Source: a virus
IMG/VR virus record: IMGVR_UViG_3300025121_000011
Location: 261,474-325,473 of that record
Direction: 5' to 3' (one strand)
Length of the DNA: 64,000 bases
Made by a program: the position numbers and the translations under genes
Shown here: piece after piece, positions 1 through 64,000 of the stretch
How the letters are laid out: the number at the start of each line of letters is the position of its first letter
Numbering within the stretch: the first letter of the stretch is position 1
Notes under the pieces: generated by a model
What the model saw: only the letters and a program-made list of their open reading frames with translations
Databases searched by the model: none
Told to the model about the DNA's origin: nothing

Positions 1-379
1 CTTGCGAACTTGGCACTGGCACAATACAACCTCTTGCACCGGGAAGGATGAATGCAGTCGAGACGGTTTCTCATGGTATACCATGAGAAAAGAATCTGAA
101 AAGGGAGAGGTGCTATACATGAGTAATCACAAGGCGCTGTAACTCTAAAAAGATCTTCTCCAGAGTAAGAAAAGGACATAGGAGTCCAGAATGATTCGAA
201 AGCATAGTGTCCGTGAAGTTGTAAAGGTCGCAGAAAGCGATTTCATGACGGAAGAGGAGAGGGCATATCGAAGTGATCGGTGGAGCCGGCGAAAGGGGAA
301 GATGAAGGGGAAGGGGAAACAAGAGGATCGCGGGAAAAACCGCGATTTTGATGAAGGGGGGTATTGAGAAGAGACGGGG

Positions 380-410
380 AGGGGCACGGAAATCCGTGCC
401 CTTCCTTTTG
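380..410 (+). terminator. rho-independent terminator
   Basis: GGGGCACGGAAATCCGTGCCC hairpin plus TTCCTTTTG. Confidence 0.5.
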
Positions 411-420
411 ATATATAAGG

Positions 421-456
421 TTGGCATAGAACATGCATTAAGCAAAGACCGTGCCA
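421..456. promoter_or_regulatory. nested-palindrome element (TTGGCA ... TGCATTAAGCA ... TGCCAA)
   Basis: family member 1 of about 16; conserved 13-nt core TTGCATTAAGCAA in either orientation flanked by TGGCA/TGCCA arms. Confidence 0.5.
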
Positions 457-517
457 ACGTGTATACAGATAAGTCTAAAAATATATTCTTCGTAGTAACT
501 AATCGACGGAGGTACCA

Positions 518-889
518 ATGCGAACCATTACGCGTATGTTTCTGATCCAGGGACTGTCAACCGTTGCCGGTGTCAGTGGTTGCACGATTCTGATCTCTGA
601 GATTGCGTTCCTTGAGGGTATCGATCCGATGTCCCTGGTAATCCTGGCGATTACATCAATCGTATCTGGAGGGGCATCTATCATTCTGATCATGACGCTT
701 CCCAAGGCTTCCAAGGTAGAAAGCTCCGCATATGTGGGCGAGGATACGGATGATATTGAAACGGAGGAGATGGCCGATCCTTATGCCTACTGGGATGCCT
801 ATGGTTCCGGAACCACTTACCCGGAAGATCGGGAAGCTATCATCGGTCGCATCGGAAACAATGGAATCGTGGTACGATTCGGAAAGTAA
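518..889 (+). CDS. hypothetical small membrane protein (hydrophobic N-terminal half, acidic C-terminus)
   Basis: ATG ORF with GGAGG SD 7 nt upstream; preceded by palindrome element and promoter-like module. Confidence 0.55.
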   Translation: MRTITRMFLIQGLSTVAGVSGCTILISEIAFLEGIDPMSLVILAITSIVSGGASIILIMTLPKASKVESSAYVGEDTDDIETEEMADPYAYWDAYGSGTTYPEDREAIIGRIGNNGIVVRFGK

Positions 890-916
890 TCTCAAGGGGC
901 TTTGCCCTATTCAATG

Positions 917-952
917 TGGCATAGAACATGCATTAAGCAAAGACTGTGCCAA
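917..952. promoter_or_regulatory. nested-palindrome element
   Basis: TGGCATAGAACATGCATTAAGCAAAGACTGTGCCAA. Confidence 0.5.
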
Positions 953-1040
953 GTCAAACACCGGCGGGAATAAGTTAACTCTAAAAAGATATCTTCCGAA
1001 GTAATGAATAGGTGTAAGGAAACAAAGCAAAGAGGCTCCT

Positions 1041-1724
1041 ATGAAAAGCGCTCACCACTCAAACGAGATCATTGATGAAATGATCGCTACCCGAAGGGAA
1101 TCAAACCCGGAAGAAGTCTGGACACGAGATGTTCCCGCGATTCACCAGAATCGCATTCTCGGAAATAATGTCACCGTGGCGGCGGAAAGTGATGCGGGGC
1201 GTGGTGCTCCGGTTCTTGATCTCTATGGATTGGTTCCAATCTGTGGGGGAGCGATTACCGATGAAGTGCTGATCTCTGTCAAGAGTACGGAAGGAGCCGA
1301 TCGGATCACGGGTAGAACCTGTGTGTTCACTACGGGAACTGAGAGGCACATCAGGGCGATTCTGGCGCAACTCATGAATCCTGACGTTTCAATCCCGGTG
1401 CTTTTCGTGCACCGAAACACCACGAATGGTCAATGGGTACAGACGTCTTTCGATGCCTGCAAAGTGGTCCGGGCCTTGTATAATCTTCAGGGTGAGGGAG
1501 ATTACTGCGAAGATTCTCCTGCGAAGTGGTCGACAGGAAAGCGGGGCGTTCCAATGGTGGTTCGTGTGCGAGAGCAGATCTATAAAGATACCGTCTATTA
1601 CTATCACCAGATTCGGTTCAATATGGCTCCGCTGATCGCCATGGGTTTGGTGCCAGAATGGCGAAAGGTGAATAGCCCGACACTTGAGTTGGACGACGAC
1701 ACCGATACGATCGCGTCAATGTAG
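1041..1724 (+). CDS. hypothetical protein
   Basis: 227-aa ATG ORF, SD AGAGG upstream, promoter module upstream, terminator hairpin downstream (1741-1768). Confidence 0.55.
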   Translation: MKSAHHSNEIIDEMIATRRESNPEEVWTRDVPAIHQNRILGNNVTVAAESDAGRGAPVLDLYGLVPICGGAITDEVLISVKSTEGADRITGRTCVFTTGTERHIRAILAQLMNPDVSIPVLFVHRNTTNGQWVQTSFDACKVVRALYNLQGEGDYCEDSPAKWSTGKRGVPMVVRVREQIYKDTVYYYHQIRFNMAPLIAMGLVPEWRKVNSPTLELDDDTDTIASM

Positions 1725-1783
1725 AATGTAGGTGTAAAGAAAGCCGTCCGGATGGGCGGCTTTTCGTTATTTCATAACTAATG

Positions 1784-1819
1784 TGGTATAAGTATTGCAT
1801 TAAGCAAGTATCATGCCAA
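1784..1819. promoter_or_regulatory. nested-palindrome element (degenerate arms)
   Basis: TGGTATAAGTATTGCATTAAGCAAGTATCATGCCAA. Confidence 0.4.
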
Positions 1820-1905
1820 CGCATGCATCTGGATAACTCTAAAAATATTTTCTGTAGAGTAATAAAGAACTGTGAGTAACCATCGTCTGACATTCGGGAG
1901 GCATA

Positions 1906-2136
1906 ATGTTTGGAATCTACCGTCTGCATTCAGGCCGACCCCGGCTGCATTACCGTGGAACACTTGAACATCTACTGGTAAAGTTGTGCGCCGATTCCAT
2001 GTATGCAAATGCAGCGCCAATGACAAGAGCGCGTGCATGCGGTATCGAGGGGACGATCGATGAAGTTACCGCATTCTTTGCGGCGGGTGGGAAGCGGTGG
2101 GGTGGCGGAGCGTACTACCTTGTTCAAGAGGCTTAA
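1906..2136 (+). CDS. hypothetical small protein
   Basis: 76-aa ORF, SD GGGAGG upstream, module upstream. Confidence 0.4.
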   Translation: MFGIYRLHSGRPRLHYRGTLEHLLVKLCADSMYANAAPMTRARACGIEGTIDEVTAFFAAGGKRWGGGAYYLVQEA

Positions 2137-2190
2137 AGGGTTCATCTCCAAAAATATATCGTCTTAAGTAATAAAGGAACACAGGAGAAG

Positions 2191-2436
2191 ATGATGCTCA
2201 CTTTGCGATATTTCACCCTTCGCGGGGACAAGATCAGCGTGATCAAGGCTGTTCGGTCGTTCACAGGTTTGGGCCTCAGGGAAGTAAAAGATGCTGTCGA
2301 AGATGCGAACCCGGGAAAAGTGATGGCGGATTATGATATCTTCACCATGAAACTTTATTATCCGAAGGAGCAAGAACAAGAGATTCGTAATGTCGCCTGT
2401 ATGTTGATGGATGTAAGTTCCGTGTTTCCCCATTAG
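2191..2436 (+). CDS. ribosomal protein bL12 (L7/L12) C-terminal-domain-like protein
   Basis: KISVIKAVRSFTGLGLREVKDAVEDANPG matches the L7/L12 CTD signature (IKxVRxxTGLGLKEAKDLVE); SD AGGAGA; terminator 2452-2486. Confidence 0.55.
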   Translation: MMLTLRYFTLRGDKISVIKAVRSFTGLGLREVKDAVEDANPGKVMADYDIFTMKLYYPKEQEQEIRNVACMLMDVSSVFPH

Positions 2437-2451
2437 CGCGAAAGAAATAGG

Positions 2452-2486
2452 AAGCCCCGGCGGTTGTTTCGCCGGGGTTTTTCTGT
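2452..2486 (+). terminator. rho-independent terminator
   Basis: CCCCGGCGGTTGTTTCGCCGGGG plus TTTTTCTG. Confidence 0.6.
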
Positions 2487-2496
2487 GTATCACTCT

Positions 2497-2531
2497 TGGC
2501 ACATAACTTGCTTAATGCAAGTGTCATGCCA
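2497..2531. promoter_or_regulatory. nested-palindrome element, core inverted (TTGCTTAATGCAA)
   Basis: same arms, core in opposite orientation. Confidence 0.5.
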
Positions 2532-2557
2532 GCATATAAATAAGTATCTTATGCCGT

Positions 2558-2610
2558 GGCGGCAAAAGAATCACAATAACTCTAAAAAGATATCCTCCGG
2601 AGTAACTAAG
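2558..2610 (+). promoter_or_regulatory. conserved promoter-like module (GGCGGCAAAAG box, TTAAC/ATCAC -35-like, CTCTAAAAAGATATCC, GTAACTAAG)
   Basis: one of about 20 near-identical modules about 40-70 nt upstream of gene starts; this one heads a 520-nt ORF-free transcript. Confidence 0.5.
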
Positions 2611-3133
2611 AGTTGCCAGCACAAAACGAGTAAAAGAAGTAAACGAGGAAAAGAATAAGTACCCGCTGGTCTCTCAAATCTTAGTAACAAAAAGAGGTGC
2701 ATATGCCTGGTTGATAAGGTTCTCACCTAATGTCGTCTAAAACTTTGGTTCCTTAAGTTGAGCGCGACTTCCGAGGCATCGGAAGGAAATACCGGCAAAT
2801 AACGGTTCTATGGTCGCGCCAGGGGGCGGGCCACTAAAAGAATCGTTCGCGCTCAGTCGAGAATAAGCAGGTTAAAGATACTTTTGCGCCGCTCGACAAC
2901 CTACTTCTGTCGATGAAATAACCCGCACACCGCTTTTTACATAGCCGCAACGGAAGGGGCACACCTGTTAGCTTTGCATATCCTAATATTCCATAGGGAT
3001 ATGTGCGGGCTGGAATCAACAGGGAAGTGCGAACCCGGTCAAGGCAAAGAGACGGAAGCCTGTTAGGGTTGATAGAGAGAGATAGGAATAAGATGCCCAA
3101 GGAGACGCGCGCTCCTTGGGTTTCTTTTTGTTT
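2611..3133 (+). ncRNA. candidate ~520-nt non-coding RNA (promoter module to terminator, no ORF)
   Basis: module 2558-2610 followed by an ORF-free GC-rich stretch with many local helices and a strong terminator. Confidence 0.4.
3095..3133 (+). terminator. rho-independent terminator ending the 2611-3133 ORF-free transcript
   Basis: CCCAAGGAGACGCGCGCTCCTTGGG plus TTTCTTTTTGTTT. Confidence 0.6.
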
Positions 3134-3142
3134 AAAAGTAGT

Positions 3143-3179
3143 TTGGCATGAGACTTGCATTAAGCAAAGGCCATGCCAA
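3143..3179. promoter_or_regulatory. nested-palindrome element (8-bp outer arms TTGGCATG/CATGCCAA)
   Basis: TTGGCATGAGACTTGCATTAAGCAAAGGCCATGCCAA. Confidence 0.55.
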
Positions 3180-3216
3180 TGTATATGCGTATGACTAATG
3201 AATGGATAGATATTGT

Positions 3217-3269
3217 GGCGGCAAAAGAATCACAATAACTCTAAAAAGATATCCTCTGGAGTAACTAAG
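3217..3269 (+). promoter_or_regulatory. conserved promoter-like module
   Basis: GGCGGCAAAAGAATCACAATAACTCTAAAAAGATATCCTCTGGAGTAACTAAGG. Confidence 0.5.
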
Positions 3270-3304
3270 GACTGTAAGAACCCTAACCACCAACGAGGTA
3301 CCTC

Positions 3305-3793
3305 ATGCGCCCTATCAAGCTTTCTCGAATCGTCATTCGCAGTGCCACCGTCGTTCGCTCTTGGCTTGAACGATGGAACGATTCCGCCCGTTCCATCTGG
3401 GAAGCTCAGGTTCCTGAGGGCCTTCCTCCGCTGGTTGTTTGCGAGGTTACCGTTCCGGGGGCATCGAAGGATGATGCGGAGAACCCCAATAAGGGGAATG
3501 TGGTAATGCTGGTCCCGACGGAAGAAGTGGACGACATGATGGAGGAGTTGCTTTTGCAGGCCAACGAGGGTCGACCGGCCACGGCGGCGGAGGTTGTCCG
3601 GAAGACGGCCACTTGGATCGATATTGGAACCGAAGACGCACCGAATCTGATTTTTTCGTTCAAGGTTTCTGAGGCTCCTGGCAGTCGAACAATCAAGGTT
3701 GCCGAGAGTGATCTTCCCCTGTTCCTTACCGGTCTCAATCTGAGGTTCAAGTCGTTGATTGTCCAGTGGAATGACGCCCATCCGGACAAGTAG
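3305..3793 (+). CDS. hypothetical protein
   Basis: 162-aa ORF after module 3217-3269; terminator hairpin 3815-3843; overlapping minus ORFs look like GC-rich shadow frames. Confidence 0.55.
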   Translation: MRPIKLSRIVIRSATVVRSWLERWNDSARSIWEAQVPEGLPPLVVCEVTVPGASKDDAENPNKGNVVMLVPTEEVDDMMEELLLQANEGRPATAAEVVRKTATWIDIGTEDAPNLIFSFKVSEAPGSRTIKVAESDLPLFLTGLNLRFKSLIVQWNDAHPDK

Positions 3794-3814
3794 AGAAAGA
3801 AAGAAAGAAAGGAG

Positions 3815-3843
3815 GGAAGGGGCGCATGCGCCCCTTCCCTTTA
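3815..3843 (+). terminator. rho-independent terminator
   Basis: GGAAGGGGCGCATGCGCCCCTTCC plus CTTT. Confidence 0.55.
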
Positions 3844-3898
3844 AACCTGTAGAATGAAGGGCGGATATATCCGTCCTTTTCGTGTATCTTTATTTTAG

Positions 3899-3935
3899 TT
3901 GGTATGGTTCTTGCATTAAGCATATATCATGCCAA
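3899..3935. promoter_or_regulatory. nested-palindrome element
   Basis: core variant GCATTAAGCAT. Confidence 0.45.
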
Positions 3936-3967
3936 CGCATATTATGTTAACACATACACATACCCAT

Positions 3968-4020
3968 GGCGGCAAAAGATTTGCAGTATCTCTAAAAAGA
4001 TATCTGCTGTAGTAACTAAG
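3968..4020 (+). promoter_or_regulatory. conserved promoter-like module
   Basis: GGCGGCAAAAGATTTGCAGTATCTCTAAAAAGATATCTGCTGTAGTAACTAAGG. Confidence 0.5.
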
Positions 4021-4043
4021 GGCTGTGAGAAACCACTAACAGA

Positions 4044-4085
4044 GTTACCCAACAGAGTTACCCAACAGAGTTACCCAACAGAGTG
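4044..4085 (+). repeat. 3x tandem 13-bp direct repeat CAGAGTTACCCAA
   Basis: three perfect copies immediately upstream of the acidic-protein gene RBS. Confidence 0.7.
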
Positions 4086-4093
4086 AGGTTCTT

Positions 4094-4318
4094 ATGGCTT
4101 TTTCTTTTGATGAATACAATAATCGTCCTTATACTTTCATCGCGGATCAAGATGAAGTAGATGACGATTGGTCAGACGACGATGATGATTGGAGCGAACC
4201 CTCTGAAAATGATATGTGGGAATCGTTCCCTGATGATGATGACGACTACACGACGAATGACCCTGACAACGACTATTACATAGAACCCGACTACACGGAA
4301 TCCAATAAGGACTACTGA
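4094..4318 (+). CDS. highly acidic small protein (D/E/W-rich), possible DNA-mimic-type protein
   Basis: 74 aa, about 40% Asp/Glu (DDDWSDDDDDWSEPSENDMWESFPDDDDDY); follows module 3968-4020 and a 3x 13-bp tandem repeat. Confidence 0.5.
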   Translation: MAFSFDEYNNRPYTFIADQDEVDDDWSDDDDDWSEPSENDMWESFPDDDDDYTTNDPDNDYYIEPDYTESNKDY

Positions 4319-4770
4319 TAAGGAATACTGAGGGATTGGACATCATTGGAGCGAGATGTCATGATGGTTCGCTCTACCCATGCCCCTTAAGTGGGTGTTA
4401 CCAACAAGGAGTTAGGAATGTATAAGAATAAGAATAAGAATAACTCTGGACGGGATTTATCCTGTTCACCAGCAGGATAAGCTGCTGGGAGCAAAGTAGG
4501 CCGTGAGAGCTTTGGATACCTTCTGTCTGACAGCAGAGGGCAAACGAAAAAGCAAGCCGAAAAGCTTGGTGTGAGGGATGCGAAGACAGAGACCTGTCAG
4601 GTCTGGTCGTTCACCTAAAACCCTCCCTTGGTCCGCCGTGTGTGCAGATTAACTTAAGAATGCGTGTCCGGATACGCAAACTGAGACACTGATGCGCACA
4701 TAGGGTAAGCGGGCCTATTTTAGTAACTAAAACGGAGAAAGTTAAAACAAAAAAGGAAATAAGCGATTCT

Positions 4771-4862
4771 GCCCTGGGTCTGATACAGTGGGGTTCGTCA
4801 CTTAGAAGGTTCATAACCTCTTGGACGACAACGACTGCCAGACCCAGGGCGTTTCATTGTTT
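4771..4862 (+). terminator. long-stem terminator-like hairpin
   Basis: GCCCTGGGTCTG ... CAGACCCAGGGC enclosing about 50 nt, followed by GTTTCATTGTTT. Confidence 0.45.
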
Positions 4863-4872
4863 AAAGATTACT

Positions 4873-4908
4873 TGGCATGAGACTTGCATTAAGCAAATGT
4901 CATGCCAA
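4873..4908. promoter_or_regulatory. nested-palindrome element
   Basis: TTGGCATGAGACTTGCATTAAGCAAATGTCATGCCAA. Confidence 0.55.
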
Positions 4909-4933
4909 CGCACGTATAAGCATTTTATACTCT

Positions 4934-4985
4934 GGCGGCAAAAGAATAACATCATCTTTAAAAATATATTCTTTGTAGTAACTAA
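4934..4985 (+). promoter_or_regulatory. conserved promoter-like module
   Basis: GGCGGCAAAAGAATAACATCATCTTTAAAAATATATTCTTTGTAGTAACTAA. Confidence 0.5.
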
Positions 4986-5004
4986 CATCTGAAAGGAGGC
5001 TGAG

Positions 5005-5877
5005 ATGGCAATGATTTCCAAAGATGAAATGCTTGCGCGAGTAGTTGACCCTATTCTTGAGGCAATGAAAGAGGGAAAGCTGCTATGGCTTCAAGGATGG
5101 AATGTGGGTGCGGGTGCGGGTCTCCCTTATAACCCGACCAAAGCATCTAATAAGCAAGCGTATCGAGGTGCGGTCAATAACATCTTGATGTGGTTTGCGT
5201 CCGCTGCTAATGGTTGGGGCGACCCTCGTTGGATGGGTTTTGCTCAAGCGAAAACAAAAGGATGGCGAGTTCGGAAGGGGGAGGAGTCGACCCAAATCTA
5301 TGCTCCAATCATGGGTTCGTATCCGATTGAAGAGAACGGCCAAAAGGTTTGGAGAAAATATGTCAAGGGCTTCAACCCTGTTCATGTTTTCAATGCCCAA
5401 CAGGTGGATGGAATCCCCGCGATTGAAAAGGCTGGAACCTTGGATGTCTCCACCGGATATGCTGCCGCAGAGGACATGTATAAGGCTATGAACGTGCAAA
5501 CGATTCATGGCGGTAATGTGGCTGCATATGCATATCAGGTTGACATCATTAGGATGCCGGAACCAGAAATGTTTGTGGGCGCAGATGAATACCACGCTAC
5601 GCGCTTGCATGAAATGGGGCATGCGACGGGGCACCCGTCTCGCATGGATAGAAGGATGTTCGGAACAGGGTTACAGGATTACGCTCAGGAAGAGCTTGTA
5701 GCGGAGTTGTTTGCTGCTTTCGCATGTGCAGACATTGGCGTATCCAAAGCTGAAATGACGCAGAATCATGCAGCATACCTCAAAAGCTGGCATGAGCGTC
5801 TAAGCAGGGAACCAAAAGCATTCATAGATGCCGTATCGGCAGCATGGGAAGCTTTTGAGTTTGTTCGAAAACTGTGA
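5005..5877 (+). CDS. ardC: ArdC-like antirestriction protein (ArdC N-domain plus zincin HExxH domain)
   Basis: N-terminal PYNPTKASNKQAYRGAVNNILMW matches the ArdC-N pattern (P.N..TG..YRG.N...L); C-terminal HEMGHATGH zinc-metalloprotease motif. Confidence 0.7.
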   Translation: MAMISKDEMLARVVDPILEAMKEGKLLWLQGWNVGAGAGLPYNPTKASNKQAYRGAVNNILMWFASAANGWGDPRWMGFAQAKTKGWRVRKGEESTQIYAPIMGSYPIEENGQKVWRKYVKGFNPVHVFNAQQVDGIPAIEKAGTLDVSTGYAAAEDMYKAMNVQTIHGGNVAAYAYQVDIIRMPEPEMFVGADEYHATRLHEMGHATGHPSRMDRRMFGTGLQDYAQEELVAELFAAFACADIGVSKAEMTQNHAAYLKSWHERLSREPKAFIDAVSAAWEAFEFVRKL

Positions 5878-6043
5878 TAGAGATTAATCTGGCAAAGAAG
5901 AGACAAGCGAAGAAGCTTGTTTCTTGCGTGAGATATTTGCATATGCACGCTTTGGAGTTGGTTCTTTTGTTTTTGGTGATAATTGTTTCGATACTGTTTG
6001 TTATCACCAGTTTTTAATAAAATAACGAGGTGCAGGGTTTGAG

Positions 6044-6080
6044 TTGGCACAGTTTTTGCTTAATGCAGTTATCGTGCCAA
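6044..6080. promoter_or_regulatory. nested-palindrome element (inverted core)
   Basis: TTGGCACAGTTTTTGCTTAATGCAGTTATCGTGCCAA; identical copies at 6662 and 7707. Confidence 0.55.
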
Positions 6081-6172
6081 TGCATACACACTAGTTTACT
6101 CTAAACTAGTTTACTCTAAAAAGATATCCTCTGGAGTAACTAATGATTGTAATCCGCTAAGGAGGTGTTTTA

Positions 6173-6607
6173 ATGGCAAAGTTTCTGATCGACTTCCGTG
6201 ATCCACCGAACTCCCTGGTCAAGTGTGTCAAGGCTCTTAAGAAGATTTCCGGAATGAGTTATAGGAGAGCAAAGGACGCCGCGATACTTACTGATCCGAT
6301 CGTTGTGGAGATTCCGATGTTCTCCGAGAACAACGAAATCTCCCAAGGGATGATTAGGACTTGGTTTGCAGAGGAAATCGGTTGGACTATCATGGTTGGA
6401 AGTCCCAAAATGCTTCCCGACCGAACAGGACTCTTCACAATGCACTTTCGGAACGGATCCCGGATGGATTCGGTAAGGATTGAAGTGTTCGAGTTGGTGA
6501 ACGATGGTAGTAGACCTGAGATTGATCGTTATTTCTTTTCCTATAAGGGAGATAGCCGTATGCAGAGCTTTTACAGCACGACCGATGACCACTATCTGAC
6601 GGATTGA
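6173..6607 (+). CDS. hypothetical protein
   Basis: 144-aa ATG ORF, SD AAGGAGG, module upstream, terminator 6616-6650. Confidence 0.55.
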   Translation: MAKFLIDFRDPPNSLVKCVKALKKISGMSYRRAKDAAILTDPIVVEIPMFSENNEISQGMIRTWFAEEIGWTIMVGSPKMLPDRTGLFTMHFRNGSRMDSVRIEVFELVNDGSRPEIDRYFFSYKGDSRMQSFYSTTDDHYLTD

Positions 6608-6615
6608 TACCCGGA

Positions 6616-6650
6616 AGAGCGGGGGCGCTTTGCGCCCCCTGCTCTTGTTT
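6616..6650 (+). terminator. rho-independent terminator
   Basis: AGAGCGGGGGCGCTTTGCGCCCCCTGCTCT plus TGTTT. Confidence 0.6.
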
Positions 6651-6661
6651 ATGTATCTGAG

Positions 6662-6698
6662 TTGGCACAGTTTTTGCTTAATGCAGTTATCGTGCCAA
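6662..6698. promoter_or_regulatory. nested-palindrome element (inverted core)
   Basis: identical to the 6044 copy. Confidence 0.55.
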
Positions 6699-6708
6699 CG
6701 CATATATA

Positions 6709-6760
6709 GGCGGCAAAAGATTAACAGCATCTTTAAAAATATATTCTTTCGAGTAACTAA
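6709..6760 (+). promoter_or_regulatory. conserved promoter-like module
   Basis: GGCGGCAAAAGATTAACAGCATCTTTAAAAATATATTCTTTCGAGTAACTAA. Confidence 0.5.
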
Positions 6761-6777
6761 TAGTTGAAAGGTAAATA

Positions 6778-7647
6778 GTGTGGTGTTCAACAACAGAAAC
6801 CTTTTTGAATATACTAAGGTGTGAAGATTTAAGGATGGATAACCTCAATAGGAGTAACTCAATGTCCAGTTCGTCTTTCGTCACGCTTATGTCTGTTGTT
6901 ATCGACCCCGCTGATCTACCTGCCCTTTTTACCGAGTTGGAGGACACTGCTGATCGTGTATGGTTGTCCCGGACCTGTGTTTGTGACCGATACACAATTA
7001 GGGGCGTGCCAGCAAGGAGGGTCGATGTTGTAATCGAGAACCGTTTGTCGACGACTAACCTTGCTGAGATTGATCCTTGCGAACGAATTGTAATGTCGGT
7101 CGTGGAAAAGGCCGGGCGCTTCGATGGTGCCATTCGTTGGCGTCTGACAGTTCGTGTCGTGCGTAGCATGGACCTTGTGATCCGCGGTGCCGATGGGTGC
7201 GTAATCAATCCGATTCCCGGTGGCCGTCTTGATGTTGAGTTGACATCAAATGGTAAGTATGGGAGTGTTCGCGTGACTCTATCTGACGGTACCGGCATTC
7301 GGTGGGATCAGAGTTTCGTTCGTCTTCGCTCTGACCTCGGTGATTACAGTCCTGCTCGGCTTGTGATGTGGCATGCCAGGAGATACTATGGTTTTCTTTT
7401 AGCCTCTGATGAGGGCTATCAGGAAGTGGTTGCCCTTGCTGATTCTTGGAAGATTCCAGGAGAGGCGTCCACACTTGCGGAAGCGAATCGGGCTGCATCT
7501 CGTGAACTGTACCGTCTTGCCCGTAATGGTGGATGGCGAAAGCTTACACTTAGGGAACGGACAAAGCTCGGTCTTTATGGTGAGGCACAGTGGATTCCTG
7601 AGAAGATCTATGCCCGCGCGCAGATGGAACATCGGATGGTAAGATAG
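6778..7647 (+). CDS. hypothetical protein (start uncertain: GTG 6778, alternative ATG 6835 or 6861)
   Basis: long ORF after module 6709-6760; ATG 6861 has the best SD (TAGGAG); terminator 7664-7696. Confidence 0.5.
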   Translation: MWCSTTETFLNILRCEDLRMDNLNRSNSMSSSSFVTLMSVVIDPADLPALFTELEDTADRVWLSRTCVCDRYTIRGVPARRVDVVIENRLSTTNLAEIDPCERIVMSVVEKAGRFDGAIRWRLTVRVVRSMDLVIRGADGCVINPIPGGRLDVELTSNGKYGSVRVTLSDGTGIRWDQSFVRLRSDLGDYSPARLVMWHARRYYGFLLASDEGYQEVVALADSWKIPGEASTLAEANRAASRELYRLARNGGWRKLTLRERTKLGLYGEAQWIPEKIYARAQMEHRMVR

Positions 7648-7706
7648 CGGTAAAAGAGCAGGGAAGAAACGGGCCTCTTCCGGCCTGTTTCATTTATATG
7701 TCCATG

Positions 7707-7743
7707 TTGGCACAGTTTTTGCTTAATGCAGTTATCGTGCCAA
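7707..7743. promoter_or_regulatory. nested-palindrome element (inverted core)
   Basis: identical to the 6044 copy. Confidence 0.55.
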
Positions 7744-7753
7744 TGCATACACA

Positions 7754-7806
7754 GGCGGCAAAAGATTAACAGCATCTTTAAAAATATATTCTTTCGAGTA
7801 ATATAA
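7754..7806 (+). promoter_or_regulatory. conserved promoter-like module
   Basis: identical core to the 6709 copy. Confidence 0.5.
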
Positions 7807-7843
7807 GTCTGTAAGCATCTACACACTCAAGGGGAGAATACTG

Positions 7844-8032
7844 ATGAAATACTCTGTCTACTCCAGATCAGCGAGGTGGTGGAATGGCAAAAAGTGGGTA
7901 ACCACTATGGAGGCGCTTAGCTTGCCGAAGAATGGTCAACTTTCTTCTGAGCGAGTATTTAAGACGCAAAAAGCGGCTCTTGCTGCGATCACATGTGAAG
8001 ATCTTGATATTAGGATTACCAACCAAGGATAA
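7844..8032 (+). CDS. hypothetical small protein
   Basis: 62-aa ORF, SD GGGGAGA, module upstream. Confidence 0.4.
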   Translation: MKYSVYSRSARWWNGKKWVTTMEALSLPKNGQLSSERVFKTQKAALAAITCEDLDIRITNQG

Positions 8033-8034
8033 AC

Positions 8035-8235
8035 ATGCCCACACACACCACCTGCATAGAACTGATTCGTCGTCCGCATGAAGTGAATGTTCGTCCATGT
8101 GGTGGAACGATGCGAGAGTCGAGTGCGATGATTCCAATCTATGCATCAAATCATAGAGGACATTGTATGCGACCAATCACATACAAACGAAAGACTGTAT
8201 GGAAGTGTGTTCGATGTGGTCATAGTATCGGATGA
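8035..8235 (+). CDS. small Cys-rich (zinc-ribbon-like) protein
   Basis: 66 aa with CxxC...CxxC spacing (CIEL...PCGG...CVRCGH). Confidence 0.4.
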   Translation: MPTHTTCIELIRRPHEVNVRPCGGTMRESSAMIPIYASNHRGHCMRPITYKRKTVWKCVRCGHSIG

Positions 8236-8245
8236 TTCGCCGAAA

Positions 8246-8299
8246 GGCGGCAAAAAGTTAACTTCTCCTCTAAAAATATATTTTCCAAAGTAACTAAGG
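8246..8299 (+). promoter_or_regulatory. conserved promoter-like module
   Basis: GGCGGCAAAAAGTTAACTTCTCCTCTAAAAATATATTTTCCAAAGTAACTAAGGG. Confidence 0.5.
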
Positions 8300-8331
8300 G
8301 CTGTAAGAAATCTTCAAACAGAGGGGCACAC

Positions 8332-8634
8332 ATGCTCTGTCAATATCTGGTTCTCGATCCAGAAAACAACGATGCCACGATTGGAATGGTAAGTGAAGCA
8401 GAAATCTGGATTGTGCGGAATGAATATGATATGTATCACACAGGCATCGCCTTGATTGATAGTGAAGTTCGGGAACGCGTAAGCGTGCAGGAACTTATTA
8501 AAGTGTGCGAGTCTTTGATTGCTTCTTTTAAAAAGACTTCAAACAATAGGGTGTCAGGATTAACACAAATGAGGGATTTTGTTGGTGATTTCAACCATCT
8601 GGCTGAACTGATGAATAAGTTGAAAGTTCTTTAG
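8332..8634 (+). CDS. hypothetical protein
   Basis: 100-aa ORF after module 8246-8299, SD GAGGGG. Confidence 0.5.
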   Translation: MLCQYLVLDPENNDATIGMVSEAEIWIVRNEYDMYHTGIALIDSEVRERVSVQELIKVCESLIASFKKTSNNRVSGLTQMRDFVGDFNHLAELMNKLKVL

Positions 8635-8709
8635 CCAACATTCGTATAACTTTTGATAAACTCTACAACCAAATCCATAACCCAACCAAACCAATAATCA
8701 GAGGTGATA

Positions 8710-9018
8710 ATGATTTCTCGACGCATGGTTCGAAGTCTTTCTCTTAGTCAGGCTGAGAATGTTTACAATGTCTTTGCTGATCGAGCGGACGAACTGCGCT
8801 CAGATGCATTTGATGCGATTTCGGCCATCAAGACTCCTGCTGGTATCAATGGATATACATTGATGGAACTTGTTGACATCGCTCGCGATATGAAGCAAAT
8901 GGAGCAGGCATCTGAGCGTGTGGGTACCGTTATCGACAACTGGGATACCGGTGGGATGCCTCCTCGCGATCCGAAGGGCAAGATGTCGAAGGAGCTTCAG
9001 AGTGAGCCTATCTGGTAA
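8710..9018 (+). CDS. hypothetical protein, paralog of 9620-9994 (shared NWDTGGxPPR C-terminal motif)
   Basis: ATG at 8710 with SD AGAGG (track start 8704 is GTG); C-terminal motif shared with the next gene. Confidence 0.5.
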   Translation: MISRRMVRSLSLSQAENVYNVFADRADELRSDAFDAISAIKTPAGINGYTLMELVDIARDMKQMEQASERVGTVIDNWDTGGMPPRDPKGKMSKELQSEPIW

Positions 9019-9438
9019 TAGAAAGTCGAGTGTATATACGATCGCGAAGGCTTAATGAAATGGTCGTGCTCGTAAATAGGATGTGCTTCAACTGTCAACA
9101 TTAAACCTCCTATCTTTTCCGACTTAAAATAAGAATAACCGCTAATGGACCCCGTTAGTTCCGCACATAGGAGCGAGGGGAAGTGTTGAAAAAGTTAGCG
9201 GGTAAGAGCATTGATAAATCTGCTTGAAAGTAGCTGCCCTGAGAACACCGCGGGAAACAACCGCACCCATAAACATGGGAACGATGCGAACAACGATGCG
9301 GACAGGCAAGTAGATTATCATAAGCTCCCATCATCTTGTTAAGCGAAAAGTGGACCGGATGTGTAGATGGACGGGCACATAGAGTGTAGCCTCTTGATTT
9401 ACCGGAAGCTTGTACAAGTATTAGGTTAAACTCTGAGA

Positions 9439-9468
9439 AGGCGGATGCTAATGTATCCGCTTTCTTCC
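9439..9468 (+). terminator. rho-independent terminator
   Basis: GGCGGATGCTAATGTATCCGC plus TTTCTTCC. Confidence 0.5.
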
Positions 9469-9478
9469 TTATTTGTAT

Positions 9479-9518
9479 TTTGGCACGATTTTTGCATTAT
9501 GCAGTTCTTGTGCCAATG
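9479..9518. promoter_or_regulatory. nested-palindrome element (core variant TTGCATTATGCAG)
   Basis: TTGGCACG ... TGTGCCAA arms. Confidence 0.45.
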
Positions 9519-9526
9519 CATATGCT

Positions 9527-9580
9527 GGCGGCAAAAAGTTAACTTCTCCTCTAAAAATATATTTCCCAAAGTAATTAAGG
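9527..9580 (+). promoter_or_regulatory. conserved promoter-like module
   Basis: near-identical to the 8246 copy. Confidence 0.5.
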
Positions 9581-9619
9581 GCTGTAAGATTCCTAAGAAA
9601 ACAAAAGTAGGAGGATCAA

Positions 9620-9994
9620 ATGATTACTCGGGCAATGCTTCTCGCTCTTCCTCGCCCTGTTGTTCAGACTCTTGGGGACCAGGTTAGTGTAGCGATTGAC
9701 GGTGTGCAGACAAAAGCATTTGAAAATCTGGTTTCGATCACCGGCAAATCTTCACATGATATCACCGCGGATGATCTCATTGCGCTGGCGGCTGCTGGAA
9801 CTAAGCTTCGCACGCTTACACAAGCCGATGAAAGGCTTAGTCTGCTTCTTGGCAACTGGGATACGGGCGGTCGTCCACCTCGAACGCATGGTGATGATAT
9901 GACAGACGACCCCTCATGGGAAGGCGACCCTGAGACGTTCTCGTCGCAGCCAGTAGACTACGAAGGCGAGTGGAGGGCAGGAGTGTGGCGATGA
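9620..9994 (+). CDS. hypothetical protein, paralog of 8710-9018
   Basis: SD AGGAGGA upstream; module 9527-9580 upstream; NWDTGGRPPR motif. Confidence 0.5.
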   Translation: MITRAMLLALPRPVVQTLGDQVSVAIDGVQTKAFENLVSITGKSSHDITADDLIALAAAGTKLRTLTQADERLSLLLGNWDTGGRPPRTHGDDMTDDPSWEGDPETFSSQPVDYEGEWRAGVWR

Positions 9995-10294
9995 AGACAA
10001 ATCGAGACGACAGCCAGAGCGATTACAACTATGATAGCAGACATGATAGCCGACGCCGACGGACGACGGAGGCGACGACGGCAGCACGACGACAGCGACA
10101 GGCCGAAAGAGAGGCGGACGATCGCCGGACGCTGGTCTTGATGATCGGACAGGAGAGATTTGACTCAGATATGGTCTCTACTGTAGAAAAGTAGTGGGAG
10201 TGTGCGTGCTAATGAATGAGTACACAGTGTTTGTTCAGTTTGTAGATGGATAAATCCCGGCGCCCGAACCGTATGCCGGGCAGAAGGAGTAGAT

Positions 10295-10786
10295 ATGATC
10301 ATCGATTGGCCGTGGAATGGCGAAGAGTTGGCGTTTGCCCATCTTCCCAATGAGGTGGTCTACGCGTGTGAATGCGAAAACCGGACGGCGTACTTCGATG
10401 TCGCCGGCATCTGTATTTTGGTTTCTGGCAAATGTGACGTGTATAGGCGTACACCATACCAACTGTTCGTCTGGCGCCCCAATGCCGAAGATGCTGAATG
10501 GTGGCAAGATATATTTCGTCACGGAGTTGAAAACCGACTCCGGGGAGAATCTGATTTTGCCCAGCCCCGGTACATTGATCCCTCTAATCAAGTCGCAGAA
10601 TGGGAAAAGGTTGAATGGCCTATTCCGCGGGAGTGGGTGGCGCATCTACCGCCCCCACTGGTACCTCGCACTTCTGACCCTCAATTTTACGGCGTGTTCG
10701 TCCTTTGTGATGATGAGTGTCACCAGCGCAAACTGTTGGAACGTTTCGCCGGAAATAAGTTTAAATGCCGTGCGTGGAACTTGTAA
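10295..10786 (+). CDS. hypothetical protein
   Basis: 163-aa ORF, SD AAGGAG 8 nt upstream. Confidence 0.5.
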   Translation: MIIDWPWNGEELAFAHLPNEVVYACECENRTAYFDVAGICILVSGKCDVYRRTPYQLFVWRPNAEDAEWWQDIFRHGVENRLRGESDFAQPRYIDPSNQVAEWEKVEWPIPREWVAHLPPPLVPRTSDPQFYGVFVLCDDECHQRKLLERFAGNKFKCRAWNL

Positions 10787-10848
10787 GGAGAAAACATACA
10801 AGTGTTCACTCATCGACTCTGGCGGTAAAAACATTACATGTATATGCA

Positions 10849-10884
10849 TTGGCATAGTTTTTGCTTAATGCATGTATTGTGCCA
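10849..10884. promoter_or_regulatory. nested-palindrome element (inverted core)
   Basis: TTGGCATAGTTTTTGCTTAATGCATGTATTGTGCCACC. Confidence 0.45.
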
Positions 10885-10905
10885 CCACGATTCCAAACAC
10901 CGCCT

Positions 10906-10959
10906 GGCGGCAAAAGATTTACTATAACTCTAAAAATATATTCTTTGCAGTAACTAAGG
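10906..10959 (+). promoter_or_regulatory. conserved promoter-like module
   Basis: GGCGGCAAAAGATTTACTATAACTCTAAAAATATATTCTTTGCAGTAACTAAGG. Confidence 0.5.
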
Positions 10960-10980
10960 ATTACATACAAACATCAAGAG

Positions 10981-11835
10981 ATGAAAAAAATGCCTATTTC
11001 TCATATAACCTCAGAAGAGACCGCAGAAAATATACGAAGGATTTTCACGGATCGTGTTGGCAAGATTCGTGCATCTACTTCGGAACTCTGTGGGTTTGTC
11101 GACTCGCCCGCCAAAACAGCGAAGATGTTTGGATTCAATCTTGAAGATGATCGCATCTATAGCGATGACGAGTGGTATGACCTCTGTGATGTAATATTTT
11201 ACGTCCGAGATATGACAGAGCTATTCAGGCGTACCACGGGCCTTCTCTCTGGTTGTAACTCTGATGCTGCATTGATGCTCTCTTTCTATGAGATCAGACT
11301 CCTGGCCAATATGCTGCGGTCTCCGAAAGTTGCACTGATGGTGCTGGCTTACATTTACAATGGAGCAATCAATCACGAACTTATGGCGATGTCCTATCTC
11401 ACGGAGATTGGAAAGTGCGTAACCGGAACCGTGGATTGTAAGGCCAACGCTTTCGCAGATGCGGCGTACCTCCTTGGGAACCATGCGGCTAAGCTTCTCG
11501 GGAGGAAGATGCCTGATCCGCTGGAGGGGCAGAGCCAGCAGAGCCACAGGTGGGCGAGTGTGGAAGAGATTCGTCAGTATGAAGATCGGATGCATGAGAA
11601 GTTTCTAAACATCACGCATTCTGCTCTCGAAAACCTCGTTGGTGTTAGCGGCCTAAAGGAAGGAGGACGCGTGTTCATCTTCAAGAGTAATGACTTGCCA
11701 GAGTTTTTGTGGGGGAAGAATGGTACAATCCTTGGTAAAGATGGAGATGACAGTTATTGGATTACACTGGCTCATCCTGGTCCCCAGGGTGAGACTGAAT
11801 GGCTGATAGATTATCATTACTTTAGAACGCTGTGA
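10981..11835 (+). CDS. hypothetical protein
   Basis: 284-aa ORF after module 10906-10959; palindromic hairpin downstream at 11858-11879. Confidence 0.55.
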   Translation: MKKMPISHITSEETAENIRRIFTDRVGKIRASTSELCGFVDSPAKTAKMFGFNLEDDRIYSDDEWYDLCDVIFYVRDMTELFRRTTGLLSGCNSDAALMLSFYEIRLLANMLRSPKVALMVLAYIYNGAINHELMAMSYLTEIGKCVTGTVDCKANAFADAAYLLGNHAAKLLGRKMPDPLEGQSQQSHRWASVEEIRQYEDRMHEKFLNITHSALENLVGVSGLKEGGRVFIFKSNDLPEFLWGKNGTILGKDGDDSYWITLAHPGPQGETEWLIDYHYFRTL

Positions 11836-11883
11836 GAACGCTTCCATAGACATTCAAATGTATCTGGGCTCATATGAGCCCAA

Positions 11884-11935
11884 GGCGGTAAAAGATTTAC
11901 AGCATCTCTAAAAATATATTCCTCATAGTAAGTAA
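11884..11935 (+). promoter_or_regulatory. conserved promoter-like module (GGCGGTAAAAG variant)
   Basis: follows palindromic hairpin TGGGCTCATATGAGCCCA. Confidence 0.45.
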
Positions 11936-11992
11936 TAGGCAAATGTTTATAAATCCGCCTCATTAAAGTGAAGCATACATAGGGAGATTATC

Positions 11993-12310
11993 ATGTTTGA
12001 TATTTGTCCAGGTTGTGGTTCTAATCAGAAAGGTGAACCGATTCCCGAGAAACTCAAACATACCGAGGCGTGTGGTGAAGGTCCATACTTCGGAAAAGAA
12101 GGCACCTGTGTAGATCCGGATCATCATTGTTATGGAAAAGAACAGGAGTATTTCTATCGTAGCGTTGGATATTATGCTTGTGATGTTACGTTGTTTTCCT
12201 TCTGTCCGGATTGTAAGATTGCATGGCATCGTTTTCTAAAGGGCGATTACTATTGGTATCTGGCTGCCAGGTACATGCAAGACGAGGGATATAAAGTCCA
12301 TGACGAGTAA
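11993..12310 (+). CDS. Cys-rich zinc-binding protein
   Basis: CPGCGS...C..C...CPDC motifs; SD AGGGAG; module 11884-11935 upstream. Confidence 0.5.
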   Translation: MFDICPGCGSNQKGEPIPEKLKHTEACGEGPYFGKEGTCVDPDHHCYGKEQEYFYRSVGYYACDVTLFSFCPDCKIAWHRFLKGDYYWYLAARYMQDEGYKVHDE

Positions 12311-12372
12311 AATACTGGTCGGATTTGTTCTGGTTGCAGTTGTTTCTGGTCTTATAATGGAGGGAGTGTGTC

Positions 12373-12588
12373 ATGCCTTCTCAAGAAGAACTCCTCGTGA
12401 CTAACGGAACAGTCCAAGTTCAAGCTCGAATATGCGGACATCGCTACATGGTAATGAGCACGCCAGTCCAGTGGTCAACATACATCTGTCGGATTTGCGG
12501 CCTGATGACAGACCTGATGGTTGTGCCTATGGAAATGCGTATTCAACAGGCAAGACTTGAGAAAAGAAACGCGCACAAAGCTCAGTAA
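12373..12588 (+). CDS. small zinc-ribbon protein
   Basis: CGHRYMV...CRICGL; SD GGAGGGAG. Confidence 0.45.
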   Translation: MPSQEELLVTNGTVQVQARICGHRYMVMSTPVQWSTYICRICGLMTDLMVVPMEMRIQQARLEKRNAHKAQ

Positions 12589-12669
12589 TCTCAAAAGCAT
12601 CTTCTGTGTATTGTGCGTTTAGGATTTTCTGGTAGAAATAACTCGTGCGAAAGCATATGGAGACAACTC

Positions 12670-12834
12670 ATGAACTATGGAAGTAAAGCGAACAAAGAAA
12701 GCATCAAAGCTATTGCTGTTGTTTTGGTAATGTTTTTTGGTGTTGCGGGCATCTTGTATGCCAGTTGGACTTGGGCAGAGTTTACATACGGAGATGGCAC
12801 TTGTGCCTTTTCTGATTGTGTAAAACTCAAGTAA
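12670..12834 (+). CDS. small membrane protein (real start probably ATG 12670 inside the track ORF 12613-12834)
   Basis: hydrophobic stretch AIAVVLVMFFGVAGILYASW; SD GGAGA 6 nt before ATG 12670. Confidence 0.35.
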   Translation: MNYGSKANKESIKAIAVVLVMFFGVAGILYASWTWAEFTYGDGTCAFSDCVKLK

Positions 12835-12945
12835 TCAGTCTTTACTAAGAAAAGGTAGGTACATAATCCTGTGGCTCGAACAGCGCTCCGCCGGATTTAT
12901 GCATGCCCGCTATCTTAGTATTTAAAGATTTTTGGTATAATATCT

Positions 12946-12981
12946 TGGCATAATTTTTGCTTAATGCAATATGTATGCCAC
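12946..12981. promoter_or_regulatory. nested-palindrome element (inverted core)
   Basis: TTGGCATAATTTTTGCTTAATGCAATATGTATGCCACC. Confidence 0.45.
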
Positions 12982-12990
12982 CCTTTTCAA

Positions 12991-13045
12991 GGCGGCAAAA
13001 ACTTAACTATAACTCTAAAAATATATCTGTTAGAGTAAGTATTAT
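12991..13045 (+). promoter_or_regulatory. conserved promoter-like module
   Basis: GGCGGCAAAAACTTAACTATAACTCTAAAAATATATCTGTTAGAGTAAG. Confidence 0.45.
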
Positions 13046-13062
13046 ACAAAGGAGAGATTCAA

Positions 13063-13343
13063 TGATTACTGCATATTTTATTTATTGTTCTACTGGTTGC
13101 TCATGCTGTTCGTATGACAACCATTTCAGCGGGCCTTTTTCTACGCGAGAGATTGCAGAGAAGATGAGGCAGGAGTTTATTGATGGTAGGAAGTTGTCCA
13201 GCCAGTTTTCTGTAGCTGGCAGATACTTAATCGAGGAAGAAGAAGCTGAACAGCTTTTAGATGGAAGGCTGATTATCAATGATCGAGTTTTTCCTGGATG
13301 GGCTGATGACGATGGGTGGAAAGAGGCATTCAAAGAGTGGTAA
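13063..13343 (+). CDS. hypothetical protein (track ORF 12957 trimmed to the SD-supported ATG)
   Basis: AAGGAGAG SD then ATG 13063; the upstream part of the track ORF overlaps the palindrome and promoter module. Confidence 0.45.
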
Positions 13344-13358
13344 TCGGAGGATTGTTCG

Positions 13359-13571
13359 ATGGGTAAGAAGATTAAGCATAGTGGTCAAAACACTGAAGAA
13401 GTAGATCGAGCTACTGCTCAGCGAGGCCAAGATCGCAAAACTCATTTTAAGGAAGGCGGATCAACTGAGGAGTGGACCGGAACCCATCGGGTTCATGATT
13501 CCCGTCCTCGTGGTTCGCGAAACCGAAGAGATTTGAGAGAACAAGCCATTCGTGAGAGCGCAGAGGAGTAG
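13359..13571 (+). CDS. small basic protein
   Basis: 70 aa, Arg/Lys-rich; SD GGAGG upstream. Confidence 0.4.
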   Translation: MGKKIKHSGQNTEEVDRATAQRGQDRKTHFKEGGSTEEWTGTHRVHDSRPRGSRNRRDLREQAIRESAEE

Positions 13572-13573
13572 TC

Positions 13574-13843
13574 ATGAAAGACGCGAGCATTATCAGGCTG
13601 AAGAAAGAACTTGAAATGCTTGCGCGCAGGCGGCATGCATTGGAAGGGCATCGACTTCTTGCAAATGTTTTAGAAAGCATTAGACGATATGAAGATGAAA
13701 CAGGAGATGTAGTGAGATGTTCCCTTGAATTTGTCGCTGAGCAAGATCAAGATTCTGTACGGCATGAATGGATTGGTGGCGGATTTAAGGCTGAGCCCCA
13801 ATGGTATCTGCAAAAGAATCATGTTGTTTTAGAAGAGATATGA
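13574..13843 (+). CDS. hypothetical protein
   Basis: SD AGAGGAG; operon-like packing with neighbours. Confidence 0.45.
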   Translation: MKDASIIRLKKELEMLARRRHALEGHRLLANVLESIRRYEDETGDVVRCSLEFVAEQDQDSVRHEWIGGGFKAEPQWYLQKNHVVLEEI

Positions 13844-13845
13844 GC

Positions 13846-14082
13846 ATGCAAGTACAAGTAGCTCTACCCAAAACAGAGGAAGAGATTCTCGCCTATCTTC
13901 AGGGATTGCAACCTGGAGAGAGAGTGAGAGAAACTGGTAATTCTATGACAAATCAAGAAGGCGATGTCTCCATCAATGGACGTGGAAGCGTCTGTGTACT
14001 TTGGGATCCATTTGAAGATGGGAACCGGATGGGGACATCTATAACTTATGGCACACGAAGAGTGTCTGATCTAGAGGAATAG
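13846..14082 (+). CDS. hypothetical protein (internal ATG of track ORF 13801)
   Basis: ATG 13846 directly after the stop of the previous gene. Confidence 0.4.
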   Translation: MQVQVALPKTEEEILAYLQGLQPGERVRETGNSMTNQEGDVSINGRGSVCVLWDPFEDGNRMGTSITYGTRRVSDLEE

Positions 14083-14119
14083 TATGTGATCGCAATAAAT
14101 TAGAGTTAAAATGTTCGCA

Positions 14120-14178
14120 GGCGGCAAAAACTTAACTGCATCTCTAAAAAAATATTCTACATAGTAATATAGGGCTGT
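14120..14178 (+). promoter_or_regulatory. conserved promoter-like module heading a 940-nt ORF-free transcript
   Basis: GGCGGCAAAAACTTAACTGCATCTCTAAAAAAATATTCTACATAGTAATATAGGG. Confidence 0.5.
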
Positions 14179-15118
14179 GAGAGGAGCTAACTTGAAGGGC
14201 TAAAGAGTTTGTGGTGATGATAGTGTTAGTTGAGTTAACTTCTTTCACAGGACCTGGAGACTTCTCGGAAATATTTAAGATGGTATCATAACCGACTGGC
14301 AGGGAGCCGCACGGCAACAAAGGGCGTTCACCTTAGGGTGGGGGTCTGCCAAAATGATCAAGCCAAGCCTTGCAGGTAGGAGTGACCGGCGAAACTCCCG
14401 TAACCTGAGTAGGAGAATGGCAAGACGTGAGGGACATGCAGTCGACCCTTAGGGATACGATAATCCCCATTTTTTAACATCGTTACAAATAAGTGTTTAT
14501 TGAGTTTCACCAGTATCTCGGATAAAGGCGATGTTAAAGTTAAAACTGGTACTTGTTCTTAGCGGATCCCCGGCTCCGCGTTTGCCCAGAGGAAAGCCGA
14601 GAGACGTATAGTTTCTAACGGGTAGGCAGCATCGCAAGAGTGCCTGATAAAAAGAGGTTATCGGTGGTTGGCTTAGAGGCAGCCATCCTTAATGAGTGAG
14701 ACGATTGCCCCAAGGCGCAAAATGTCGGTAAGTGGTAACAGCTATGCCGATGATGTACCGGGGATAAACAGGGAAAGTGAAAGGCACCCCGTAACTGGTA
14801 AGGCCAATCTTCTCTTCAGCGTAATAGCACGCCGATATAATCTCTTTTAGGTAGGTCCACATGGAATAGCCAAGCGCTATGGGATCGAATATTATCGCAT
14901 TTGGGAATGGTACTCTCCCGCTGGTTGTACCACCTTCTTAAGCGTCAGACATTTACAATGCATAATGCCGGTTAATTTTGCCGGTTAAAGTTGTGAATGT
15001 AGAAAACACTTGTATATATAAGAACACAAGCAGTGACGTAAGTCTGTGATGATTCTATGCAGACACTCTATCATAAATTATAAAAGATGCGCAGCTTTAA
15101 AGCTGCGCATCTTCATTT
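14179..15118 (+). ncRNA. candidate ~940-nt non-coding RNA (promoter module to terminator, no ORF of 60 aa or more on either strand)
   Basis: module 14120-14178 immediately upstream; strong terminator at the end; GC-rich with many stem-forming segments. Confidence 0.45.
15083..15118 (+). terminator. rho-independent terminator ending the 14179-15118 ORF-free transcript
   Basis: AGATGCGCAGCTTTAAAGCTGCGCATCT plus TCATTT. Confidence 0.6.
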
Positions 15119-15123
15119 ATGTG

Positions 15124-15160
15124 TTGGCACAGGAAATGCATTATGCAAAAATCATGCCAG
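15124..15160. promoter_or_regulatory. nested-palindrome element (core variant TGCATTATGCAA)
   Basis: TTGGCACAGGAAATGCATTATGCAAAAATCATGCCAG. Confidence 0.45.
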
Positions 15161-15187
15161 TTAATTATTGTGCAAAAATCAACGTCT

Positions 15188-15248
15188 CCGGCGGCAAAAA
15201 CTTAACTTCTCTTCTAAAAAAATATTCTATAGAGTAACATAGGGCTGT
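15188..15248 (+). promoter_or_regulatory. conserved promoter-like module
   Basis: GGCGGCAAAAACTTAACTTCTCTTCTAAAAAAATATTCTATAGAGTAACATAGGG. Confidence 0.5.
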
Positions 15249-15260
15249 AGGAGAAACCAA

Positions 15261-15506
15261 ATGCCTTCCATCGATTATTCGGTATATATGAGGACCAGGT
15301 TACTGGACAAGGTAACCATGGCACAGCTGATAAAGGTTTGTAAAGATCGACAAGATCTGACCGTTACTCAGGAAGGTGACGATATCTTTCGTGTCTATCT
15401 TGATGTTCCAGGAAATCTGAACGCTGTTAGGATTTTGGAAGCGATTCATCGCGCAGATCGTTGGTGGGATGTAGCTTATGATCTTCGTTTCATGAAAAGC
15501 CTATAA
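15261..15506 (+). CDS. hypothetical protein
   Basis: after module 15188-15248; SD GGAGAAA. Confidence 0.45.
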   Translation: MPSIDYSVYMRTRLLDKVTMAQLIKVCKDRQDLTVTQEGDDIFRVYLDVPGNLNAVRILEAIHRADRWWDVAYDLRFMKSL

Positions 15507-15530
15507 TACAATCTTGTATCAGGAGGAAAG

Positions 15531-15791
15531 ATGAAATTTCTTTCAAGTCTTTTCAACAAGCTTTTTGGTCGTCCTGCCGCTGAAATGTATCTTCATCGAA
15601 TGACGACGGCTATCTTGGATGAAGAGTTACAAGCGATGAATTATCGGGCTTGTCTTGAACATTCCGGTATGGATATTGATACATTCTGTGAGAAAAACAA
15701 GTGTAGTCGTCAATCAATCATCAACGGATGGACGAGAGTATACGGTTCTCCTCCTTCATGGATGAATAAATCTGATTTCATTGGAGAATAA
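15531..15791 (+). CDS. hypothetical protein
   Basis: SD AGGAGGAAAG. Confidence 0.45.
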   Translation: MKFLSSLFNKLFGRPAAEMYLHRMTTAILDEELQAMNYRACLEHSGMDIDTFCEKNKCSRQSIINGWTRVYGSPPSWMNKSDFIGE

Positions 15792-15795
15792 TCAC

Positions 15796-16164
15796 ATGAC
15801 AATTCCAAAGCCGAATTATACCGACATTAGGCGTCAAAGGGAAGCGTTGGAGCTTGCTGTTAAACTCCGAAGGCAAAGAGAGGCGGACGAGCTTAAAGCC
15901 GGTCTTGAAAGACAGGAAGCGGAAAGAAACAATGAGTGCTTTGAAGAGCGTGTGCGTTGCGCCATTCAGGAGGGTATTGGAGACGCAATCACAAGAGGGG
16001 TTCCGACCTTCCATGTTCGAGTTGGAAATGTTGATCCCCTTAGTCTTATAGATCTGGCAAACTGGGGACATCAGATTACCTGCTATGGATTTAGGGTGTG
16101 CTTTTCGGCTCTCGATAAATGTAACCCTCCAAATGGAGTTGTGTTTACAGTTTCTGTTGAATAA
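15796..16164 (+). CDS. hypothetical protein
   Basis: ATG 15796 with SD GGAGAA (track start 15781 is TTG). Confidence 0.45.
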   Translation: MTIPKPNYTDIRRQREALELAVKLRRQREADELKAGLERQEAERNNECFEERVRCAIQEGIGDAITRGVPTFHVRVGNVDPLSLIDLANWGHQITCYGFRVCFSALDKCNPPNGVVFTVSVE

Positions 16165-16187
16165 ATATAAATGGAGATAGACAAATC

Positions 16188-16565
16188 ATGCCTGATTCTT
16201 TGGATCTTGCCCTACAACAGATTCGCGACACTTTATGTGTAAGCGGGGATACACATCCCCTTTCACTGGATATCACATTTCAACTTGAAGTAGAGCGCGG
16301 AAATAAAGTTGAGGATAATGATTGGACTATTACATCTCTGGGTGTAGTTGAGGTTTCTTTGCCGCTTAACCGCTTTCTTTGCGGCAAGATGAGTCGTCCA
16401 GACTGGATGACAGAAAGCCAATGGCAAGCATTTGCCATAGTTCAATACGAAACAACCGAAGATCCAGAGTTCAGAGAAAGTTTAGATCATGCTCTGAATT
16501 CTCTTCTCTCAGAACCACACACAGAAGAAGAAGTTTCAAAGTTTCTTGCAACATTTAACCAATAG
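16188..16565 (+). CDS. hypothetical acidic protein
   Basis: SD ATGGAGATAG upstream. Confidence 0.5.
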   Translation: MPDSLDLALQQIRDTLCVSGDTHPLSLDITFQLEVERGNKVEDNDWTITSLGVVEVSLPLNRFLCGKMSRPDWMTESQWQAFAIVQYETTEDPEFRESLDHALNSLLSEPHTEEEVSKFLATFNQ

Positions 16566-16750
16566 GGGTTTTATCATGGTCAAGGTTCTTGTATCAATCT
16601 GTTTCGGGTTTTGTCTTGGTGTGGCTACTTGTGTCTTTGCAAGTGAGGTGGTTTCTTCACAAGTTCACAAGGTGGATGCGGCTGTGACCGCATATCAGAA
16701 GTAAGGAGTCCGAAGAGTAACAGCAGTCGTCTATACATGTATGTAAGTAT

Positions 16751-16835
16751 GGGGGCGTGGCGGAAAGGCAGACGCGTCAGACTTAAAATCTGGTGAGCTT
16801 AGCTCGTGTGGGTTCAAGTCCCACCGCCCCTACCA
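16751..16835 (+). tRNA. tRNA-Leu (anticodon TAA), class II with long variable arm, CCA encoded
   Basis: acceptor GGGGGCG/CGCCCCT(t), anticodon loop CTTAAAA, T-arm GTGGG-TTCAAGT-CCCAC, ACCA tail. Confidence 0.7.
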
Positions 16836-16864
16836 TTTTAACTTTAACTTTATCTGAGGTGTTC

Positions 16865-17104
16865 ATGAATCCTTATATCCTTTGTCCTGAATTGAACAAG
16901 TTGAACAACTATTACAAGAATGATTTCTATAAGAATGATCTCTCTTCTATTGTTATTGTTGGTTCCGTAGTCACACTGAATAGTGGTGGGCCGAAAATGA
17001 CGGTCGCCTCTATCTATAGAGGTAAAAATGTTGTTTGCACTTGGTTTGATGGTGAATATAAGACGTGGTACGGAGTTGTATCGATGCTTACTGTGGTAAA
17101 GTAG
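16865..17104 (+). CDS. hypothetical protein
   Basis: ATG 16865 with SD TGAGGTG just after the tRNA; track start 16793 lies inside the tRNA. Confidence 0.45.
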   Translation: MNPYILCPELNKLNNYYKNDFYKNDLSSIVIVGSVVTLNSGGPKMTVASIYRGKNVVCTWFDGEYKTWYGVVSMLTVVK

Positions 17105-17140
17105 ATTTACTTCAAAGCCTTCTTTATAAAGTCTTCTTTA

Positions 17141-17174
17141 TATAGATAACCGCTTAAGCGGTTATCTATATTTG
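17141..17174 (+). terminator. perfect 30-bp palindrome hairpin terminator-like element
   Basis: TATAGATAACCGCTTAAGCGGTTATCTATA plus TTTG. Confidence 0.5.
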
Positions 17175-17199
17175 CGTTTACATACTAATCGCAAAGCCC

Positions 17200-17258
17200 G
17201 GCGGCAAAAGATTTGCAGCATCTCTAAAAAAATATCTTCTATAGTAATACAGAGGTGT
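17200..17258 (+). promoter_or_regulatory. conserved promoter-like module
   Basis: GGCGGCAAAAGATTTGCAGCATCTCTAAAAAAATATCTTCTATAGTAATACAGAGG. Confidence 0.5.
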
Positions 17259-17363
17259 AACCAAGTCGGAGAAGTCCTCCCAATTACATTAATATTACGG
17301 TTACGGGGTTTGGAGTTTTTCACCTCACGAAAGACCAACATTTTTCAAAGGAGGAATCAAATC

Positions 17364-17711
17364 ATGGATTCGGAACAGTTTGTCAAGGCAGGTGGTCGTT
17401 TTCTTCATTACCGAAGTTCTGCTCAACGTAGAATTACGGTGGCATATCGAGTGGAAAATGGGAATATTCTCTATGGGGCGGAGATTCATCAACCAGATGG
17501 TCCGGATGATTGCTGGATAAGGAAACAGGCAAATTATCGAGCTTTGTATCGGCTGATTAGCCAGCCGGTGACTATTCCTGATGGGAATATGACAAATACC
17601 GAGAGGCATAGTTATATCCGAAGTGCTCTTATCAAGTTTGGGTGTTGCCAAAGAGAAGTTCTTTCTGTCAATAAAAATATCGCCGGGAAGGACTTGAAGA
17701 GAAGGGTTTGA
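17364..17711 (+). CDS. hypothetical protein
   Basis: SD AAAGGAGGAA then ATG 17364; track start 17172 lies inside the promoter module. Confidence 0.5.
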   Translation: MDSEQFVKAGGRFLHYRSSAQRRITVAYRVENGNILYGAEIHQPDGPDDCWIRKQANYRALYRLISQPVTIPDGNMTNTERHSYIRSALIKFGCCQREVLSVNKNIAGKDLKRRV

Positions 17712-26641: not shown

Positions 26642-26998
26642 ATGGATAAAGCTTTAGAGGATAAATTTCTAGAAATTATTGAACAGATTCAAAATCTTCT
26701 TTCCAAAATTGATTTTAATACTGGTTCTAGACTTGTAAATGTTCTATATCCTGATGGCATCTGGAATAAAGATGGTAAACATTTAAGCCTTCAGACTGGA
26801 GAAATGCCAAGAGTTGGCGATCATATCAATCTTTATGTGGATGGATCGTGGCAAACCTTCCGCGTGGCAGATAAGATATTTGCTCCGGGTTGTACTCCTC
26901 ACCTTAGTCTCCATTTGACTTATCCTAATGATTCAGTAATTAAAGTACAAGCAAGACAAGAAGCGGAAGCAGAGAGGTTTATGAGTAGTCATGGGTAA
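26642..26998 (+). CDS. hypothetical protein
   Basis: SD AAGGAGGG. Confidence 0.5.
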   Translation: MDKALEDKFLEIIEQIQNLLSKIDFNTGSRLVNVLYPDGIWNKDGKHLSLQTGEMPRVGDHINLYVDGSWQTFRVADKIFAPGCTPHLSLHLTYPNDSVIKVQARQEAEAERFMSSHG

Positions 26999-27347
26999 TC
27001 TTTGTAAAACCGGAAAGGCTCGACAAATCGTATATGATGCTATTAAATATGTTCGAGAAACGGGCGAATCTAAGTGGGTTACGTTTGGGAAAAAACGTAT
27101 AAAGATTTATAGAGATAAAGGCTCCGCATACACAAACTCAGAACCTCCTGATAGTTTTGAGTTTGTTGGAAACGAACCTTGCGGCTGGCATCTTGTTAAA
27201 CATCATGGACGTGTAATTTTGACTGATGTTTATTCAAAGGATTATACATGGTGCTATCCCCCGGGCTCAAAAACCGCTTGTGTTATTCGACAAAAAGATC
27301 TATTAGCATATGTCCATCAAATTTATGACCGTAACTCGGAAGATTAA
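26991..27347 (+). CDS. hypothetical protein
   Basis: overlaps the previous stop (ATGA coupling). Confidence 0.5.
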   Translation: MGNLCKTGKARQIVYDAIKYVRETGESKWVTFGKKRIKIYRDKGSAYTNSEPPDSFEFVGNEPCGWHLVKHHGRVILTDVYSKDYTWCYPPGSKTACVIRQKDLLAYVHQIYDRNSED

Positions 27348-27788
27348 AATGCAAACTTAAAATGCAAACTCACGCTAAACCATATTTACCTGAAAGGTTT
27401 TAGCTGAGTGTTGTTCTGTTTTTATAGATGCACTTCCAATCATTGGCGTTACCAATTCGTGAATATAGGAGTTCCTTGTGATAACTTATAACTTTCCAAT
27501 TATCTTTAAAATTCCAAGTGAAGACGGAACAATCAACATGGAAATTTCGCCAAAAACCGTCGCCACAGCTATAGCGAGATCAAATTATGGATCTAAAAGT
27601 GTTTTAGAAGCATTAATCGAAGAAAGGATCAAGAAATGATTGAAGATTACATTTCGCGACATCAATCAAATTTGGATCCGGGTGATGATAATGATTTTAA
27701 ATTTTATAAAATTGCAATCCATAGAAATACTGCCAAACTAAAAGAACTGTTAGGCGATGGTTGGTTTTAAACTGGAGTTAAATATATA

Positions 27789-28007
27789 ATGAATACATCA
27801 GATCACAAACAGTTACTTGAAACAATTTCCAGATTACTTGAAGAGTTTGAAACAAAACATTCTACGGTGATTGGATGCTTTTTAGACTTAGAAACCGGAG
27901 AAAGATCTCCAGACAGTATCATTTCTCAATCTTTATGGTATGAATGGGGCGGAAAAGCGTTTAATCCATGCCCTAGTTGGAGATTAGAAAAGGTTCGCAA
28001 GGCATAA
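27789..28007 (+). CDS. hypothetical small protein
   Basis: ORF in a packed operon. Confidence 0.4.
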   Translation: MNTSDHKQLLETISRLLEEFETKHSTVIGCFLDLETGERSPDSIISQSLWYEWGGKAFNPCPSWRLEKVRKA

Positions 28008-28025
28008 CGCGTTTCGAGGTATATT

Positions 28026-28316
28026 ATGCCGTCTGTTACTATTACGTTCAAACCTGTTTCAAATAAAAAATTCAGAGTTGCGCCAAAAGCAATTCATTCA
28101 GAAGTTGTAACAGCGCTTTGTGCTATGCTGAAACAAGAAATAAATGAAGCAGAAAGGGAAGGGCGATTACCAGAATTTGTTTCGGGATATTGTGGATACT
28201 TACCACTTGTTCCAATTAAAGATTACGAAATTCACGACAAATCGATCCCAAAAGAATCAGAGTGGATTGATGATTCAGATACATTTGAAATGGAAATTAT
28301 CAATGGAGATTTATAG
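28026..28316 (+). CDS. hypothetical protein
   Basis: SD-like GAGG upstream. Confidence 0.45.
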   Translation: MPSVTITFKPVSNKKFRVAPKAIHSEVVTALCAMLKQEINEAEREGRLPEFVSGYCGYLPLVPIKDYEIHDKSIPKESEWIDDSDTFEMEIINGDL

Positions 28317-28568
28317 ATGGGTAAGTTTAAACAAGTAACGGAAACGAATCACAAACTTGAAATCCAAATTTTAGATGAAAACGGACAACTTACAAAATTA
28401 GCTTTCGATCTAATTCGGCAAGGTCTTCGTAACTATATGGAAGATGCTTGGGATGATCATCATCGCTCAGCCGTTATAATTCCAGAGAACGCAGAATACG
28501 CCCTTCAAATCATTGAACCGGATGATAATGATTCTACAAAACTTGTTATCACATGGCATACAAAATGA
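28317..28568 (+). CDS. hypothetical protein
   Basis: start abuts the previous stop. Confidence 0.45.
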   Translation: MGKFKQVTETNHKLEIQILDENGQLTKLAFDLIRQGLRNYMEDAWDDHHRSAVIIPENAEYALQIIEPDDNDSTKLVITWHTK

Positions 28569-28837
28569 GTTATGCATTCGAACATCTGTTTTTTCAGTGA
28601 AGCATTTGGTATATAGGAAAGGTTAATAACCTGGAATAAACAGTTACATAGAATTTATTAAGGCTGACAGCAATGTTATTTTGCATGAAGCTAATTGACT
28701 TTGTTGTTAGCCTTAAGTGGTTAACAGCAGTTACCGCTGGTGTAAAAACCCTTACGGGGATTCTACTACTTTGATCTCGTGTCACACTAATTTTTTTTAA
28801 TAAAATTTTAAAAAAGTTTGGTGGGGCTGTTTTTTGT

Positions 28838-28870
28838 TTAGCTTAAAAAGATAATCATCTGTATAATAAT
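28838..28870 (+). promoter_or_regulatory. sigma70-like promoter (-10 TATAAT)
   Basis: TTAGCT, 18 nt spacer, TATAAT, about 60 nt upstream of the operon starting at 28927. Confidence 0.35.
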
Positions 28871-28926
28871 GGATTGTGTAGCTCGCCTATGTGTGAGTTG
28901 AGTTTTAACTTGAGGGACCAATAATA

Positions 28927-29130
28927 ATGTTACAACCAGGACCCGCCATTTGGCGCACCGATGTTTATGATGTCGATGTAGAAATCGTTAGATATCTCGG
29001 TACTACAGATGGGGTGCGTTATTATATGATCCGTAATGATTCTGGCGAAACAGGTGTGCCAGAAACTGAGTTGATTGTTAAAAAACAAAATATAATTTTT
29101 GATTGGGCAGATATCTTTTTCCATGGATGA
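28927..29130 (+). CDS. hypothetical small protein
   Basis: SD GAGGGA; sigma70-like promoter about 60 nt upstream. Confidence 0.4.
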   Translation: MLQPGPAIWRTDVYDVDVEIVRYLGTTDGVRYYMIRNDSGETGVPETELIVKKQNIIFDWADIFFHG

Positions 29131-29605
29131 AATGATGAAATTAATCATGTGGAGAATTTTGGTTCCGGCCTATGGTCGTCAAGAATCATTTTCTTATGAA
29201 CATTATAAGGCGTGGGTGAATTACGTTCACTCTATTGCTGGAGGGTTTACAGTTTCTCAGGGAGTTAAGGGTCAATGGACATCTCCTGATGGAATCATCT
29301 TTCGAGATAGAATGATTCCAGTGGACATTCTTTGTAGTCGAAAACAGATTAAAAAGATTATTGATTTTACTCTTGTTCATTATAAACAAAAAGCCGTCTT
29401 GGCTTATAAGATTAGTGAAGAAGCTATCATTAGATACAGTGAAGAAGTTCCTGTTGAGCCTGTTGCGGTTGTGAAGCCTCTTCTGTTGCATGATTATTCT
29501 TATCAATTTGCTCCTGGATGGTATAAGTGTAATTTGTGTGGTCACGAAGTTCATTATAAAAATTATAATTATGTTTATCCCGAGCGTTGTCCCGGACCGG
29601 AGTAA
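29123..29605 (+). CDS. hypothetical protein with C-terminal CxxC...C motif
   Basis: ATG 29123 overlapping the previous stop; track start 29099 is TTG. Confidence 0.5.
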   Translation: MDEMMKLIMWRILVPAYGRQESFSYEHYKAWVNYVHSIAGGFTVSQGVKGQWTSPDGIIFRDRMIPVDILCSRKQIKKIIDFTLVHYKQKAVLAYKISEEAIIRYSEEVPVEPVAVVKPLLLHDYSYQFAPGWYKCNLCGHEVHYKNYNYVYPERCPGPE

Positions 29606-29610
29606 AATTT

Positions 29611-30069
29611 ATGGGAAATCATGCACTTAGACGACAAACTTCTATGGCTCTTAGAGCGGCAGGTTTGCCGCATAAACTTTATCGCGGGAAGAGTCGTGTC
29701 GCATGGAAATATCTACATGCGAAGACTCTTAGAAATATGATTAAGGAAGCGGATCGTCGTGTTGGAGACTTAATTAATGATTGCGATGGATTTAATCATC
29801 GCATTACAAAGGTGAATGTTTCCTATGGTTGGAATGGTGTTCTAATGTTTAATGCATATAATTTGGAAGATAAACATTGGTCTTGTGGTTGTTCTGGTCG
29901 GTCGGATGATTCAAAGACTGTTGAGCAGATTGTTGCATTTTTTAACGTTACAGATCAACAGGTTGTTGAGATGGGTGATTGGTGGACTGAAAATGATCAG
30001 AGGTTGCTTGATAAAATTAAAGCAGGCGAGCCAATCTGTGATAAGGATGGGATTAAACTTCCGTTATAA
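29611..30069 (+). CDS. hypothetical protein
   Basis: ATG 29611 (track start 29587 is TTG). Confidence 0.5.
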   Translation: MGNHALRRQTSMALRAAGLPHKLYRGKSRVAWKYLHAKTLRNMIKEADRRVGDLINDCDGFNHRITKVNVSYGWNGVLMFNAYNLEDKHWSCGCSGRSDDSKTVEQIVAFFNVTDQQVVEMGDWWTENDQRLLDKIKAGEPICDKDGIKLPL

Positions 30070-30101
30070 ATAAAAAAGATGATGTAAATATAAGGAGTAA
30101 G

Positions 30102-30629
30102 ATGAGTAATCTTGTAGCAGATAAAGCAGCGCGGGGTCGGAAGCATTGTCCCAAGTGTGATAAGTATCCGGGAGTTCGTAGCAATACTTGTCCTAATTGT
30201 GGATATTTATTTGTGGTGTCTGAAAAACCCAAAGAGTCAGATTCGATTAAAATCAAAATTAAAATAGCGAAAGATATTAGTGTGGATGATGAAACTTCTC
30301 AGGATACTTCGTCAAGAGATAAAGAAGAAGTTAAAAAGATATCTGCACCGGGTTATATTCAGGGACAGGATTACGTTTTGATTCCTGCCGGCAAATGTCC
30401 TGTTTCTTTGGATGGACAAAGTATTAATGAGATTAGAGTCTGGATGAAGGCGGTTAGAGATGTTTATAATCAAGGATATTTATCCACGGAGGCTCTTTGT
30501 TATTGGGTTAGAAATTTTTATCCATTCTTTTATTTAAAAGATGGTAAGGTTGTAGCTGATGACACTGGAGATAAAATTCGAGCGATCATTGAAAGGCTTG
30601 ATGGATCAATTATTTTAGAAAAGGAGTGA
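30102..30629 (+). CDS. zinc-ribbon-containing protein
   Basis: CPKCDK...CPNCGY N-terminal zinc ribbon; SD AAGGAG. Confidence 0.5.
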   Translation: MSNLVADKAARGRKHCPKCDKYPGVRSNTCPNCGYLFVVSEKPKESDSIKIKIKIAKDISVDDETSQDTSSRDKEEVKKISAPGYIQGQDYVLIPAGKCPVSLDGQSINEIRVWMKAVRDVYNQGYLSTEALCYWVRNFYPFFYLKDGKVVADDTGDKIRAIIERLDGSIILEKE

Positions 30630-30633
30630 AATT

Positions 30634-31176
30634 ATGTTTGGAAAGAAAAAATATGGTTGGTTTAGTGCAAGGGCTGCTGAAGCTTGTGGTACGTTCGCGT
30701 ATCACAATATAAGTGGTGAGGTAATCACCGTTACCGTTGTTGGTTCTAATCCGTTTTCCCCTTCAAGTTTTTGGGGAGATGAAGTTTTTATTGGAGAAGT
30801 TTTTGGATATGTAGCAAGTAACTTGAAGCTTAGCTTTTTTGATAAAAATTTGATTTATAAGGAGTCTAAAACGATTAGTAATTATGTGATCGGTAGTCCT
30901 AATCTTAACTCTTCAGATCACTTTGATTATGATAAATTTATCAATTGTGAAATTCCAAAATATATTGGTGTGGATCCGGTTAGGTCGGAGGATCTTTCTT
31001 CATTGGATTTTTCTCCATATGAACAGCATCAAATTTGTGGAGATTTTCGTTTGATTTCAAATCCAAATGATGGATGCGGTGGAGTAAGAAAGTGGGTTAG
31101 CCTTGCAGCTATTCGTTCAGAGGGAGTGTCTGGCGCGTTTTATGACGCGGATATGATGTTTGATCCAACTGAATAA
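30634..31176 (+). CDS. hypothetical protein
   Basis: SD AAGGAGTG. Confidence 0.5.
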   Translation: MFGKKKYGWFSARAAEACGTFAYHNISGEVITVTVVGSNPFSPSSFWGDEVFIGEVFGYVASNLKLSFFDKNLIYKESKTISNYVIGSPNLNSSDHFDYDKFINCEIPKYIGVDPVRSEDLSSLDFSPYEQHQICGDFRLISNPNDGCGGVRKWVSLAAIRSEGVSGAFYDADMMFDPTE

Positions 31177-31212
31177 ATTGATTCATAAAATATAAATAAT
31201 CAGGAGGTTATC

Positions 31213-31536
31213 TTGTATAAGAAAACCGTATTTCATTTTGAGCAACCGTTTTGTAGTTGTAATGTTTTAGATCTTGCTTGGGGTATGGTGGCTGTAAATG
31301 GCGCGCCGTGTATGTCTTTTCAATGTAGGACTTGTGCAACCGCAATTACAATTCCGTTACCAAAACTAAATGCGGGATTTGAATTTAGTTTTAAAGCAGA
31401 AGGAGTTACGGTTAAGGGTGAGGAAAGGGAGATTCCAAATCCAGAGATTATTAAGGAACCGAAAGATAGTGGATTGGTTGTCATTGGTAATGTAACGTAT
31501 GGACCATGGGCGGGTGTTGAAATCCCTGAAGAATAA
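31213..31536 (+). CDS. hypothetical Cys-rich protein (TTG start)
   Basis: SD CAGGAGG 6 nt before TTG. Confidence 0.4.
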   Translation: MYKKTVFHFEQPFCSCNVLDLAWGMVAVNGAPCMSFQCRTCATAITIPLPKLNAGFEFSFKAEGVTVKGEEREIPNPEIIKEPKDSGLVVIGNVTYGPWAGVEIPEE

Positions 31537-31565
31537 TATAAACAATTTAATTAAAAGAGGTGCTT

Positions 31566-32453
31566 ATGAATATGAGTAAGATGATTCTTGTGATGATTGG
31601 CGTTGGTATGTTTTCCGGTTGTGTGATTCCGCCGGGAACCGTGGCGATTGAAACCTCTGTATGTGGCGATATGCCTGACGCAGAACGATATACTGTAGTT
31701 CGCAGTGGTCGGGTTTGGTCTGGACCATGTACCGAAATTTATACTCTGCCAACTCGCGAGCAGCGAGCGGTGTGGACTTTAGATCCTACGGATGGTTCTC
31801 CCAATGATGAGAGTATTACTTTTGCGGGAGTAGATGGACAGCCAGTTAATGCGGATATCGGTATTTCATATTCTATTGGAGTTGACGATTCCAGTATCAT
31901 TGCAATGATTAGGACTTATGGCCCTGATCTTGAAAGTACAATCGACTCTAAGGTTCGAGATTATGTTCGAGATTCGCTTAATGCATGCGCCAGCGAGAAT
32001 AATCGAACGGTGCAGGATCTTTATGGTGTATTTAAGACTGAGACTGTAGCTTGTGCTCAGGAGCGAACTCAAAAGGAATTTGGGCCAAACGGTTTGGTGA
32101 TTAATCGACTGACGCTCAATTCAGAAATTAGACTTCCTGCGAAGATTAAGCAAGCAATGGAAATGGCTCAGGCTGCAACTCAGGAAGCAGATCGAGTTAG
32201 TCGAGAGGTCCAAATGACTGAGGCAGAGGCTCGTAAACAGCTTGTATCTGCTCAGGCTGACGCTGATTCTCTGCGAATTAGATCTGAATCTGAGGCTGAA
32301 GCAAACCGGATTATTACTCAGTCTCTGACAAAGGAAGTGTTGGAGCTTCGCAGGTTGGAGGTAGAAGAGGCTTTGATTGGAAAATGGAATGGTTCCGTTC
32401 CCACTACTGTTTTGAGTGGTGAAAGTAATATGCTATATAATATTGGCAAGTAA
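31566..32453 (+). CDS. SPFH/band-7 (HflC/prohibitin-like) domain lipoprotein
   Basis: signal peptide with lipobox (GMFSGC); coiled Ala/Glu-rich region typical of SPFH proteins; SD AAGAGGTG. Confidence 0.6.
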   Translation: MNMSKMILVMIGVGMFSGCVIPPGTVAIETSVCGDMPDAERYTVVRSGRVWSGPCTEIYTLPTREQRAVWTLDPTDGSPNDESITFAGVDGQPVNADIGISYSIGVDDSSIIAMIRTYGPDLESTIDSKVRDYVRDSLNACASENNRTVQDLYGVFKTETVACAQERTQKEFGPNGLVINRLTLNSEIRLPAKIKQAMEMAQAATQEADRVSREVQMTEAEARKQLVSAQADADSLRIRSESEAEANRIITQSLTKEVLELRRLEVEEALIGKWNGSVPTTVLSGESNMLYNIGK

Positions 32454-32463
32454 AGGAGATTTT

Positions 32464-32727
32464 ATGGTCTTGGGCATTAGTGGTTTGCTTCTTATTATTG
32501 TAATCGTAATGCTTGTTTTGGGAATAACAATGATTGTGCCCAAGACTATACTTCTTTATAGTTCATGGAGTTATGATAATAAAATTAAGAAGTTGAAATT
32601 AGAACAAGAAAAGATACACACCAGAGCGTTAGAGGAGTTGGCTATAAATGCACAGCTATCTAACGACTGGTGTAATGTGCGTTCAGATAAAGCGAATAAA
32701 CAAGAAGAATTTAAAGAAAAGATTTAA
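32464..32727 (+). CDS. small membrane protein
   Basis: N-terminal TM (LLLIIVIVMLVLGITMIV); SD AAGGAGA. Confidence 0.45.
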   Translation: MVLGISGLLLIIVIVMLVLGITMIVPKTILLYSSWSYDNKIKKLKLEQEKIHTRALEELAINAQLSNDWCNVRSDKANKQEEFKEKI

Positions 32728-32736
32728 GGATTGATT

Positions 32737-33099
32737 ATGCATTACGTGTTATGGATTGATGATGAACCAGCCAGATATAATCTTCTTTGTGGGGATTTTT
32801 CTGATACACTTTTTATCTTTGCATGTGGTGTAAAGCAAATCAATCATTATCTTAATCATGCAAAAATTAAATGGGATTTGATTTTATTGGACCATGATAT
32901 GGGAAGTGCCATTAATGGGATGGAGGTTTGTAAAAAATTTTTGGGAGAAAGAGGATTTAGAGTTGCTTGTGTTAGTAATAATACACCAAGGCGATTGGAT
33001 ATGATTGCTTATTTAAAAGAGTATGCCGTTCCGGTATATGACATTTCAGTAACTGATACGAATTTTTCTGCAAAAATAATTCAATTGTTAACCTTATAA
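32737..33099 (+). CDS. CheY-like receiver (REC) domain-like protein
   Basis: VLWIDDEP ... DLILLDHDMG pattern resembling REC acidic pocket and phospho-Asp motifs. Confidence 0.35.
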   Translation: MHYVLWIDDEPARYNLLCGDFSDTLFIFACGVKQINHYLNHAKIKWDLILLDHDMGSAINGMEVCKKFLGERGFRVACVSNNTPRRLDMIAYLKEYAVPVYDISVTDTNFSAKIIQLLTL

Positions 33100-33183
33100 T
33101 ATATGAGATGCTATAGGAACAAACGCACTCAATTCTCAGGATATTTATAAGGTTCTATTTAAAAAAGAATAATGGAGGGAGTG

Positions 33184-33405
33184 ATGGATCTTAAAGTTAA
33201 AACTATTCATGCAAAGAGTTTGATTTACGGTGCTGCGTTTAAGGCTATGTATTGGACGTTAGGAAAAGAAGATGAGATTACGCGATATACATTAGAGGTT
33301 TATCGCAAAACTCGTAGGCAAATTCCGGGTTGGAAAGATCCTAAGACTGGCCGGTCTACACGTTACGGTGCTAATGAGGCATATGAATCTACTCGAAAAG
33401 ATTAA
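33184..33405 (+). CDS. hypothetical small protein
   Basis: SD GGAGGGAG. Confidence 0.4.
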   Translation: MDLKVKTIHAKSLIYGAAFKAMYWTLGKEDEITRYTLEVYRKTRRQIPGWKDPKTGRSTRYGANEAYESTRKD

Positions 33406-33406
33406 A

Positions 33407-33769
33407 ATGAATTATAAGAAAGCAATTATATGTTTACCGGAAGAGCATATTGTGCTTCGTGACGTATCAGTAAAATCAACTGAAATTGAAGGGTTGATTA
33501 TGATAACCGGGCAGAGGAAAATTGTAGCAGAAGAAAGGTTGGCGAGTAAATTTCAAATCAAAGTAGAAGTGCAAAGATCTAAGTGGTCAATATGGCGGCT
33601 GTTTGGATTTCAGACTTATTTTAAGTATGAAATAAATTTGCCAAGTGATTGGAATGCAAAATATAGTTGTTATGTTGATGATTATATTTGCATCAGATAT
33701 GAATATATTACAAAAAGCTACATCGTATCTATATATTCTACACAGATTTTCTTTGAAGAAGTTGTCTAA
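33407..33769 (+). CDS. hypothetical protein
   Basis: ATG 33407 overlapping the previous stop. Confidence 0.4.
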   Translation: MNYKKAIICLPEEHIVLRDVSVKSTEIEGLIMITGQRKIVAEERLASKFQIKVEVQRSKWSIWRLFGFQTYFKYEINLPSDWNAKYSCYVDDYICIRYEYITKSYIVSIYSTQIFFEEVV

Positions 33770-34130
33770 GTTTTACCTATTCCAACTGAATTGCGAGAGC
33801 GAAAAAGAGTGGATTGATTTTTATTATGGTTTATCAGTCCTCCTTCATATTTAGTTATATAATTGCTTATACGGTTGTTTTAGATGTTTTGTCTATATTT
33901 AAATAGCAATATACAAAAGATATACGTCTAAGAAAAGTTTGAATTAAGTAAAAATATTTAGATAGCGATAAAATTCAGTATCTGTTGAGTTTGTTAGAGA
34001 AATTTATACACAAATTGATGAAGTTAATATCATTGGGTATTATTCTTCTTATGATGTTATTCATGTTGATGTTAACCGATGAACAGAAGAAATCGGTGAT
34101 ATATAATATGGATGCAATTGGAGGTTGGAA

Positions 34131-34631
34131 ATGATCTCATCAAGAGATTTGATTCTTTTTATTAATCCTCCAAAATATTTATCCGTATTGATTGCTTATA
34201 CAGTTGCCGCAGATGTTCTGCCTATATTTGAAAAGCATTTTCCGAAGGATTTGAGACCGAGAAAAGCTGTTGAAGCGTCTAAGATGTATTTGGATGGATA
34301 TGCGGTTGATGCTGCTGCTTATGTTGATGCTCCTTCTGCTCATTATGCTCCTTCTGCTCATTATGCTGCTGTTGCTGTTAATGCTGCTGATGCTTATGCT
34401 GCTGCTAATGCTGCTGCTAATGCTGTTTATTTTACGGCCAAAGATTCTTCCGAAGAACACATCTTTAACCTAATTTTATCTCTGCTTCCTCAGATGATCG
34501 ATTATGCTGTTGAAAATCAAGTTAAGTTATTCACCGGGTCTGGAGACTTCTCAGAAATATTTGAGATGTTAACCGATGAACAGAAGAAGCTGGTGATATA
34601 CAATATGGATGTAATTGGGAATTGGAAATGA
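34131..34631 (+). CDS. tandem-array protein 1: conserved N/C domains with hypervariable Ala/Tyr/Asn-rich core
   Basis: ATG 34131 (SD GGAGG); ends about 90% identical at DNA level to copies 2 and 3; core built of GCT-rich degenerate repeats. Confidence 0.6.
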   Translation: MISSRDLILFINPPKYLSVLIAYTVAADVLPIFEKHFPKDLRPRKAVEASKMYLDGYAVDAAAYVDAPSAHYAPSAHYAAVAVNAADAYAAANAAANAVYFTAKDSSEEHIFNLILSLLPQMIDYAVENQVKLFTGSGDFSEIFEMLTDEQKKLVIYNMDVIGNWK

Positions 34632-35185
34632 TTTCATCAAAAGATTTGGTTTTATTCATTAATCCTCCTAAATATTTATCCGTATTGATTGCTTATACAG
34701 TTGCCGCAGATGTTCTGCCTATATTTGAAAAGCATTTTCCGAAGGATTTGAGACCGAGAAAAGCTGTTGAAGCGTCTAAGATGTATTTGGATGGATATGC
34801 GGTTGATTCTGCTACCGCTGTTAATGCTGCTAATGCTGCTGCTAATGCTGCTTATGCTGCTGTTAATACTGCTGCTAATGCTGCTGCTAATGCTGCTGCT
34901 TATGCTGCTGCTTATGCTGCTGCTTATGCTGTTTATTATGTTGATGCTACTGATGTTGCTGCTAATGCTGCTTATGCTGCTTGTTATGCAGCCAAAGCCT
35001 CTTCCGAAGAACACATCTTTAATCTTATTCTATCTCTGCTTCCTCAGATGATCAATTATGCTGTTGAAAATCAAATCAAGTTGTTCACCGGACCTGGAGA
35101 TTTCTCAGAGATATTTGAGATGTTAACCGATGAACAGAAGAAGCTGGTGATATACAATATGGATGTAATTGGGAATTGGAAATGA
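34628..35185 (+). CDS. tandem-array protein 2 (hypervariable core)
   Basis: ATGA start/stop overlap with copy 1; core differs in length and sequence. Confidence 0.6.
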   Translation: MISSKDLVLFINPPKYLSVLIAYTVAADVLPIFEKHFPKDLRPRKAVEASKMYLDGYAVDSATAVNAANAAANAAYAAVNTAANAAANAAAYAAAYAAAYAVYYVDATDVAANAAYAACYAAKASSEEHIFNLILSLLPQMINYAVENQIKLFTGPGDFSEIFEMLTDEQKKLVIYNMDVIGNWK

Positions 35186-35691
35186 TTTCATCAAAAGATT
35201 TGGTTTTATTCATTAATCCTCCTAAATATTTATCTGTATTGATTGCTTATACAGTTGCCGCAGATGTTCTGCCTATATTTGAAGAGAAGTATCCGAAGGA
35301 TTTAAGACCGAGAAAAGCTGTTGAAGTTGCTAAGATGTATTTGGAAGGATATGCTGCTGATGCTTATGATGCTGCTATTTATTATGTTACTGATGCTGCT
35401 TATGCTATTGATGCCACTGTTTATGCTGCTAATGCTGCTTATTATGCTGCTTATGCTGCTTATGCTGTTACTTATAATTCTGATGCTGCCTATGCCGCTT
35501 ATTATGCAGCTAAAGCTTCTTCCGAAGAACACATCTTCAACCTGATTTTATCTCTGCTTCCTCAGATGATCAATTATGCTGTTGAAAATCAAATTAAGTT
35601 ATTCACAGGACCCGGAGATTTCTCAGGAATATTTGAGATGTTAACCGATGAACAGAAGAAGCTGGTGATATTCAATATGGATGTAATTTAA
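35182..35691 (+). CDS. tandem-array protein 3 (hypervariable core)
   Basis: ATGA overlap with copy 2; same conserved ends. Confidence 0.6.
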   Translation: MISSKDLVLFINPPKYLSVLIAYTVAADVLPIFEEKYPKDLRPRKAVEVAKMYLEGYAADAYDAAIYYVTDAAYAIDATVYAANAAYYAAYAAYAVTYNSDAAYAAYYAAKASSEEHIFNLILSLLPQMINYAVENQIKLFTGPGDFSGIFEMLTDEQKKLVIFNMDVI

Positions 35692-35721
35692 ACAATAATC
35701 TGAACAATAGAGGATAATGAT

Positions 35722-36687
35722 ATGAAGCTTGAAGAAATTGGTTTTTATAGTTTGCACGATGAGCGAGCCAAAAATACTTCGTCCTCTTCTCCTATGCAAC
35801 GATGCGAAGTTTTAATTACGGAGGATTGCAATTTTAGTTGTCCTTATTGCAAGATGAAGAAGAATAGTTCTTATCTTTCTTTTGAAGATGCAAAAACCCT
35901 TATTGATTATTGGGCAGATGATGGATTAGTTAATATTCGATTCTCCGGAGGAGAGCCGACTATGAATCCGTATCTTTATCAGATGGTAGAATATGCTAAG
36001 AGTCGCGAGATTAAACGGATAGCTATTTCTACCAATGGCTCCATGGTAACCGAGGTTTATCACGATCTGGTTCAAGCGGGAGTAAATGACTTCTCTATTT
36101 CACTTGATGCTTGTTGTGCATCTGATGGAGATATTATGGCAGGTGGTGTTGAGGGCTCTTTTAATAGGGTGATTGAAAATATCAAATATTTGTCAGCAAG
36201 AACATATGTTACGGTAGGAGTTGTTATTACTCATGAGAATGTTTCTAATGTGGCGAATATTGTTCGTTTTGCTCATGAACTTGGAGTTGCGGATATTCGC
36301 TTGATTTCTGCTGCACAATATAATGTTCTTTTAAAAGGAGTAGAGGATATCGATCCACAGATACTTGAGGCTCACCCGATTCTTAAGTATCGAGTTAATA
36401 ATATTTTAGCCGGCCATAATGTGCGCGGTATGAAAGATTGTGATTCTCATACTTGTTATTTAATTCAGGACGATTCTGTGGTAGTTAATGGGAAGCATTA
36501 TCCTTGTGTTATTCATATGAGGGAAAGTGGTAAACCAATTGGAAAGATTGGACCAAATATGCGACAGGAAAGAATTGCTTGGATGAAAAATCATGATCCT
36601 CATGATGACCCGATATGCAGATCGAATTGCTTGGATATTTGTATTCTATACTCTAATAAGGTAAGATCATTTCACAAGGACATTTAA
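35722..36687 (+). CDS. radical SAM enzyme with C-terminal Cys-rich SPASM/twitch-like domain (MoaA/PqqE/anSME-like)
   Basis: CNFSCPYC (CxxxCxxC) motif, GGEPTMNP and ISTNGS radical-SAM motifs, C-terminal cluster of about 7 Cys. Confidence 0.7.
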   Translation: MKLEEIGFYSLHDERAKNTSSSSPMQRCEVLITEDCNFSCPYCKMKKNSSYLSFEDAKTLIDYWADDGLVNIRFSGGEPTMNPYLYQMVEYAKSREIKRIAISTNGSMVTEVYHDLVQAGVNDFSISLDACCASDGDIMAGGVEGSFNRVIENIKYLSARTYVTVGVVITHENVSNVANIVRFAHELGVADIRLISAAQYNVLLKGVEDIDPQILEAHPILKYRVNNILAGHNVRGMKDCDSHTCYLIQDDSVVVNGKHYPCVIHMRESGKPIGKIGPNMRQERIAWMKNHDPHDDPICRSNCLDICILYSNKVRSFHKDI

Positions 36688-36724
36688 ACTAGTTAAACAT
36701 AAAAACTAAAAATATGAGGTAATA

Positions 36725-37813
36725 ATGCGATTTATTCATTTTCCAAAAATTGGTCAATTCAAGGATGCTATTCATTCGATTCGTCAACGAGGCGCTTATG
36801 TAGGTAGAGATGTTAATGGCGATATTATTTATGATAGTTCTATTTTGATGCCAAAAATTACATTCATTGGTTCTGTTAAAATGCATGGTACTAATTCTGC
36901 TGTATCTTTTCATCGTATGGAAGGAGTGAGGCAGGCTCAATCTAGGAATAAGATTTTATCTATAGAATCAGATAACAATGGATTTTGTAGATTTACAGAG
37001 TCTATTCCCGAAGATGTTTGGGATTTTCTTTTTAATTCTCTATTATCTCCACTAATTACTGAGCCATATCTTTTTGGACGAGTAACGGTTTTTGGAGAAT
37101 GGATTGGTCCCGGTGTTCAGGGTGGTGAAATTGGTATTAAATATCTTCCGAATAAAATCTTTGTAGTGTTCGGAGTATATGTTGGGGAGCGTGATGAATT
37201 AGAAGATAAAACTCCCACCGGATACTTTGTTCCTCTTTGTGATATTCCATCTTTCAATGATGAATCTTATCATCTGAATGATAATAGAATTTATTTAATT
37301 ACTGATTTAGCTCCAACTTTCAAAATAGAAGTCGATTGTAATTATCCAGAAATTTCTAGGAATAAGTTGGTCGAATTAACTATGCAAGTTGAAGCTAAGT
37401 GCCCAGTCGCCAATTACTTTGGAATTGAAGGAACGGGAGAGGGCATCGTATGGTGCTCAATTACGGAAGGGTGGATGGGTCCAGATTTTTGGTTTAAGAC
37501 CAAGGGAGAAAAGCATTCCGCTTCAAAGATAAAAAAGATAGCCGAAGTAGATGTAACAAAGGTAGAGGGAGTAATTGCGTTTTTAGAAGAGACTCTAACT
37601 GAAGTTAGATTGAATCAAGCTTTGGAATACTTAAAAGAAAAAGAGATGCCTATCGATCGAAGTAGCACAGGCGAGTTTGTTCGGTGGATGATCAATGACG
37701 TTACTACTGAAGAGGCTATAATGATGGAAGCCTCAGGACTTACAGTAAAAGAAGTTGGTCCCAAATTAGGCACAGCCGCCAGGCAGTGGTTTTTTAATCA
37801 ACTTAATAAGTAG
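36725..37813 (+). CDS. ATP-dependent RNA ligase, Rnl2-like
   Basis: motif I KMHGTN (T4 Rnl2 KIHGTN), motif IV GEGIVW, motif V FWFKTKG. Confidence 0.7.
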   Translation: MRFIHFPKIGQFKDAIHSIRQRGAYVGRDVNGDIIYDSSILMPKITFIGSVKMHGTNSAVSFHRMEGVRQAQSRNKILSIESDNNGFCRFTESIPEDVWDFLFNSLLSPLITEPYLFGRVTVFGEWIGPGVQGGEIGIKYLPNKIFVVFGVYVGERDELEDKTPTGYFVPLCDIPSFNDESYHLNDNRIYLITDLAPTFKIEVDCNYPEISRNKLVELTMQVEAKCPVANYFGIEGTGEGIVWCSITEGWMGPDFWFKTKGEKHSASKIKKIAEVDVTKVEGVIAFLEETLTEVRLNQALEYLKEKEMPIDRSSTGEFVRWMINDVTTEEAIMMEASGLTVKEVGPKLGTAARQWFFNQLNK

Positions 37814-37816
37814 GAG

Positions 37817-38062
37817 ATGTCCATGTCTTTTACATTTGTTAATGTACTTTTCATTCTCTTTATTTATATGATAGTTTTTGGTTATCCACTTCGTGGTATA
37901 ATTTTATTATTTTTATGGATAATAGATTGTTTTCCAGAAACAAAACATGATCGTTTGTTAATAATTTCTTCATGTATACTTCCAGTATTTGGAGAGTGTG
38001 TGGTTCTTTGGTTCTTAATTAAGCAAATGATTAAGTGGATAAAGGAGGGAAAAGGTGATTAA
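37817..38062 (+). CDS. small membrane protein
   Basis: two hydrophobic helices; SD TAGGAG. Confidence 0.4.
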   Translation: MSMSFTFVNVLFILFIYMIVFGYPLRGIILLFLWIIDCFPETKHDRLLIISSCILPVFGECVVLWFLIKQMIKWIKEGKGD

Positions 38063-38381
38063 AATTAACGGTAAAACATTTTTTACAACTAATATTTCAA
38101 ATGTTTCTATTCGTAATAATGAAATATATATCGACGGAAAGTTGGTAGGCGATAGTAAAGATGCAGAACAGGGTATTCTTACTGTCAAGATTGAGGGTAA
38201 TTTGGTTAGCTTAATTTGTGATGCAACAGTAGAAGTAACAGGCAATGTAAATGGTAGCATTAGCGCTGGTAACTCTGTTTACTGTGGTAATGTTAATGGA
38301 AATGTTAATTGTGGAAATTCTGCTCATTGTAATAATATTGAAGGCAATGTAACTGCTGGAAATTCGGTTCATAAATTATAA
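38055..38381 (+). CDS. protein with Gly-Asn repeat motifs (GNVNGS / GNSVxCGN repeats)
   Basis: GTG start with SD AAAGGAGGG; terminator 38499-38522 downstream. Confidence 0.45.
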   Translation: MIKINGKTFFTTNISNVSIRNNEIYIDGKLVGDSKDAEQGILTVKIEGNLVSLICDATVEVTGNVNGSISAGNSVYCGNVNGNVNCGNSAHCNNIEGNVTAGNSVHKL

Positions 38382-38498
38382 AGAATTGATTCTTGTAATA
38401 AAATTTATGTAGTCGAAAAGATTATTATCTTAGAAAAAAAAGTATCAAGATAATGTATCGATATAAAGCCACGGGATTGCTTTGATTTAGCGTAAGGA

Positions 38499-38522
38499 TG
38501 GCGGACTCAGGTCCGCTATTTG
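38499..38522 (+). terminator. rho-independent terminator
   Basis: GGCGGACTCAGGTCCGCT plus ATTTGG. Confidence 0.45.
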
Positions 38523-38547
38523 GCGCATTGGTTGTCATGGATTAATA

Positions 38548-38578
38548 GAGGTGATAATTGTATAATAAAAGTTTTATT
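38548..38578 (+). promoter_or_regulatory. sigma70-like promoter with extended -10 (TGTATAAT)
   Basis: TTGTATAAT about 100 nt upstream of the Hen1-like gene. Confidence 0.35.
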
Positions 38579-38676
38579 GATCTTAGTAAAGATAAGTCAA
38601 TGAATTGTAGCTAAGGTTTTATTATTTTGATTCGAAAATCGATTGTTCAATACTCAGGATAGAAAGGGAAATAATA

Positions 38677-40038
38677 ATGATTATACGATTTACATCGACC
38701 AATCCAAACGCACTTGATATTCTTAAAAAGAATCCAGAAAGTTTTTCAGGTATTCAATTGAGAAGTCATAAAAATGGTGTGGCTATAGGTAGGATTATTT
38801 CCGCAAAGATTCCTATTGAATATCATATGATCTTTCAAGATACTAAATATAGTTACTCTCAGGATTCCTCTAATCAGATTGATTTTCAAAGTTATTGCAA
38901 TCCTCGTGCAGCACTTGGTTTAATTGGAGAGTTACTCCGGCACGTATTAGTATCAGATCAAGATTGGCGGGATACAGATATTCCATGGCTTAACTCTACA
39001 ATTGGAGAAGTTGATACAAGAGACTTTAACCACACTATTATAGTAGATAATTTATATGCAGATGGTTTTAACTTAGATGGAGGGCTGGTTTTAGAAAAGT
39101 ATTTTAAGGAGATTTCTCTAAAAAGAAATGGTCAGAATCAGTTTGAGCTAAAGATAGATGTCTGTCGAGATACAATACATTATACCATTAATTTATTGGC
39201 TTTTGTATGTATGTATTTGGCGGCAACTAATAAACAGCCTTGGTATCTTAACCGAGATATAGCATCAAAATACATTAGAGTTTTAGAAAATATTGGTGAC
39301 GTGCCATATTTTATTTTATATCTTTTTGCCCGTTCCTGTCTTCCATCGGAAGAATTATTTAATGAATTCGCTCCTCGATTGGAGAATATTTTTTACAGCT
39401 ATGATGATCGAGCAAATGATCTAACTATGGTATATGGAAATACTCAATCAATGAGATTGCGAAGTATTTCTGATTTGCTTTTAACTAATGATAAAATTTT
39501 TTCTAACATTATAGAAATTGGTTGTGGCGATGGAGATTATCCTCGCCGATTAGCAAAGAAGTTGAATAATGGATTAAGTTGGTGGTCATATGATATTGAA
39601 GATCATAGTTATCTTAATCGTAAAATTCCAGAAATGATGGGAAAATTAGCAACATTTAAATTTACTCAAGAGTGGGATCAAATTCCTTTATTGGATAACC
39701 CTATAGTATTGTTAGTAGAAGTAATTGAGCATATGTCGGTTGAAGAAGCGATAGAATTAATCTGTCGAATTTTAGATAAGCACTCTCCGACACAATTAAT
39801 TATTACTACTCCAAATAGGACATTTAATAATTATTATCGGTTTGATCCCGAAGATGATGGATTTAGACACAGCGATCACAATTTTGAAATGACTCAGGAG
39901 CAATTTAAAGAATATATTCTTAGTATCATTAAATTGCTCCCATATGATGCATCCTTTTTCGGAATTGGTGATCGAATTGATGCAGATTATACTACTCAAG
40001 GAGTGGTATTAACTCGTAAAGATCCTGGGTCAAGCTAA
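38677..40038 (+). CDS. hen1: Hen1-like RNA 3'-terminal 2'-O-methyltransferase (bacterial Hen1 architecture)
   Basis: 453 aa; C-terminal SAM motif I IEIGCGDG, metal-binding EVIEH (ExxEH) and H 46-49 aa downstream as in Hen1 methyltransferases; N-terminal ~270 aa non-MTase domain; extended -10 promoter upstream. Confidence 0.6.
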   Translation: MIIRFTSTNPNALDILKKNPESFSGIQLRSHKNGVAIGRIISAKIPIEYHMIFQDTKYSYSQDSSNQIDFQSYCNPRAALGLIGELLRHVLVSDQDWRDTDIPWLNSTIGEVDTRDFNHTIIVDNLYADGFNLDGGLVLEKYFKEISLKRNGQNQFELKIDVCRDTIHYTINLLAFVCMYLAATNKQPWYLNRDIASKYIRVLENIGDVPYFILYLFARSCLPSEELFNEFAPRLENIFYSYDDRANDLTMVYGNTQSMRLRSISDLLLTNDKIFSNIIEIGCGDGDYPRRLAKKLNNGLSWWSYDIEDHSYLNRKIPEMMGKLATFKFTQEWDQIPLLDNPIVLLVEVIEHMSVEEAIELICRILDKHSPTQLIITTPNRTFNNYYRFDPEDDGFRHSDHNFEMTQEQFKEYILSIIKLLPYDASFFGIGDRIDADYTTQGVVLTRKDPGSS

Positions 40039-40496
40039 TGTGGGGCATTAGTCGTAAAGATTCTAGCCCATGTAATGTAGTACCACCACTTTTTATTAAA
40101 TATTTAGATTATTTAGTGAGAGATGGACAATTATATTATATGAAGAGAAATTCTATAAGTCCATCTGTAATGATTCCAGATTCAGCTTACAGTTGGGGCT
40201 GGGATAATGCCGGGAATTATGGATTTGTTTGGCGCGGACCTAATGCCTATGAAGGGAATTTGCCATCCGATTTAGCTGGAATATTTCCACTGTGGGATAT
40301 AATTTGGTCTTTTGCTTATCGTTATGAAAGACATCTTGTAGCAGAACAGAATTGGAATGCAACTCAAAGAGAATACTTTTATATCCTTCCTGATAGATTT
40401 TTGGAATTAGAAGAAATAAGAGAGTTATGCGAACAAAATCTTTGGGTTGAGGCCGCTTCTTTATATGAGGTTAAGAAAAAAATATGGTGCGATTAA
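40038..40496 (+). CDS. hypothetical protein
   Basis: coupled to the Hen1-like gene (stop/start overlap). Confidence 0.5.
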   Translation: MWGISRKDSSPCNVVPPLFIKYLDYLVRDGQLYYMKRNSISPSVMIPDSAYSWGWDNAGNYGFVWRGPNAYEGNLPSDLAGIFPLWDIIWSFAYRYERHLVAEQNWNATQREYFYILPDRFLELEEIRELCEQNLWVEAASLYEVKKKIWCD

Positions 40497-40684
40497 CTTT
40501 GAAATTTCCAAATATTACTGCTGATATTTTAGAGGAAAAGTTAAAGGATGCTGTTGAAAAATTTACATTATCCGCAGAGTATTCTGATGGCGAAGTAATC
40601 ATTATTGGATCAAAAGAGGCAATTCATATAATTCAAAAGGCATATAAAATACAACAGATGCTTTCATCTATGACAGTCAATTAG
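40484..40684 (+). CDS. hypothetical small protein
   Basis: 66-aa ORF in the operon. Confidence 0.35.
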   Translation: MVRLTLKFPNITADILEEKLKDAVEKFTLSAEYSDGEVIIIGSKEAIHIIQKAYKIQQMLSSMTVN

Positions 40685-40694
40685 TGAGGCTTGC

Positions 40695-41105
40695 ATGTCT
40701 GATTATGAGTTTGAATCAAATAGTTTGTTAAATGCTCTTCAACACATTGATTGGGATAAGTTAGTTCTTAATAAAAATTCAGGTATGGCACGTTTGCTTA
40801 CTGGAAGAGATGATTCTATTCCACTTAATAAAATACAAGTGAAGATTGTGTATTCAGATTATAATCCGGTTGGATGGGCTTGGGTTTTTCCATATATTGA
40901 TTATGATGGCCGTCGGCGCCTCGGATTTATGATTTTTATTCAAAGAGAATATCGTCGCAAAGGCTTGGGATCTAAATTGTTAGATTGGGGTCGAAACATT
41001 GCACGTCAAAAGCACATTAAATTTATTGTATATCCATGGGATAAAAAAGGACATTTGTTTTTTGAATCAGCCGGAATAACAAGTAGAAACAAAGGGGACT
41101 GGTAA
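40695..41105 (+). CDS. GNAT-family N-acetyltransferase
   Basis: QREYRRKGLGSKLLDW matches the GNAT motif A (Q/RxxGxG/A). Confidence 0.55.
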   Translation: MSDYEFESNSLLNALQHIDWDKLVLNKNSGMARLLTGRDDSIPLNKIQVKIVYSDYNPVGWAWVFPYIDYDGRRRLGFMIFIQREYRRKGLGSKLLDWGRNIARQKHIKFIVYPWDKKGHLFFESAGITSRNKGDW

Positions 41106-42331
41106 TGGGTAAACGATATTTAACTGAAAAAGAAGAGGGGCGTATTCGTCGAGCTATTAAGCAGAAGATTCAGTTTTTTTCGCCTACTATCTCTCCAGCT
41201 CCAAAAGATATGACTCGTAGAGAGATTGAAAGCATTCGTTCTGCAATCATGATTTATCATGAAGCTGGTATGAAAGGTGTTGTTATTCAACCAAAGTATA
41301 TGGGTTCTTATTGTGATATTTATTTGCATCGAGATCTTGATAAGACTAAATTTTATTCTCGTCGTGGTTATGAAGTTAGACTTGATTTTGAAATCTTGAT
41401 TCAAGCAGTTAAATATTTGCATAATAAGTTTTTTTCCGATGAGTGTGAAATTAATTTTAAAGATGCAGAATTAATCATTATTCAATCCGAGCTTATGCCT
41501 TGGCATGCTTTAGGTGGAGGATTAATTGAGCGAGATTTTGGAGGGTATGAAATCTCTCACCGTATTCACCAAAGGTATTTTGCATCTACTGGCATTAAAA
41601 AAGATGTAGAGTCTTTAACAGAAGATCCGATTTATCGTCAATTTTTAGAAGATAAGTGTGTTATGGATCGTAAGACACTTCTTAAAAAGTATCCAATGCA
41701 TATTGCTTCTCAATATGAAGCTTTAGAAGCTCTTGCTTTTCCAGATGTAGAACAGTATCTTCAAGATATTGAAGTTTATTCCGAACAGCTTTCTCTATAT
41801 GGTTCGGCAGGAGAATTGCATTTTAAACCTTTTAATATTTTAAAGATTGTATATTGTGATGGGCGGGAGGTAATTCCTGGTGATCATAAATTTGGATTTT
41901 TATCAGTGAGATTAAATCAAGAAGAAAATCCAATGTTTGAAATCGATTTCTCAACACCAGAATTGGATAAACAAATCGATTTAGCTTATAAATTCTTTAA
42001 TACATTAACTGATGATAAAAAGATGGAGGGAGTAATTATCAAGCCGATTGGGATATGGAATCCTGATGTTGCACCAATGTTTAAGGTTCGAAATAATAAT
42101 TACTTACAAATGATTTATGGTGTCAATTTTCAGCGTGAGTATGATTATTATCTTAATAAACGAAGCATTGGTGGAAAAGTAAGGGCTTCTAAAAACCAAT
42201 GGAATATTGCACAAGAAATTATTAAAATTCCTATGACGGAAATTAGTGATGACAATGTTAATTACACCAAATTAATTCGTGGTAGAATTTATGAAGAAGA
42301 TTATGAGAGGTTGTTAGATTCTAGATTATAA
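41105..42331 (+). CDS. nucleotidyltransferase-superfamily polynucleotide ligase-like protein (second RNA/DNA ligase)
   Basis: QPKYMGS (KxxG motif-I-like), EGVIIKP (motif IV), MFKVRN (motif V). Confidence 0.5.
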   Translation: MGKRYLTEKEEGRIRRAIKQKIQFFSPTISPAPKDMTRREIESIRSAIMIYHEAGMKGVVIQPKYMGSYCDIYLHRDLDKTKFYSRRGYEVRLDFEILIQAVKYLHNKFFSDECEINFKDAELIIIQSELMPWHALGGGLIERDFGGYEISHRIHQRYFASTGIKKDVESLTEDPIYRQFLEDKCVMDRKTLLKKYPMHIASQYEALEALAFPDVEQYLQDIEVYSEQLSLYGSAGELHFKPFNILKIVYCDGREVIPGDHKFGFLSVRLNQEENPMFEIDFSTPELDKQIDLAYKFFNTLTDDKKMEGVIIKPIGIWNPDVAPMFKVRNNNYLQMIYGVNFQREYDYYLNKRSIGGKVRASKNQWNIAQEIIKIPMTEISDDNVNYTKLIRGRIYEEDYERLLDSRL

Positions 42332-42347
42332 ACAAAAGGTGGTGTAG

Positions 42348-42842
42348 ATGTCTTCTGGTCATGATTCTCAATTGCAAGATGTATTAAGACTTTATGGTTA
42401 TAAATGTTTTTGGTGCAGAACTGATATAGTCAGGGTTTCTTCTTATAGAAAGATGTCTTCGCATGAAAAATCTAAATATAGGGTTGCTACGATAGATCAT
42501 CTTCTTCCGCAATCTTTTGCTGGCACCAATAATTTAAAAAATTTACGACCATCTTGTACTGATTGTAATGGGGCGCGAGGTAATGGTTGGCATAAAGATG
42601 AGGCAGAAGTTTTCCCAAGTTGTCCATTATTGCAAAAGTTAGAGAAGGAAAAGAAAAATCTCAATATTAAACTTAGTTTTCCGGATTCTACAAAGTGGCA
42701 TGCTAAGTGGGGTTCTCGTTTGAGATATACAATTCTTCCTTATGTATCGAAACAGGAGGGAGAAGATACGGAGATTAAACTGGATTTAATTTCCGAAGAA
42801 ATGAATCTGGAGATTCTTAATGAAGGCTCTGAATTGGATTAA
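42348..42842 (+). CDS. HNH endonuclease
   Basis: CFWC ... IDHLLPQSFAGTNNLKNLRPSCTDCN HNH motif. Confidence 0.6.
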   Translation: MSSGHDSQLQDVLRLYGYKCFWCRTDIVRVSSYRKMSSHEKSKYRVATIDHLLPQSFAGTNNLKNLRPSCTDCNGARGNGWHKDEAEVFPSCPLLQKLEKEKKNLNIKLSFPDSTKWHAKWGSRLRYTILPYVSKQEGEDTEIKLDLISEEMNLEILNEGSELD

Positions 42843-43062
42843 AGTTATTAAAGCAGAAGAAAATGATGATGAAACTTTTTATCAACTTCGTAAGTTAATT
42901 CGTGTTTCAGATATTCGTGATATAGATGAGTTAACTTATGAAAATGATGATGGAGAATCTGAGTTTTCTGGATGTTTAATTAATTTTTATGATGGAGACT
43001 CCATTAGAGTCTTTGATTCTTATGAGGAGCTTTACGAAAGTTTAGAAGGAGTTTTAAAATGA
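42820..43062 (+). CDS. hypothetical small acidic protein
   Basis: ORF overlapping the previous stop. Confidence 0.4.
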   Translation: MKALNWIKVIKAEENDDETFYQLRKLIRVSDIRDIDELTYENDDGESEFSGCLINFYDGDSIRVFDSYEELYESLEGVLK

Positions 43063-43598
43063 CGCCAATTTTAGTATTGCTTATTATGATGTTTATTCAA
43101 ATAGGATTTGGAATAATTTGGTCTATACTGAAATATAAAAAGAATACGAAAAATAGCGGTTCTCTTGAATCTGAAGTAGAATTTTTGGAAAAGAAGATTA
43201 ATGAACTTAATAAATATAATTCAAAGTTAGAAAAAAAAGTTACGTCTCAGTTAGATTCCTTGAATAAATTCGTAGAAGCTTCAAAAACTCAGACGGTTAA
43301 GTATGTAAACCCAAAAATTGAAGAACTTGAAGATAAACCCCATTTGTTTACTTATAGAGGAAGTATTGTAAAGAATTTAAAGATAATGGAAGAAGATTTA
43401 AAATCTTTATCAAATGGCGGGCGATGCAAGGTTGAGTTAACGGTTAAGGTGATTGGAGGATGGAAAGCTCACCTTATGAAGACTTGGACTTGTCCAAAGA
43501 CTGAGCACAGATATGATATATTATCAGAGCATATAAAAATATCTCCTTATAGAGGCACAGCAGATCAGATTATAAGTGAGATAAAAGGAGTCTGTTAG
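43059..43598 (+). CDS. hypothetical protein with N-terminal TM and coiled-coil
   Basis: ATGA overlap; hydrophobic N-terminus. Confidence 0.45.
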   Translation: MTPILVLLIMMFIQIGFGIIWSILKYKKNTKNSGSLESEVEFLEKKINELNKYNSKLEKKVTSQLDSLNKFVEASKTQTVKYVNPKIEELEDKPHLFTYRGSIVKNLKIMEEDLKSLSNGGRCKVELTVKVIGGWKAHLMKTWTCPKTEHRYDILSEHIKISPYRGTADQIISEIKGVC

Positions 43599-44204
43599 AT
43601 CCGTTTTGGGGTCTCGCTAAAGATGGTGAATATATTTTTGATTATCCAATCATATTTGAAGTCGGCGTATATCTTGATACTTCTAATAGGATTGCTCCTG
43701 AAGTACATGAGGTTCAAATTGCAATTCCAGTTGTCACAGTAGAAATTGTAGAGAAGCCAATTTTCATAGAGGTGGAACCAGAATCTACTCTTGATATGCA
43801 GGAGGTCAAAGATCTAATTGCCTCGCAATTAGAAGTTGAGCTATCTCTGTTAGATGCTTCTAAGAAGAAAAATTTAGCATCACATTCAGGCATTAGGACT
43901 ATTGGAGGCTGAAGTTGGTGTCAATATTGATGATACTTGTTGATTTAGCAGAGTTACGGACTAATGTTGACTTGTCATGCAGTTCTTATCGTATAAGACT
44001 TGGGTGTTCTAATGGCAATAGATGGGCGAAGTTGAGGCAAATTATCTCAACTTCGCCCAAAGGCGGCAAAAACTTGGCAGTGCAATTACTACTAAGTTTA
44101 GTTATTGTCTTATTAAAAAAAATGCCGTCGTAATACATGGGCATAAAGAACAAGATAACCAAAACCCTTAGCTGGAAGTATATTGACTTTACTCGGAGGA
44201 AATC

Positions 44205-44549
44205 ATGGGTGACCGTATTAAATTTGATTGGGTGACAGGAAAAACCTGTAATGTTTCAGAACTTGAACGAGATATCGATGAGTATCTTAGGGATAATGCT
44301 GGAGCGTCAAATATTGTTAAGCTAAGGACCGCCACAGAAGGTGGAAAGAATTTTACTACACCTCGAAAGACTATTGTAGAGGCGAAAGTTAGAATTCCAA
44401 TTTTTCAAGGTGTTCGTCGATTTAAAAAGCTTGAAATTAAAACTGACGAACAGATTGCGGAAGAAAAGAAACTTGCTGAAAATGAAGCGAGGTTAGTTGA
44501 GCGTCGTCGTCAACGTGCGGAAAGAGTTCTCATGGAGAAGGCTGGATAA
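44205..44549 (+). CDS. hypothetical protein
   Basis: SD GGAGGAAA. Confidence 0.45.
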   Translation: MGDRIKFDWVTGKTCNVSELERDIDEYLRDNAGASNIVKLRTATEGGKNFTTPRKTIVEAKVRIPIFQGVRRFKKLEIKTDEQIAEEKKLAENEARLVERRRQRAERVLMEKAG

Positions 44550-44610
44550 TCATAAATAATAGACCACTTTAATTAAAGTAGTAAATTTATAAAATTTTTC
44601 GGAGGAAACC

Positions 44611-44955
44611 ATGATTGACACTAATGAAGTTATTATTAAAACTGAGATTGGAACCTTTGCTCTTGTTCGGGATATGGAGCGATTTGAGCGATATTGGATT
44701 ACTCGTGATGGACGGTGTCCCGGTGCGCTAAAAAACGATAATATCGGGATGGTTGTTCCAGCTATATTTAGTATGGAACTTTATGCCATGGCTTTGGAAG
44801 AGGGATATTCTGTAGATTCTTTGTCTACACCTAAGCGTCCGATCAAGGAACATACTTCTAATCCGCGTGAGGCAAAGGCCCCGTCTGGTAAGCTGAAGAT
44901 TAAGATTTCTATGAAGCCTCGTATTGTAACTCGTGGTGAAGCCATTATTAATTAG
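44611..44955 (+). CDS. hypothetical protein
   Basis: SD GGAGGAAACC. Confidence 0.45.
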   Translation: MIDTNEVIIKTEIGTFALVRDMERFERYWITRDGRCPGALKNDNIGMVVPAIFSMELYAMALEEGYSVDSLSTPKRPIKEHTSNPREAKAPSGKLKIKISMKPRIVTRGEAIIN

Positions 44956-44993
44956 TTTAATGCATAGTGCTCAACCTATGATAAGAGGTTAAT

Positions 44994-45554
44994 ATGATTG
45001 ATGTTGAGGCTTTGTATTTAGAGATAAATGCTGCGCATTTTAAAAATAGTCTACCCGCGGATCTTCCAATCGAATGGAATTATAGTTTGCGCACAACAGC
45101 GGGAAGGTGTCATTATAGAGGCATAGGTTATAGAGTTTCCCCAACCAAGATTGATCTAAATCCACGATTGTTAGATTCTGATGAAAAAATTAGAAACACT
45201 TTAACTCATGAGATGGTGCATGCCTGGTTGATGCTTGATACCGGAGAGTATCATGGTCATGATGTATTTTTTCAACGGAAGATGGATGAAATTGTAGGAT
45301 ACAAGTGTTCACACACGTATCATCAGTATGATGTTTCTGATTTGCAGGAGGTGCGAGGTATTGAATATCATTGTCCGAAGCACGGAGTTGTTGGCCATAG
45401 AGCCAGAATGCCTCGTGCATATGATCTTAATCGCTATGTCTGCGATTACTGTGGTAGCAGAATTGAGTTTGTGGATACGCGACCTCCGACTTCTGCTGCT
45501 GCATCTCGTAAACAAAAGTCGGGAAAATTATCTATTAAGATACGACTTAAATGA
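44994..45554 (+). CDS. SprT-like zinc metalloprotease domain protein with C-terminal zinc ribbon
   Basis: TLTHEMVHAW (HExxH) SprT signature; CPKHG ... CDYCG. Confidence 0.6.
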   Translation: MIDVEALYLEINAAHFKNSLPADLPIEWNYSLRTTAGRCHYRGIGYRVSPTKIDLNPRLLDSDEKIRNTLTHEMVHAWLMLDTGEYHGHDVFFQRKMDEIVGYKCSHTYHQYDVSDLQEVRGIEYHCPKHGVVGHRARMPRAYDLNRYVCDYCGSRIEFVDTRPPTSAAASRKQKSGKLSIKIRLK

Positions 45555-45566
45555 GTCTAAATTAAA

Positions 45567-46271
45567 ATGATTTGGTATATTGGAGATGTTCATTGTCGAG
45601 TTAAAGATATTAAAAAAATCGCCAATGATGCAGAATCGTCTTGTAATCCTCCTGCTGTGTTAATTCAAGTTGGAGATTTCGGATGTTTTTGGCCAAATTA
45701 TACAAAAGAAATGGATGCCTGGATCCATGCCCGCGCGTTAACGCGGGAATGGTCTATTCCAATTATTACATGCGGAGGAAATCACGATAATTGGAATTTA
45801 TTTCTAAAGCTAGAATCAGAAAGTGATGCAGATTTACTAGAGATTATTCCAGATTCTGGAATTTTTTATGCTCGTCGTGGGTCTGTAATAGATATTGGCG
45901 GCATATCTCACGGATTTTTAGGTGGAGCATTTTCAACAAATCAGTCTTCTCTTATAGAAAACATAGATTGGTGGCGTCGTGAGGAACCAAATCGAGAAGA
46001 GTTCGACAGATTTTATCAAAATCTTTTAACATATCATCCAGATACAATCATTACGCATGAAGCTCCACGCTGTGTTTCTTATGATAGAATAGGAAGAAAT
46101 TCAAATACCACAGTTAGGATGTTGGATAATTTGTTTTGGATGGCAATGAAAGATGGATATCAACCGAAACGACATTACTACGGACATCATCATATATTAG
46201 AAAAAAGAAAAATAGCTGGAACAAAATTTTTCTGTTGTGGATACCACGGGGAATATTGGATTCGAGATTAG
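45567..46271 (+). CDS. calcineurin-like metallophosphoesterase
   Basis: GDVHC, GDFG and GGNHDNW metallophosphoesterase motifs. Confidence 0.65.
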   Translation: MIWYIGDVHCRVKDIKKIANDAESSCNPPAVLIQVGDFGCFWPNYTKEMDAWIHARALTREWSIPIITCGGNHDNWNLFLKLESESDADLLEIIPDSGIFYARRGSVIDIGGISHGFLGGAFSTNQSSLIENIDWWRREEPNREEFDRFYQNLLTYHPDTIITHEAPRCVSYDRIGRNSNTTVRMLDNLFWMAMKDGYQPKRHYYGHHHILEKRKIAGTKFFCCGYHGEYWIRD

Positions 46272-46292
46272 ATTTAAAAAGGAGGCAACTAA

Positions 46293-46475
46293 TGGGCGTG
46301 TGGTATCTATGCTGTTTGGCTATCATAAATATTTATCTAATAAAAATATGTTATGATGTAATCCCAAAAGCAAGAAACTTTGGTGAAAAGTTTCGGGCCT
46401 GGGTTGGGCTCGTGGCAAATATTTTTGCTTTAATTGTTTCTGTTATATTTTTAGTGACATACCTAACTATCTAGG
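46293..46475 (+). CDS. small membrane protein
   Basis: SD AAGGAGG then ATG 46293; 60 aa with two hydrophobic helices (track ORF 46136 is an over-extension). Confidence 0.4.
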
Positions 46476-46485
46476 AGGGTTTAAA

Positions 46486-46725
46486 ATGTTGGGGTATTTA
46501 ATTTTCTGGATTGTTTCTAGAATTATTATATTTATTCTAATTTCAAAAAAATTCTATATTTCAAGAAATACAGAGTTGCCATCTGTTGTATGCTTTCTGT
46601 CTATACCTATTGTTGGTGAAATGGTTGTAATTCTAGAAGTTTTATTTTTTACATATGACATCCTTATTCCACGTATTATGATGCGGGTTGGTGGTGTTTG
46701 TAACAATCTCACAAGGAAAAAATAA
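46486..46725 (+). CDS. small membrane protein
   Basis: SD GGAGGG; hydrophobic. Confidence 0.4.
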   Translation: MLGYLIFWIVSRIIIFILISKKFYISRNTELPSVVCFLSIPIVGEMVVILEVLFFTYDILIPRIMMRVGGVCNNLTRKK

Positions 46726-46919
46726 TGGAATTTATTATTCTATATATTCTTAATAGTCCCGCTGGACTTGTTGTGGTTACCGCCATTATGTTATGGGGGT
46801 TGTATGTGGTGGCGGGTATGGGTATGCGTGCATATCGAGATAATGATTTGGCGACAGGCTTATCATCATTATTGGCGATTTTAATGTATCTTTGTTGTTT
46901 TGGCAGCTTTATTCTATAA
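46725..46919 (+). CDS. small membrane protein
   Basis: ATG overlapping the previous stop; 2 TM. Confidence 0.4.
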   Translation: MEFIILYILNSPAGLVVVTAIMLWGLYVVAGMGMRAYRDNDLATGLSSLLAILMYLCCFGSFIL

Positions 46920-46931
46920 TAGGATATTATA

Positions 46932-47201
46932 ATGTCTACACCGGCTATTATTTATTTAGTGCTTGTTATAATGCAACTCTTTTATATGTGGGTTAGGTAT
47001 TGTCTTGATGTAAATGTAGATGCTCCAGTCGATACGTTGTCGATCATTATGATTTGTTTGTTATTGCTTTGGGGAGGGTTTTTCGATCCTCCTCATAAAG
47101 AGGTTGATTGTTCTACAGATGATGTTGTTGTGGCAATTCCAAATGGTTATCATCTGGAAAAGATTCAAACTAACATAAAAGATTTAGACTCGGGAATTTA
47201 A
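46932..47201 (+). CDS. small membrane protein
   Basis: SD TAGGATA; hydrophobic N-terminus. Confidence 0.4.
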   Translation: MSTPAIIYLVLVIMQLFYMWVRYCLDVNVDAPVDTLSIIMICLLLLWGGFFDPPHKEVDCSTDDVVVAIPNGYHLEKIQTNIKDLDSGI

Positions 47202-47335
47202 AGGTATCTAGGTTTATAGTAACTTATAAAAATATATCTCACGGTAAACTTAAATAGAATAATATAGGATTATTATATCTCAGTGGAAGCTGAGAATTTT
47301 GTATTTTAATAAACTAAATATAGGAGATATTACAG

Positions 47336-47868
47336 TGGATAAATATGATGATATGGCCGGATTACCACTTTGGAGTATCCCAAAATCTTCGTCTGAGACT
47401 CGTTTGCAGTTTATTAAGGATTCTGAAAAAGATTTATCTGATATTAAATCGATAGATCTAAGAACTCAGGATGGAGTAAAGCTGTTTCATCAAACGATGA
47501 ATAAATTTGGTTTTCAATTTACTGAAGGCACAAAGGAAGATGAGAAAATTCTCAAGATTCAACAGGATAATGCTTGTATTATCATGGAGAGTTTAATTGA
47601 GGCAGCAAAGATTGGAAAAGAGGGACAAACAGTTTTAATAGCTACATATCAAAAGGATGTTTTATACGGATTATGTTTTGACTTAGAAAATAAAAGAGTA
47701 TATAAAACATCGGTTAAGATTGATATGACTAAGTATACCAATCAAGATGCTGTTTTGAAAGAAATCTCAGATCTTACAATTGGGTTAACACTTGAAGCAT
47801 GGGCAAAGCAACAGAATGCTGTTATTGCTTGGGATGCTGTAAGTATTTTATGCGGTTGTGCTTTTTAA
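47336..47868 (+). CDS. hypothetical protein (GTG 47336 with SD TAGGAGA; track start 47299 is TTG)
   Basis: SD-supported start; ends before the DNA ligase gene. Confidence 0.45.
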
Positions 47869-47881
47869 AAGGAAAAAATAA

Positions 47882-49057
47882 ATGACTACATCACTTGAAG
47901 ATCTTACCACTGCATTACCAACTTTATATGCTTTAGACAGCAGCGGACGTATCAAGGTCTGGTCCGTTAGCATATGCATACATTTGGATCAATCCGCTAC
48001 ATATACAGTAATTCACGGGCTTTTAGATGGAAAGAAACAGAGAAGCCCGCGCAAAATTACCAGCGGGAAAAATATTGGGAAAGCTAATGAAACTTCCCCA
48101 TATGCTCAAGCGTTATCAGAAGCTCAAAGCAAATGGAAAAAACAGATTGACAAGGGATATGTAGAAGATGTGAATAACATTCCTGTCTGCACAGAGGTAG
48201 AATATTTTCTTCCGATGCTTGCTCAAAAATATACTGAGCGTAGTAAGCACATGAAATATCCTGCGTATGTGCAGCCAAAGTTCGATGGTTATCGAGCACT
48301 TAGTCGAAGAATCGGTAAGCAAGTTGTTCTATGGTCTAGAACCGGGAAGCCATTTTTTACCCTGGATATTATCGTTTCTGAATTAGAATCGATAATAAGT
48401 TCAAATGAATGTTTAGATGGGGAAGTTTATAGGCATGACTGGAGAAGTCCATCTAATGAGCCCGACTTTCAAAGAGTTTCTTCGGCAATTAAAAAGAGAA
48501 AGGCAGATACAGATTTGTTAGAATATCATGTTTATGATCGTCCAATTCCAGAGAAGCCTGAAGCCTCATTCTATGAGCGGTTTTATAAACCAGCGTTCAT
48601 TGACGGCACTTTAGTTGGCAGTGACCATGTTAAAATTGTCCCCACTGCATTGGTGGCATCAGAAGAAGAAATGATGCTTCTTTTTAATCAATGGGTCAGT
48701 GAAGACCTTCCGTATGAAGGTGCTATCGTTAGAAATGCTTCTGGTGTATATGGATTTGACACCAGAAGCAATGATCTTCTGAAGGTAAAGGATTTTCAAG
48801 AAGAAGAGTATGAAATCATTGGAGCTAAAGAAGGTACCGGAAAAGACGAGGGTACTGCAATCTTCTTATGTAAGATGAAGGATGGTACAGAATTTGATAG
48901 TCGTCCGGTAGGCTCTTATGAGCAGAGAGCAGAATATTTAACTAACATTAGTAAATATATAGGCAGATATCTTCGGGTAAGATTTAATGGTCTGTCTAAT
49001 CTTGGGGTTCCACGCTTTAATCGTGGCGTAGGTATCAGAGAAGAATGGGATATGTAA
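47882..49057 (+). CDS. ATP-dependent DNA ligase
   Basis: motif I KFDGYRAL (KxDGxR), motif IV EGAIVR, motif V DLLKVK. Confidence 0.75.
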   Translation: MTTSLEDLTTALPTLYALDSSGRIKVWSVSICIHLDQSATYTVIHGLLDGKKQRSPRKITSGKNIGKANETSPYAQALSEAQSKWKKQIDKGYVEDVNNIPVCTEVEYFLPMLAQKYTERSKHMKYPAYVQPKFDGYRALSRRIGKQVVLWSRTGKPFFTLDIIVSELESIISSNECLDGEVYRHDWRSPSNEPDFQRVSSAIKKRKADTDLLEYHVYDRPIPEKPEASFYERFYKPAFIDGTLVGSDHVKIVPTALVASEEEMMLLFNQWVSEDLPYEGAIVRNASGVYGFDTRSNDLLKVKDFQEEEYEIIGAKEGTGKDEGTAIFLCKMKDGTEFDSRPVGSYEQRAEYLTNISKYIGRYLRVRFNGLSNLGVPRFNRGVGIREEWDM

Positions 49058-49374
49058 TGTATAGCATAGTAATTTTATTGTTTGGCTTTTGTGTTATGAT
49101 GCTTTTGATAAAACTTGGCATGTTGAGTAGTGTGCATGATCTTGATCGCACTAATAAGCTTCTTAAGATTGCTAAGAATCAATTAAAAGAATTATTTGAA
49201 GCAGAACAGATTTTAGGAAGAGCTCTCGGATATCCCACGTATGATCCTGTTTTATTTCCAGATGCAGATGGCGATGTTTGTACTGGTGAAAACACTGTAG
49301 TAACTTTGGCATTGGAAGCAGCGGACTTAATTGCAAATTTGGATACAACTGACAAAGTATTAGTGGAGATTTAA
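49045..49374 (+). CDS. hypothetical protein with N-terminal TM
   Basis: overlaps the ligase gene end. Confidence 0.4.
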   Translation: MGYVMYSIVILLFGFCVMMLLIKLGMLSSVHDLDRTNKLLKIAKNQLKELFEAEQILGRALGYPTYDPVLFPDADGDVCTGENTVVTLALEAADLIANLDTTDKVLVEI

Positions 49375-49874
49375 TGATTTTTTATATTGGTACATATAAT
49401 GATGGAGTTGTAAAACATGAGGGCTGTGAAAACTTAAAGGAGGCAGTAAGATTTTTCTCTAGAGATGTTATGGGTCATACTTTAAATAGTATTACAGATT
49501 ATAATTACAATTTGTTATGGTCTATAGATGGAGGATACAAACCCTATCAGAGTAGCTCCATTAGGGCTATTGATGAGGTAGAAGTATCTCATATTATAGA
49601 TTATCTAAAAAATTCAGAAGAGGAATTATTTACCTTCTTAGTTGAAGACTCTAAGTTAAAGACAAAAGGGTATCGAACTGGTGCAAGCTTTACTTTTGAA
49701 GATGGAGTGTTTGTGTTAAAAGATTCAGAAATGCAACCACGTAAAATGATTAAGATTTCAATAGACGTAGTTGATATTATGAAACATAGGTTCAATGCTG
49801 AATACTTATGTGAGAATTGTAATAGGAGCATGCTAGATATGGAAGATCCAACCGGATTTTGTAATTCAATTTAA
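49374..49874 (+). CDS. hypothetical protein
   Basis: ATGA coupling. Confidence 0.45.
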   Translation: MIFYIGTYNDGVVKHEGCENLKEAVRFFSRDVMGHTLNSITDYNYNLLWSIDGGYKPYQSSSIRAIDEVEVSHIIDYLKNSEEELFTFLVEDSKLKTKGYRTGASFTFEDGVFVLKDSEMQPRKMIKISIDVVDIMKHRFNAEYLCENCNRSMLDMEDPTGFCNSI

Positions 49875-49888
49875 AAGAGATATTTAAT

Positions 49889-50332
49889 ATGAACTCCTAT
49901 CAGCGAAGAAAAAATCGTCGTTTTTTTAGCAAACTAATTAAAGCCCATCAAAATGGGCGACGAGGTAATTGGGCTTACTCTAGGGGCGGTAAGAAATATG
50001 ATTGTGAAGTATTTTTTGGTGTAGATAGAATAAGTTTATTATCAAAAGATAGGCGAAGTGTAGTTGTAACTTGGACACCCTCTTTCCCCATGCAGATACG
50101 AAGTTTAAAGTTTTTAGAAGAATATTATGGAGAGGATTCTGAGCTGAGATTCTTTCCTGCCTTTAGATTAAAAAATACCGATTATGTTATTATTCCGGGA
50201 TTGCTAAAGGGTTCTATACAGTGGATCTCCCTCCCATTATTAAGAAATGCTTCTTTTGATGAAGTATTTAATGTTCTGACTAGTGCTCAGAAGAAGGAAA
50301 TCATTTGGGTTTTTGATATACTTAGAGGATAG
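49889..50332 (+). CDS. hypothetical basic protein
   Basis: ORF in the operon. Confidence 0.45.
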   Translation: MNSYQRRKNRRFFSKLIKAHQNGRRGNWAYSRGGKKYDCEVFFGVDRISLLSKDRRSVVVTWTPSFPMQIRSLKFLEEYYGEDSELRFFPAFRLKNTDYVIIPGLLKGSIQWISLPLLRNASFDEVFNVLTSAQKKEIIWVFDILRG

Positions 50333-50336
50333 TGTA

Positions 50337-51158
50337 ATGAAAAAAATTGCAATAATTGGAGATATTCATGGTCGTTTAGATATGTTGATGAAAATGCATC
50401 TGAAAATCAGAGATGCATATGGAGATTTACAATTATATTCAACAGGTGATTTAATTGATCGAGGACCTGATGCCAGTGGTGTGATACAATATTGTATTGA
50501 TAATAATGTAAAGGCTGTTAGAGGCAATCATGATGATTGGCTTAGACAATTATGTGTAAATTATACATTTGACTCTCTTTCTATGCACGAGGTAATGGGA
50601 GGTAGATATACCGCCGTCTCTTATGGAGTTCAATCGGCAATTGTAGGGGAAAATAATAGGGAGATTGCCGAAGACCTTTTTAAAAAGGTTCCTACTTCAC
50701 ATAAGAATTGGTTATCTGCACTACCTATTTATTGTAAAATAGTAATGGATTCTGGAGAAGTTTATTGGATAACGCATGCGGGTTTAACAATCCCTATGGC
50801 AAACGATTTAACAGATGGTTTGTCAAAAGTTTCTGACGATATGCTTATGGCTAGCATTAATACTCCTGATCTTATTGAAACCTTTATATGGACTCGGCCA
50901 AATTTTCCAAAAATATTTGATGAGTCTACACCAGTTAAAAAAAGTACGCATGGCAACAATCTATACCATTTTAAAAATGGAGCTATTCAGGTATTTGGTC
51001 ATAGCGTAACTGGATATCCAGTTATAGATAAACATTATATCGCAATTGATACTGGATGTGGAACACTTAAACGGGAGAAGTTAACCGCAGTTGTTTTACC
51101 AGATAATGTATTTATTACAGTGGACGATTTTGAATTGAGTGGAGATCAGAGCAAATGA
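50337..51158 (+). CDS. PPP-family (lambda-phosphatase-like) Ser/Thr or polynucleotide phosphatase
   Basis: GDIHG, GDLIDRG and GNHD motifs at PPP spacing. Confidence 0.65.
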   Translation: MKKIAIIGDIHGRLDMLMKMHLKIRDAYGDLQLYSTGDLIDRGPDASGVIQYCIDNNVKAVRGNHDDWLRQLCVNYTFDSLSMHEVMGGRYTAVSYGVQSAIVGENNREIAEDLFKKVPTSHKNWLSALPIYCKIVMDSGEVYWITHAGLTIPMANDLTDGLSKVSDDMLMASINTPDLIETFIWTRPNFPKIFDESTPVKKSTHGNNLYHFKNGAIQVFGHSVTGYPVIDKHYIAIDTGCGTLKREKLTAVVLPDNVFITVDDFELSGDQSK

Positions 51159-51622
51159 AAAAGTGGGTAATTTTAGTTTCACAAGTGGTGTTAGGAAAAT
51201 CAAAAGCTCCAGAGAAATCTCCTAGCAAAGGGCCAAAGTGGTCTAGACACAAACCTTATCCATATTCTGATTCCTGGGAAGATCATAAAATTTTATATTC
51301 TAAAAGCTTTTCCGCTACAGAAGAAGATGCCAAAGCTGAAGCAGAAAGAGTTAATGCTGCGATGTTTAATACTTATATTATGGGTATGGGAAAGACGGAT
51401 AATTGTTGTGTTAAAGAATATAAAGTGATTTTGCATAATGCATCTGATGATGTATCTTTGGATATGGGCGGAACACTTAAAGCGAATGCTGGACAGCTAT
51501 GGCCTAATGAGAGTGGTTCATTTGTTTCAAGTGGGCAACTCAAAAATTGGGGAGTCATTCCGTATGATCCATCAAATGCATTATACAAAATTTTACTTGA
51601 TAAGCAGAGAAAAATTACATGA
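51155..51622 (+). CDS. hypothetical protein
   Basis: ATGA coupling. Confidence 0.45.
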   Translation: MKKWVILVSQVVLGKSKAPEKSPSKGPKWSRHKPYPYSDSWEDHKILYSKSFSATEEDAKAEAERVNAAMFNTYIMGMGKTDNCCVKEYKVILHNASDDVSLDMGGTLKANAGQLWPNESGSFVSSGQLKNWGVIPYDPSNALYKILLDKQRKIT

Positions 51623-52323
51623 AGCCATCCAATAAGTCTAGATGCTATATTCCATCCTCTTATTCAAAAATAAGGGTACAAGGTGCTAGTATAGAATTTG
51701 ACTCTTGTATTAAAGATTTGGAGATGATTTTATCTTTGACAATGGATGGTAAAATTAAGTGGCATAGGTTCGCTTTTTATCGAAAGAAACAAGATGTCGA
51801 AAGAACATATGCCAGAATTGGAGCCGTTAAAGATAAAGTTGAAATGACAAGTATCAGTCTAAATCATGTTGGCTCAAATAGAGACGGCAGATTCTTCTCT
51901 AATAAGAATCTTGATAAAATATCTGAATTTCAAACATGCAGTGGTAAGTTGAAGAAACAAAGTCGTGTGCTTACAAAGCAACTTAATAAAGAACGAAAGT
52001 CTTTAGCTAAGACTGCTATAACACACTGGAAATCAGTTAAGAAGTTTTGCATTAGGACAAGTAATTTTGTAATAGTATTAGAAGATCATAAAAATGAAAA
52101 TGTATTTGCACATTTTTATATCAGAACTATGGGTTCTTTTTTTAGCGATGATGATACATATGATAATATGGATTTTAAATATCCATATTTATCATTAACA
52201 GATGATGACTGTCCAAGTTTAATTACATTAATAATGATACTCAAAGGTGGTCAAGCGCTGGTTGATAATGAATTTGAGAATTCAATGTATGACAATATGT
52301 ATATATTAAACAGCTGTTTTTGA
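51619..52323 (+). CDS. hypothetical protein
   Basis: ATGA coupling. Confidence 0.45.
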   Translation: MKPSNKSRCYIPSSYSKIRVQGASIEFDSCIKDLEMILSLTMDGKIKWHRFAFYRKKQDVERTYARIGAVKDKVEMTSISLNHVGSNRDGRFFSNKNLDKISEFQTCSGKLKKQSRVLTKQLNKERKSLAKTAITHWKSVKKFCIRTSNFVIVLEDHKNENVFAHFYIRTMGSFFSDDDTYDNMDFKYPYLSLTDDDCPSLITLIMILKGGQALVDNEFENSMYDNMYILNSCF

Positions 52324-52467
52324 TTCTAAAATAGAATTTACAGTTTGATGGCGGCAAAAACTTGATAACCAATTTATCCATACGATAAAGTTTTAACTTA
52401 TTTAAATATATTTCAAAGTAAGAATGCGTTATGGAGATGAACATTTGCTTTAACCAAAGAGATAATC

Positions 52468-52842
52468 ATGACGCCGAGACTTTTTACGAAAGCAAAAACC
52501 CTTGCCTTGTCTAATGGGCATGACTATCATTTGGTTGCAATCTTGCAGAGAAGGAAACAGATTATAAGAGTCGGTACGAATTCGTACAAGACTCATCCAA
52601 AATACCCGAGGTATTATAGAACTGGTCCAAAACTGGTTTATCATCTTCATGCAGAAATGGCTGTTCTAAGATTTGCCCAGCCTGGAGATAAAATATTGGT
52701 GTTGAGATTTAAAGCAGACGGATCACTTTCCATGGGGAGGCCCTGTATTGAATGTCAAAAACATATTAAGGCAGCGGGGATTAGAGAGGTGGAATATTCT
52801 GATTGGGATGGAAATATTGTAAGGCTCGAAGATGTAGAGTAA
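52468..52842 (+). CDS. cytidine/deoxycytidylate deaminase-fold protein
   Basis: HAE ... PCIEC (H[AC]E ... PCxxC zinc-deaminase signature); degenerate promoter module upstream (52340-52440). Confidence 0.55.
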   Translation: MTPRLFTKAKTLALSNGHDYHLVAILQRRKQIIRVGTNSYKTHPKYPRYYRTGPKLVYHLHAEMAVLRFAQPGDKILVLRFKADGSLSMGRPCIECQKHIKAAGIREVEYSDWDGNIVRLEDVE

Positions 52843-52987
52843 AATTTATTGTAAAAAAAAATCTAAAGTAGTAAGATGGTGTAGGGTGGTATGCAAATGG
52901 TTAAGTAGTTAGTTTGATAAGCTGGTGCCTTCATAGTATATGAGTTTAAATCTTATTTGTCCCTACCATTAAATGATATTTGATAAA

Positions 52988-53362
52988 TCATTTTAAATGT
53001 AAATTGAAATGGGTTTGTCTGTGACAATTAGCGCACAGTAAGATACATTTATCAAGTTCAGTTTTGATCTTATCAAGTTTGGTGCCTTTATAATTAGATA
53101 TGGAGAAGTCTTTTTGAATTGGATTTCTATGGTGAAATTCTAAGGCGGCATCGCAAGTATTGTATCCGCATTCTTGACAATTACCACCAAGATATTCAAT
53201 AGCTTCATGTTTTAATTTTCCAAAACAATCGATTCTAATGTTGTTCCAACAACTCCTACAATAGGAATAGGAGCGACCGTCACTTTTTATATAGAAATCC
53301 TTAATGAGAAGTACCTGTTCACATTTTGTACAATATCTGGTGTTACCTGGTTCTTTTAACAC
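52988..53362 (-). CDS. HNH homing endonuclease
   Basis: N-terminal Cys-rich zinc finger plus EFHHRNP ... LLCANCHR. Confidence 0.6.
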   Translation of the reverse strand: MLKEPGNTRYCTKCEQVLLIKDFYIKSDGRSYSYCRSCWNNIRIDCFGKLKHEAIEYLGGNCQECGYNTCDAALEFHHRNPIQKDFSISNYKGTKLDKIKTELDKCILLCANCHRQTHFNLHLK

Positions 53363-53518
53363 TTTGGTATTGTGGCCACCAAATGGTGAACATTCTAAAC
53401 AATATTTCCGCGATTGGAGGTTTTTAGTCTTTCCATCGATGTTAATTGAAAATGGAAAGAGTTTGTTGCATTTTTTTGCAAAGTTTTGGCATGTGGCTGT
53501 CTCCTGAAGATACGATAT

Positions 53519-53556
53519 GGACCCTTAGCTCAGTTGGTTAGAGCGTTCGCCTTAAC
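53519..53556 (+). pseudogene. 5' fragment of a tRNA (acceptor, D-arm, 5' anticodon stem and half loop only)
   Basis: GGACCCTTAGCTCAGTTGGTTAGAGCGTTCGCCTTAA then no matching 3' half; an HNH gene follows on the other strand. Confidence 0.4.
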
Positions 53557-53558
53557 TA

Positions 53559-53984
53559 TTAAGAATCTTCTGAAACTATTTTCCTAGAATTGAATGTTCT
53601 TATTCTGTGGCAGTTAGCGCAAACTAATTCGCATTTTGAAATTTCGTTTGACAGTCTTGCTAAAGATACTCCTTTGTTTCGAGCAATACTAATATTAAAT
53701 TCCTTATTTTTAAGGTGGTCAAAATCCATCACATAAGTTGGGTATGTGATACCACAATCAGTACATGGAGCGTCTTTTGCCTTTGCAATTACATCTAGTA
53801 TAGATTGTTCTCTAATACTTTTCCTCTTTCGATAAGCATCTTTGTTAGATTGATAATGAGCTTTACTCATAATCTTATTGCACTCTCGACATCGATTATG
53901 ACGCTTGTTTAAAGATTTGTTTTCAAATGGGAAATCAGTAAGTAATAGGGTTTCGTGACATACATTACATTCTTTGGTAAGCAT
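53559..53984 (-). CDS. HNH homing endonuclease
   Basis: CNVCHE ... CRECN zinc finger plus DFDHLKNK ... LVCANCHR. Confidence 0.6.
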   Translation of the reverse strand: MLTKECNVCHETLLLTDFPFENKSLNKRHNRCRECNKIMSKAHYQSNKDAYRKRKSIREQSILDVIAKAKDAPCTDCGITYPTYVMDFDHLKNKEFNISIARNKGVSLARLSNEISKCELVCANCHRIRTFNSRKIVSEDS

Positions 53985-54037
53985 AAATCCTCCGTATAAT
54001 TTATGCTTATAAATTAGTAGATTCTTTAGTAAATTTT

Positions 54038-54114
54038 AGGGCCATAACTCAATTGGTTAGAGTGTCGCTCTCATAAAGCGAATGTTCTGAGTTCGAGTCT
54101 CAGTGGCCCTACCA
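54038..54114 (+). tRNA. tRNA with CAT anticodon (initiator/elongator Met or Ile2 lysidine-type), CCA encoded
   Basis: acceptor AGGGCCA/TGGCCCT, D-arm ACTCAATTGGTTAGAGT, anticodon loop CTCATAA, T-arm CTGAG-TTCGAGT-CTCAG, ACCA. Confidence 0.7.
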
Positions 54115-54261
54115 TTTTAATCTTAAATAATAAAGCCTTGTTGAGTCGCTAAAATCTGGGTTGGCTTCCCAGCTTCCCAGCTCCTCGCTCTGGAGTAGGT
54201 ACGAGTCAAAGAGAATGCCTGCCCGGGTTTCCCCCGGCTGGGAGCCGGATTAAGTTCTCAT

Positions 54262-54350
54262 AGTAGTGTGATGGTCCTATTCACTACATTCCTGGAACAA
54301 ATAGTTTAATTGGGAGAACATTGACGAAAGGTGTGGGTTCGAGTCCTGCT
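54262..54350 (+). ncRNA. tRNA-like element lacking a canonical anticodon arm (Y-RNA-like / tRNA-mimic candidate), preceded by hairpin GTAGTG...CACTAC
   Basis: D-arm-like GTTTAATTGGGAGAAC and T-arm GTGGG-TTCGAGT-CCTGC only 13 nt apart; similar in architecture to the 54605 element. Confidence 0.35.
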
Positions 54351-54389
54351 TTGATTTTTTATATTAATCTTAAAATCGCGAGGAGTAAT

Positions 54390-54602
54390 ATGACTGTATT
54401 TCTTGTTGTAAAAGATTACAATCGTGAGTGTCCAAAGGACATAATTATGTCAGCCTTTTATAATAAAGAGGATGCCAAGACTTTTATGAAAAATACTTTT
54501 GAAGAGATATGTAATTGTCCTGATCGGCAGACTGATGAAGATGAATTGGGATGTTTCAGATGTTGCTTGTGGATTGGTATTGATTCGATAGAGGTAAAAT
54601 AA
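54390..54602 (+). CDS. hypothetical small Cys-containing protein
   Basis: ATG 54390 with SD GAGGAG; track start 54321 lies inside the tRNA-like element. Confidence 0.35.
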   Translation: MTVFLVVKDYNRECPKDIIMSAFYNKEDAKTFMKNTFEEICNCPDRQTDEDELGCFRCCLWIGIDSIEVK

Positions 54603-54604
54603 CA

Positions 54605-54690
54605 TAGTGATCATCCTATTCATTACATATTAATGGGCCAAATAGTTCAAGTGGGAGAATATCGTCGCGAGAAGATGTAGGTTCAAATCC
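54605..54690 (+). ncRNA. tRNA-like element lacking a canonical anticodon arm (second copy)
   Basis: D-arm-like GTTCAAGTGGGAGAAT and T-arm GTAGG-TTCAAAT-CCTAC 15 nt apart; similar upstream hairpin. Confidence 0.35.
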
Positions 54691-54814
54691 TACTTTGAGC
54701 CCCCAATTTCATATTCATAGTTTGGGTACATTCAGCATAAATTTTTTTTACCATATAAAAACAAATCGTACCCAGTGATTTAATCCTGGCTTTTGCCATT
54801 TAATGAGGTGTTTA

Positions 54815-55030
54815 ATGTGGAAGAATATTTTGGTTATGCTAATGCTTATGGGTTGCCCTACTGTTGAATCAGTTTCTGATGATGCAGCAGTAGTGGATGA
54901 TGCAGTAGTAGTTGAGACTCCGGTAGTTCAGTCTGATGCAGCAGTTGATGCGACTGTTACTACTCCGGTAGTTGATGAAAATGATGTTACTGCTGATGTT
55001 GTAGAAAATGTTCCAGTTGCAACTGAGTAA
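54815..55030 (+). CDS. small secreted/lipoprotein-like acidic repeat protein
   Basis: signal peptide ending GCP; Val/Asp/Ala-rich repeats. Confidence 0.35.
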   Translation: MWKNILVMLMLMGCPTVESVSDDAAVVDDAVVVETPVVQSDAAVDATVTTPVVDENDVTADVVENVPVATE

Positions 55031-55196
55031 ATAGGGAATAGGCATCACGGTCGCCTTTAAGTACGCCGTCATAGGTAAGTTTAGTTTTGGGTTGATAACT
55101 ATATTTAAGCAAACCTTAAACAGTTCATAATTTTAAGAAGAGATTTCTTATTATTCACAAATGAATGAGCCAATGATTGTGTCAGTTGGCATCGGT

Positions 55197-55279
55197 GCGG
55201 AGTATACAAGTGGTCAAAGTAGAGGCGCTCATAACGCTTTGCTATAGCTTCATGGGTTCGAATCCCATTTCCGCTCCCA
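55197..55279 (+). tRNA. tRNA-like with CAT anticodon (second CAT tRNA; acceptor stem imperfect)
   Basis: anticodon arm AGGCG-CTCATAA-CGCTT, T-arm ATGGG-TTCGAAT-CCCAT, 3' TTTCCGC t CCA; acceptor pairs 6 of 7. Confidence 0.5.
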
Positions 55280-55289
55280 ATGCTTGCAC

Positions 55290-55673
55290 GAATATAGGTT
55301 CCGGTCGAAACACCTACAAAGTTTCGTAAAATCCTGTGAGTTTAGCCATCTGTAACCAACCAGGTCGGGTCAGGATTAAGCAACCGCAAGCGGGTCATGC
55401 TAATATATTCTCATAACCTTTAGAAGTAGGATCGGAAAGAAATCCGGTAGGCAAGGTCGACTTACCCTGGTAAACTTCTTAAAGTGCTGCACTGGAATAA
55501 AAAGCATACAGTTGGGTGATTGTCCTAGTCCCAACATCTTTAAGCCTTAACAGTTGGAGTTCTGTTTTTCATGAGTAAGCAGTGTCGGAGATTTAATTTA
55601 TTAAATCAATGACTAGGCTGAAAGTCGCTTTGCTGAATTTGATGATGCTTGTGTCAAAAGTATCTGATCTGAA
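55290..55673 (+). ncRNA. structured RNA candidate with group-I-intron-like conserved elements
   Basis: no ORF; AAATCCGGTAGGCAAGGTC (55439-55457) resembles the group I Q element AAUCCGCAGCCAAGUCC; TCAATGACTAGGCTGAAAGTC resembles the R/P7 region. Confidence 0.3.
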
Positions 55674-55775
55674 AGCTTCAGACTTGATTGAATGCGAAAG
55701 TCATGGTTCTTAATTGACACTCCCCATGACAGTTAGTAAATCCAAGAGACGGTTAGGTTCGAATCCTAGGAGGCT
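55674..55775 (+). ncRNA. expanded tRNA-like element (acceptor AAGCTTC/GAGGCTT, T-arm TTAGG-TTCGAAT-CCTAG, internal 7-bp hairpin)
   Basis: 7-bp acceptor complementarity and canonical T-loop but about 102 nt long with no D-arm or anticodon arm. Confidence 0.3.
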
Positions 55776-55782
55776 TATTATT

Positions 55783-56130
55783 ATGAAAAAGCAAAAGGGT
55801 TGGATTATTATTGGTTTAAAACGAAACGGAGATTATGTTGGTTACATTGAAAATTCTTTTTCAATGGGACGCAGTTTAGAACGGGTTTTAGTTTTTCGTC
55901 CAAATCCTCTTTCTGAAAAAGAACATCCAAATAAGAGTGCTGTAGATAATGCTCGTTCACATTTAGCAAAACTTCAGGCTCTTGATGACCACACTGAGTG
56001 GTGGTTGTATCGAGTTGGTTCTTGTACTTGTCCCGTCAAAATTGATTGGGGTTCTTTATACGAAGAATATCGAGGAAGTACAAGAGTAAGTAATTTTAAC
56101 TGGAGAAATCTTAAATTCAGTCGGAAATAG
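55783..56130 (+). CDS. hypothetical protein
   Basis: SD TAGGAGG then ATG 55783. Confidence 0.4.
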   Translation: MKKQKGWIIIGLKRNGDYVGYIENSFSMGRSLERVLVFRPNPLSEKEHPNKSAVDNARSHLAKLQALDDHTEWWLYRVGSCTCPVKIDWGSLYEEYRGSTRVSNFNWRNLKFSRK

Positions 56131-56162
56131 AAGTATATTATTTGTTACCTGAGGGGATTTAA

Positions 56163-56393
56163 ATGTCTGTGCCGAATGTAATTCAAAAGGCTTTTGATCT
56201 TGATGAGAGGATTATTGCCGTGGCTTGGGATAAGATTGAGCCAGTGCTGATTTTATCTAAACCATGGCTCGAAAGTGCCGAAGAGGAGATGGTTCAAGAA
56301 GAGTTTTTAAGGCAAAGTGAAACATATCTATTATTTGATGAACTATGGCGATTTTTTGAAGATTGTGAATCAACTAGATATGATAGAGAATAG
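56163..56393 (+). CDS. hypothetical small acidic protein
   Basis: SD GAGGGGA. Confidence 0.35.
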   Translation: MSVPNVIQKAFDLDERIIAVAWDKIEPVLILSKPWLESAEEEMVQEEFLRQSETYLLFDELWRFFEDCESTRYDRE

Positions 56394-56405
56394 TTTTTGT
56401 TTTGA

Positions 56406-56560
56406 TGCCATGTAGCAAAGTAGGTAAATGCAAGTGTGGACTAAGCCAATATGGATGGTCTTGTAATCGAGAGAACAAGTTCCGGGATCATGGTGAAACC
56501 CATTGTTATTATTTAGCCCGACGAATAATGACGCGCTGGTTCGAGTCCAGCCATGGCAAC
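56406..56560 (+). ncRNA. tRNA-like element with a ~100-nt expanded central region (perfect 7-bp acceptor TGCCATG/CATGGCA)
   Basis: D-arm GCAAAGTAGGTAAATGC, T-arm GCTGG-TTCGAGT-CCAGC, acceptor 7/7, no canonical anticodon arm. Confidence 0.4.
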
Positions 56561-56568
56561 TATTTTTT

Positions 56569-56681
56569 GCGGAATAGTGTAGTAGGGAGCACGCGTATAA
56601 TGTATCTTGATAAAGATGTATACAGCAATCAAACAAATCCATTGGGTGGACGAAGTATAGGTTCGAGTCCTATTTCTGCAA
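56569..56681 (+). ncRNA. tRNA-like element with expanded central region (acceptor TGCGGAA/TTCTGCA)
   Basis: D-arm GTGTAGTAGGGAGCAC, T-arm ATAGG-TTCGAGT-CCTAT, acceptor 7/7 with one G-U; 113 nt. Confidence 0.4.
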
Positions 56682-56723
56682 CTATTTGAGAAGACATAAC
56701 ACTTAACAAAAGGAGATAATTAA

Positions 56724-56975
56724 ATGAAGAATTTTATGATTATTTTGGCAGCACTGTTTGCTTTTGGATGTGCAGAATCTAAGGTGATTAATGGTGTGGA
56801 GTATGAGCCATGTGGATTGCTGGATGACTCAGACTGTAAGGATCCTTCTATTCGTTATGAAGCTAACATTGGAAATGTCATCTGGGGAGTTATTTTGGTT
56901 GAGACTGTGGTTGTTCCGATTTGGCTTTTTGGGTTTGAGCTTTATGAGCCAACTTATGCAAAGCCGATCAAGTAA
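56724..56975 (+). CDS. small lipoprotein/secreted protein
   Basis: signal peptide with AFGCAES lipobox; SD AAGGAGA. Confidence 0.4.
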   Translation: MKNFMIILAALFAFGCAESKVINGVEYEPCGLLDDSDCKDPSIRYEANIGNVIWGVILVETVVVPIWLFGFELYEPTYAKPIK

Positions 56976-57051
56976 GTAAAAATAATATAAAAATCTTTTG
57001 ATTATTTTTAAAACGTAGCGTATGCTAAATGTAGCAATCAATTAAATTTAT

Positions 57052-57130
57052 GCCTCTGTAGCTCAGGATTGAGAGTGCCTGGCGTTTCGCTGGGAGGGTC
57101 GTTAGGTTAAAGTCTTAACCGGAGGCACCA
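57052..57130 (+). tRNA. tRNA-like (possible TTT anticodon; non-canonical T-loop TTAAAGT), CCA encoded
   Basis: acceptor GCCTCTG/CGGAGGC plus ACCA, D-arm GCTCAGGATTGAGAGT, anticodon region CCTGG-CGTTTCG-CTGGG. Confidence 0.45.
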
Positions 57131-57230
57131 TACAGGTTTGAGGGGAACGCGAAGAGATAGTCCTTAACGTAAGTATTCTATCGTGAGATAGAGTAGCCTA
57201 CTACAATCATTTTATATAGATGTCATTTAT

Positions 57231-57319
57231 ATTTGAATAGCTTAGTGTCAAAGCGTTTGCGGCCTACTTCTTCGGATTCAAAAGCCGTAAAAGTCATAGG
57301 TTAGATTCCTATTTCAAAT
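57231..57319 (+). ncRNA. tRNA-like element with extended anticodon-region helix (acceptor ATTTGAA/TTCAAAT)
   Basis: 7/7 acceptor pairing, D-arm GCTTAGTGTCAAAGC, T-arm ATAGG-TTAGATT-CCTAT, 7-bp central helix with 19-nt loop. Confidence 0.35.
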
Positions 57320-57566
57320 ACTATTTAAACTATAGGTTCACGGAACACACTCTTTCACGGTGGTTACTCACTTTAAATTGAAATATTTTTAGGTCTATAG
57401 TTTAAATTTTTAAGGGATGCAATCAGCAATTAAATTTTTCTTTATGTAAAAACAAATCGCACCCTGATTTTTTTAGGATACAAACAGCAAATAAACATTC
57501 AACTTGTTTTTGAAAAACGTTTAATTGTATCCTGTTTATTATTAGTAGTAGCATTAAGGTGATAAT

Positions 57567-57857
57567 ATGATTCAAGCTATGACTGTATTGACAGCAGAAC
57601 CGCATCCTAATGCGGATAGATTAAAAGTCTATACTCTACGTGCAAGTTATGATGAGCCAATTCTTCAGGTGTGTGCTAATCTAACCAATGTTTATAGTGT
57701 TGGTAATGTTGTAGCTGTTTGTTTAATTGGTCATGCATATGATGGTATGGTTATCAAATCCCGGAAGGTGCGTGGGGTTCTGTCTCAAGGAATGATGATT
57801 GGTACTACAAAGGCTGTTTCAGGTTCTGATGTTACTGATTCATTTGTGATTGTGTAA
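57567..57857 (+). CDS. tRNA-binding domain protein (Myf/CsaA/Trbp111-like OB fold)
   Basis: VLTAEPHPNADRLKVYTL ... VCANLTNV ... GNVVAVCLIG matches the tRNA-binding domain pattern (V.PHPNADKL.VC.VD ... VCGA.N ... G..V.VA). Confidence 0.55.
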   Translation: MIQAMTVLTAEPHPNADRLKVYTLRASYDEPILQVCANLTNVYSVGNVVAVCLIGHAYDGMVIKSRKVRGVLSQGMMIGTTKAVSGSDVTDSFVIV

Positions 57858-58039
57858 AATATATAATTTAAAGTAATCTTCTTATGAATATTGTTAATTT
57901 GTTTTTGTTTGGGTGCAACCAGCAAACTAAATAATTCAGGCTACTATTCTAAATTGCACCCAGCTTTTAATTTTTACTTATAAATATATAATCAGAAGTA
58001 ACTATCCTATGAAATTAAAAACATACCAGGAGGTATGCC

Positions 58040-58648
58040 ATGTTAAGGATGGTTGGGCCCAAAATTCCTATGGATATTTATGTGGCGGCTTCTGGTGGAC
58101 CAGACAGCATGGCTGTCTTGGATTTTCTTATTCGTGGTGGTCGTAAAATTACAGTTTTACATTTTGATCATGGGACTAAACATGGAGAAGATGCTAGAGA
58201 GTTTATTAGGGAGTATTGTCAGTCGAGAGATATTAAACTGATTATTGGAAATGAGATTAGAGAGCGAGACTCTAACGAGTCTATGGAAGAATATTGGCGT
58301 GATATGCGATATCAGTTTCTTGATCAGTATTCAGATAAGCCAATTGTCATGGCACATAATCTTGATGATCAGGTGATGAGTTGGGTATTTACTTCTTTGA
58401 ATGGATTGCCAAAACTTATTCCTTATAACAGAAGGAACGTTATCCGTCCTTTCATTGTAACTTCTAAGCAGAATATGATTGATTGGTGTGAGCGAAATGG
58501 GGTTCCGTATTTAACGGACCCAAGTAATGATGATACAAGATATATGAGAAATTTTATTAGAAAAGAAATTCTTCCTTCAGCTTTAGTTGTTAATCCAGGA
58601 TTATATAAAGTAATCTTAAAGAAGATTTTAAGAAATTTTGAAGGATAA
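58040..58648 (+). CDS. tilS: TilS-like PP-loop ATPase (tRNA(Ile)-lysidine synthetase catalytic domain)
   Basis: PP-loop SGGPDS followed by VLHFDHGTKHGEDAREFIREYC, matching the TilS pattern SGGxDS ... HxxHGxR ... ED..FV..C; 202 aa, so N-terminal domain only. Confidence 0.6.
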   Translation: MLRMVGPKIPMDIYVAASGGPDSMAVLDFLIRGGRKITVLHFDHGTKHGEDAREFIREYCQSRDIKLIIGNEIRERDSNESMEEYWRDMRYQFLDQYSDKPIVMAHNLDDQVMSWVFTSLNGLPKLIPYNRRNVIRPFIVTSKQNMIDWCERNGVPYLTDPSNDDTRYMRNFIRKEILPSALVVNPGLYKVILKKILRNFEG

Positions 58649-58708
58649 ATAATTATATTTTGGATATATGCAGCAATTAAATCACAAACTATCCAGTAGA
58701 GGTGAAAT

Positions 58709-60160
58709 ATGAGTTTTGTAGACGCAATGACTTCTAATGATATGCTTACAGAAAATGGTGCCGTTACTCACAGCACCTCAGGAAAAGCAATTATGGATAT
58801 GTTTTTCCAGATCGGTGGTATGCGTGGCCATAGTGGTGAAGATGTAATTTCTTTATTTACTAAGGCTCTTGGAGAAGATCCTTTAACGGCAATGAAGATC
58901 TTGTTTTATAACCGCGATATTCGTGGTGGACAAGGAGAGCGGCAAACTTTTCGTTATATTATGTCTTATCTTGCTCAGTATCATCCGGAGCTTATTCGAA
59001 AGAATATGCATTTGATTCCGGAATACGGTCGGTGGGATGATATGTTTGTGTTTGTTGGAACCGGATTGGAGAATGATGCTTTTGCTTTAATTCGCACTGC
59101 ATTGCATGAGCAAAACGGTTTAGCCGCAAAGTGGTGTCCTCGTTTGAAGTCTTCTAAAAAGATTTTAGCAGCAAAACTGTGTGCATATCTTGGAATGACT
59201 CCGAAGCAATATCGTCAAACGCTTGCGAGACTTACCAAGGTTGTTGAAACTCCAATGTGCGCTAATCAGTGGGAAGATATTAACTTTAGTCAGGTCCCTT
59301 CGGTAGCAATGAAAAATTATCGCAAGTCATTTGCGAGACATACTCCCAACGAGTGGGAACAGTATCTTGCTGCTTTAGAAAAGGGCGACCCGGCTGTTAA
59401 GATTAATGCAAGCGCTATTTTCCCACATGACATTATCAAACAGTGGGTTGCTGGTTCAGTCGGTTATTATAGGGTTACATCTCCAGATCGTCAAGAGATT
59501 CGCGCAGCCGAAGCACAGTGGAATGCTTTGCCTGATTATATGGGTGAGAATTCTGGAAAGGTATTGGTTATGGCCGATGTTTCGGGTTCTATGTATTCTG
59601 GTTTAAATCCCAGTTTAGCTCCAATTCAGGCTTCCGTTTCTTTGGCGCTGTATTGTGCCGAACGATGTAAGGGGCCTTTTAAGAATTTTTACATGAGTTT
59701 TTCTGGAAATCCAGAATTTGTAAAGGTTCAAGGAAGTAATATTTACGAAAAAGTTATTAATATCAACAATAAAAATGTTGGATATAACACTGATATTAAT
59801 CGTGCTTTTGCGGTATTGTTGAGTCGCGCAAAGCAGCACTCTGTTTCACAGGCCGACATGCAAGAAACTTTATTGATTCTTTCAGATATGCAATTTGATT
59901 GCAGCGAAATTAGTGGAAAGACTAATTTTGAAACGATTCGAGATCAGTACCGTGCATCTGGTTATCAACTTCCTCAGATTGTTTTTTGGAATTTGAATTC
60001 TAAGGGTGGTGTTCCGGTAAAAATAACTGATGATGGAGTAGCTTTAGTGTCCGGGTTTAGCCCAAGTATTCTTACTGCAATCCTGGGTGGAGAAGTATCG
60101 CCCATGGCAGTTTTGAATAGGGCAATTCATAGTGGACGATATGATGCGGTAACTCTTTGA
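58709..60160 (+). CDS. vWA-domain protein, possibly Ro60/TROVE-like (DUF2828-type)
   Basis: C-terminal vWA MIDAS motif VLVMADVSGSM; N-terminus MSFVDAMTSNDMLTENGAVTHSTSGKA ... resembles the phage/bacterial TROVE-related DUF2828 family from memory; terminator 60260-60301. Confidence 0.5.
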   Translation: MSFVDAMTSNDMLTENGAVTHSTSGKAIMDMFFQIGGMRGHSGEDVISLFTKALGEDPLTAMKILFYNRDIRGGQGERQTFRYIMSYLAQYHPELIRKNMHLIPEYGRWDDMFVFVGTGLENDAFALIRTALHEQNGLAAKWCPRLKSSKKILAAKLCAYLGMTPKQYRQTLARLTKVVETPMCANQWEDINFSQVPSVAMKNYRKSFARHTPNEWEQYLAALEKGDPAVKINASAIFPHDIIKQWVAGSVGYYRVTSPDRQEIRAAEAQWNALPDYMGENSGKVLVMADVSGSMYSGLNPSLAPIQASVSLALYCAERCKGPFKNFYMSFSGNPEFVKVQGSNIYEKVININNKNVGYNTDINRAFAVLLSRAKQHSVSQADMQETLLILSDMQFDCSEISGKTNFETIRDQYRASGYQLPQIVFWNLNSKGGVPVKITDDGVALVSGFSPSILTAILGGEVSPMAVLNRAIHSGRYDAVTL

Positions 60161-60259
60161 TAAGGGATTGATGTTTATTGAATAAGTTTTAAGGATACAT
60201 TAACAGCAAAACAAAAGACTACATGATGCAATTAATTAGGTCTTCGGATCGGAATTAAT

Positions 60260-60301
60260 ATGAGTGGCGGCGGGAAGGCATGACGCCACTCATTAAAAAA
60301 A
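60260..60301 (+). terminator. rho-independent terminator
   Basis: ATGAGTGGCG ... CGCCACTCAT (10-bp stem) plus TTAAAAAAA. Confidence 0.55.
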
Positions 60302-60352
60302 TAAATAGATGTCTATGTATCCTGATTTTAATATTTTTATATAGAGGAATTA

Positions 60353-60988
60353 ATGCGAATTTGCACCTCAAATCCCGGCAAGGTATCTGAGTTTGGAGGG
60401 CTTCTCGCACCTCTAGATATTAACCTAGATGTGTCTGGAGATTACGATATTCCAGAAACCGGTATAACTTTTGCAGATAACTCGCGAGAAAAAATTCTGG
60501 GTTATGCCAAGCATTATTCTGGAGAATGGTTATTGGCAGATGATTCTGGATTAGTAATTCCAGCTTTAAATAATTTGCCAGGCCCATTTAGCGCGCGATT
60601 TAGTGATCTTGATCTTGATACGTTAATGATTGTATCAAGTGGAGATGATCGAGAAGTAATTGATTTAAAAAATAACAATCGTGTATTAGAGTTACTTAGT
60701 AATATTCCTCACGATAATCGTGGAGCTTACTTTGTGGCTTGTATTACTGTTTTAAATCCAGATGGAAAAGTTTCTTTCCAAGTAGAACGCAGAGCGTATG
60801 GTTATATTTCCAAAGAACTTCGTGGGAAAAATGGATTTGGATATGATCCTCTTTTCATTTCAGATAATAGCTTTGGCAAAACATGGGCAGAAATTGATAA
60901 GGCTAGAAAGTCTTTAATCAGTCATCGATCTAAAGCTATTTGGGATTTCTTGGCTTGGATCTGCTCTACATCTGAGGTTATTTCATGA
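60353..60988 (+). CDS. Ham1/RdgB-family non-canonical purine NTP pyrophosphatase (ITPase)
   Basis: N-terminal ICTSNPGKVSEF matches the Ham1 ATGNxGKxxE motif. Confidence 0.65.
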   Translation: MRICTSNPGKVSEFGGLLAPLDINLDVSGDYDIPETGITFADNSREKILGYAKHYSGEWLLADDSGLVIPALNNLPGPFSARFSDLDLDTLMIVSSGDDREVIDLKNNNRVLELLSNIPHDNRGAYFVACITVLNPDGKVSFQVERRAYGYISKELRGKNGFGYDPLFISDNSFGKTWAEIDKARKSLISHRSKAIWDFLAWICSTSEVIS

Positions 60989-61028
60989 GTATTCAGTTTA
61001 CAATTAATGTCGTAGTAACTCGGTTTTA

Positions 61029-61613
61029 ATGATGGAATCAATACTTTTGCATTTTGATTCGGTTATAAATTCAATTAAGATTGGAATGCCAACAGGTAGG
61101 CTCCGTGTGCCAGATATAATTTCTGTGCTTGGCGTCGAACCACCTAAGAGAATTGGGCGTGAATTGTTTCTTGCAAGTGGGCGATTTGTTTATTTTTATT
61201 CTAGAACAAAAGTTTATCCACAAATGGTTGCCATGAATGATCTTGATGTGGCCTTTGTTGGGTCGGACGCCTTAGAGGCTGGTCCTTATGCTCAACAGTG
61301 TAATGTTGTTTGGTCAGAGCTACAGCAAGGCGTAAGAGTAGTCCTGGCTGGCTCTACACAAATCTCTAAGGGTAAGCTGCTCCGAGTAGTTACCCCATTT
61401 CCAGAATGGGCTCAGAAGGTCATTGGCGAGCTAGGAATTCCTCATACGATTTACGCAGTAACGGGCGGATCAGAGGGTTTGGTTGCTCATGGTTTGGCTG
61501 ATGCCGTATTTGATATTGTTGAGACTGGAGAAACATTAAGAGATAATGGATTGGAAATTTTAATGGATTTCGGACAACTTCATACATGCTGTATTGTTAA
61601 GAGTAAGCCATGA
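61029..61613 (+). CDS. hisG: ATP phosphoribosyltransferase HisG-like (short form)
   Basis: GRL and DVAFVGSDALEAG resemble HisG hinge/PRPP regions (D.P.LV..G.VDLGI.G.D.L.E). Confidence 0.55.
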   Translation: MMESILLHFDSVINSIKIGMPTGRLRVPDIISVLGVEPPKRIGRELFLASGRFVYFYSRTKVYPQMVAMNDLDVAFVGSDALEAGPYAQQCNVVWSELQQGVRVVLAGSTQISKGKLLRVVTPFPEWAQKVIGELGIPHTIYAVTGGSEGLVAHGLADAVFDIVETGETLRDNGLEILMDFGQLHTCCIVKSKP

Positions 61614-62494
61614 TTGAACTAGATTCTATGACGATGGATACATTTCGCCAACAACCATTAGTAGTAGAAGGTGAAAGCAAAGAAATTAGAGAGCATCCAG
61701 AAGATCCAGAAAAAGTATTAATTTGGTTAAAGCCCACAATCTATAGCTTCACAGAAAATCGTTGTGCTTGGGTCGAAGGATCAAATCTTTTGAGAGCAAG
61801 AGCTATGAAAATCATTGTTCCTTTATTGCAAAGTAAAGGAATAGATCATGCTTATCAAGATATTTCCGATGTAACTGGTTTGATTTCGGCCAGAAAAATC
61901 CATCCGTCAGAAGACCCAAATGTAGAGGTAATCGTAAAGAGATTTAATAGTGGCACATCTTATCATCGTTATTATGGAATGGCGGCTAAGCCAACGAGGG
62001 GATCTCATAAGTTATGGCCCGGGGAAGTTGTTGGAAAGTATGAGCCATATCGTGGACCAAAGATTAGGTTTGACTGGAGGAATCCATTCTGGATTCCAGA
62101 ATTAGTAATGAAGCTTCGTAAGACTAATCCGTTACTTCCAGCGGAAGTTTATAAGTGGCCTGATGAATTGCGTCAAGGCATTATGATGCGTGATGAAGTC
62201 TTGGGAGAGGATTTTGCTTCCGAGCTAATTGATACAAAGCAAGCTAGGAAAACTGCTCTATGGACATATGCAGTTTTACAAAATTATATGGGTGAAAGAA
62301 ATATCGTTATATATGATATGTGTTTGTTTATTACATCAGATGGTAAAACTGTATATGGTGAAATCAATCAAGACTCTGGACGATTTAGACATTTAGATTA
62401 TGGAATGTTGGATAAGGATGTCTGGAGAGCAGGAGGCTCCATTGGAGATGTTTTAGAAAAATGGCAGATGCTAACTGTTATGTTACAAGAATAA
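61610..62494 (+). CDS. SAICAR synthetase (PurC)-like protein
   Basis: LVVEGESKEI ... KPTIYSFTENRCAWVEGSNLLRARAM ... GIDHAY ... VEVIVKRFNSGT tracks E. coli PurC LYRGKAKTVY ... [21 protein letters not shown] ... GIPTQM ... VECVVRNRAAGS. Confidence 0.55.
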   Translation: MIELDSMTMDTFRQQPLVVEGESKEIREHPEDPEKVLIWLKPTIYSFTENRCAWVEGSNLLRARAMKIIVPLLQSKGIDHAYQDISDVTGLISARKIHPSEDPNVEVIVKRFNSGTSYHRYYGMAAKPTRGSHKLWPGEVVGKYEPYRGPKIRFDWRNPFWIPELVMKLRKTNPLLPAEVYKWPDELRQGIMMRDEVLGEDFASELIDTKQARKTALWTYAVLQNYMGERNIVIYDMCLFITSDGKTVYGEINQDSGRFRHLDYGMLDKDVWRAGGSIGDVLEKWQMLTVMLQE

Positions 62495-62514
62495 TGACAG
62501 AAGGTTTGTGAAAT

Positions 62515-63762
62515 ATGATTATACCAAGTATTGATATTCAGGGCGGCAAAGTAGTTCAGCTTATTGAGGGCAGGGAGTTAGCATTAACTGTAGATGTTCC
62601 ATACGCTTTAGCTGAAAAGTTTTCTCGCGTTGGAGAGTTTGCTGTTATAGATTTAGACGCTGCTATGGGTTTGGGTAATAATCGAGAGATTGTAGAATCT
62701 TTAGTAAGAAAATATCCAGTTAGAGTTGGTGGTGGTATTAGGAATATATCAGATGCATTATATTGGTTAAATGCCGGGGCGTCAAAGATTATTATTGGAA
62801 CCGCCGCTGTTCCAAATTTTATTTCACAACTTCCTCGTGATCGAATTATTGTAGCTTTAGATTCTTATAATGACGATGTTGTTATAAATGGTTGGACTAC
62901 AAGAACTGGACGTAATGTTGCCCAAGCTATGCAAGATGTTTTACCATATACATCTGGATTCTTAATTACTTTTGTAGAGAAAGAAGGAAGGTTAGATGGC
63001 ACAAACTTAGACAGGACTAAGTTTTTAGTTGATGCCGCAAATGGTGCGCGCATCACTTTTGCAGGAGGAATTACAACTGCTAATGATATAGCATATCTAG
63101 ATTCTATTGGTGCCGATTCGCAGGTCGGAATGGCTCTTTACACTGGAAAGCTTTTATTATCGGAAGGGTTCGCTTCTGTTTTGAAAAGTGATCGAAGCGA
63201 TGGACTTTGGCCAACAGTTGTTCAAGATGAATCTGGAGTATTAGGTTTAGTATATTCAAATCAAGAAAGTCTTCATACATCAATTGAATCTGGTGAAGGT
63301 GTATATTGGTCAAGAAGAACCGGTTTATGGAAGAAGGGAAACTTTTCTGGCAATACACAATCAATAGTAAATATTAAAGTAGATTGTGATCGAGATGCTT
63401 TGCTTTTTACAGTAAAGCAGCATGGTGAGGGATTCTGTCATACCGGTTCTTATCAATGTTTTAATTCAATGGATGCACTATTTGAACTTGAACAAACATT
63501 AGAGCGCAAGAAACATTCTAATGATTTAGAATCTTATACATATAACTTATTTGAGCAATCAAATATCTTAAGAAATAAGATCATGGAAGAGGCGGCTGAA
63601 TTATGTGACGCCCATAGTAATAGTGAGGTTATTCATGAGGCGGCAGATCTGATATATTTTATGATGACTTATCTTTCTTTACATGATGTAACTTTAGCTG
63701 ATATTAAGAAAGAAATTAAACGTCGGTCATTAGTGATTGCAAGAAGGAAAAGTAAAGAGTGA
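62515..63762 (+). CDS. hisAIE: HisA-HisI-HisE fusion protein (ProFAR isomerase, PR-AMP cyclohydrolase, PR-ATP pyrophosphatase)
   Basis: N-terminal MIIPSIDIQGGKVVQL (HisA MIIPALDLIDGTVVRL); middle DCDRDALLFTVKQHGEGFCHTGSYQCF (HisI); C-terminal SYTYNLF ... EEAAEL ... EAADLIYF (HisE). Confidence 0.7.
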   Translation: MIIPSIDIQGGKVVQLIEGRELALTVDVPYALAEKFSRVGEFAVIDLDAAMGLGNNREIVESLVRKYPVRVGGGIRNISDALYWLNAGASKIIIGTAAVPNFISQLPRDRIIVALDSYNDDVVINGWTTRTGRNVAQAMQDVLPYTSGFLITFVEKEGRLDGTNLDRTKFLVDAANGARITFAGGITTANDIAYLDSIGADSQVGMALYTGKLLLSEGFASVLKSDRSDGLWPTVVQDESGVLGLVYSNQESLHTSIESGEGVYWSRRTGLWKKGNFSGNTQSIVNIKVDCDRDALLFTVKQHGEGFCHTGSYQCFNSMDALFELEQTLERKKHSNDLESYTYNLFEQSNILRNKIMEEAAELCDAHSNSEVIHEAADLIYFMMTYLSLHDVTLADIKKEIKRRSLVIARRKSKE

Positions 63763-63816
63763 CCAAGCCTTCCGAGGTTAGCTAAATTCTTTTGTTTCAA
63801 ATATTGGAGAAATCTT

Positions 63817-64000
63817 ATGAATAGCAGCGTGTTATATGCTCCAAGTCTTATTAGATTAGTGCGAGTTTTAAACTCGCAAACCAGTTCTTATAACTATATT
63901 GATATGACAAAAGATAAGTGGGCGGAGCAAGGATATGTTGAGTGGAGTACTAGGTTAAGACTATTACAGTATAATAAAAAGTCTAGATGGTGTGGGCCAA
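63817..64000 (+). CDS. hypothetical protein (5' partial, runs off the window)
   Basis: ATG 63817 with SD TGGAGA; open to the window end. Confidence 0.3.
   Translation, partial: MNSSVLYAPSLIRLVRVLNSQTSSYNYIDMTKDKWAEQGYVEWSTRLRLLQYNKKSRWCGP

Follow-up and report, generated by a model that had tools for sequence, protein, structure and literature searches.

The gene at 2191..2436 (+ strand) of the window, i.e. of the whole 64-kb stretch of DNA analyzed here, very probably encodes a free homologue of the bL12 head, a single-domain protein related to bL12's C-terminal domain (CTD). The assignment is based on profile and sequence searches, which converge on the helix hairpin α4-turn-α5 of this domain, and on structure searches; the N-terminal domain (NTD) and the hinge of bL12 are absent. 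In E. coli RplL, the CTD comprises residues 53-120 (PDB 1CTF).

Gene, homology and predicted fold

The ORF list contains a + strand open reading frame from 2191 to 2436, in which the end coordinate counts the stop codon, and the encoded 81 aa product is MMLTLRYFTLRGDKISVIKAVRSFTGLGLREVKDAVEDANPGKVMADYDIFTMKLYYPKEQEQEIRNVACMLMDVSSVFPH. An 81-aa ORF at 2191-2436 had been reported by the sequence-only reading of this DNA and is present exactly so. A Shine-Dalgarno sequence, AGGAG, can be read directly at 2183..2187 (+), and the paralogue described below carries AGGAGG at the equivalent place. The distance from AGGAG is 3 nt to ATG 2191 and 6 nt to ATG 2194, and because of the latter spacing ATG 2194 is the likelier start, giving a protein of 80 aa; the 80-aa form is also the version called by public gene finders. 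Together with the ORF list, the matches to PF00542, to PDB entries and in hhalign define 2191..2436 (+) as a stand-alone L12-CTD-like coding sequence.

In a Pfam scan of this ORF, PF00542 (Ribosomal_L12 C-terminal domain) was matched with 37.1 bits and an E-value of 4.1e-9, far beyond chance and above the gathering cut-off of 25.9 bits. The match spans aa 12-40, corresponding to profile positions 10-38 of 67, and thus the claimed match to the L7/L12 CTD holds, mainly for the α4-α5 hairpin. The top entries in a phmmer search against the PDB were E. coli L12 CTD chains (2bcw, 3j9y and 1ctf, E 2e-5), and hhalign of a profile built from the two paralogues against 28 genuine bL12 sequences reported a probability of 98.1% and an E-value of 9.6e-14 over 37 columns. 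A Ribosomal_L12_C profile match, on which the sequence-only reading had staked its assignment, was therefore found with both Pfam and hhalign. When E. coli RplL was searched by tblastn against the 64-kb window, this gene was the sole match (E 4.6e-7, 18/28 identical).

The α4-turn-α5 hairpin is encoded by the codons for aa 12-40 (2224..2310, +) and corresponds in the alignments to E. coli L12 residues 63-91, with 18/29 positions identical; it is the only part of the protein with strong sequence homology. In some gammaproteobacterial bL12 proteins, up to 21/28 residues are identical to the phage protein. The motif K-[VI]-x-V-I-K-x-V-R-x-x-T-G-L-G-L-K-E-A-K-D-x-V-E is present at aa 14-37, where the phage protein reads KISVIKAVRSFTGLGLREVKDAVE. 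In factor-contact region 66-70, ISVIK of the phage protein corresponds to VAVIK of E. coli, and in region 80-85 LREVKD corresponds to LKEAKD. Comparison of phage with genuine bL12 sequences showed K65, I69, K70, R73, G77, G79, L80, E82, K84, V87 and E88 to be invariant and D85 to be almost invariant. The homology detectable by hhalign extends over aa 10-47, i.e. over helices α4-α5 and the start of β2. As judged from the alignments, homology is confined to these residues and the CTD as a whole is not recognizable.

The absence of an N-terminal dimerization/L10-binding region, which had also been claimed, was confirmed by several approaches. PF16320 (Ribosomal_L12_N) was not matched, PF00542 being the sole Pfam family at E<=10, and only about 11 residues precede the CTD match. 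In an alignment with 27 full-length bL12 proteins, the phage protein is gapped across the entire NTD and hinge, and its sequence contains no Ala/Gly/Pro-rich flexible hinge. Lacking both the NTD and the hinge, the protein is structurally implausible as part of the stalk. With TIGR00855, the bL12 equivalog model of NCBIfam, the score was 31.2 bits against a cut-off of 84.4 (27.4 bits for the paralogue). The rplJ-rplL(-rpoBC) operon context was not found; the gene is surrounded by an ArdC gene and by small phage ORFs for hypothetical proteins. The β2-α6-β3 half, encoded by the codons for aa 41-81 (2311..2433, +), appears remodelled in the alignment and in the AlphaFold2 (AF2) model: it has about 9+3 extra residues in comparison to bL12 and is conserved with the paralogue only. 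In the alignment, neither K95 nor the uL11-facing β2/α6 side is conserved, and the uL11-contact region carries insertions. By these sequence comparisons, the phage protein is neither an rplL orthologue nor a ribosomal protein.

An AF2 model calculated from a 30-sequence alignment, which is dominated by bL12, reached a mean pLDDT of 72 (45 for a single-sequence model) and places the elements E5-12, H14-25, H29-39, E51-58, H59-71 and E77-80 in the order β-α-α-β-α-β, as in the L12-CTD/ClpS-like fold. Foldseek against the PDB returned 1CTF first, with a probability of 0.99 and an E-value of 0.014, but with a TM-score of only 0.44-0.50. In a corresponding comparison with predicted viral structures (BFVD), phage proteins annotated as containing a bL12 C-terminal domain were the best matches, those of the crAss-like cr50_1 and of Ralstonia phage RSJ5 (92 aa) among them, and phage ClpS came next. 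ClpS is the N-degron adaptor of ClpAP, and its resemblance to the phage protein is at the level of the fold only, as no sequence or profile match was found at E<=10. With moderate confidence, the model suggests that all 80 aa form one L12-CTD-like domain, the second half of which would have diverged beyond sequence recognition.

Compared with bacterial bL12, the phage protein shares the homologous hairpin, the factor-contact regions and, in the moderate-confidence AF2 model, the topology, but it differs by the lack of NTD and hinge, by a β2-α6-β3 half that profiles do not align and that has about 12 extra residues, and by the non-conserved K95 side, and its gene resides in an accessory-gene cassette and not in rplJL-rpoBC.

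Relatives, paralogue and genomic setting

A word-indexed protein search retrieved nothing but the protein itself, and relatives emerged in an exhaustive phmmer search of 1.84 billion representatives, in which 963 proteins reached E<=1e-3. Among the top 150 of these, almost every protein has the motif 2-7 times, at lengths of 96-1056 aa. The repeat proteins are of two types, consisting either of tandem whole L12-CTD domains or of hairpin-only repeats. A Pfam scan of the repeat proteins revealed 3-7 full PF00542 domains and an overlap of the hairpin with DUF6793; LRV/HEAT repeats, pentapeptide repeats and a PNP_UDP_1 phosphorylase occur as fusion partners. On visual inspection, P0003 shows a tail resembling PEP-CTERM, whereas P0008 seems to carry a signal peptide of the Sec type, and each of its repeats contains paired Cys. 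The α4-α5 residues are conserved in these non-ribosomal repeats as strongly as in bL12. The phage protein shares 20/30 identical residues with the best non-ribosomal repeats and 21/28 with the best genuine bL12; these values are equal in effect, and neither descent from genuine bL12 nor descent from a non-ribosomal repeat is favored by them. The non-ribosomal proteins match the phage protein in motif identity (~20/30), but they are multi-repeat and often fused proteins, whereas the phage protein has one domain only, and its C-terminal half is unique.

Among viral sequences, the hairpin is found at differing positions in four PHROG families with no assigned function, and at 14 IMG/VR loci it occurs in small proteins of 120-225 aa, either N-terminal, C-terminal or repeated. 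Besides the paralogue, the nearest full-length relatives show 37-39% identity; one is a domain embedded in an Enterobacter phage protein of ~710 aa, the other forms the C-terminal domain of an IMG/VR protein of 150 aa. A tblastn search with the protein against 50,697 isolate-phage records gave 7 weak records only and no close relative, the best match being the ~710-aa protein of Enterobacter phage SABI/SonariX (38.8% over aa 13-79). Megablast of window positions 1-12000 against the same 50,697 records found no relative.

Virus-encoded bL12 domains were described by Mizuno et al. (2019) in seven cultivated phages and in viral metagenomes (PMC6375957). The domain makes up the entire small protein in Ralstonia phage RSB3 (98 aa) and in Dinoroseobacter phage DFL12phi1 (106 aa), but it is more often embedded in proteins of 418-724 aa, as in Salmonella phages FSL SP-058/076 and Erwinia phage Ea9-2 (PMC6375957). 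The residues that contact EF-G, EF-Tu and uL11 are conserved in these proteins, for which interfaces with translation factors were proposed, and their varied genomic contexts suggest repeated acquisition (PMC6375957). The experimental support was weak: one peptide of a phage bL12-domain protein was detected in 70S fractions, and ribosomes with the tagged phage bL12 protein could not be affinity-purified (PMC6375957). Al-Shayeb et al. (2020) listed rpL7/L12 among the genes of huge phages (PMC7162821), and a 'ClpS-ribosomal L7/L12 domain' has been treated as a module in non-ribosomal contexts (bioRxiv 10.1101/2025.01.14.632903). Like the proteins of Mizuno et al., the protein analyzed here is a viral PF00542 protein that lacks the canonical architecture and in which the EF-G/EF-Tu-contact residues are conserved. 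In contrast to the cultivated cases in Table 1 of that study, which come from genomes under 80 kb, this gene belongs to a phage of more than 300 kb, and it further differs by its two diverged paralogues, the remodelled C-terminal half and the repeated cassette array. Phage bL12-domain proteins, including those in which the domain is the whole small protein, are therefore already published, and this gene is a rather divergent addition; what is new here is the >300-kb genome, the two diverged paralogues, the remodelled C-terminal half and the array of regulatory cassettes.

The paralogue is located 2.7 kb upstream of the gene, just outside the window. It is 87/88 aa long, 51% identical and matches PF00542 with an E-value of 4.9e-8. 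Both genes have an ATGATG start, a terminator hairpin and a downstream module in common, which indicates a cassette duplication. It recalls the promoter-terminator cassettes named PeSL, by which genes are shuffled in T4-type phages (PMC2839356, PMC4122927). Nei-Gojobori dN/dS ratios between the paralogues are 0.63 overall, 0.31 for the hairpin and 0.86 for the C-terminal half; the last value is noisy, being derived from 40 codons, and with this small sample all ratios are indicative only. The hydrophobic pattern is kept over the full length in both paralogues, and both reading frames are intact.

The first ~21 kb of the window form an array of short units, each of which is headed by a repeated module of ~130 nt that is present in about 20 copies, and many of these units end in hairpin-plus-T-run terminators. 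The unit with the L12-like gene consists, in this order, of a module copy (1784..1887, +; identified from repeat families D1-D6 and by alignment), a 76-aa ORF (1906..2136, +), the L12-like gene and an intrinsic terminator (2455..2484, +). The module contains the palindrome TGGyA-N7-TGCATTAAGCA-N7-TGCCA, followed by a CTCTAAAAAkATAT...AGTAA block, and is presumed to be the promoter/operator of the unit. The 76-aa ORF is preceded by a GGGAGG ribosome-binding site, was called by gene finders on several contigs and has no family match. It is probably co-transcribed with the L12-like gene, because neither a terminator nor a module lies between them. It was also considered as a supplier of an L12-NTD-like function, and this was rejected, as no Pfam, NCBIfam or PADLOC match was obtained. 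The terminator has an 8-bp all-GC stem (CCCCGGCG/CGCCGGGG) followed by TTTTTCT, and the next module copy (2493..2612, +), detected by repeat search and alignment, marks the 3' border of the L12-like cassette and heads a following unit that is devoid of an ORF. The genes of the array are presumably early or host-takeover genes; they include an ArdC-type anti-restriction protein (5005-5877, PHROG match) and, from the ORF list, a very acidic 74-aa protein (4094-4318).

The replicon that carries this array is very probably a large (~300-350 kb) groundwater phage, an assignment that is strong but indirect and agrees with the phage origin claimed from the sequence alone. At least 24 metagenome contigs from several groundwater samples encode the identical protein; the longest of these contigs span 305-352 kb, and nearly all genes of the window are located on the + strand. 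PHROG matches in the window include an ATP-dependent DNA ligase, an RNA ligase, the ArdC-type anti-restriction protein, a phosphatase similar to NinI, and an RNA-binding protein shared with vibriophages of the KVP40/nt-1 type; virion genes were not found in the 64 kb. The number of tRNA genes in the window ranges from 4 (ARAGORN) to 8 (Rfam). The window also carries an RNA-repair gene set.

Two further candidates in the window were not supported. A 144-aa protein at 6173-6607, with the N-terminus ...LVKCVKALKKISGMSYRRAKDAA, was considered as a third diverged L12 copy, and it reached an hmmsearch E-value of 0.81 and an hhalign probability of 9.6%, with no Pfam match. A weak EF-Tu domain-II-like match at 10239-10667 had a tblastn E-value of 0.032 and no Pfam support, and was rejected. 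Homologues of uL10 and uL11 were not detected by tblastn in the 64-kb window, and no defense or anti-defense family was matched by PADLOC for the L12-like protein or its neighbors.

Possible functions of the free head domain

In the ribosome, the bL12 CTD is the common docking site of IF2, EF-Tu, EF-G, RF3 and EF4 (PMC3505967; PMC10931766), for which the latter study cites Helgstrand 2007 and Diaconu 2005. The bL12 residues that are shifted by the factors map to 66-70 and 80-85, contacts to uL11 involve K95 and the regions 92-95 and 103-109, and the isolated L12 CTD binds EF-G and EF4 with a Kd of 0.1-0.4 mM (PMC3505967). The α4-α5 face, with which bL12 touches the G domains of EF-Tu, EF-G, IF2, RF3 and EF4, appears to be kept in the phage protein, and the uL11-docking face seems to be remodelled. 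The protein could act in trans as a soluble stalk-head mimic: by binding to translational GTPases of the host, or to a partner resembling a GTPase, it would modulate how factors reach the ribosomes of the infected cell, or would shield the factors. Of the functional readings we place this one first, although we hold it only tentatively.

The sequence-only reading had already suggested that a free bL12 CTD could compete for, or recruit, translation GTPases during takeover. Its premises, i.e. homology to the bL12 CTD, loss of the NTD and phage origin, are retained, but the GTPase part is weakened by three points. The strongest reason is that the α4-α5 residues are equally conserved in non-ribosomal repeats, two of which look exported by eye, so that a GTPase ligand cannot be told from a generic module by conservation of the factor-contact residues, an argument that the literature uses as well; the motif may be fold-determining or may serve other partners. 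Competition is also weakened because a Kd of 0.1-0.4 mM demands either a very abundant monomeric decoy or an improved affinity, and because the β2/α6 side, which docks to uL11 in bL12, is not conserved. We know of no viral bL12 domain for which GTPase binding has been demonstrated. Other observations that speak against the mimic concern the almost neutral C-terminal half of the paralogues (dN/dS 0.86, noisy), the lack of a phage EF-Tu, uL10 or uL11 partner in the 64-kb window, the only moderate structural model (pLDDT 72; TM 0.44-0.50 to 1CTF) and the failure of ribosome affinity purification with a tagged phage bL12 protein in the study of Mizuno et al. (PMC6375957).

A more specific version of the stalk-head mimic, which we regard as unlikely, assumes that the two paralogues are dedicated trans ligands of host GTPases, or decoys, that are expressed from early cassettes and reprogram or protect translation. 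One paralogue might then be tuned to EF-Tu and the other one to EF-G/IF2, or, as decoys, both might shield the factors from an abortive-infection effector of the host.

Next in our ranking, and likewise tentative, is the possibility that the protein represents a generic L12-CTD/ClpS-like interaction module, whose partner would be another host or phage protein, such that it could serve e.g. as an adaptor or inhibitor. In function it would then be grouped with the non-ribosomal L12-CTD/hairpin-repeat proteins and with the small hairpin-bearing phage proteins. This would fit the 963 matches at E<=1e-3, of which nearly all of the best 150 are multi-repeat and non-ribosomal, the PF00542 tandems fused to LRV/HEAT repeats, pentapeptide repeats or PNP_UDP_1, and the overlap with DUF6793. 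It would also fit the presence of the hairpin in four PHROG families and in the varied small proteins at the 14 IMG/VR loci, the equal identity to non-ribosomal repeats (20/30) and to bL12 (21/28), and the description of a 'ClpS-ribosomal L7/L12 domain' in non-ribosomal contexts (bioRxiv 10.1101/2025.01.14.632903). If the export signals of P0008 and P0003 are read correctly, these proteins would reach a location without translation GTPases, but the signals were judged by eye only. On the other hand, an alternative partner is known for none of these proteins, translational GTPases and uL11 are the only experimentally established ligands of this domain surface, and the cytoplasmic multi-repeat proteins could themselves be multivalent GTPase binders.

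An anti-defense role is improbable in our view. In this reading the free head would mimic the bL12 CTD and absorb or mislead a toxin or abortive-infection effector whose docking site is the stalk head or the interface between EF-Tu and L12, and translation would be protected, not modulated. The array includes the ArdC-type protein (5005-5877) and the acidic 74-aa protein (4094-4318), the window contains the RNA-repair gene set, and the duplication combined with the fast divergence outside the hairpin (dN/dS 0.86) gives an arms-race-like pattern. Yet this support is purely contextual, the dN/dS ratio derives from 40 codons, and neither the protein nor its neighbors matched PADLOC. To our knowledge, there is no defense system that targets the bL12 CTD.

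It is very unlikely that the gene is what is left of a captured rplL, decaying or without function and maintained as an ORFan. Recognizable homology is indeed limited to about 37 residues, dN/dS of the C-terminal half is high, and full-length relatives other than the paralogue are distant, the nearest ones showing 37-39% identity. However, both paralogues have retained an intact frame, a start codon, a ribosome-binding site, a terminator and the hydrophobic pattern over their full length, the hairpin shows a dN/dS of 0.31, the identical protein is present on at least 24 contigs, and the fold predicted by AF2 is complete.

Stalk architecture requires binding of the bL12 NTD to helix 8 of uL10, and replacement of host bL12 on the 50S subunit by a genuine phage stalk protein is effectively refuted because this anchoring domain is missing, in line with the absent hinge, the TIGR00855 score (31.2 vs 84.4 bits) and the non-conserved uL11-contact region with its insertions, despite the Pfam Ribosomal_L12 match and the single phage bL12-domain peptide in 70S fractions (PMC6375957).

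Meaning for viral bL12 domains

A Ribosomal_L12 Pfam match in a virus calls for caution before it is read as a ribosomal protein or as a sign of translational takeover, because hundreds of non-ribosomal multi-repeat proteins, some of them apparently exported, conserve the motif to an equal degree. Viral bL12 domains have been catalogued since 2019, and we know of no function that has been demonstrated for them. With its 80 aa, the duplicated, head-only and unanchorable protein analyzed here provides a minimal test case for GTPase binding in trans. Were the two paralogues shown to be dedicated GTPase ligands or decoys of the kind outlined above, viral bL12 domains as a class would have their first demonstrated function, and this would extend to the widespread non-ribosomal L12-CTD repeat proteins.

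Intergenic module array

The short transcription units at the start of the window share a repeated intergenic element. Repeat search and alignment revealed about 20 copies of a module of ~130 nt across window 418-21150, where they precede nearly every short plus-strand unit (for example at 2493-2612, 3140-3271, 6041-6146, 6659-6763, 7704-7808, 9477-9581, 10846-10960, 12942-13045 and 15121-15244). Each module begins with a 35-bp palindrome, TGGCA-N7-TGCwTwAwGCA-N7-TGCCA, which is followed by GGCGGCAAAAG and then by CTCTAAAAAkATAT-N7-9-AGTAAC. The layout of this array is analogous to that of the PeSL cassettes of T4-type phages.

Each half of the palindrome is an exact fit to the sigma-54 -24/-12 consensus, and the pattern TGGCAY-N5-TTGCW occurs 18 times, always within window 441-18325, versus 0.24 occurrences expected. 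Judged from these motifs, the modules could serve as sigma-54-type promoters, an arrangement that would be unusual among phage genes. The palindrome could equally represent the operator of a dimeric regulator, adjoining a phage-specific promoter.

Duplicated cassette and candidate RNA

A second L12-CTD-like gene lies ~2.7 kb upstream of the target gene (window 2191-2436, plus strand), beyond the window edge, at positions 7239-7505 of L002, a metagenome contig that encodes an identical target protein. Its product (87/88 aa; PF00542, E 4.9e-8) is 51% identical to the target protein. Both genes have an ATGATG start, a terminator hairpin and a downstream module in common, and the paralogue is therefore considered a duplicated cassette.

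The unit directly 3' of the target gene (window 2613-3121) contains the promoter module and a terminator (3095-3121). An ORF scan of this unit detected no plus-strand ORF of more than 30 aa, and no Rfam family reached its gathering score. The RNA fold predicted for the unit is more stable than that of shuffled sequences (z = -2.73), and it is a candidate for a phage non-coding RNA of ~480 nt.

The 144-aa protein encoded at window 6173-6607 was the top non-self match of a small HMM, with an E-value of 0.81. Its N-terminus (KFLIDF…LVKCVKALKKISGMSYRRAKDAAIL…PIVVEIPMF) bears a superficial likeness to the L12-CTD pattern b1-a4-a5-b2. Kinship with this domain is unsupported, because the protein has no Pfam match and hhalign assigned the pair a probability of just 9.6%.

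Outside the window, the best phmmer matches other than the target protein and its paralogue (within P0002-P0150 of 963 matches at E<=1e-3) represent a large uncharacterised population of bacterial proteins. These have 2-7 tandem repeats, either of the Ribosomal_L12 C-terminal domain or of the hairpin only, and their fusion partners are LRV/HEAT repeats, pentapeptide repeats or a PNP_UDP_1 phosphorylase. In some of these proteins, an apparent signal peptide or PEP-CTERM-like tail is present. The few papers found give the L12-CTD repeat proteins no more than a passing mention, as a domain module.

Composition, tRNA-type elements and accessory genes

The G+C content shifts sharply from 43-48% in the repeat-rich accessory array (window 1-20000) to 32-41% in 20000-64000. 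GC skew is positive along the whole window, consistent with one direction of transcription/replication. Window 24713-25284 contains repeats of 187 nt and 50 nt, ~300 nt apart and 80-84% identical, which suggests a tandem small-gene duplication; a 65-nt segment occurs twice, at 17680-17744 and 22851-22915 (5.2 kb apart, 91% identity).

At window 54038-57320 and 16751-19940, Rfam yielded 8 tRNA matches versus 4 by ARAGORN. Several of the extra Rfam matches are short or unusually long (e.g. 114 nt at 56568-56681); conversely, Rfam did not detect the tRNA-Met that ARAGORN placed at 55196-55279. These discordant calls may reflect degenerate, intron-containing or tRNA-like elements.

The ORF at 4094-4318, which is located two cassettes 3' of the target gene and ahead of an ArdC-like gene (5005-5877), encodes an extremely acidic, Trp/Tyr-rich protein of 74 aa (…DEVDDDWSDDDDDWSEPSENDMWESFPDDDDDY…) that has no Pfam match and is possibly an anti-restriction protein of the DNA-mimic type. 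A nucleic-acid repair gene set (window 35722-37813, 47882-49057, 50283-51158 and 58709-60160) comprises a radical-SAM protein, an RNA ligase (phrog_548), an ATP-dependent DNA ligase, a NinI-like phosphoesterase with an additional match to an RNA-ligase family, and an RNA-binding protein of 483 aa whose counterparts in KVP40/nt-1 vibriophages are ~41% identical. This gene set suggests counter-measures against tRNA/RNA-cleaving defences.

Follow-up and report, generated by a model that had tools for sequence, protein, structure and literature searches.

The window analysed here is a 64,000-nt stretch (positions 261,474 to 325,473) of the IMG/VR record IMGVR_UViG_3300025121_000011, from an uncultivated groundwater jumbo phage (~300–350 kb). 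Its first 21 kb, which are higher in GC, are filled by ~24 one-gene cassettes, each consisting of a palindrome, a promoter-like module, a gene and a terminator, and the early genes in the neighbourhood include those for the ArdC anti-restriction protein and L7/L12-like proteins. One of these cassettes, at 2611–3133, has an ORF-free interior (Table 1); we refer to this unit and its homologues as family A. The nearest tRNA lies 13.6 kb away. The unit had been described in an initial annotation as running from promoter to terminator, and its layout is indeed that of a generic stand-alone ncRNA gene, with a recurring promoter-like module on the 5′ side, an interior free of ORFs, and a strong Rho-independent terminator ending in a T-run. 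The description of the segment as GC-rich did not survive comparison with its flanks: its GC content is 47.6%, compared to 47.8% in 1–2610 and 46.8% in 3133–6000, and is higher only than that of the phage body (36.4% in 20–64 kb).

Table 1. Features of the family A unit and of a second ORF-free unit, in window coordinates.
Feature	Position	Strand	Details
37-bp palindrome TTGGCAC-N5-TTGCTTAATGCAA-N5-ATGCCAG	2496–2532	.	Before most early units
Promoter-like module	2558–2610	+	GGCGGCAAAAGAATCACAATAACTCTAAAAAGATATCCTCCGGAGTAACTAAG; pattern GGCGGCAAAA-N12-CTCTAAAAA-N-ATAT-N7-AGTAACTAAG; inferred promoter of the ncRNA unit
Candidate ncRNA (family A), ~520 nt	2611–3133	+	ORF-free; no Rfam, tRNA or tmRNA match; two homologues
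A-rich 5′ region	2611–2757	+	Poorly conserved; SD-like GAGGA; self-complementary GUGCAUAUGC at 2697–2706
Domain closed by helix Pa	2759–2855	+	2759–2767 TGAGCGCGA pairs with 2847–2855 TCGCGCTCA; inverted repeat, 9 nt, 100% complementary
Hairpin Pa1, CUUCCGA-GGCA-UCGGAAG	2768–2785	+	Directly 3′ of invariant GCGCGA
Helix Pb	2856–2897	+	2856–2861 GUCGAG pairs with 2892–2897 CUCGAC, around a variable hairpin region
Long-range helix Pc, 5′ strand CCUACUUCU	2900–2908	+	Pairs with 3078–3086
Conserved GAUG	2912–2915	+	Internal loop inside Pc with conserved GAUA at 3071–3074; same relative position in all three members
Helix Pe, 5′ strand CCGCUUUUU	2930–2938	+	Pairs with 3047–3055
Near-invariant 27-nt motif ACCCGGUCAAGGCAAAGAGACGGAAGC	3033–3059	+	nhmmer E = 2e-5 to 6e-5 in three members
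Helix Pc, 3′ strand AGAGAUAGG	3078–3086	+	Pairs with 2900–2908
Intrinsic terminator	3095–3133	+	Stem 3095–3121 (10 pairs, 6 G-C), then U-run TTCTTTTTGT
Family B	~4320–4860	+	Core 4455–4640; ends in terminator; ORF-free

The core of the promoter-like module, TCTAAAAA-N-AT-N-T-N7-AGTAA, has 26 plus-strand matches compared to 0.24 expected from shuffles, and 24 of these fall in the first 21 kb, nearly all 30–45 nt 5′ of an SD-bearing ORF. From this recurrence we infer that the module has promoter activity. The half-pattern of the palindrome has 31 matches compared to 0.34 expected, paired on both strands at 14 places in 1–15.2 kb, and each arm resembles a sigma-54 −24/−12 element (TGGCAY-N5-TTGC). 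The palindrome is a candidate operator or alternative promoter; if it were the true promoter, the 5′ end of the family A RNA would lie ~90 nt further upstream. A literature search on sigma-54-type phage promoters and early ncRNAs of jumbo phages returned nothing directly relevant, and a dRNA-seq study of ΦKZ predicted only one sRNA, of 75 nt, that was unconfirmed by northern blot.

To find homologues, we anchored the search on the neighbouring ArdC gene, whose relatives at 49–61% identity led to two contigs, L025 and L033. Both carry a family A unit (L025:5296–5786 and L033:228–955) in phages whose ArdC is 52–56% identical. They have the same layout of promoter-like module, ORF-free unit and terminator: the palindrome is also kept upstream, GGCGGYAAAA ... 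A-rich ... GTAAT is retained in the modules of relatives, and the 3′ end is an equivalent GC-rich hairpin with a U-run. Within the unit, the window, L025 and L033 have in common the ordered blocks GCGCGA, CGCGCYNA(A)GUCG, CGACARC, GAUG and the 27-nt motif. The 3′ half of this motif (3047–3055) is the 3′ strand of helix Pe. The 5′ half, ACYCGGUMAMGGC, is a candidate recognition site and lacks a conserved partner. The 5′ region is more variable; its element GUGCAUAUGC is common to the window and L033 and absent in L025, which is missing ~100 nt of this region. Family A is itself absent from four related contigs covering the equivalent neighbourhood (L026, L031, L032 and L049), and is therefore either dispensable or easy to replace. 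One of these, L031, is syntenic (228-aa gene, gap, 162-aa gene), and its gap holds a 58-aa membrane-like ORF and no RNA homologue.

Wider searches did not enlarge the family. An nhmmer search with three conserved blocks detected no additional copy, either in the window or in ~25 related loci. Neither the window region nor the L033 homologue matched GenBank phages by megablast or blastn, nor did the 227-aa neighbour by tblastn. Scans of IMG/VR with the palindrome pattern, the promoter-module pattern, a 24-nt motif, the 162-aa and 227-aa neighbours, and an alignment of the 227-aa family were empty or gave single chance matches. A metagenome-wide scan with a degenerate form of the 27-nt motif recovered only the two phages already in hand and 8 GC-rich chance matches, and, applied to 185,579 genomes, the degenerate motif gave 10 matches, all attributable to chance. 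An exact-protein look-up retrieved 24 contigs of the same phage, which are 99.96–100% identical across the region and therefore carry no covariation information.

An Rfam/Infernal scan, which the initial annotation had proposed, placed the unit in no known family. Rfam 15 (4227 models, including GOLLD, ROOL, OLE, HEARO, raiA, 6S, tmRNA, RNase P, riboswitches, ribozymes and group I/II introns) yielded only tRNAs at gathering thresholds across the whole window, all more than 13 kb from the unit; in 2400–5000, even a cut-off of E = 10 gave nothing inside 2611–3094, and at E up to 1 there was nothing on the L033 homologue. ARAGORN detected no tRNA or tmRNA in the unit or its homologues (window and nine related loci). 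Several specific classes were also considered and rejected. A retron msr-msd, a DGR template, type III antitoxin repeats and a CRISPR-like array were excluded, with no RT domain in the neighbours and no tandem repeats or iterons in 2656–3133; the sole repeat is a weak 9-nt A-rich one at 2629–2655. Complementarity to the rest of the window does not go beyond chance (longest 13 nt), which rejects an antisense to the phage’s own mRNAs. By eye, the GAUG/GAUA loop does not match a canonical k-turn, and GGA is not visibly enriched (~10 by rough hand count), contrary to a CsrB-like sponge.

Support for a conserved RNA fold comes from covariation among three members only (window, L025 and L033) in a hand-curated alignment. 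Plain MAFFT and RNAalifold did not align the covarying hairpins correctly, so we used a block-anchored alignment and explicit pair tables. Across six helices with 39 aligned positions, 106 of 117 cells are paired, 11 as G·U, and compensatory double changes occur at 18 of the 39 positions; since we anchored the alignment and selected the helices by hand, these counts are optimistic. When the 3′ partners were slid by 1–3 nt as a control, 42–58 cells were paired and 0–7 positions were compensatory. Conservation in related phages, another check that had been suggested, was found in two homologues that keep six helices, and in this curated set of three sequences the helices are maintained by compensatory substitutions, as in structured ncRNAs. 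Pa, Pb, Pc and parts of Pe also emerge from RNAalifold. Apart from Pe (0.31–0.75), all helices reach high base-pair probabilities in the single-sequence folds of two or more of the three members, and forcing all helices costs just 4–5 kcal/mol. The minimum free energy of 2611–3133 is −164.2 kcal/mol (z = −2.33 versus dinucleotide shuffles, with 2 of 100 shuffles doing as well), which is modest evidence alone. A G·U pair would be A·C on the opposite strand, so the pairing pattern points to selection on the plus-strand RNA fold rather than on DNA.

The individual helices differ in how informative they are. The domain closed by Pa has a variable interior of 80 nt in the window, 84 nt in L025 and ~245 nt in L033. 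The Pa core, GCGCG/CGCGC, is present in all three members with one compensatory A-U to G-C position; its invariant pairs are uninformative on structure, and the outer pairs are broken in L025 and L033. Hairpin Pa1 corresponds to CUUGGGUAC/GUACCCAAG in L025 and UCCGGCU/GGCCGGG in L033, all paired and with several double changes, and has a base-pair probability of 0.98–1.00 in each of the three single-sequence folds. For Pb, RNAalifold gives 5 pairs, 1 of them compensatory (GUCGG/CCGAC in L025, GUCGAC/GUCGAC in L033). The two helices given as examples in the initial annotation fared differently: CTCGAC is the 3′ strand of conserved Pb, whereas CGCGCC/GGCGGG is a predicted hairpin in a non-conserved part. 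Pc pairs as CCUAC/AUAGG and UUCU/AGAG in the window, CUUGU/GCAGG and GCCC/GGGC in L025, and CUAAU/GUUAG and GGC/GCC in L033; its base-pair probability is 0.97–1.0 in L025 and L033 and 0.3–0.5 in the window, where it lies outside the minimum free energy fold. The GAUG/GAUA loop inside Pc is possibly a non-canonical structured loop. Pe has 9 positions, 3 of them compensatory (C-G to U-A, U·G to A-U and U-A to A-U), plus an invariant U·G.

Taken with the layout of the unit, these data make it probable that 2611–3133 is the gene for a stand-alone, trans-acting structured ncRNA of ~520 nt that belongs to a new family. The alternative that survives best, though we consider it unlikely, is that of a spacer without function, or the remains of a decayed gene, whose apparent structure is a product of chance and a hand-fitted alignment. 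The small number of sequences, the choice of helices by eye, the modest z-score (−2.3) and the absence of the element from several relatives are all compatible with a spacer. Such a stretch would not be expected to retain a near-identical 27-nt block and four more ordered blocks between phages whose adjoining proteins are just 52–57% identical, nor a promoter and terminator in three of three phages. The 18 compensatory positions also stand well apart from the slid controls, and the helices are independently backed by separate thermodynamic folds.

Less probable is a cis-acting leader, attenuator or riboswitch that controls the 162-aa ORF (3305–3793) by conditional read-through of the hairpin at 3095–3121. 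In favour of this reading, a same-strand gene lies downstream, and the unit has a terminator at its end like an attenuator. However, between this terminator and the ORF there are a complete palindrome (3143–3179) and a complete promoter module (3217–3269), both of the same kind as in the other units, implying that the ORF has its own promoter. A terminator, palindrome and new module separate the RNA from the next gene in all three phages, and that gene is not conserved: in the window it encodes a 162-aa orphan, compared to ArdC in L025 and L033. In addition, the family A RNA, at 520–730 nt, far exceeds known leaders in length and has no Rfam riboswitch match. The initial annotation had left the choice between an ncRNA and a structured leader; the terminator and fresh promoter before the next gene lead us to reject the leader, and the unit’s own module and terminator, its lack of an ORF and its covarying helices favour the ncRNA.

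That one or more small proteins were missed by ORF callers is very improbable. On the plus strand there are short ORFs of 14–30 aa and one of 63 aa, the longest being the 30-aa TTG ORF and the 63-aa GTG ORF, and an SD-like GAGGA occurs at ~2646. Against a coding role, the short ORFs are without an SD at the right distance, and no ATG, GTG or TTG is in range of GAGGA. The 63-aa ORF passes through the terminator into the palindrome of the next unit, and a 108-aa minus-strand ORF (2834–3160) likewise overlaps the terminator and palindrome. No SD-preceded small ORF and none conserved in position or sequence was found across the three homologues, where a conserved small protein would have contradicted the initial annotation; the best cross-species peptide alignments score 22–30, which is noise. 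The conserved blocks are instead accounted for by base pairing, including G·U. Since TAA, TAG and TGA stops are present in all six frames, recoding rescues no ORF, and an alternative genetic code is ruled out. Metagenome gene callers placed no gene in window 2436–3305 in seven of seven assemblies of the phage. No frame or stop-codon reading of the unit yields a plausible ORF, in line with the initial description.

Equally improbable is a function at the DNA level, as a replication origin, packaging site or protein-binding array: replication origins are often intergenic, and the unit is an ORF-free stretch near palindromes in a dense phage genome, but in the complementary strand, or in a cruciform of the DNA, the 11 G·U pairs of the conserved helices would turn into A·C mismatches. 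Iterons and tandem repeats are absent from 2656–3133, there is no AT-rich unwinding region, the boundaries of the unit are exactly those of the transcription units around it in kind, and the GC-skew profile has no inflection at 2611–3133.

Under the ncRNA reading, the family A RNA would be transcribed from the promoter-like module alongside the neighbouring host-takeover and anti-defence genes and would stop at its own terminator. The fold runs from the variable 5′ region to the Pa-closed domain, with Pa1 and the variable interior, then to the Pb hairpin domain and a long irregular rod. This rod consists of Pc, the GAUG/GAUA internal loop and Pe, and displays the 27-nt motif beside a variable apical region. 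Family A would then act in trans as a folded RNA. As to what it does, we tentatively favour binding to a protein or RNP of host or phage origin, which the RNA would sequester or scaffold; the contact surface may comprise unpaired ACYCGGUMAMGGC and the GAUG/GAUA loop, positioned by the covarying helices. Self-assembly into an RNA-only particle, as in GOLLD or ROOL, and a role as a base-pairing regulator are less likely than protein binding and on a par with each other; a ribozyme is less likely still.

Decoy RNAs offer a precedent for such titration: 6S acts on RNA polymerase, CsrB/RsmZ on CsrA, and phages encode anti-CRISPR Racr RNAs. The likeness concerns the proposed function only, namely a stable, abundant structured RNA with its own promoter and terminator that titrates a protein; family A has none of their hallmarks, with no 6S-like rod with a central bubble, no CRISPR-repeat-like units and no Rfam match. 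Bacterial and phage Y RNAs (YrlA) have a tRNA-like domain and are bound by Ro60/Rsr. The L033 homologue carries a ~200-nt insertion with a tRNA-like T-arm hairpin (GCGGG-UUCGAUC-CCCGC), which is absent from the window copy and L025, and unlike in YrlA no tRNA-like domain is found in family A by ARAGORN or Rfam. The phage encodes a 483-aa protein (58709–60160) assigned to the PHROGs category 'RNA-binding protein' (phrog_850) with Pfam DUF2828 and DUF7788; its gene lies 55 kb from family A, beside its own cluster of tRNA-like matches. GOLLD and ROOL are large ornate ncRNAs of phages and prophages that form RNA-only nanocages (PMC12286853; PMC5737381). Family A resembles them in being phage-borne, several hundred nt long, multi-domain and non-coding, and in combining a conserved 3′ rod with a variable 5′ region. 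It differs in being smaller (490–730 nt), in having no Rfam match at E up to 10, in lying in an early cassette array by anti-restriction genes rather than next to a tRNA island, and in being found in only three related phages.

A second ORF-free unit in the window, family B, is similar to family A in its early location, strand, terminator, lack of an ORF, lack of an Rfam match and covariation in relatives. RNAalifold on four sequences predicts 31 pairs and finds compensatory changes in 11. Unlike family A, it is always found 3′ of a gene for a small, very acidic protein (window 4094–4318; L029 852–1073; L044 4625–4795), has no promoter module of its own in the window, and is carried by a different set of phages (window, L026, L029 and L044). 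The two families share no sequence similarity, which rules out paralogy. A further ORF-free unit, L050:11860–12200, is a candidate structured RNA.

A broader possibility, which we regard as speculative, is that family A is the founder of a class of large, ornate RNAs new to phages, and that the unrelated early structured RNAs of this phage clade (families A and B and L050:11860–12200) form an RNA-based toolkit for host takeover and anti-defence, expressed with anti-restriction and translation-related proteins. In such a toolkit, the invariant single-stranded half of the 27-nt motif might capture a factor of the host, for example a nuclease, a sensor of a defence system or part of the ribosome. 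Another option is self-assembly as in GOLLD and ROOL, for which GCAUAUGC, a self-complementary element that two members carry in their 5′ region, could provide a kissing contact.

Bacteria and phages have few structured ncRNAs longer than 400 nt, and the OLE, GOLLD, ROOL and raiA classes each brought unexpected biology or architecture. The locus described here adds a candidate large-ncRNA class with a clear anatomy, placed among jumbo-phage early genes and next to an anti-restriction neighbour. With the three-member seed and consensus helices, metagenomes can already be searched by covariance model, and probes and constructs for structure work can be designed. For uncultivated phages of this kind, the data suggest that 'intergenic' gaps in the early region are genes, encoding at least two unrelated conserved RNA families. 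Should family A prove to act as decoy or scaffold, the protein host-takeover and anti-defence factors that surround it would have a counterpart at the RNA level.

An exact-protein look-up matched the proteins of the window to groundwater metagenome contigs of 264-352 kb, so the source is an uncultivated jumbo phage; no close relative was detected in searches of GenBank phages and IMG/VR. Its long ORFs lie on the + strand only, and among the PHROG and Pfam matches are DNA ligase, RNA ligase and the anti-restriction protein ArdC, with tRNA genes also present. G+C content is 43-48% in the first ~20 kb vs 32-41% in the remainder, a sharp composition break inside one phage genome (45.8% for 1-20000, the cassette-rich early part, and 36.4% for 20000-64000). 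The first ~20 kb is built of short cassettes, each comprising a palindrome, a recurrent promoter-like module, a 30-45 nt leader that carries a Shine-Dalgarno sequence and precedes a single small ORF, and a hairpin terminator (17 terminator-like sites counted in 8 kb vs 6.5 expected). The 37-bp palindrome, TTGGCAY-N5-TTGCATTAAGCAA-N5-RTGCCAA, follows the terminator of one cassette and precedes the module of the next. Its half-pattern matched 31 times vs 0.34 expected, and related phages keep it as TGGCA-N6-TTGCATAATGCAA-N6-TGCCA. Both arms resemble the sigma-54 -24/-12 element (TGGCAY-N5-TTGCA), and the palindrome may work either as a back-to-back sigma-54 promoter or as an operator. The module, GGCGGCAAAA-N12-CTCTAAAAA-N-ATAT-N7-AGTAAnTAAG(G)GCUGUAAG, did not fit the consensus in a sigma-70 scan. 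Its core pattern matched 26 times vs 0.24 expected, and the 43 kb beyond the first 21 kb holds only two weak matches (2 mismatches), at 33927 and 52850.

The 5' leader of the gene for a small, very acidic protein contains a perfect 13-nt tandem repeat (AACAGAGTTACCC, 3.6 copies), at which L020, another assembly of the same phage, is ~100 nt different, consistent with copy-number polymorphism. In the related phages L044 and L049, AT-rich regions contain short tandem repeats in arrays, e.g. GGAACTGCTTTCTGAT; a GGCGG...CGTGCCAGCC element comes next, where the cassette region has its upstream edge. Such a region may mark one end of the genome or the point at which the early region begins.

One promoter-to-terminator stretch of this region, at 2611-3133, is a structured unit that we call family A. 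As the initial annotation had proposed, it is preceded by the module and closed by a terminator (3095-3121 plus a T-run); the module copy is perfect. Conservation in related phages, which that annotation had named as a check, was borne out by two homologues, on contigs L025 and L033. Relatives 49-61% identical to the window's ArdC, which is encoded 1.9 kb downstream of the unit, form a tight group (next matches ≤37%), and their contigs share this cassette architecture of palindrome, then GGCGGYAAAA ... GTAAT. The gene upstream of the L025 homologue codes for a protein 57% identical to the window's 227-aa protein (1041-1724), and the neighbourhood is therefore syntenic; the 162-aa protein downstream of the unit is an orphan. 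Across the unit, the phage's other assemblies show no sequence difference. All three members carry, in the same order, GCGCGA with a hairpin, CGCGCYNA(A)GUCG, CGACARC, GAUG and a near-invariant 27-mer, ACYCGGUMAMGGCMAWKAGACGRWMGC. When viral, metagenome and genome collections were scanned for the motif, only the phages already found and chance matches came back, and profile-HMM searches of the window and ~25 related loci gave no additional copy; three members of the family are thus known, with a single copy in each genome. It is absent from the relatives L026, L031, L032 and L049.

Coordinates of features in the window and in related contigs (L0xx)
Feature	Position	Description
Family A homologue	L025:5296-5786	ORF-free, promoter-to-terminator, directly upstream of ArdC
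Family A homologue	L033:228-955	ORF-free, promoter-to-terminator, directly upstream of ArdC
L033 insertion	L033:372-593	inside Pa domain
Helix Pa	2759-2767 / 2847-2855	GCGCG/CGCGC core invariant; one position A-U to G-C; = inverted repeat I10
Helix Pa1	2768-2774 / 2779-2785	window CUUCCGA/UCGGAAG; L025 CUUGGGUAC/GUACCCAAG; L033 UCCGGCU/GGCCGGG
Helix Pb	2856-2861 / 2892-2897	GUCGAG/CUCGAC, GUCGG/CCGAC, GUCGAC/GUCGAC in the three members
Helix Pc	2900-2908 / 3078-3086	5' strands CCUAC+UUCU, CUUGU+GCCC, CUAAU+GGC; partners match in each
Helix Pe	2930-2938 / 3047-3055	CCGCUUUUU with AAGAGACGG; compensatory at three positions
Palindrome sites	422-456, 917-951, 1784-1818, 2497-2531, 3144-3178, 3900-3934, 4873-4907, 6045-6079, 6663-6697, 7708-7742, 9481-9515, 10850-10884, 12946-12980, 15125-15159	
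Module	24 sites in 144-21135, e.g. 2558-2610, 3217-3269, 6092-6144	+ strand; precedes almost all genes in the first 21 kb, the higher-GC part
13-nt tandem repeat	4038-4084	
Repeat arrays	L044:1300-1480; L049:9340-9600	
Acidic-protein gene	4094-4318	
Family B, window	4320-4860	core 4455-4640
Family B homologues	L026:1055-1225; L029:1470-1650; L044:5005-5185	
Candidate RNA unit	18382-18484	
Candidate RNA unit	L050:11860-12200	
L7/L12-domain proteins	2191-2436; L018:6131-6394; L032:744-1211; L049:11767-12225	window protein, Pfam E = 4e-9
tRNA cluster	54038-57320	
483-aa protein	58709-60160	
415-aa ORF	62515-63762	

The covarying parts of the three members were misplaced by sequence-only alignment; the alignment used here was anchored on the five conserved blocks, curated by hand and folded with RNAalifold (three sequences), which recovered Pa, Pb, the long-range helix Pc and, in part, Pe. 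For the isolated Pb domain, RNAalifold gave 5 pairs, one of them compensatory. In explicit pair tables for the three members on the hand-curated alignment, 106 of 117 cells were paired, both sides had changed at 18 of 39 helix positions, and 11 cells held G·U; when the 3' partners were slid by 1-3 nt as a control, 42-58 cells were paired and 0-7 positions were seemingly compensatory. In single-sequence folds, base-pair probabilities were high in two or more of the three members for every helix except Pe (only 0.31-0.75), a line of support for the helices that is independent of the curated alignment. Enforcing all helices placed the folds just 4-5 kcal/mol above each MFE, and the predicted fold of the unit was moderately stabler than shuffles (z = -2.33). 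From 5' to 3', the fold comprises a variable A-rich region, which in L025 is shorter by ~100 nt, a domain closed by Pa with a variable interior (80 to ~245 nt), the Pb hairpin domain and a long irregular rod, in which Pc, a conserved GAUG/GAUA internal loop, short helices and Pe lead to an apical region that varies. For the 5' half of the invariant motif no pairing partner is conserved, and the terminator lies 3' of all. The ~200-nt insertion in the L033 member folds as a long stem whose multi-branch loop cap includes a T-arm-like hairpin, GCGGG-UUCGAUC-CCCGC; it was not called a tRNA by ARAGORN or Rfam.

The main residual risk is that the unit is a junk spacer, given a family of three and an alignment curated by hand. 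The layout, which is that of a transcription unit, the lack of repeats (the sole tandem repeat is a weak A-rich 9-mer at 2629-2655) and the G·U pairs in conserved helices all contradict a DNA element; since such pairs cannot be read from the complementary strand or from double-stranded DNA, the constraint is on the + strand RNA. Complementarity of the unit to other parts of the window was not above chance. A small-protein gene is contradicted as well: TAA, TAG and TGA are all present in 6/6 frames, and + strand ORFs are limited to 14-30 aa, without a Shine-Dalgarno sequence, plus one 63-aa GTG ORF that crosses the terminator and enters the next palindrome. A 108-aa minus-strand ORF likewise overlaps terminator and palindrome, and no gene was called in 2436-3305 in seven independent assemblies. 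Stops, short ORFs and gene calls all agree with the earlier view that no credible ORF lies between module and terminator; stop-codon reassignment as an ORF rescue was excluded by the three stops in each of the six frames. The segment had also been described as GC-rich, which does not hold relative to its neighbours (47.6% vs 47.8% and 46.8%). Of the proposed "ncRNA or structured leader", the first part is supported and the second is rejected: a terminator, a new palindrome and a new promoter module intervene before the downstream gene, which itself varies among the phages, and the unit is therefore independent of that gene. It is conserved, structured, non-coding and bounded like the surrounding transcription units.

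A scan with Rfam 15, of the kind suggested in the initial annotation, gave no match within the unit, whether at gathering thresholds or with E relaxed to 10; ARAGORN likewise found none, and by all Rfam models the unit falls outside the described RNA families. In kind it resembles GOLLD and ROOL, large phage-associated ncRNAs without known function. In GOLLD, too, the 3' region is conserved and the 5' region variable, with occasional insertions of tRNAs (PMC12286853); in family A, the L033 insertion contains its T-arm-like hairpin and two members share the self-complementary GCAUAUGC. However, family A is set apart by sequence, fold and size, by its setting in an early cassette array rather than a tRNA island, and by a distribution that is very narrow so far. 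It would be classed as a new family within this known kind.

Family B, a second ORF-free unit unrelated to family A, is conserved in four related phages, the window phage included. RNAalifold on these four predicted 31 pairs with compensatory changes in 11; shared motifs are CACCCGYCNGGGCAUAAG, GGGUGUGAGGGAA and CACCGAAAACCCUC, and there was no Rfam match. It invariably lies downstream of a gene for a small, very acidic protein (in the window, the acidic-protein gene described above), and as the window copy has no module of its own it may form the 3' portion of the transcript of that gene. Two candidate RNA units resemble neither family: ~75 nt of GC-rich sequence (AGAGGUGCAGGGGCAAGG...CCCCUGCCGACC) between one module and the next, and, in the relative L050, ~340 ORF-free nt closed by a strong terminator. 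Several small proteins with a ribosomal L7/L12 C-terminal domain are encoded in the phage and its relatives, one of them directly upstream of the family A unit, and relatives carry RF-1-domain (ArfB-like) proteins nearby; these domains suggest that early genes manipulate translation. Farther along, tRNA genes cluster with low-scoring or over-long tRNA-model matches (e.g. 56568-56681, 114 nt, and 57231-57320, not called by ARAGORN) just upstream of the gene for a 483-aa protein (PHROGs 'RNA-binding protein', phrog_850; DUF2828 and DUF7788), which could represent a Ro/Y-RNA-like pairing or intron-containing tRNAs. A 415-aa ORF fuses HisF-like (His_biosynth), PRA-CH and PRA-PH domains, i.e. phage-encoded histidine-biosynthesis enzymes.

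The family A RNA would be transcribed from its module alongside neighbouring early genes, which include ArdC and the small L7/L12-domain proteins and, in relatives, RF-1-domain and RadC proteins, and would act in trans. Given that it is an ncRNA, we tentatively favour a decoy or scaffold for a protein or RNP in host takeover or anti-defence, a role we regard as possible and stop short of calling probable, because covarying helices, a partly unpaired invariant stretch and a conserved internal loop are what would be expected of an RNA displaying a recognition surface. Alternatives are that it could, by analogy with GOLLD, form an RNA-only assembly, or that it may be a base-pairing regulator of a host target or a ribozyme. 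As predicted from the sequences of its three members, family A makes a credible candidate for a new, large structured RNA, and its place in the genome is of interest.

Follow-up and report, generated by a model that had tools for sequence, protein, structure and literature searches.

A highly acidic, likely disordered protein encoded in an early cassette next to ArdC of a huge phage, and a leader repeat that looks like a slippage product

The window analysed here (the whole 64-kb stretch of viral DNA, 64 000 nucleotides) has all of its genes on the + strand. Over its first ∼24 kb, ∼24 single-gene cassettes follow one another, each with a copy of a conserved promoter/leader module, and one of these cassettes contains an ORF for a highly acidic protein of 74 amino acids. 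The acidic gene has the full cassette set, i.e. an upstream terminator, a pair of sigma54-like boxes, the module, a Shine-Dalgarno sequence and the ORF (Table 1), and this early-gene cassette anatomy around 4094-4318 is well supported. The 74-aa protein is found with 100% identity on 15-23 metagenome contigs (the named samples are groundwater), and because two of these contigs have 305 742 and 352 464 bp, the window is a piece of a huge phage (305-352 kb).

The gene following the acidic ORF encodes ArdC (matches: ArdcN, 5e-20; MPTase-PolyVal, 9e-33; PHROG 7245 'anti-restriction protein', 3e-63). Its start lies 687 nt beyond the stop codon of the acidic ORF, in line with an earlier note on this DNA, which had placed an ArdC-like gene about 700 nt downstream. 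ArdC has already been described in huge phages (bioRxiv 10.1101/2025.02.27.640493). Homologues at 49-61% identity are encoded on contigs with a GC content of 0.50-0.59, hereafter the relatives, and these contigs also share the element GGCGGCAAAA, the sigma54-like box and homologues of the window genes at 1041-1724 and 3305-3793. The early region around the acidic gene and ArdC is otherwise without annotation; Pfam searches with ten further early ORFs gave nothing useful, and megablast of 3800-5900 against plasmid and phage collections found nothing.

The module is ∼55 nt long and occurs in ∼24 copies between 143 and 21118, all on the + strand and nearly each ahead of a small ORF, with the consensus GGCGGCAAAAG, N11-14, CTCTAAAAAnATAT, N5-7, AGTAAcTAAGG. 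The module probably comprises a phage-specific early promoter and a conserved start of the leader. An exact scan of IMG/VR for the module pattern found nothing; the element GGCGGCAAAA recurs in the relatives L008-L015, L099 and L100, as does a TAAAA(A/T) box. GGCGGCAAAA is often doubled around the sigma54-like box (10821/10906, 18268/18359 and 23446/23515 in the window), and such pairs are seen in L009 and L011 too. Two stretches with modules, 2558-2830 and 14120-14400, have no convincing ORF within ∼250 nt downstream, and their modules may drive further non-coding RNAs.

The sigma54-like pattern TGGCAYN5TTGCW has 33 matches in the window versus 4.0 expected in shuffles. At ∼16 intergenic sites within 1-24 kb, ahead of modules, the boxes are paired with a 19-nt offset, and each pair forms a ∼37-bp palindrome, TTGGCAC..TTGCnTAAnGCA..GTGCCAA; the pairs range from 420 to 23430 (e.g. 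3144-3178, 3900-3934, 4873-4907 and 6045-6079). Among related contigs, such boxes are found in L011 (641, 1226 and 1754; in + orientation only) and in L094 (∼11150), a 395-kb IMG/VR contig. For a huge phage, it would be unusual to have sigma54-type promoters throughout its early region. At the other end of the acidic cassette there is no strong hairpin within 100 nt after the stop codon of the ORF (z = +0.5), and no promoter module lies between 4318 and 4873; the long hairpin listed in Table 1, together with the UUUCAUUGUUU that follows it, probably marks the 3' terminus of the acidic gene's transcription unit.

Table 1. Features of the acidic-gene cassette and its surroundings, and acidic proteins encoded directly upstream of ArdC in relatives (positions refer to the window unless a contig is named)
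Feature	Position	Strand	Details
Terminator-like GC hairpin closing the upstream cassette (gene 3305-3793)	3811-3842	+	-27.6 kcal/mol, z = -5.3; also found by terminator scan
Sigma54-like -24/-12 boxes, face-to-face pair	3900-3934	+ and -	TGGTATGGTTCTTGCA on +, TGGCATGATATATGCT on -
Promoter/leader module of the acidic gene	3968-4022	+	GGCGGCAAAAG 3968-3978, N11, CTCTAAAAAGATAT 3990-4003, N5, GTAGTAACTAAGGG 4009-4022
13-bp tandem repeat	4038-4084	+	unit CAGAGTTACCCAA, 3.6 identical copies; in the 5' leader
Shine-Dalgarno sequence GAGG	4085-4088	+	5 nt before the ATG at 4094; directly 3' of the partial fourth repeat copy; read from the sequence
Acidic ORF	4094-4318	+	74-aa acidic, aromatic-rich protein; ORFan; predicted disordered
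Second 13-nt tandem duplication	4305-4331	+	2.1 copies, 92%; spans the stop codon of the acidic ORF
Candidate conserved structured RNA	∼4380-4640	+	alignment and covariation
Long terminator-like hairpin	4770-4851	+	-49.8 kcal/mol, z = -6.6; followed by UUUCAUUGUUU
ArdC	5005-5877	+	ssDNA-binding N-domain and zincin metallopeptidase; own promoter module region 4873-4990 (module 4934-4990)
L011 acidic protein			73 aa; 31% D/E; C-terminus ..GDW
L009 acidic protein	L009 525-800		91 aa; 25% D/E
L014 acidic protein	L014 3289-3600		103 aa; 27% D/E
L015 acidic protein	L015 3274-3630		118 aa; 29% D/E
L099 acidic protein	L099 3137-3484		115 aa; 36% D/E, net charge -37; C-terminus ..DDNW
L100 acidic protein	L100 1402-1698		98 aa; 26% D/E

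The GC content of the window steps at ∼24 000, from 0.45-0.48 in the cassette region (1-24 kb) to 0.33-0.39 in the rest, which suggests that the early region is a compositionally distinct early/accessory module. The right two-thirds of the window (GC ∼0.35) encode Hen1/Pnkp-type RNA repair, RNA and DNA ligases, TROVE/DUF2828, several tRNAs and a HisA-HisIE fusion. The RNA-repair/tRNA cluster (36725-42331, 47882-49057, 58709-60160 and 54038-57320) includes an RNA ligase, a Hen1 N-domain, a Pnkp-type ligase, a DNA ligase and a TROVE/DUF2828 (Ro-like) protein, and several tRNA-like matches were obtained by Rfam, not by ARAGORN, two of them unusually long (56568-56681 and 57231-57320). The fusion (415 aa, 62515-63762) joins a HisA-like domain (His_biosynth) with PRA-CH and PRA-PH and is a possible auxiliary metabolic gene; a weak SAICAR-synthetase-like ORF precedes it. 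Degenerate TGCTGC-type repeats (periods 9, 12 and 18) extend over 34300-35500 across three consecutive ORFs on the + strand (34125-35691), indicating low-complexity repetitive proteins. In the early region, an 81-aa protein (2191-2436, + strand) matches the C-terminal domain of ribosomal protein L7/L12 (Pfam, 4e-9); the gene is longer in relatives (e.g. L100 744-1211), and some relatives have an RF-1/peptidyl-tRNA-hydrolase-like gene near ArdC (L014 6180-6518, L015 6292-6627 and L099 6074-6412). These L7/L12-like and RF-1-like genes are hints of a manipulation of translation.

The acidic protein (MAFSFDEYNNRPYTFIADQDEVDDDWSDDDDDWSEPSENDMWESFPDDDDDYTTNDPDNDYYIEPDYTESNKDY) contains 22 Asp and 7 Glu (39.2% D/E) and is the most acidic among the window ORFs of at least 50 aa, so that the earlier note was right in its estimate of ∼40% Asp/Glu, as it was about the interspersed Trp and Tyr: there are 14 aromatic residues (3 W, 7 Y and 4 F), runs of D are broken by W/Y/F every 5-10 residues, and the protein ends in ..NKDY. 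It was mistaken in finding no basic residues, as the protein has one Arg (R11) and one Lys (K72), residues 12-71 being devoid of K, R and H. With 29 D/E versus 2 K/R the net charge is about -27. Leu is absent, and A, I, V, L and M together make up only seven of the 74 residues (9.5% aliphatic), leaving no plausible hydrophobic core. Structure prediction had been proposed as a check for charge mimicry of B-DNA, and it returned no fold: AlphaFold2, run on the single sequence (a mode that often fails on genuine folds), gave a pLDDT of 57.5, a pTM of 0.12 and no secondary structure (no DSSP elements). The charge-hydropathy plot places the protein far on the disordered side (H = 0.305 versus a boundary of 0.544), and eight out of eight neighbouring proteins on the folded side. 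From the AlphaFold2 and charge-hydropathy values, a rigid mimic of the Ocr/ArdA type is therefore unlikely, and the protein is likely an intrinsically disordered polyanion.

Searches of families and structures gave no match for this protein: neither Pfam nor PHROG has a matching family at E≤0.1, and PDB has no matching chain at E≤10. A word-indexed search of 5.8 billion clusters and an exhaustive phmmer search of 1.84 billion representatives returned only the protein itself, which is thus an ORFan among these representatives and clusters.

The 13-bp repeats lie between the module and the ribosome-binding site, as the earlier note had said. Its triple perfect repeat is also confirmed, with exact copies of CAGAGTTACCCAA at 4040-4052, 4053-4065 and 4066-4078; the array, however, begins at 4038/4040 rather than at 4044 (TRF: 4038-4084, period 13, 3.6 copies, 100% matches, score 94), and a partial fourth copy, CAGAGT, continues into the Shine-Dalgarno sequence. 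The repeat is inserted into the leader of a cassette that is standard in other respects. Module core and start codon are 104 nt apart here versus mostly 45-71 nt in the other cassettes, and the excess is exactly 39 nt, i.e. three repeat units. We rejected an N-terminal extension of the acidic ORF in frame through the repeat, because a TAA occupies 4037-4039 and neither ATG nor GTG nor TTG occurs from there to 4094.

The copies had been read as possible operator sites for dedicated regulation of the gene, and a functional role as binding sites (operators on the DNA, or sites of RNA-protein or RNA-RNA contact) could be argued from the identity of the 3.6 copies, from their placement where a roadblock or a translational repressor could act, and from a related motif, GTGTTACCAACAAGG, at 4395-4410 of what is predicted to be the same transcript. 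But the repeat sits 3' of the conserved promoter core and the -10-like box, within the predicted transcribed leader; it is unique in the window (allowing up to two mismatches, the only other match to CAGAGTTACCCAA in the 64 kb is a chance-level one at 20536); and neither a tandem repeat nor the GTTACCC core is found in the leaders of the seven positional counterparts in relatives, an absence that the earlier note had named as grounds for refutation. An operator role is therefore unsupported, and by that measure it is refuted to the extent that sequence alone can show. The unit also lacks dyad symmetry, its 13-bp period does not keep step with the helical turn of DNA and sets successive sites ∼85 degrees apart, and the leader RNA has no significant structure at the repeat (z = +0.58). 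Gene-specific regulation through the 13-mers thus seems to us improbable.

The repeat looks like a recent slippage product. Its architecture is AACAGAGT-TACCC-AACAGAGT, with two 8-nt direct repeats between which replication slippage would have expanded the 13-mer recently in the 5' untranslated leader, and perfect identity of the copies is what very recent slippage is expected to produce. In seven out of seven independent metagenome copies of the locus, the bases around the repeat are identical. Other small perfect or near-perfect duplications are found nearby, at 4305-4331 (13 nt × 2.1), 4422-4443 and 6090-6120 (15 nt × 2.1). The last of these, a perfect duplication of ACTAGTTTACTCTAA, stands in for GGCGGCAAAAG in the module before the gene at 6173-6607, so that small slippage duplications arise inside promoter modules too. 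At most, the 13-bp repeat would lengthen an unstructured, C/A-rich leader, and from the absence of conservation we infer that it is neutral.

Downstream of the acidic ORF we observed a candidate for a new structured RNA conserved among related huge phages (Table 1). The window sequence aligns with L011 1455-1660, L009 1030-1235 and L094 10770-10975 (70% column identity), and from only these four sequences RNAalifold gives 35 predicted pairs, of which 13 carry compensatory changes; the single-sequence fold of 4380-4640 has z = -2.5. Rfam has no family for this RNA, even when permissive E-values are used instead of the gathering thresholds. Within it lies a mini-ORF (4418-4480, 20 codons, MYKNKNKNNSGRDLSCSPAG). 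Each of the four sequences has a short ORF whose TAA stop codon is placed in the loop of the hairpin with the best support, and a pseudoknot may form through GGUG/CACC and GAGGG/CCCUC. The counterparts in L011 and L009 are non-coding and lie upstream of ArdC, the L011 copy having a promoter module of its own; the L094 copy is not adjacent to ArdC. Four further contig matches to the motif were rejected as chance matches in coding DNA. In the window, the transcript of the acidic gene probably runs through this RNA to the hairpin at 4770-4851.

The RNA is a separate lead, and it also offers a competing rationale for the existence of the transcription unit. The acidic ORF is of low complexity, with GAT/GAC runs, a type of sequence that gives open frames by chance. 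It could be that the ORF is not functionally translated, that the unit makes the RNA, and that the acidic frame is a by-product of GAT/GAC expansion: no promoter or terminator separates ORF and RNA in the window, the RNA is conserved with covariation while the acidic ORF is without any homologue, and the locus is rich in slippage repeats. Yet the GAGG with its 5-nt spacer and the ATG are at the usual cassette position once the repeat is subtracted, acidic ORFs are found at the matching position in seven out of 10 loci, and in L011 the acidic ORF and the RNA are separate units, each with its own module and hairpin. We regard this RNA-only explanation as unlikely.

In the relatives, the slot of the acidic gene is often filled by a gene of the same kind. 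In seven out of 10 loci of the ArdC clade, ArdC is directly preceded by a gene for a small acidic protein (25-39% D/E), namely in the window, L011, L009, L014, L015, L099 and L100. Of the remaining three, L008 has an 82-aa acidic gene one position farther upstream, and L101 and L102 have no acidic gene upstream of ArdC. A non-coding RNA region separates the acidic gene from ArdC in the window, L011 and L009.

The proteins of L009, L014, L015, L099 and L100, with two more clusters, make up a family that we call A8 (P0043-P0049; 91-118 aa). It is rare (a profile search found seven clusters in 5.8 billion, the 74-aa protein not among them), and in the five loci its genes are always directly upstream of ArdC. 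The AlphaFold2 model of A8 has a beta3-alpha N-domain (∼70 aa, with the motif TVxVxxxGxxFTGT) at a pLDDT of 82-89 and an acidic/aromatic tail at a pLDDT below 50; when this model was compared with PDB and BFVD by Foldseek, nothing matched at E≤0.001. The window protein is like A8 in its genomic slot, its type of cassette and the style of the disordered acidic/aromatic tail (e.g. DYSEWSDEDDDNW versus DDDWSDDDDDWSE), but it has neither the beta3-alpha N-domain nor the motif, and it gives no significant alignment with A8 (hhalign probability 0.6%). Nor do the acidic proteins of the window, L011 and L008 have a significant BLASTP or profile match to A8 or to each other; what these three share with A8 is only composition, aromatic punctuation and position. 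The positional analogy could therefore be a coincidence, or a common descent blurred beyond recognition.

The nearest precedent in function is a segment of SPO1 Gp44, a 27-kDa protein that has a C-terminal domain and, at its N-terminus, a folded domain that binds DNA. Residues 56-122 of Gp44 (57% D/E, no basic residues) are disordered and ssDNA-like, and they bind RNAP beta/beta' (PMC8208478). That segment and the window protein are both early, D/E-rich, nearly without basic residues and disordered (by prediction for the window protein), and both are proposed as flexible nucleic-acid mimics. Unlike Gp44, the window protein is only 74 aa long and consists of the acidic segment, with no further domain and no sequence homology, and it has 39% rather than 57% D/E and is rich in W/Y/F. 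Another comparison is with the acidic tails of proteins that bind DNA. In SSB and T7 gp2.5, an acidic-aromatic C-terminal tail competes with ssDNA for the OB-fold cleft. The C-terminal tail of SSB (SSB-Ct) ends in ..DDDIPF (PMC7913777). In these tails, as in the window protein and the proteins of L011 and L099, runs of D are ended or interrupted by aromatics; the motifs are not identical, though, and the tails belong to DNA-binding proteins while the window protein is free-standing.

We tentatively suggest, by analogy with such segments, that the early acidic protein is a flexible, tail-only polyanionic mimic or decoy of nucleic acids, a reading that we favour with low confidence. ORF 4094-4318 would then be a genuine early gene of a huge phage, expressed from one of ∼24 near-identical single-gene cassettes, and its disordered product would fill basic, aromatic-stacking nucleic-acid-binding clefts of host proteins. 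Candidate targets would be restriction or defence sensors, nucleoid proteins, RNA polymerase and possibly the ssDNA-binding domain of the neighbouring ArdC. Next to the A8 family, with its folded N-domain and disordered acidic/aromatic tail, the window protein would be a 'tail-only' counterpart. The proposal of the earlier note, a DNA-mimic anti-defence protein, thus survives in modified form, as a disordered decoy: an acidic early gene next to ArdC, with acidic genes recurring in relatives, has stood up, and a folded mimic with homology to a known family has not.

That original proposal, a folded B-DNA mimic of the Ocr/ArdA/Arn type that blocks type I R-M or BREX, draws on real likenesses, as Ocr (T7 gp0.3), ArdA and Arn are also small, strongly acidic and made early on entry, and the D/E content, the net charge, the early-cassette position and the anti-restriction context given by the ArdC neighbour all fit. 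Those proteins, however, are rigid folds that imitate bent B-DNA, whereas the window protein has no predicted fold and, in the Pfam, PHROG and PDB searches, resembles neither Ocr or ArdA nor other DNA mimics, and both its AlphaFold2 values and its lack of Leu and low share of aliphatic residues, with its place on the charge-hydropathy plot, speak against one; we consider such a folded mimic very unlikely. A role tied to ArdC itself has a different basis. The ArdC N-domain binds ssDNA non-specifically (PMC7213743), so the acidic protein could be a dedicated partner, placing an ssDNA-like tail in that domain and gating or chaperoning the protease, or bridging it to DNA-binding substrates, and the acidic gene does stay next to ArdC in the seven loci while the homologues of 1041-1724 and 3305-3793 move between relatives. 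But acidic gene and ArdC are separate cassettes with their own promoters in every locus, the acidic gene is missing from L101 and L102 and is separated from ArdC by another gene in L008, plasmid ArdC works without such a partner, and the adjacency may be merely inherited, which together leave a dedicated partnership distinctly unlikely. A broader version would make free-standing disordered acidic-aromatic polypeptides a recurrent, fast-evolving class of huge-phage early proteins acting with ArdC, the window gene being a minimal tail-only form that is co-transcribed with the new structured RNA behind sigma54-type boxes; as ssDNA surrogates, these proteins would load or gate the ssDNA-binding domain of ArdC, or steer the protease onto host DNA-binding defence proteins. 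This we mention as a speculation with little probability.

As the finding stands, an acidic protein and an apparently role-less repeat are of modest importance, and the ∼24 cassettes with one shared module, sigma54-like box pairs and a structured RNA are perhaps a more valuable lead for the biology of huge phages. If the disordered decoy is real, DNA mimicry by phages against their hosts would not be limited to rigid folds like that of Ocr but would include minimal polyanionic peptides, which are invisible to homology searches. Such peptides could then be sought by a simple rule: small proteins with at least 25% D/E, punctuated by aromatics and encoded next to ArdC in early cassettes.

Follow-up and report, generated by a model that had tools for sequence, protein, structure and literature searches.

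A gene-free unit between a promoter module and a palindromic hairpin

The window analyzed here, 64,000 nt of DNA from a huge groundwater phage, contains a 963-nt interval (14083-15045) that is the longest without an open reading frame (ORF) of at least 60 aa in the whole 64 kb. Positions 14179 to 15118, which the first-pass annotation had proposed as a promoter-to-terminator unit for a large structured noncoding RNA (ncRNA), indeed lack ORFs of that size on either strand: the two largest, both on the minus strand, measure 58 aa (14144-14320) and 57 aa (14689-14862). A protein-coding gene or pseudogene was rejected for this unit, given 10 to 23 stops in each of the six frames, no Pfam match in any frame at E ≤ 1, and a 19-residue fragment at 14232-14288 as the sole protein homology. 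The promoter module was likewise borne out. GGCGGCAAAAACTTAAC occurs 13 times in the window (≤2 mismatches) versus 0 expected, the module precedes many early genes of the phage, and the copy at the head of the unit is intact, sharing 88% identity with the one that follows at 15190-15248. The next gene downstream, at 15261, encodes an 81-aa ORFan and has its own promoter module.

Table 1. Features of the unit and its conserved core (window coordinates)
Feature	Positions	Strand	Description or basis
Promoter module	14120..14178	+	GGCGGCAAAAACTTAAC - N9 - TCTAAAAAAATATTCTA - N5 - AGTAATATAGGGCTGT; copies aligned with downstream SD and start codons
5' leader, gene debris	14179..14291	+	Frame translations; tblastn/tblastx to Imm5-like hypervariable paralogues
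Leader without homologue or structural signal	14292..14650	+	blastn, Rfam, local MFE
GAC look-alike RNA (23S rRNA helices 42-44) with inserted arm	14651..14847	+	blastn, profiles, Rfam, E. coli 23S
Closing helix (H42-like), 5' strand	14651..14664	+	Pairs with 14832-14847
H43-like hairpin (E. coli 1057-1081)	14665..14689	+	Stem GGUUGGC/GCCAUCC; loop UUAGAGGCA at 14673-14681
Junction UAAUGAGU (E. coli 1083-1090)	14690..14697	+	Alignment A1
Inserted arm, 117 nt, absent from rRNA	14698..14814	+	Covarying base helix
Linker, H44-like hairpin, and ACG	14815..14831	+	Alignment A1; column table versus E. coli
Closing helix, 3' strand	14832..14847	+	Folding and family covariation
Trailer without homologue	14848..15083	+	blastn; local hairpin 14949-14959/14990-15000
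Palindromic hairpin (30 nt, 15084-15113) and short, weak T-tract	15084..15118	.	Closes the unit

The unit begins with the remains of a gene. An SD and TTG start at 14192-14203 are followed by a stop three codons later, leaving a dead start codon, and a 24- to 26-codon ORF (from 14211 or 14217 to 14291) lies behind it. Within this ORF, 14232-14288 translates to ELTSFTGPGDFSEIFKMVS followed by a stop and matches the C-terminal part of paralogues at 34125-35691 (E of 5e-6 to 4e-4, tblastn/tblastx), confirming that a fragment of the hypervariable gene family is present; the paralogue at 34622-35185 has a Pfam Imm5_like match. Downstream of this debris, the leader gave no blastn match in phages, plasmids, at least 119 related viral loci, or three metagenome loci. 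Its local MFE z-scores range from -1.1 to +0.9, and a weak terminator-like hairpin with a T-run lies at 14452-14475. At the other end of the unit, where a strong terminator had been predicted, the hairpin is a perfect 15 + 15 nt palindrome and the T-tract (CATTTATGTG) is weak. The hairpin reads identically on both strands and is a probable bidirectional terminator. No other local MFE signal in the region is strong (z of -3 to -5.8 at the hairpin).

GC content is 0.48 to 0.51 within the unit versus 0.37 to 0.44 in the flanks, in keeping with the balanced composition reported earlier. The many local complementary segments noted in the same annotation were, overall, not above chance. For the unit as a whole, the MFE z-score was -2.0 (plus strand) or -2.5 (minus strand). 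Windows of 150 nt in the body of the unit scored from about -2 to +1.3, with values under -2 confined to the 5' end and the terminator, and did no better than adjoining coding DNA. With whole-unit and sliding-window scores this unremarkable, an RNA could not be located by thermodynamics. The unit is 100% identical in all nine contigs of the phage compared and so carries no within-lineage sign of selection. A synteny search for homologues found the flanking proteins in this phage only, a comparison with 5.8 billion proteins left the 284-aa neighbor an ORFan, and IMG/VR searches with two neighbors and the promoter motif returned only chance matches (L001, L011). Terminal inverted or direct repeats that would mark a mobile element were looked for around the unit and not found. 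A DGR template was also rejected, since no reverse transcriptase was detected among the window proteins scanned (a subset of ORFs; PHROGs or Pfam) and the gene-family fragment lies outside the hypervariable part.

A conserved core that resembles the GTPase-associated center of 23S rRNA

Within the unit, homologues and structural support are both confined to a core of 197 nt, 14651-14847. Judged from its sequence, this core is a look-alike of 23S rRNA helices 42 to 44, the L11- and thiostrepton-binding GTPase-associated center (GAC), with an extra arm between positions 1090 and 1091 (E. coli numbering). By blastn, the core matched independent members of the family described below (73% over 174 nt with E of 1e-21 for L120, E of 1e-22 for L157, and 68% over 192 nt for L103), and weak matches from unrelated phages, in unannotated gaps, stacked on 14663-14704 and 14773-14835. 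Profile HMMs of the two conserved halves of the family, built with the window row left out, had their sole matches in the 64 kb at 14663-14700 (E of 1.2e-11) and 14818-14834 (E of 0.0038). Compared with E. coli 23S rRNA, 26 of 29 nucleotides are identical at H43, and the core string is that of the L11-binding GTPase-region RNA in PMC1802607.

The covariance-model search of Rfam 15 called for in the first-pass annotation was run at gathering score on the whole window and, under relaxed filters with a cutoff of E ≤ 10, on 13900-15400 and 14630-14870. At gathering score tRNA was the only model reached, and the relaxed search added nothing beyond noise driven by the terminator and LSU rRNA H43. 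The search gave no catalogued large RNA and one sub-threshold hit, in which positions 1099-1121 of the bacterial LSU rRNA model (RF02541) align to 14666-14688. At 11.7 bits against a 50-bit threshold, and covering those positions only, this is not an LSU gene match. In a separate comparison with 23S rRNA, a 14-nt match of 14440-14453, in the leader, to position 1315 was at chance level (E of 4.7).

Each part of the core could be assigned (Table 1). The closing helix (AAAGAGGUU/AAUCUCUUU plus AUCGG/CCGAU) has 15 pairs and a 2-nt bulge, compared with a family median of 9 bp, and formed with pair probabilities of 0.71 to 0.92 in an unconstrained fold of all 940 nt. The H43-like motif of the family, GU.GGC-UUAGARGCA-GCCAUC, is exact at 14667-14687, and GGCTTAGARGCAGCMATC is matched nowhere else in the 64 kb; A14675 is the equivalent of A1067. 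The junction, (U)UAAWGAGU in the family, is one U shorter in the window copy, as in 15 of 81 aligned members. Here G14694 (G1087) pairs with C14830 (C1102), and A14695 corresponds to A1088. The inserted arm starts from a GAGA/UCUC base helix (14698-14701/14811-14814), extended by 14703-14706/14806-14809, and includes an internal hairpin (14723-14729/14746-14752) and a subtype-specific conserved hairpin module, GGCACCCCGUAACUGGUAAGGCC, at 14783-14805. RNAalifold recovered this module from 13 members of the same subtype, with covarying closing pairs, and pair probabilities in the arm reached 0.85 to 0.97. In the family the arm follows U1090, begins with a covarying helix of at least 4 bp, and ends in a U-rich linker; this linker is UUCA in the window versus UUUG in the family consensus. 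It leads into the H44-like hairpin GC-GUAAUA-GC (14819-14828, E. coli 1091-1100), in which A14823 is the A1095 equivalent; the family H44 motif, GC-GUARYA-GC followed by ACAC or ACGC, is present at 14819-14833 (GCGUAAUAGCACGCC). In all, the window copy retains every family-conserved nucleotide and pair.

The resemblance to the 58-nt GAC domain (E. coli 1051-1108) extends to the nucleotides of its tertiary contacts. G1059-A1088 and G1091-C1100 are near-identical, and both hairpins, H43 and H44, are unchanged down to the A1067 and A1095 loops. The G1087-C1102 pair persists, and so do the triple-forming G1071/C1072 with G1091-C1100/C1092-G1099. The nucleotides contacted by L11ctd (1058-1060, 1062-1065, 1075-1083, and 1088) are conserved, and A1067 and A1095 form the thiostrepton pocket (PMC1802607). 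There are also differences. Whereas the GAC is part of rRNA, the family element is a free-standing gene of 150 to 450 nt in phage genomes, outside rRNA operons. Its closing helix is unrelated in sequence and freely covarying, an arm of 29 to 339 nt (among the matches listed) and a UUUG linker separate 1090 from 1091, and position 1101 is A rather than the U of rRNA. L119 has an arm of 29 nt and L031 one of 46 nt. The inserted arms were also compared with other parts of rRNA, SRL and H42 among them, and showed no similarity.

Covariation and conservation across the family

Covariation with homologues, which the first-pass annotation had suggested as a check, was found in the core, where the closing, arm-base, and H43 pairs show compensatory changes. 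In an alignment of 81 members (A1), 88.5% of cells in the proposed pairs were paired, versus 65% in shuffled and at most 53% in slid alignments. The covariation score was 0.578 versus 0.156 for shuffled alignments, and none of 500 shuffles equaled it. Compensatory changes were observed at all nine closing pairs, all four arm-base pairs, and two H43 pairs (1057-1081 and 1058-1080). The arm-base helix was paired in 93% of cases across the 81 members and G1087-C1102 in 80 of 81; junction positions 1082/1086 covary as U-A, A-U, or C-G in the family. RNAalifold independently recovered the same helices.

Part of the conservation goes beyond the retrieval patterns. Invariance in A1 at 1062-1079 and 1084-1088 was partly imposed by the pattern used for retrieval. 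G1059 and U1060, which the search pattern did not impose, are 100% conserved, and G1091, G1093, U1094, A1098, and C1100 are invariant in 81 of 81 members despite up to four mismatches allowed at retrieval. In the 3'-anchored set, among the matches listed, G1063, C1072, and C1075 are conserved at 100%, G1071 at 99%, and A1067 at 84%, and covariation was seen at GGA..UCC and at A1062/U1076.

A viral RNA family associated with tRNA arrays

The family was gathered by two pattern scans of IMG/VR, one for the 5' block and an independent one for the 3' block. The 5'-block scan yielded at least 119 loci, all but two of which (L057 and L122) are not true 23S; the 3'-block scan yielded at least 120, at least 87 of them new, for a combined minimum of 158 unique elements. 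What sets the elements apart from true 23S rRNA is the covarying closing helix, the variable arm, the conserved GAC loops and triple-forming nucleotides, and co-orientation with tRNAs. Matches in Paenibacillus phage Pd_22F and in short contigs labeled as phage (Staphylococcus, Listeria, enterics) proved to be true 23S fragments and were removed. Element lengths were 150 to 450 nt among the matches listed. Across 185,579 species genomes there were nine copies, mostly on MAG contigs, and four of these are inside or next to series of tRNA genes, one of them a 38-tRNA array on an Acidithiobacillus chromosome. By these sequence criteria, the core is a member of a large, mostly viral RNA family that copies the 23S GAC. 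Rfam 15 holds no such family, the sub-threshold LSU rRNA helix 43 hit being its sole match. We found no published description, and the family may stand as an unnamed candidate in the IMG/VR structured-RNA catalogue (PMC10690425).

Among the matches listed, tRNAs within 3 kb of an element are on the same strand without exception (726 of 726). Of the at least 158 unique elements, 46% have a tRNA no more than 40 nt away and 61% have one within 500 nt, leaving 39% that do not. The window copy is of the latter kind: its nearest tRNA (Leu, 16751) is 1.9 kb downstream on the same strand, and the tRNA cluster of this phage is at 54 to 57 kb of the window. No conserved protein neighbor was detected, as no gene family recurs beside the element at about 125 loci among the matches listed. 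Nor was the closing helix significantly longer in copies away from tRNAs (P = 0.17), a difference that would have hinted at release by RNase III. The element shares with phage tRNA arrays its niche, its orientation, and probably its precursor transcripts, and like them is a phage copy of a host translation RNA. The element is itself no tRNA, with negative results from both ARAGORN and the Rfam tRNA model.

Extent of the RNA and alternative explanations

The earlier proposal of one large structured ncRNA survives in part: a structured RNA does lie on the plus strand between promoter and hairpin, but it spans about 197 nt rather than 940. That the whole ~940 nt is a single RNA, with the GAC-like domain as one module and leader and trailer as further domains, would suit the one promoter and one strong hairpin terminator, the elevated GC across 14200-14900, and an MFE model that pairs 14303-14349 with 14562-14577 at probabilities of 0.79 to 0.88. 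We nevertheless regard it as improbable. The 470 nt upstream and 235 nt downstream of the core have a homologue in no collection searched and give no thermodynamic signal: 14179-14650 and 14848-15118 are without counterparts in INPHARED phages, plasmids, at least 119 viral loci, and metagenome matches, compared with more than 130 HSPs for the core. Moreover, local z-scores resemble those of coding DNA, the 5' end is a gene fragment, and in other phages the whole element fits into 150 to 450 nt between tRNAs. The gene debris, unconserved leader, and trailer are probably spacer. A divergent RNase P RNA, or a GOLLD, ROOL, tmRNA, 6S, or group I/II intron RNA, has next to no probability. GOLLD and ROOL are large, ornate, phage-borne ncRNAs of unknown function that often sit beside tRNA genes, a setting the element shares. 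The GAC-like element is smaller, differs in architecture, has a recognizable rRNA-derived core, and gave no Rfam match. The resemblance to the RNase P P4 region that had been pointed out, GAGGAAAGCCGAGAG at 14589-14603, exists and recalls CR-I, but it falls in the unconserved, homologue-free leader, amounts to an 8-mer (GAGGAAAG) outside the conserved core, and offers by eye no convincing 3' P4 partner for GGAAAGCCGAGAG. About four 8-mers are shared with M1 RNA, versus roughly five expected by chance on an approximate estimate. No RNase P, tmRNA, 6S, or group I/II model matched even at E ≤ 10, in agreement with the first-pass annotation, which could not assign the unit to these classes; GOLLD, ROOL, HEARO, OLE, tmRNA, 6S, and group I and II introns were without an Rfam 15 match in the window and in four element-bearing phage loci.

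Three further explanations accept the GAC-like core and account for it differently. The family could have a processing or architectural role in tRNA operons, serving as RNase-cleavage punctuation or as a precursor stabilizer, its likeness to the GAC stemming from a captured piece of rRNA. Strict co-orientation with tRNAs, often abutting at 7 to 20 nt among the matches listed, and the lack of a conserved protein partner fit this idea; we consider it unlikely all the same, as punctuation would not require near-invariant A1067 and A1095-A1098, the G1071/C1072 triples, or the 1082/1086 pair, and 39% of at least 158 copies, the window copy included, lie outside tRNA arrays. It is quite unlikely that the window copy is a nonfunctional relic, displaced from a tRNA array into a decaying early region in a unit heading for deletion. 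Its position 1.9 kb from the nearest tRNA, with the cluster at 54 to 57 kb, its unique flanks, and the truncated gene and dead start codon at the head of the unit favor this reading. Against this, every family-conserved nucleotide, all arm helices, and an unusually long 15-bp closing helix are retained behind an intact promoter module, the 39% of at least 158 members not within 500 nt of a tRNA are placed likewise, and phage genomes seldom keep ~1 kb of junk. Least credible of the three, and very improbable, is a cis-regulatory, protein-binding leader of the ribosomal protein (r-protein) type that controls the downstream gene. Autoregulatory leaders that imitate rRNA sites are established for L1, L10, L20, S15, and S4 (PMC7247131). 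However, a terminator and a new promoter intervene before the ORFan gene at 15261, and elsewhere the element is flanked by tRNAs rather than r-protein genes, with no recurrent neighbor family. The r-protein leaders act in cis in cellular r-protein operons and have only a few nucleotides in common with rRNA, whereas the element is viral, sits among tRNAs with no adjoining r-protein gene, and copies ~40 nt of rRNA almost exactly. What we propose to be shared is the logic of mimicry, a nonribosomal RNA copying a protein-binding site of rRNA.

A putative trans-acting mimic of the GAC

We consider it probable that the 940-nt unit is a promoter-to-terminator noncoding transcript whose only functional part is the ~197-nt GAC-like domain, acting as a putative mimic in trans. 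Established for the domain are its homology, a covarying secondary structure, conservation of the nucleotides of the GAC tertiary fold and of its L11/thiostrepton/factor face, and the embedding of the family in phage tRNA arrays. The RNA is predicted to fold like the GAC. It would be freed from precursor transcripts of tRNAs in most phages, and from its own early transcript in the window phage. Since a GAC copy cannot replace the site within the ribosome, it would have to be a competitor, not a spare part, vying with the ribosomal GAC for a ligand. The ribosomal GAC engages uL11, the stalk, EF-G/EF-Tu, RelA-dependent signaling, thiopeptide antibiotics, and at least one known toxin. As candidate ligands for the phage RNA we consider host uL11, perhaps together with uL10/bL12, or a factor directed at the GAC, such as a ribotoxin or defense effector. 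A GAC-directed ligand is made plausible by several points: the toxin Tre23 ADP-ribosylates H44 bases 1095-1098 (PMC8661411); phage tRNA arrays have been proposed as counterdefense (PMC10264068), with phage-encoded tRNAs acting against tRNA-targeting defenses (PMC10264068, PMC11464382); and the window phage also encodes Hen1, a Pnkp-type ligase, an RNA ligase, and Imm5-like immunity paralogues.

More tentatively, a dedicated GAC decoy may be encoded by phages, and by other mobile elements, that carry tRNA arrays, a possibility we hold with limited confidence. Such a decoy might capture host uL11 and stalk proteins, reprogramming translation or blunting RelA-dependent stringent signaling, or it might absorb immune effectors and toxins that read the A1067/A1095 face, such as Tre23-like ADP-ribosyltransferases and stalk-dependent nucleases. 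Each role has a counterpoint: the arm adjoins A1088, an L11 contact, and could change or prevent L11 binding, and a stoichiometric decoy would not easily serve against a catalytic toxin. If the decoy reading is correct, the element would be a free-standing viral mimic of a functional site of rRNA, the first to become known, extending the "spare tRNA" logic of counterdefense from tRNA to rRNA.

If a GAC mimic is indeed what the family encodes, then a whole class of phages is equipped with a portable copy of a functional site that ranks among the most conserved in the bacterial ribosome. That would add a layer to phage-host conflict over translation and point to undiscovered host factors or defense effectors that read the GAC. 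The family would also provide a compact natural RNA scaffold, a GAC fold tolerating an insertion of 29 to 339 nt at a defined point. For the window itself, an anonymous 1-kb gap resolves into one defined RNA gene and spacer. The element is unannotated in phage records, including those of the cultured phages pf16, XacN1, GAP32, CBB, BF, and Aeromonas 4_4572, and these carriers make the family directly testable.

The ORF-free unit contains a short conserved RNA

As the first-pass annotation had described, the unit at 14179-15118 has no ORF of ≥60 aa on either strand; each of the six frames carries 10 to 23 stops, and 14083-15045 is the longest interval of the 64 kb that lacks an ORF of this size. 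A six-frame Pfam scan of the unit returned no match, and thermodynamic folding did not distinguish the region as unusually structured. The Rfam 15 comparison that had been proposed detected only tRNAs in the window and, at E ≤ 10, nothing relevant in the unit region beyond a sub-threshold match to large subunit (LSU) rRNA. The promoter module reported ahead of the unit was confirmed: GGCGGCAAAAACTTAAC occurs 13 times in the window versus 0 expected by chance, with the remaining copies running into an SD sequence and start codon. The module GGCGGCAAAA..TTAAC..TAAAAA(T)ATATTCT..AGTAA was observed at 16 sites (963-52350), upstream of many early genes. The gene-family fragment was likewise present, and the leader begins with the remains of an Imm5-like gene. 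Imm5_like proteins are putative immunity proteins of polymorphic toxin systems. The proposed terminator is a perfect palindromic hairpin, although its T-tract is weak.

Features of the unit and of the surrounding window
Feature	Position	Remark
Promoter-module copy	14120-14178	precedes unit
Fragment of paralogue family	14232-14288	19 residues; paralogues at 34125-35691
Conserved core (+)	14651-14847	197 nt
Half-profile match	14663-14700	E 1.2e-11
Half-profile match	14818-14834	E 0.0038
Perfect palindromic hairpin, weak T-tract	15084-15113	closes unit
Two promoter modules in tandem	18359/18489 (within 18359-18520)	GC-rich hairpin between
Promoter-module copy, minus strand	19326-19342	
Second-longest stretch without ORF ≥60 aa	23636-24445	810 nt
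Three tandem paralogues	34125-35691	about 170-190 aa; conserved ends, variable-length Ala/Tyr/Asn-rich middle
Paralogue with Pfam Imm5_like match	34622-35185	E 8.5e-6, just above cut-off
Radical-SAM protein	35722-36687	upstream of RNA-repair set
RNA-repair gene set	36725-42331	
RNA ligase	36725-37813	RNA-repair set
Hen1 N-terminal-domain protein	38677-40038	RNA-repair set
Pnkp-type adenylyltransferase/ligase	41105-42331	RNA-repair set
ATP-dependent DNA ligase	47882-49057	
tRNA cluster	54000-57320	
tRNA-like matches, Rfam-called, ARAGORN-negative	54295-54357, 54636-54701, 56568-56681, 57231-57320	in tRNA cluster; last two 114 and 90 nt
ORF-free stretch	55073-55713	641 nt, in tRNA cluster
DUF2828/DUF7788 protein	58709-60160	PHROGs 'RNA-binding protein'; just downstream of tRNA cluster
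Ham1-family NTP pyrophosphatase	60353-60988	adjoins fusion gene
Fused His_biosynth (HisA/HisF-like) + PRA-CH + PRA-PH protein	62515-63762	415-aa phage protein

The source is a huge phage (about 305-352 kb) repeatedly assembled from groundwater metagenomes (JGI 3300025087 Ga0208957_1000006, Rifle C687J266xx samples, and ENA runs). Synteny yielded no homologues: nine contigs of this phage are 100% identical across the unit, the neighboring 284-aa gene is an ORFan, and no close relatives were found in IMG/VR. What opened the way was a blastn comparison with cultured phages at a permissive cut-off (E ≤ 10), in which weak matches from unrelated phages (Pseudomonas pf16, Aeromonas 4_4572, Xanthomonas XacN1, Serratia BF, and Erwinia jumbo phages) all fell on 14663-14704; two of these phages also matched 14773-14835. 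The matches sit in unannotated gaps of 250 to 390 nt, adjoined by tRNA genes in two of the four phages inspected. The shared string is the helix 43 (H43) hairpin of 23S rRNA: its sole match in the E. coli genome lies in 23S (26/29 identity), positions 1099-1121 of the Rfam bacterial LSU model align to 14666-14688 (11.7 bits versus a threshold of 50), and the L11-binding GTPase-region RNA printed in PMC1802607 has the same sequence.

When profiles of the two conserved halves were made with the window sequence left out, each matched exactly one site in the 64 kb. Among the matches listed, the closest relatives of the window copy were family members L120 and L157 (73% over 174 nt, E 1e-21 to 1e-22) and L103. 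When all 940 nt were folded without constraints, the helices of the family were recovered at probabilities of 0.65-0.97; the closing helix is 15 bp long versus a family median of 9. Since the core has relatives and no match to its flanks (14179-14650 and 14848-15118) was found in phages, plasmids, viral loci, or metagenome matches, the unit appears to be one ∼197-nt RNA gene within an unconserved leader and trailer. Thus, a real structured noncoding RNA is present as had been predicted, but of ∼200 rather than 940 nt, and it is unrelated to RNase P, to which a weak resemblance had been noted. Almost certainly, the core is a member of a conserved family of structured RNAs that resemble the GTPase-associated centre (GAC) of 23S rRNA.

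Structure and conservation of the family

A single architecture was common to the 5′-scan loci listed, excluding two that are true 23S (L057 and L122): the 5′ strand of a closing helix, an H43-like hairpin followed by the junction UUAAAGAGU, a 29-339-nt insert, the H44-like hairpin UUUG-GCGUARYAGC-ACAC, and, at the 3′ end, the complementary strand of the closing helix. In an alignment of 81 different sequences, each insert cut back to 10+10 nt, 88.5% of cells were paired in the proposed structure, versus 65% in shuffled and ≤53% in slid controls; none of 500 shuffles attained the covariation score (0.578 versus 0.156). Compensatory changes were observed in this alignment at 9/9 closing-helix pairs, 4/4 insert-base pairs, and the outer H43 pairs 1057-1081 and 1058-1080 (E. 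coli numbering). The junction pair 1082/1086 also covaried (U-A 64, A-U 18, C-G 18), as did pairs within H43 (GGA..UCC and A1062/U1076 exchanges) among the matches listed for the 3′-anchored set. Run on 13 full-length sequences of the subtype to which the window copy belongs, RNAalifold independently recovered the closing helix, H43, and H44, together with a conserved arm hairpin, GGC-ACCCCGUAAnUGGUAAG-GCC, whose closing pairs covary.

Because the first search pattern fixed positions 1062-1079 and 1084-1088, their conservation is biased. Free of this bias, G1059 and U1060 were 100% conserved, and G1091, G1093, U1094, A1098, and C1100 were present in 81/81 aligned sequences. Among the matches listed for the 3′-anchored set, G1063, C1072, and C1075 were conserved at 100%, G1071 at 99%, and A1067 at 84%. 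In the 1999 crystal structures of Conn and Wimberly, G1071 and C1072 are reported to make base triples with the stem of H44. Among the near-invariant positions are the contact set of the L11 C-terminal domain and the thiostrepton pocket of the GAC (A1067/A1095), both listed in PMC1802607.

In contrast to Firmicutes-type 23S rRNA (AAAGAGUG-CGUAAUAGCUCAC), the family carries an arm between U1090 and G1091, and the three-way junction therefore becomes four-way. The arms showed no similarity to rRNA. Arm subtypes carry conserved motifs of their own (e.g., L015, L014, L028, L051; L037, L054, L110; window 14710-14760), and one subtype ends in AAGACCCUUAGAGCAUUU (XacN1, BF). The motif GCGAAAUG...hairpin...GAUGUG, present in many members including the window copy (GCGCAAAAUG..GAUGAUGU), could be a protein-binding motif resembling a kink-turn or loop E.

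Distribution and genomic context

Scanning IMG/VR with the 5′-block pattern GGCTTAGARGCAGCMATC-N3-5-AAWGA gave at least 119 loci, two of those listed being true 23S. With the 3′ block as anchor instead, an independent scan retrieved at least 120 loci, with 87 new among the matches listed, 79 of which carry a recognizable but variant 5′ block; combined, the scans yielded at least 158 unique elements. Cultured carriers are pf16, UNO-G1W1, Milchi, Astolliot, 4_4572, XacN1, XbC2, GAP32, CBB, BF, and the Erwinia pEa_SNUABM group, in none of which is the element annotated. Paenibacillus phage Pd_22F (L245, record 83376-84612) and short INPHARED "phage" contigs (H40-H47, H67-H82) were removed as containing genuine 23S rRNA; these false positives represent host DNA or misassigned contigs. 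A pattern designed to exclude rRNA matched only 19 sites across 185,579 species-representative genomes; about ten of them are divergent true 23S and nine are family members, mostly on MAG contigs (4/9 in or beside tRNA-gene runs). One member, at about 3540-3860 of a locus on the Acidithiobacillus sp. M4-SHS-6 chromosome (NZ_CP175559.1), lies inside an array of 38 tRNAs within 8 kb, so the element also accompanies tRNA arrays of cells or mobile elements.

A tRNA was located within 40 nt of 46% of the at least 158 unique elements and within 500 nt of 61%; among the matches listed, all tRNAs within 3 kb (726/726) were on the same strand. No recurring protein family was detected beside the element; the best cluster, which is HNH-like, was present at 10 of about 125 loci. 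This makes it probable that the partner is a host component widespread among bacteria, consistent with the element copying a universal site of the ribosome.

Proposed function and relation to known rRNA mimicry

We infer that the family RNA may act in trans as a mimic, competing with the ribosomal GAC for a ligand; circumstantial evidence makes this generic mechanism moderately probable. Candidate ligands would be uL11 with the stalk proteins or, alternatively, effectors aimed at the GAC; for the latter there is a precedent in Tre23, which ADP-ribosylates H44 bases 1095-1098 (PMC8661411). Retention of the exposed A1067 and A1095-A1098 loops, beyond the L11 face, suggests that a factor- or toxin-binding face matters. 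Phage tRNA arrays have been proposed as counter-defense (PMC10264068), and the source phage has, besides its Imm5-like immunity paralogues, genes for Hen1, an RNA ligase, and a Pnkp-type ligase. The RNA-repair set suggests that the phage counters RNA-damaging toxins.

Rfam 15 contains no GAC-like phage RNA family, GenBank phage records leave the element unannotated, and full-text searching found no description of it, though it may be an unnamed entry among the 10,006 candidate structured RNAs of the IMG/VR catalogue, for which no overlap with rRNA predictions was reported (PMC10690425). Mimicry of rRNA is known from ribosomal-protein leaders (PMC7247131); in contrast, this family is a free-standing viral GAC copy associated with tRNA arrays, a new form of rRNA mimicry as far as could be determined. 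If the RNA is indeed a decoy, the family is arguably a new class of such mimicry.

Elsewhere in the window, the ARAGORN-negative tRNA-like matches are possibly intron-containing tRNAs or Y-RNA-like partners, and the His_biosynth/PRA fusion and Ham1 genes look like auxiliary nucleotide or histidine metabolism.
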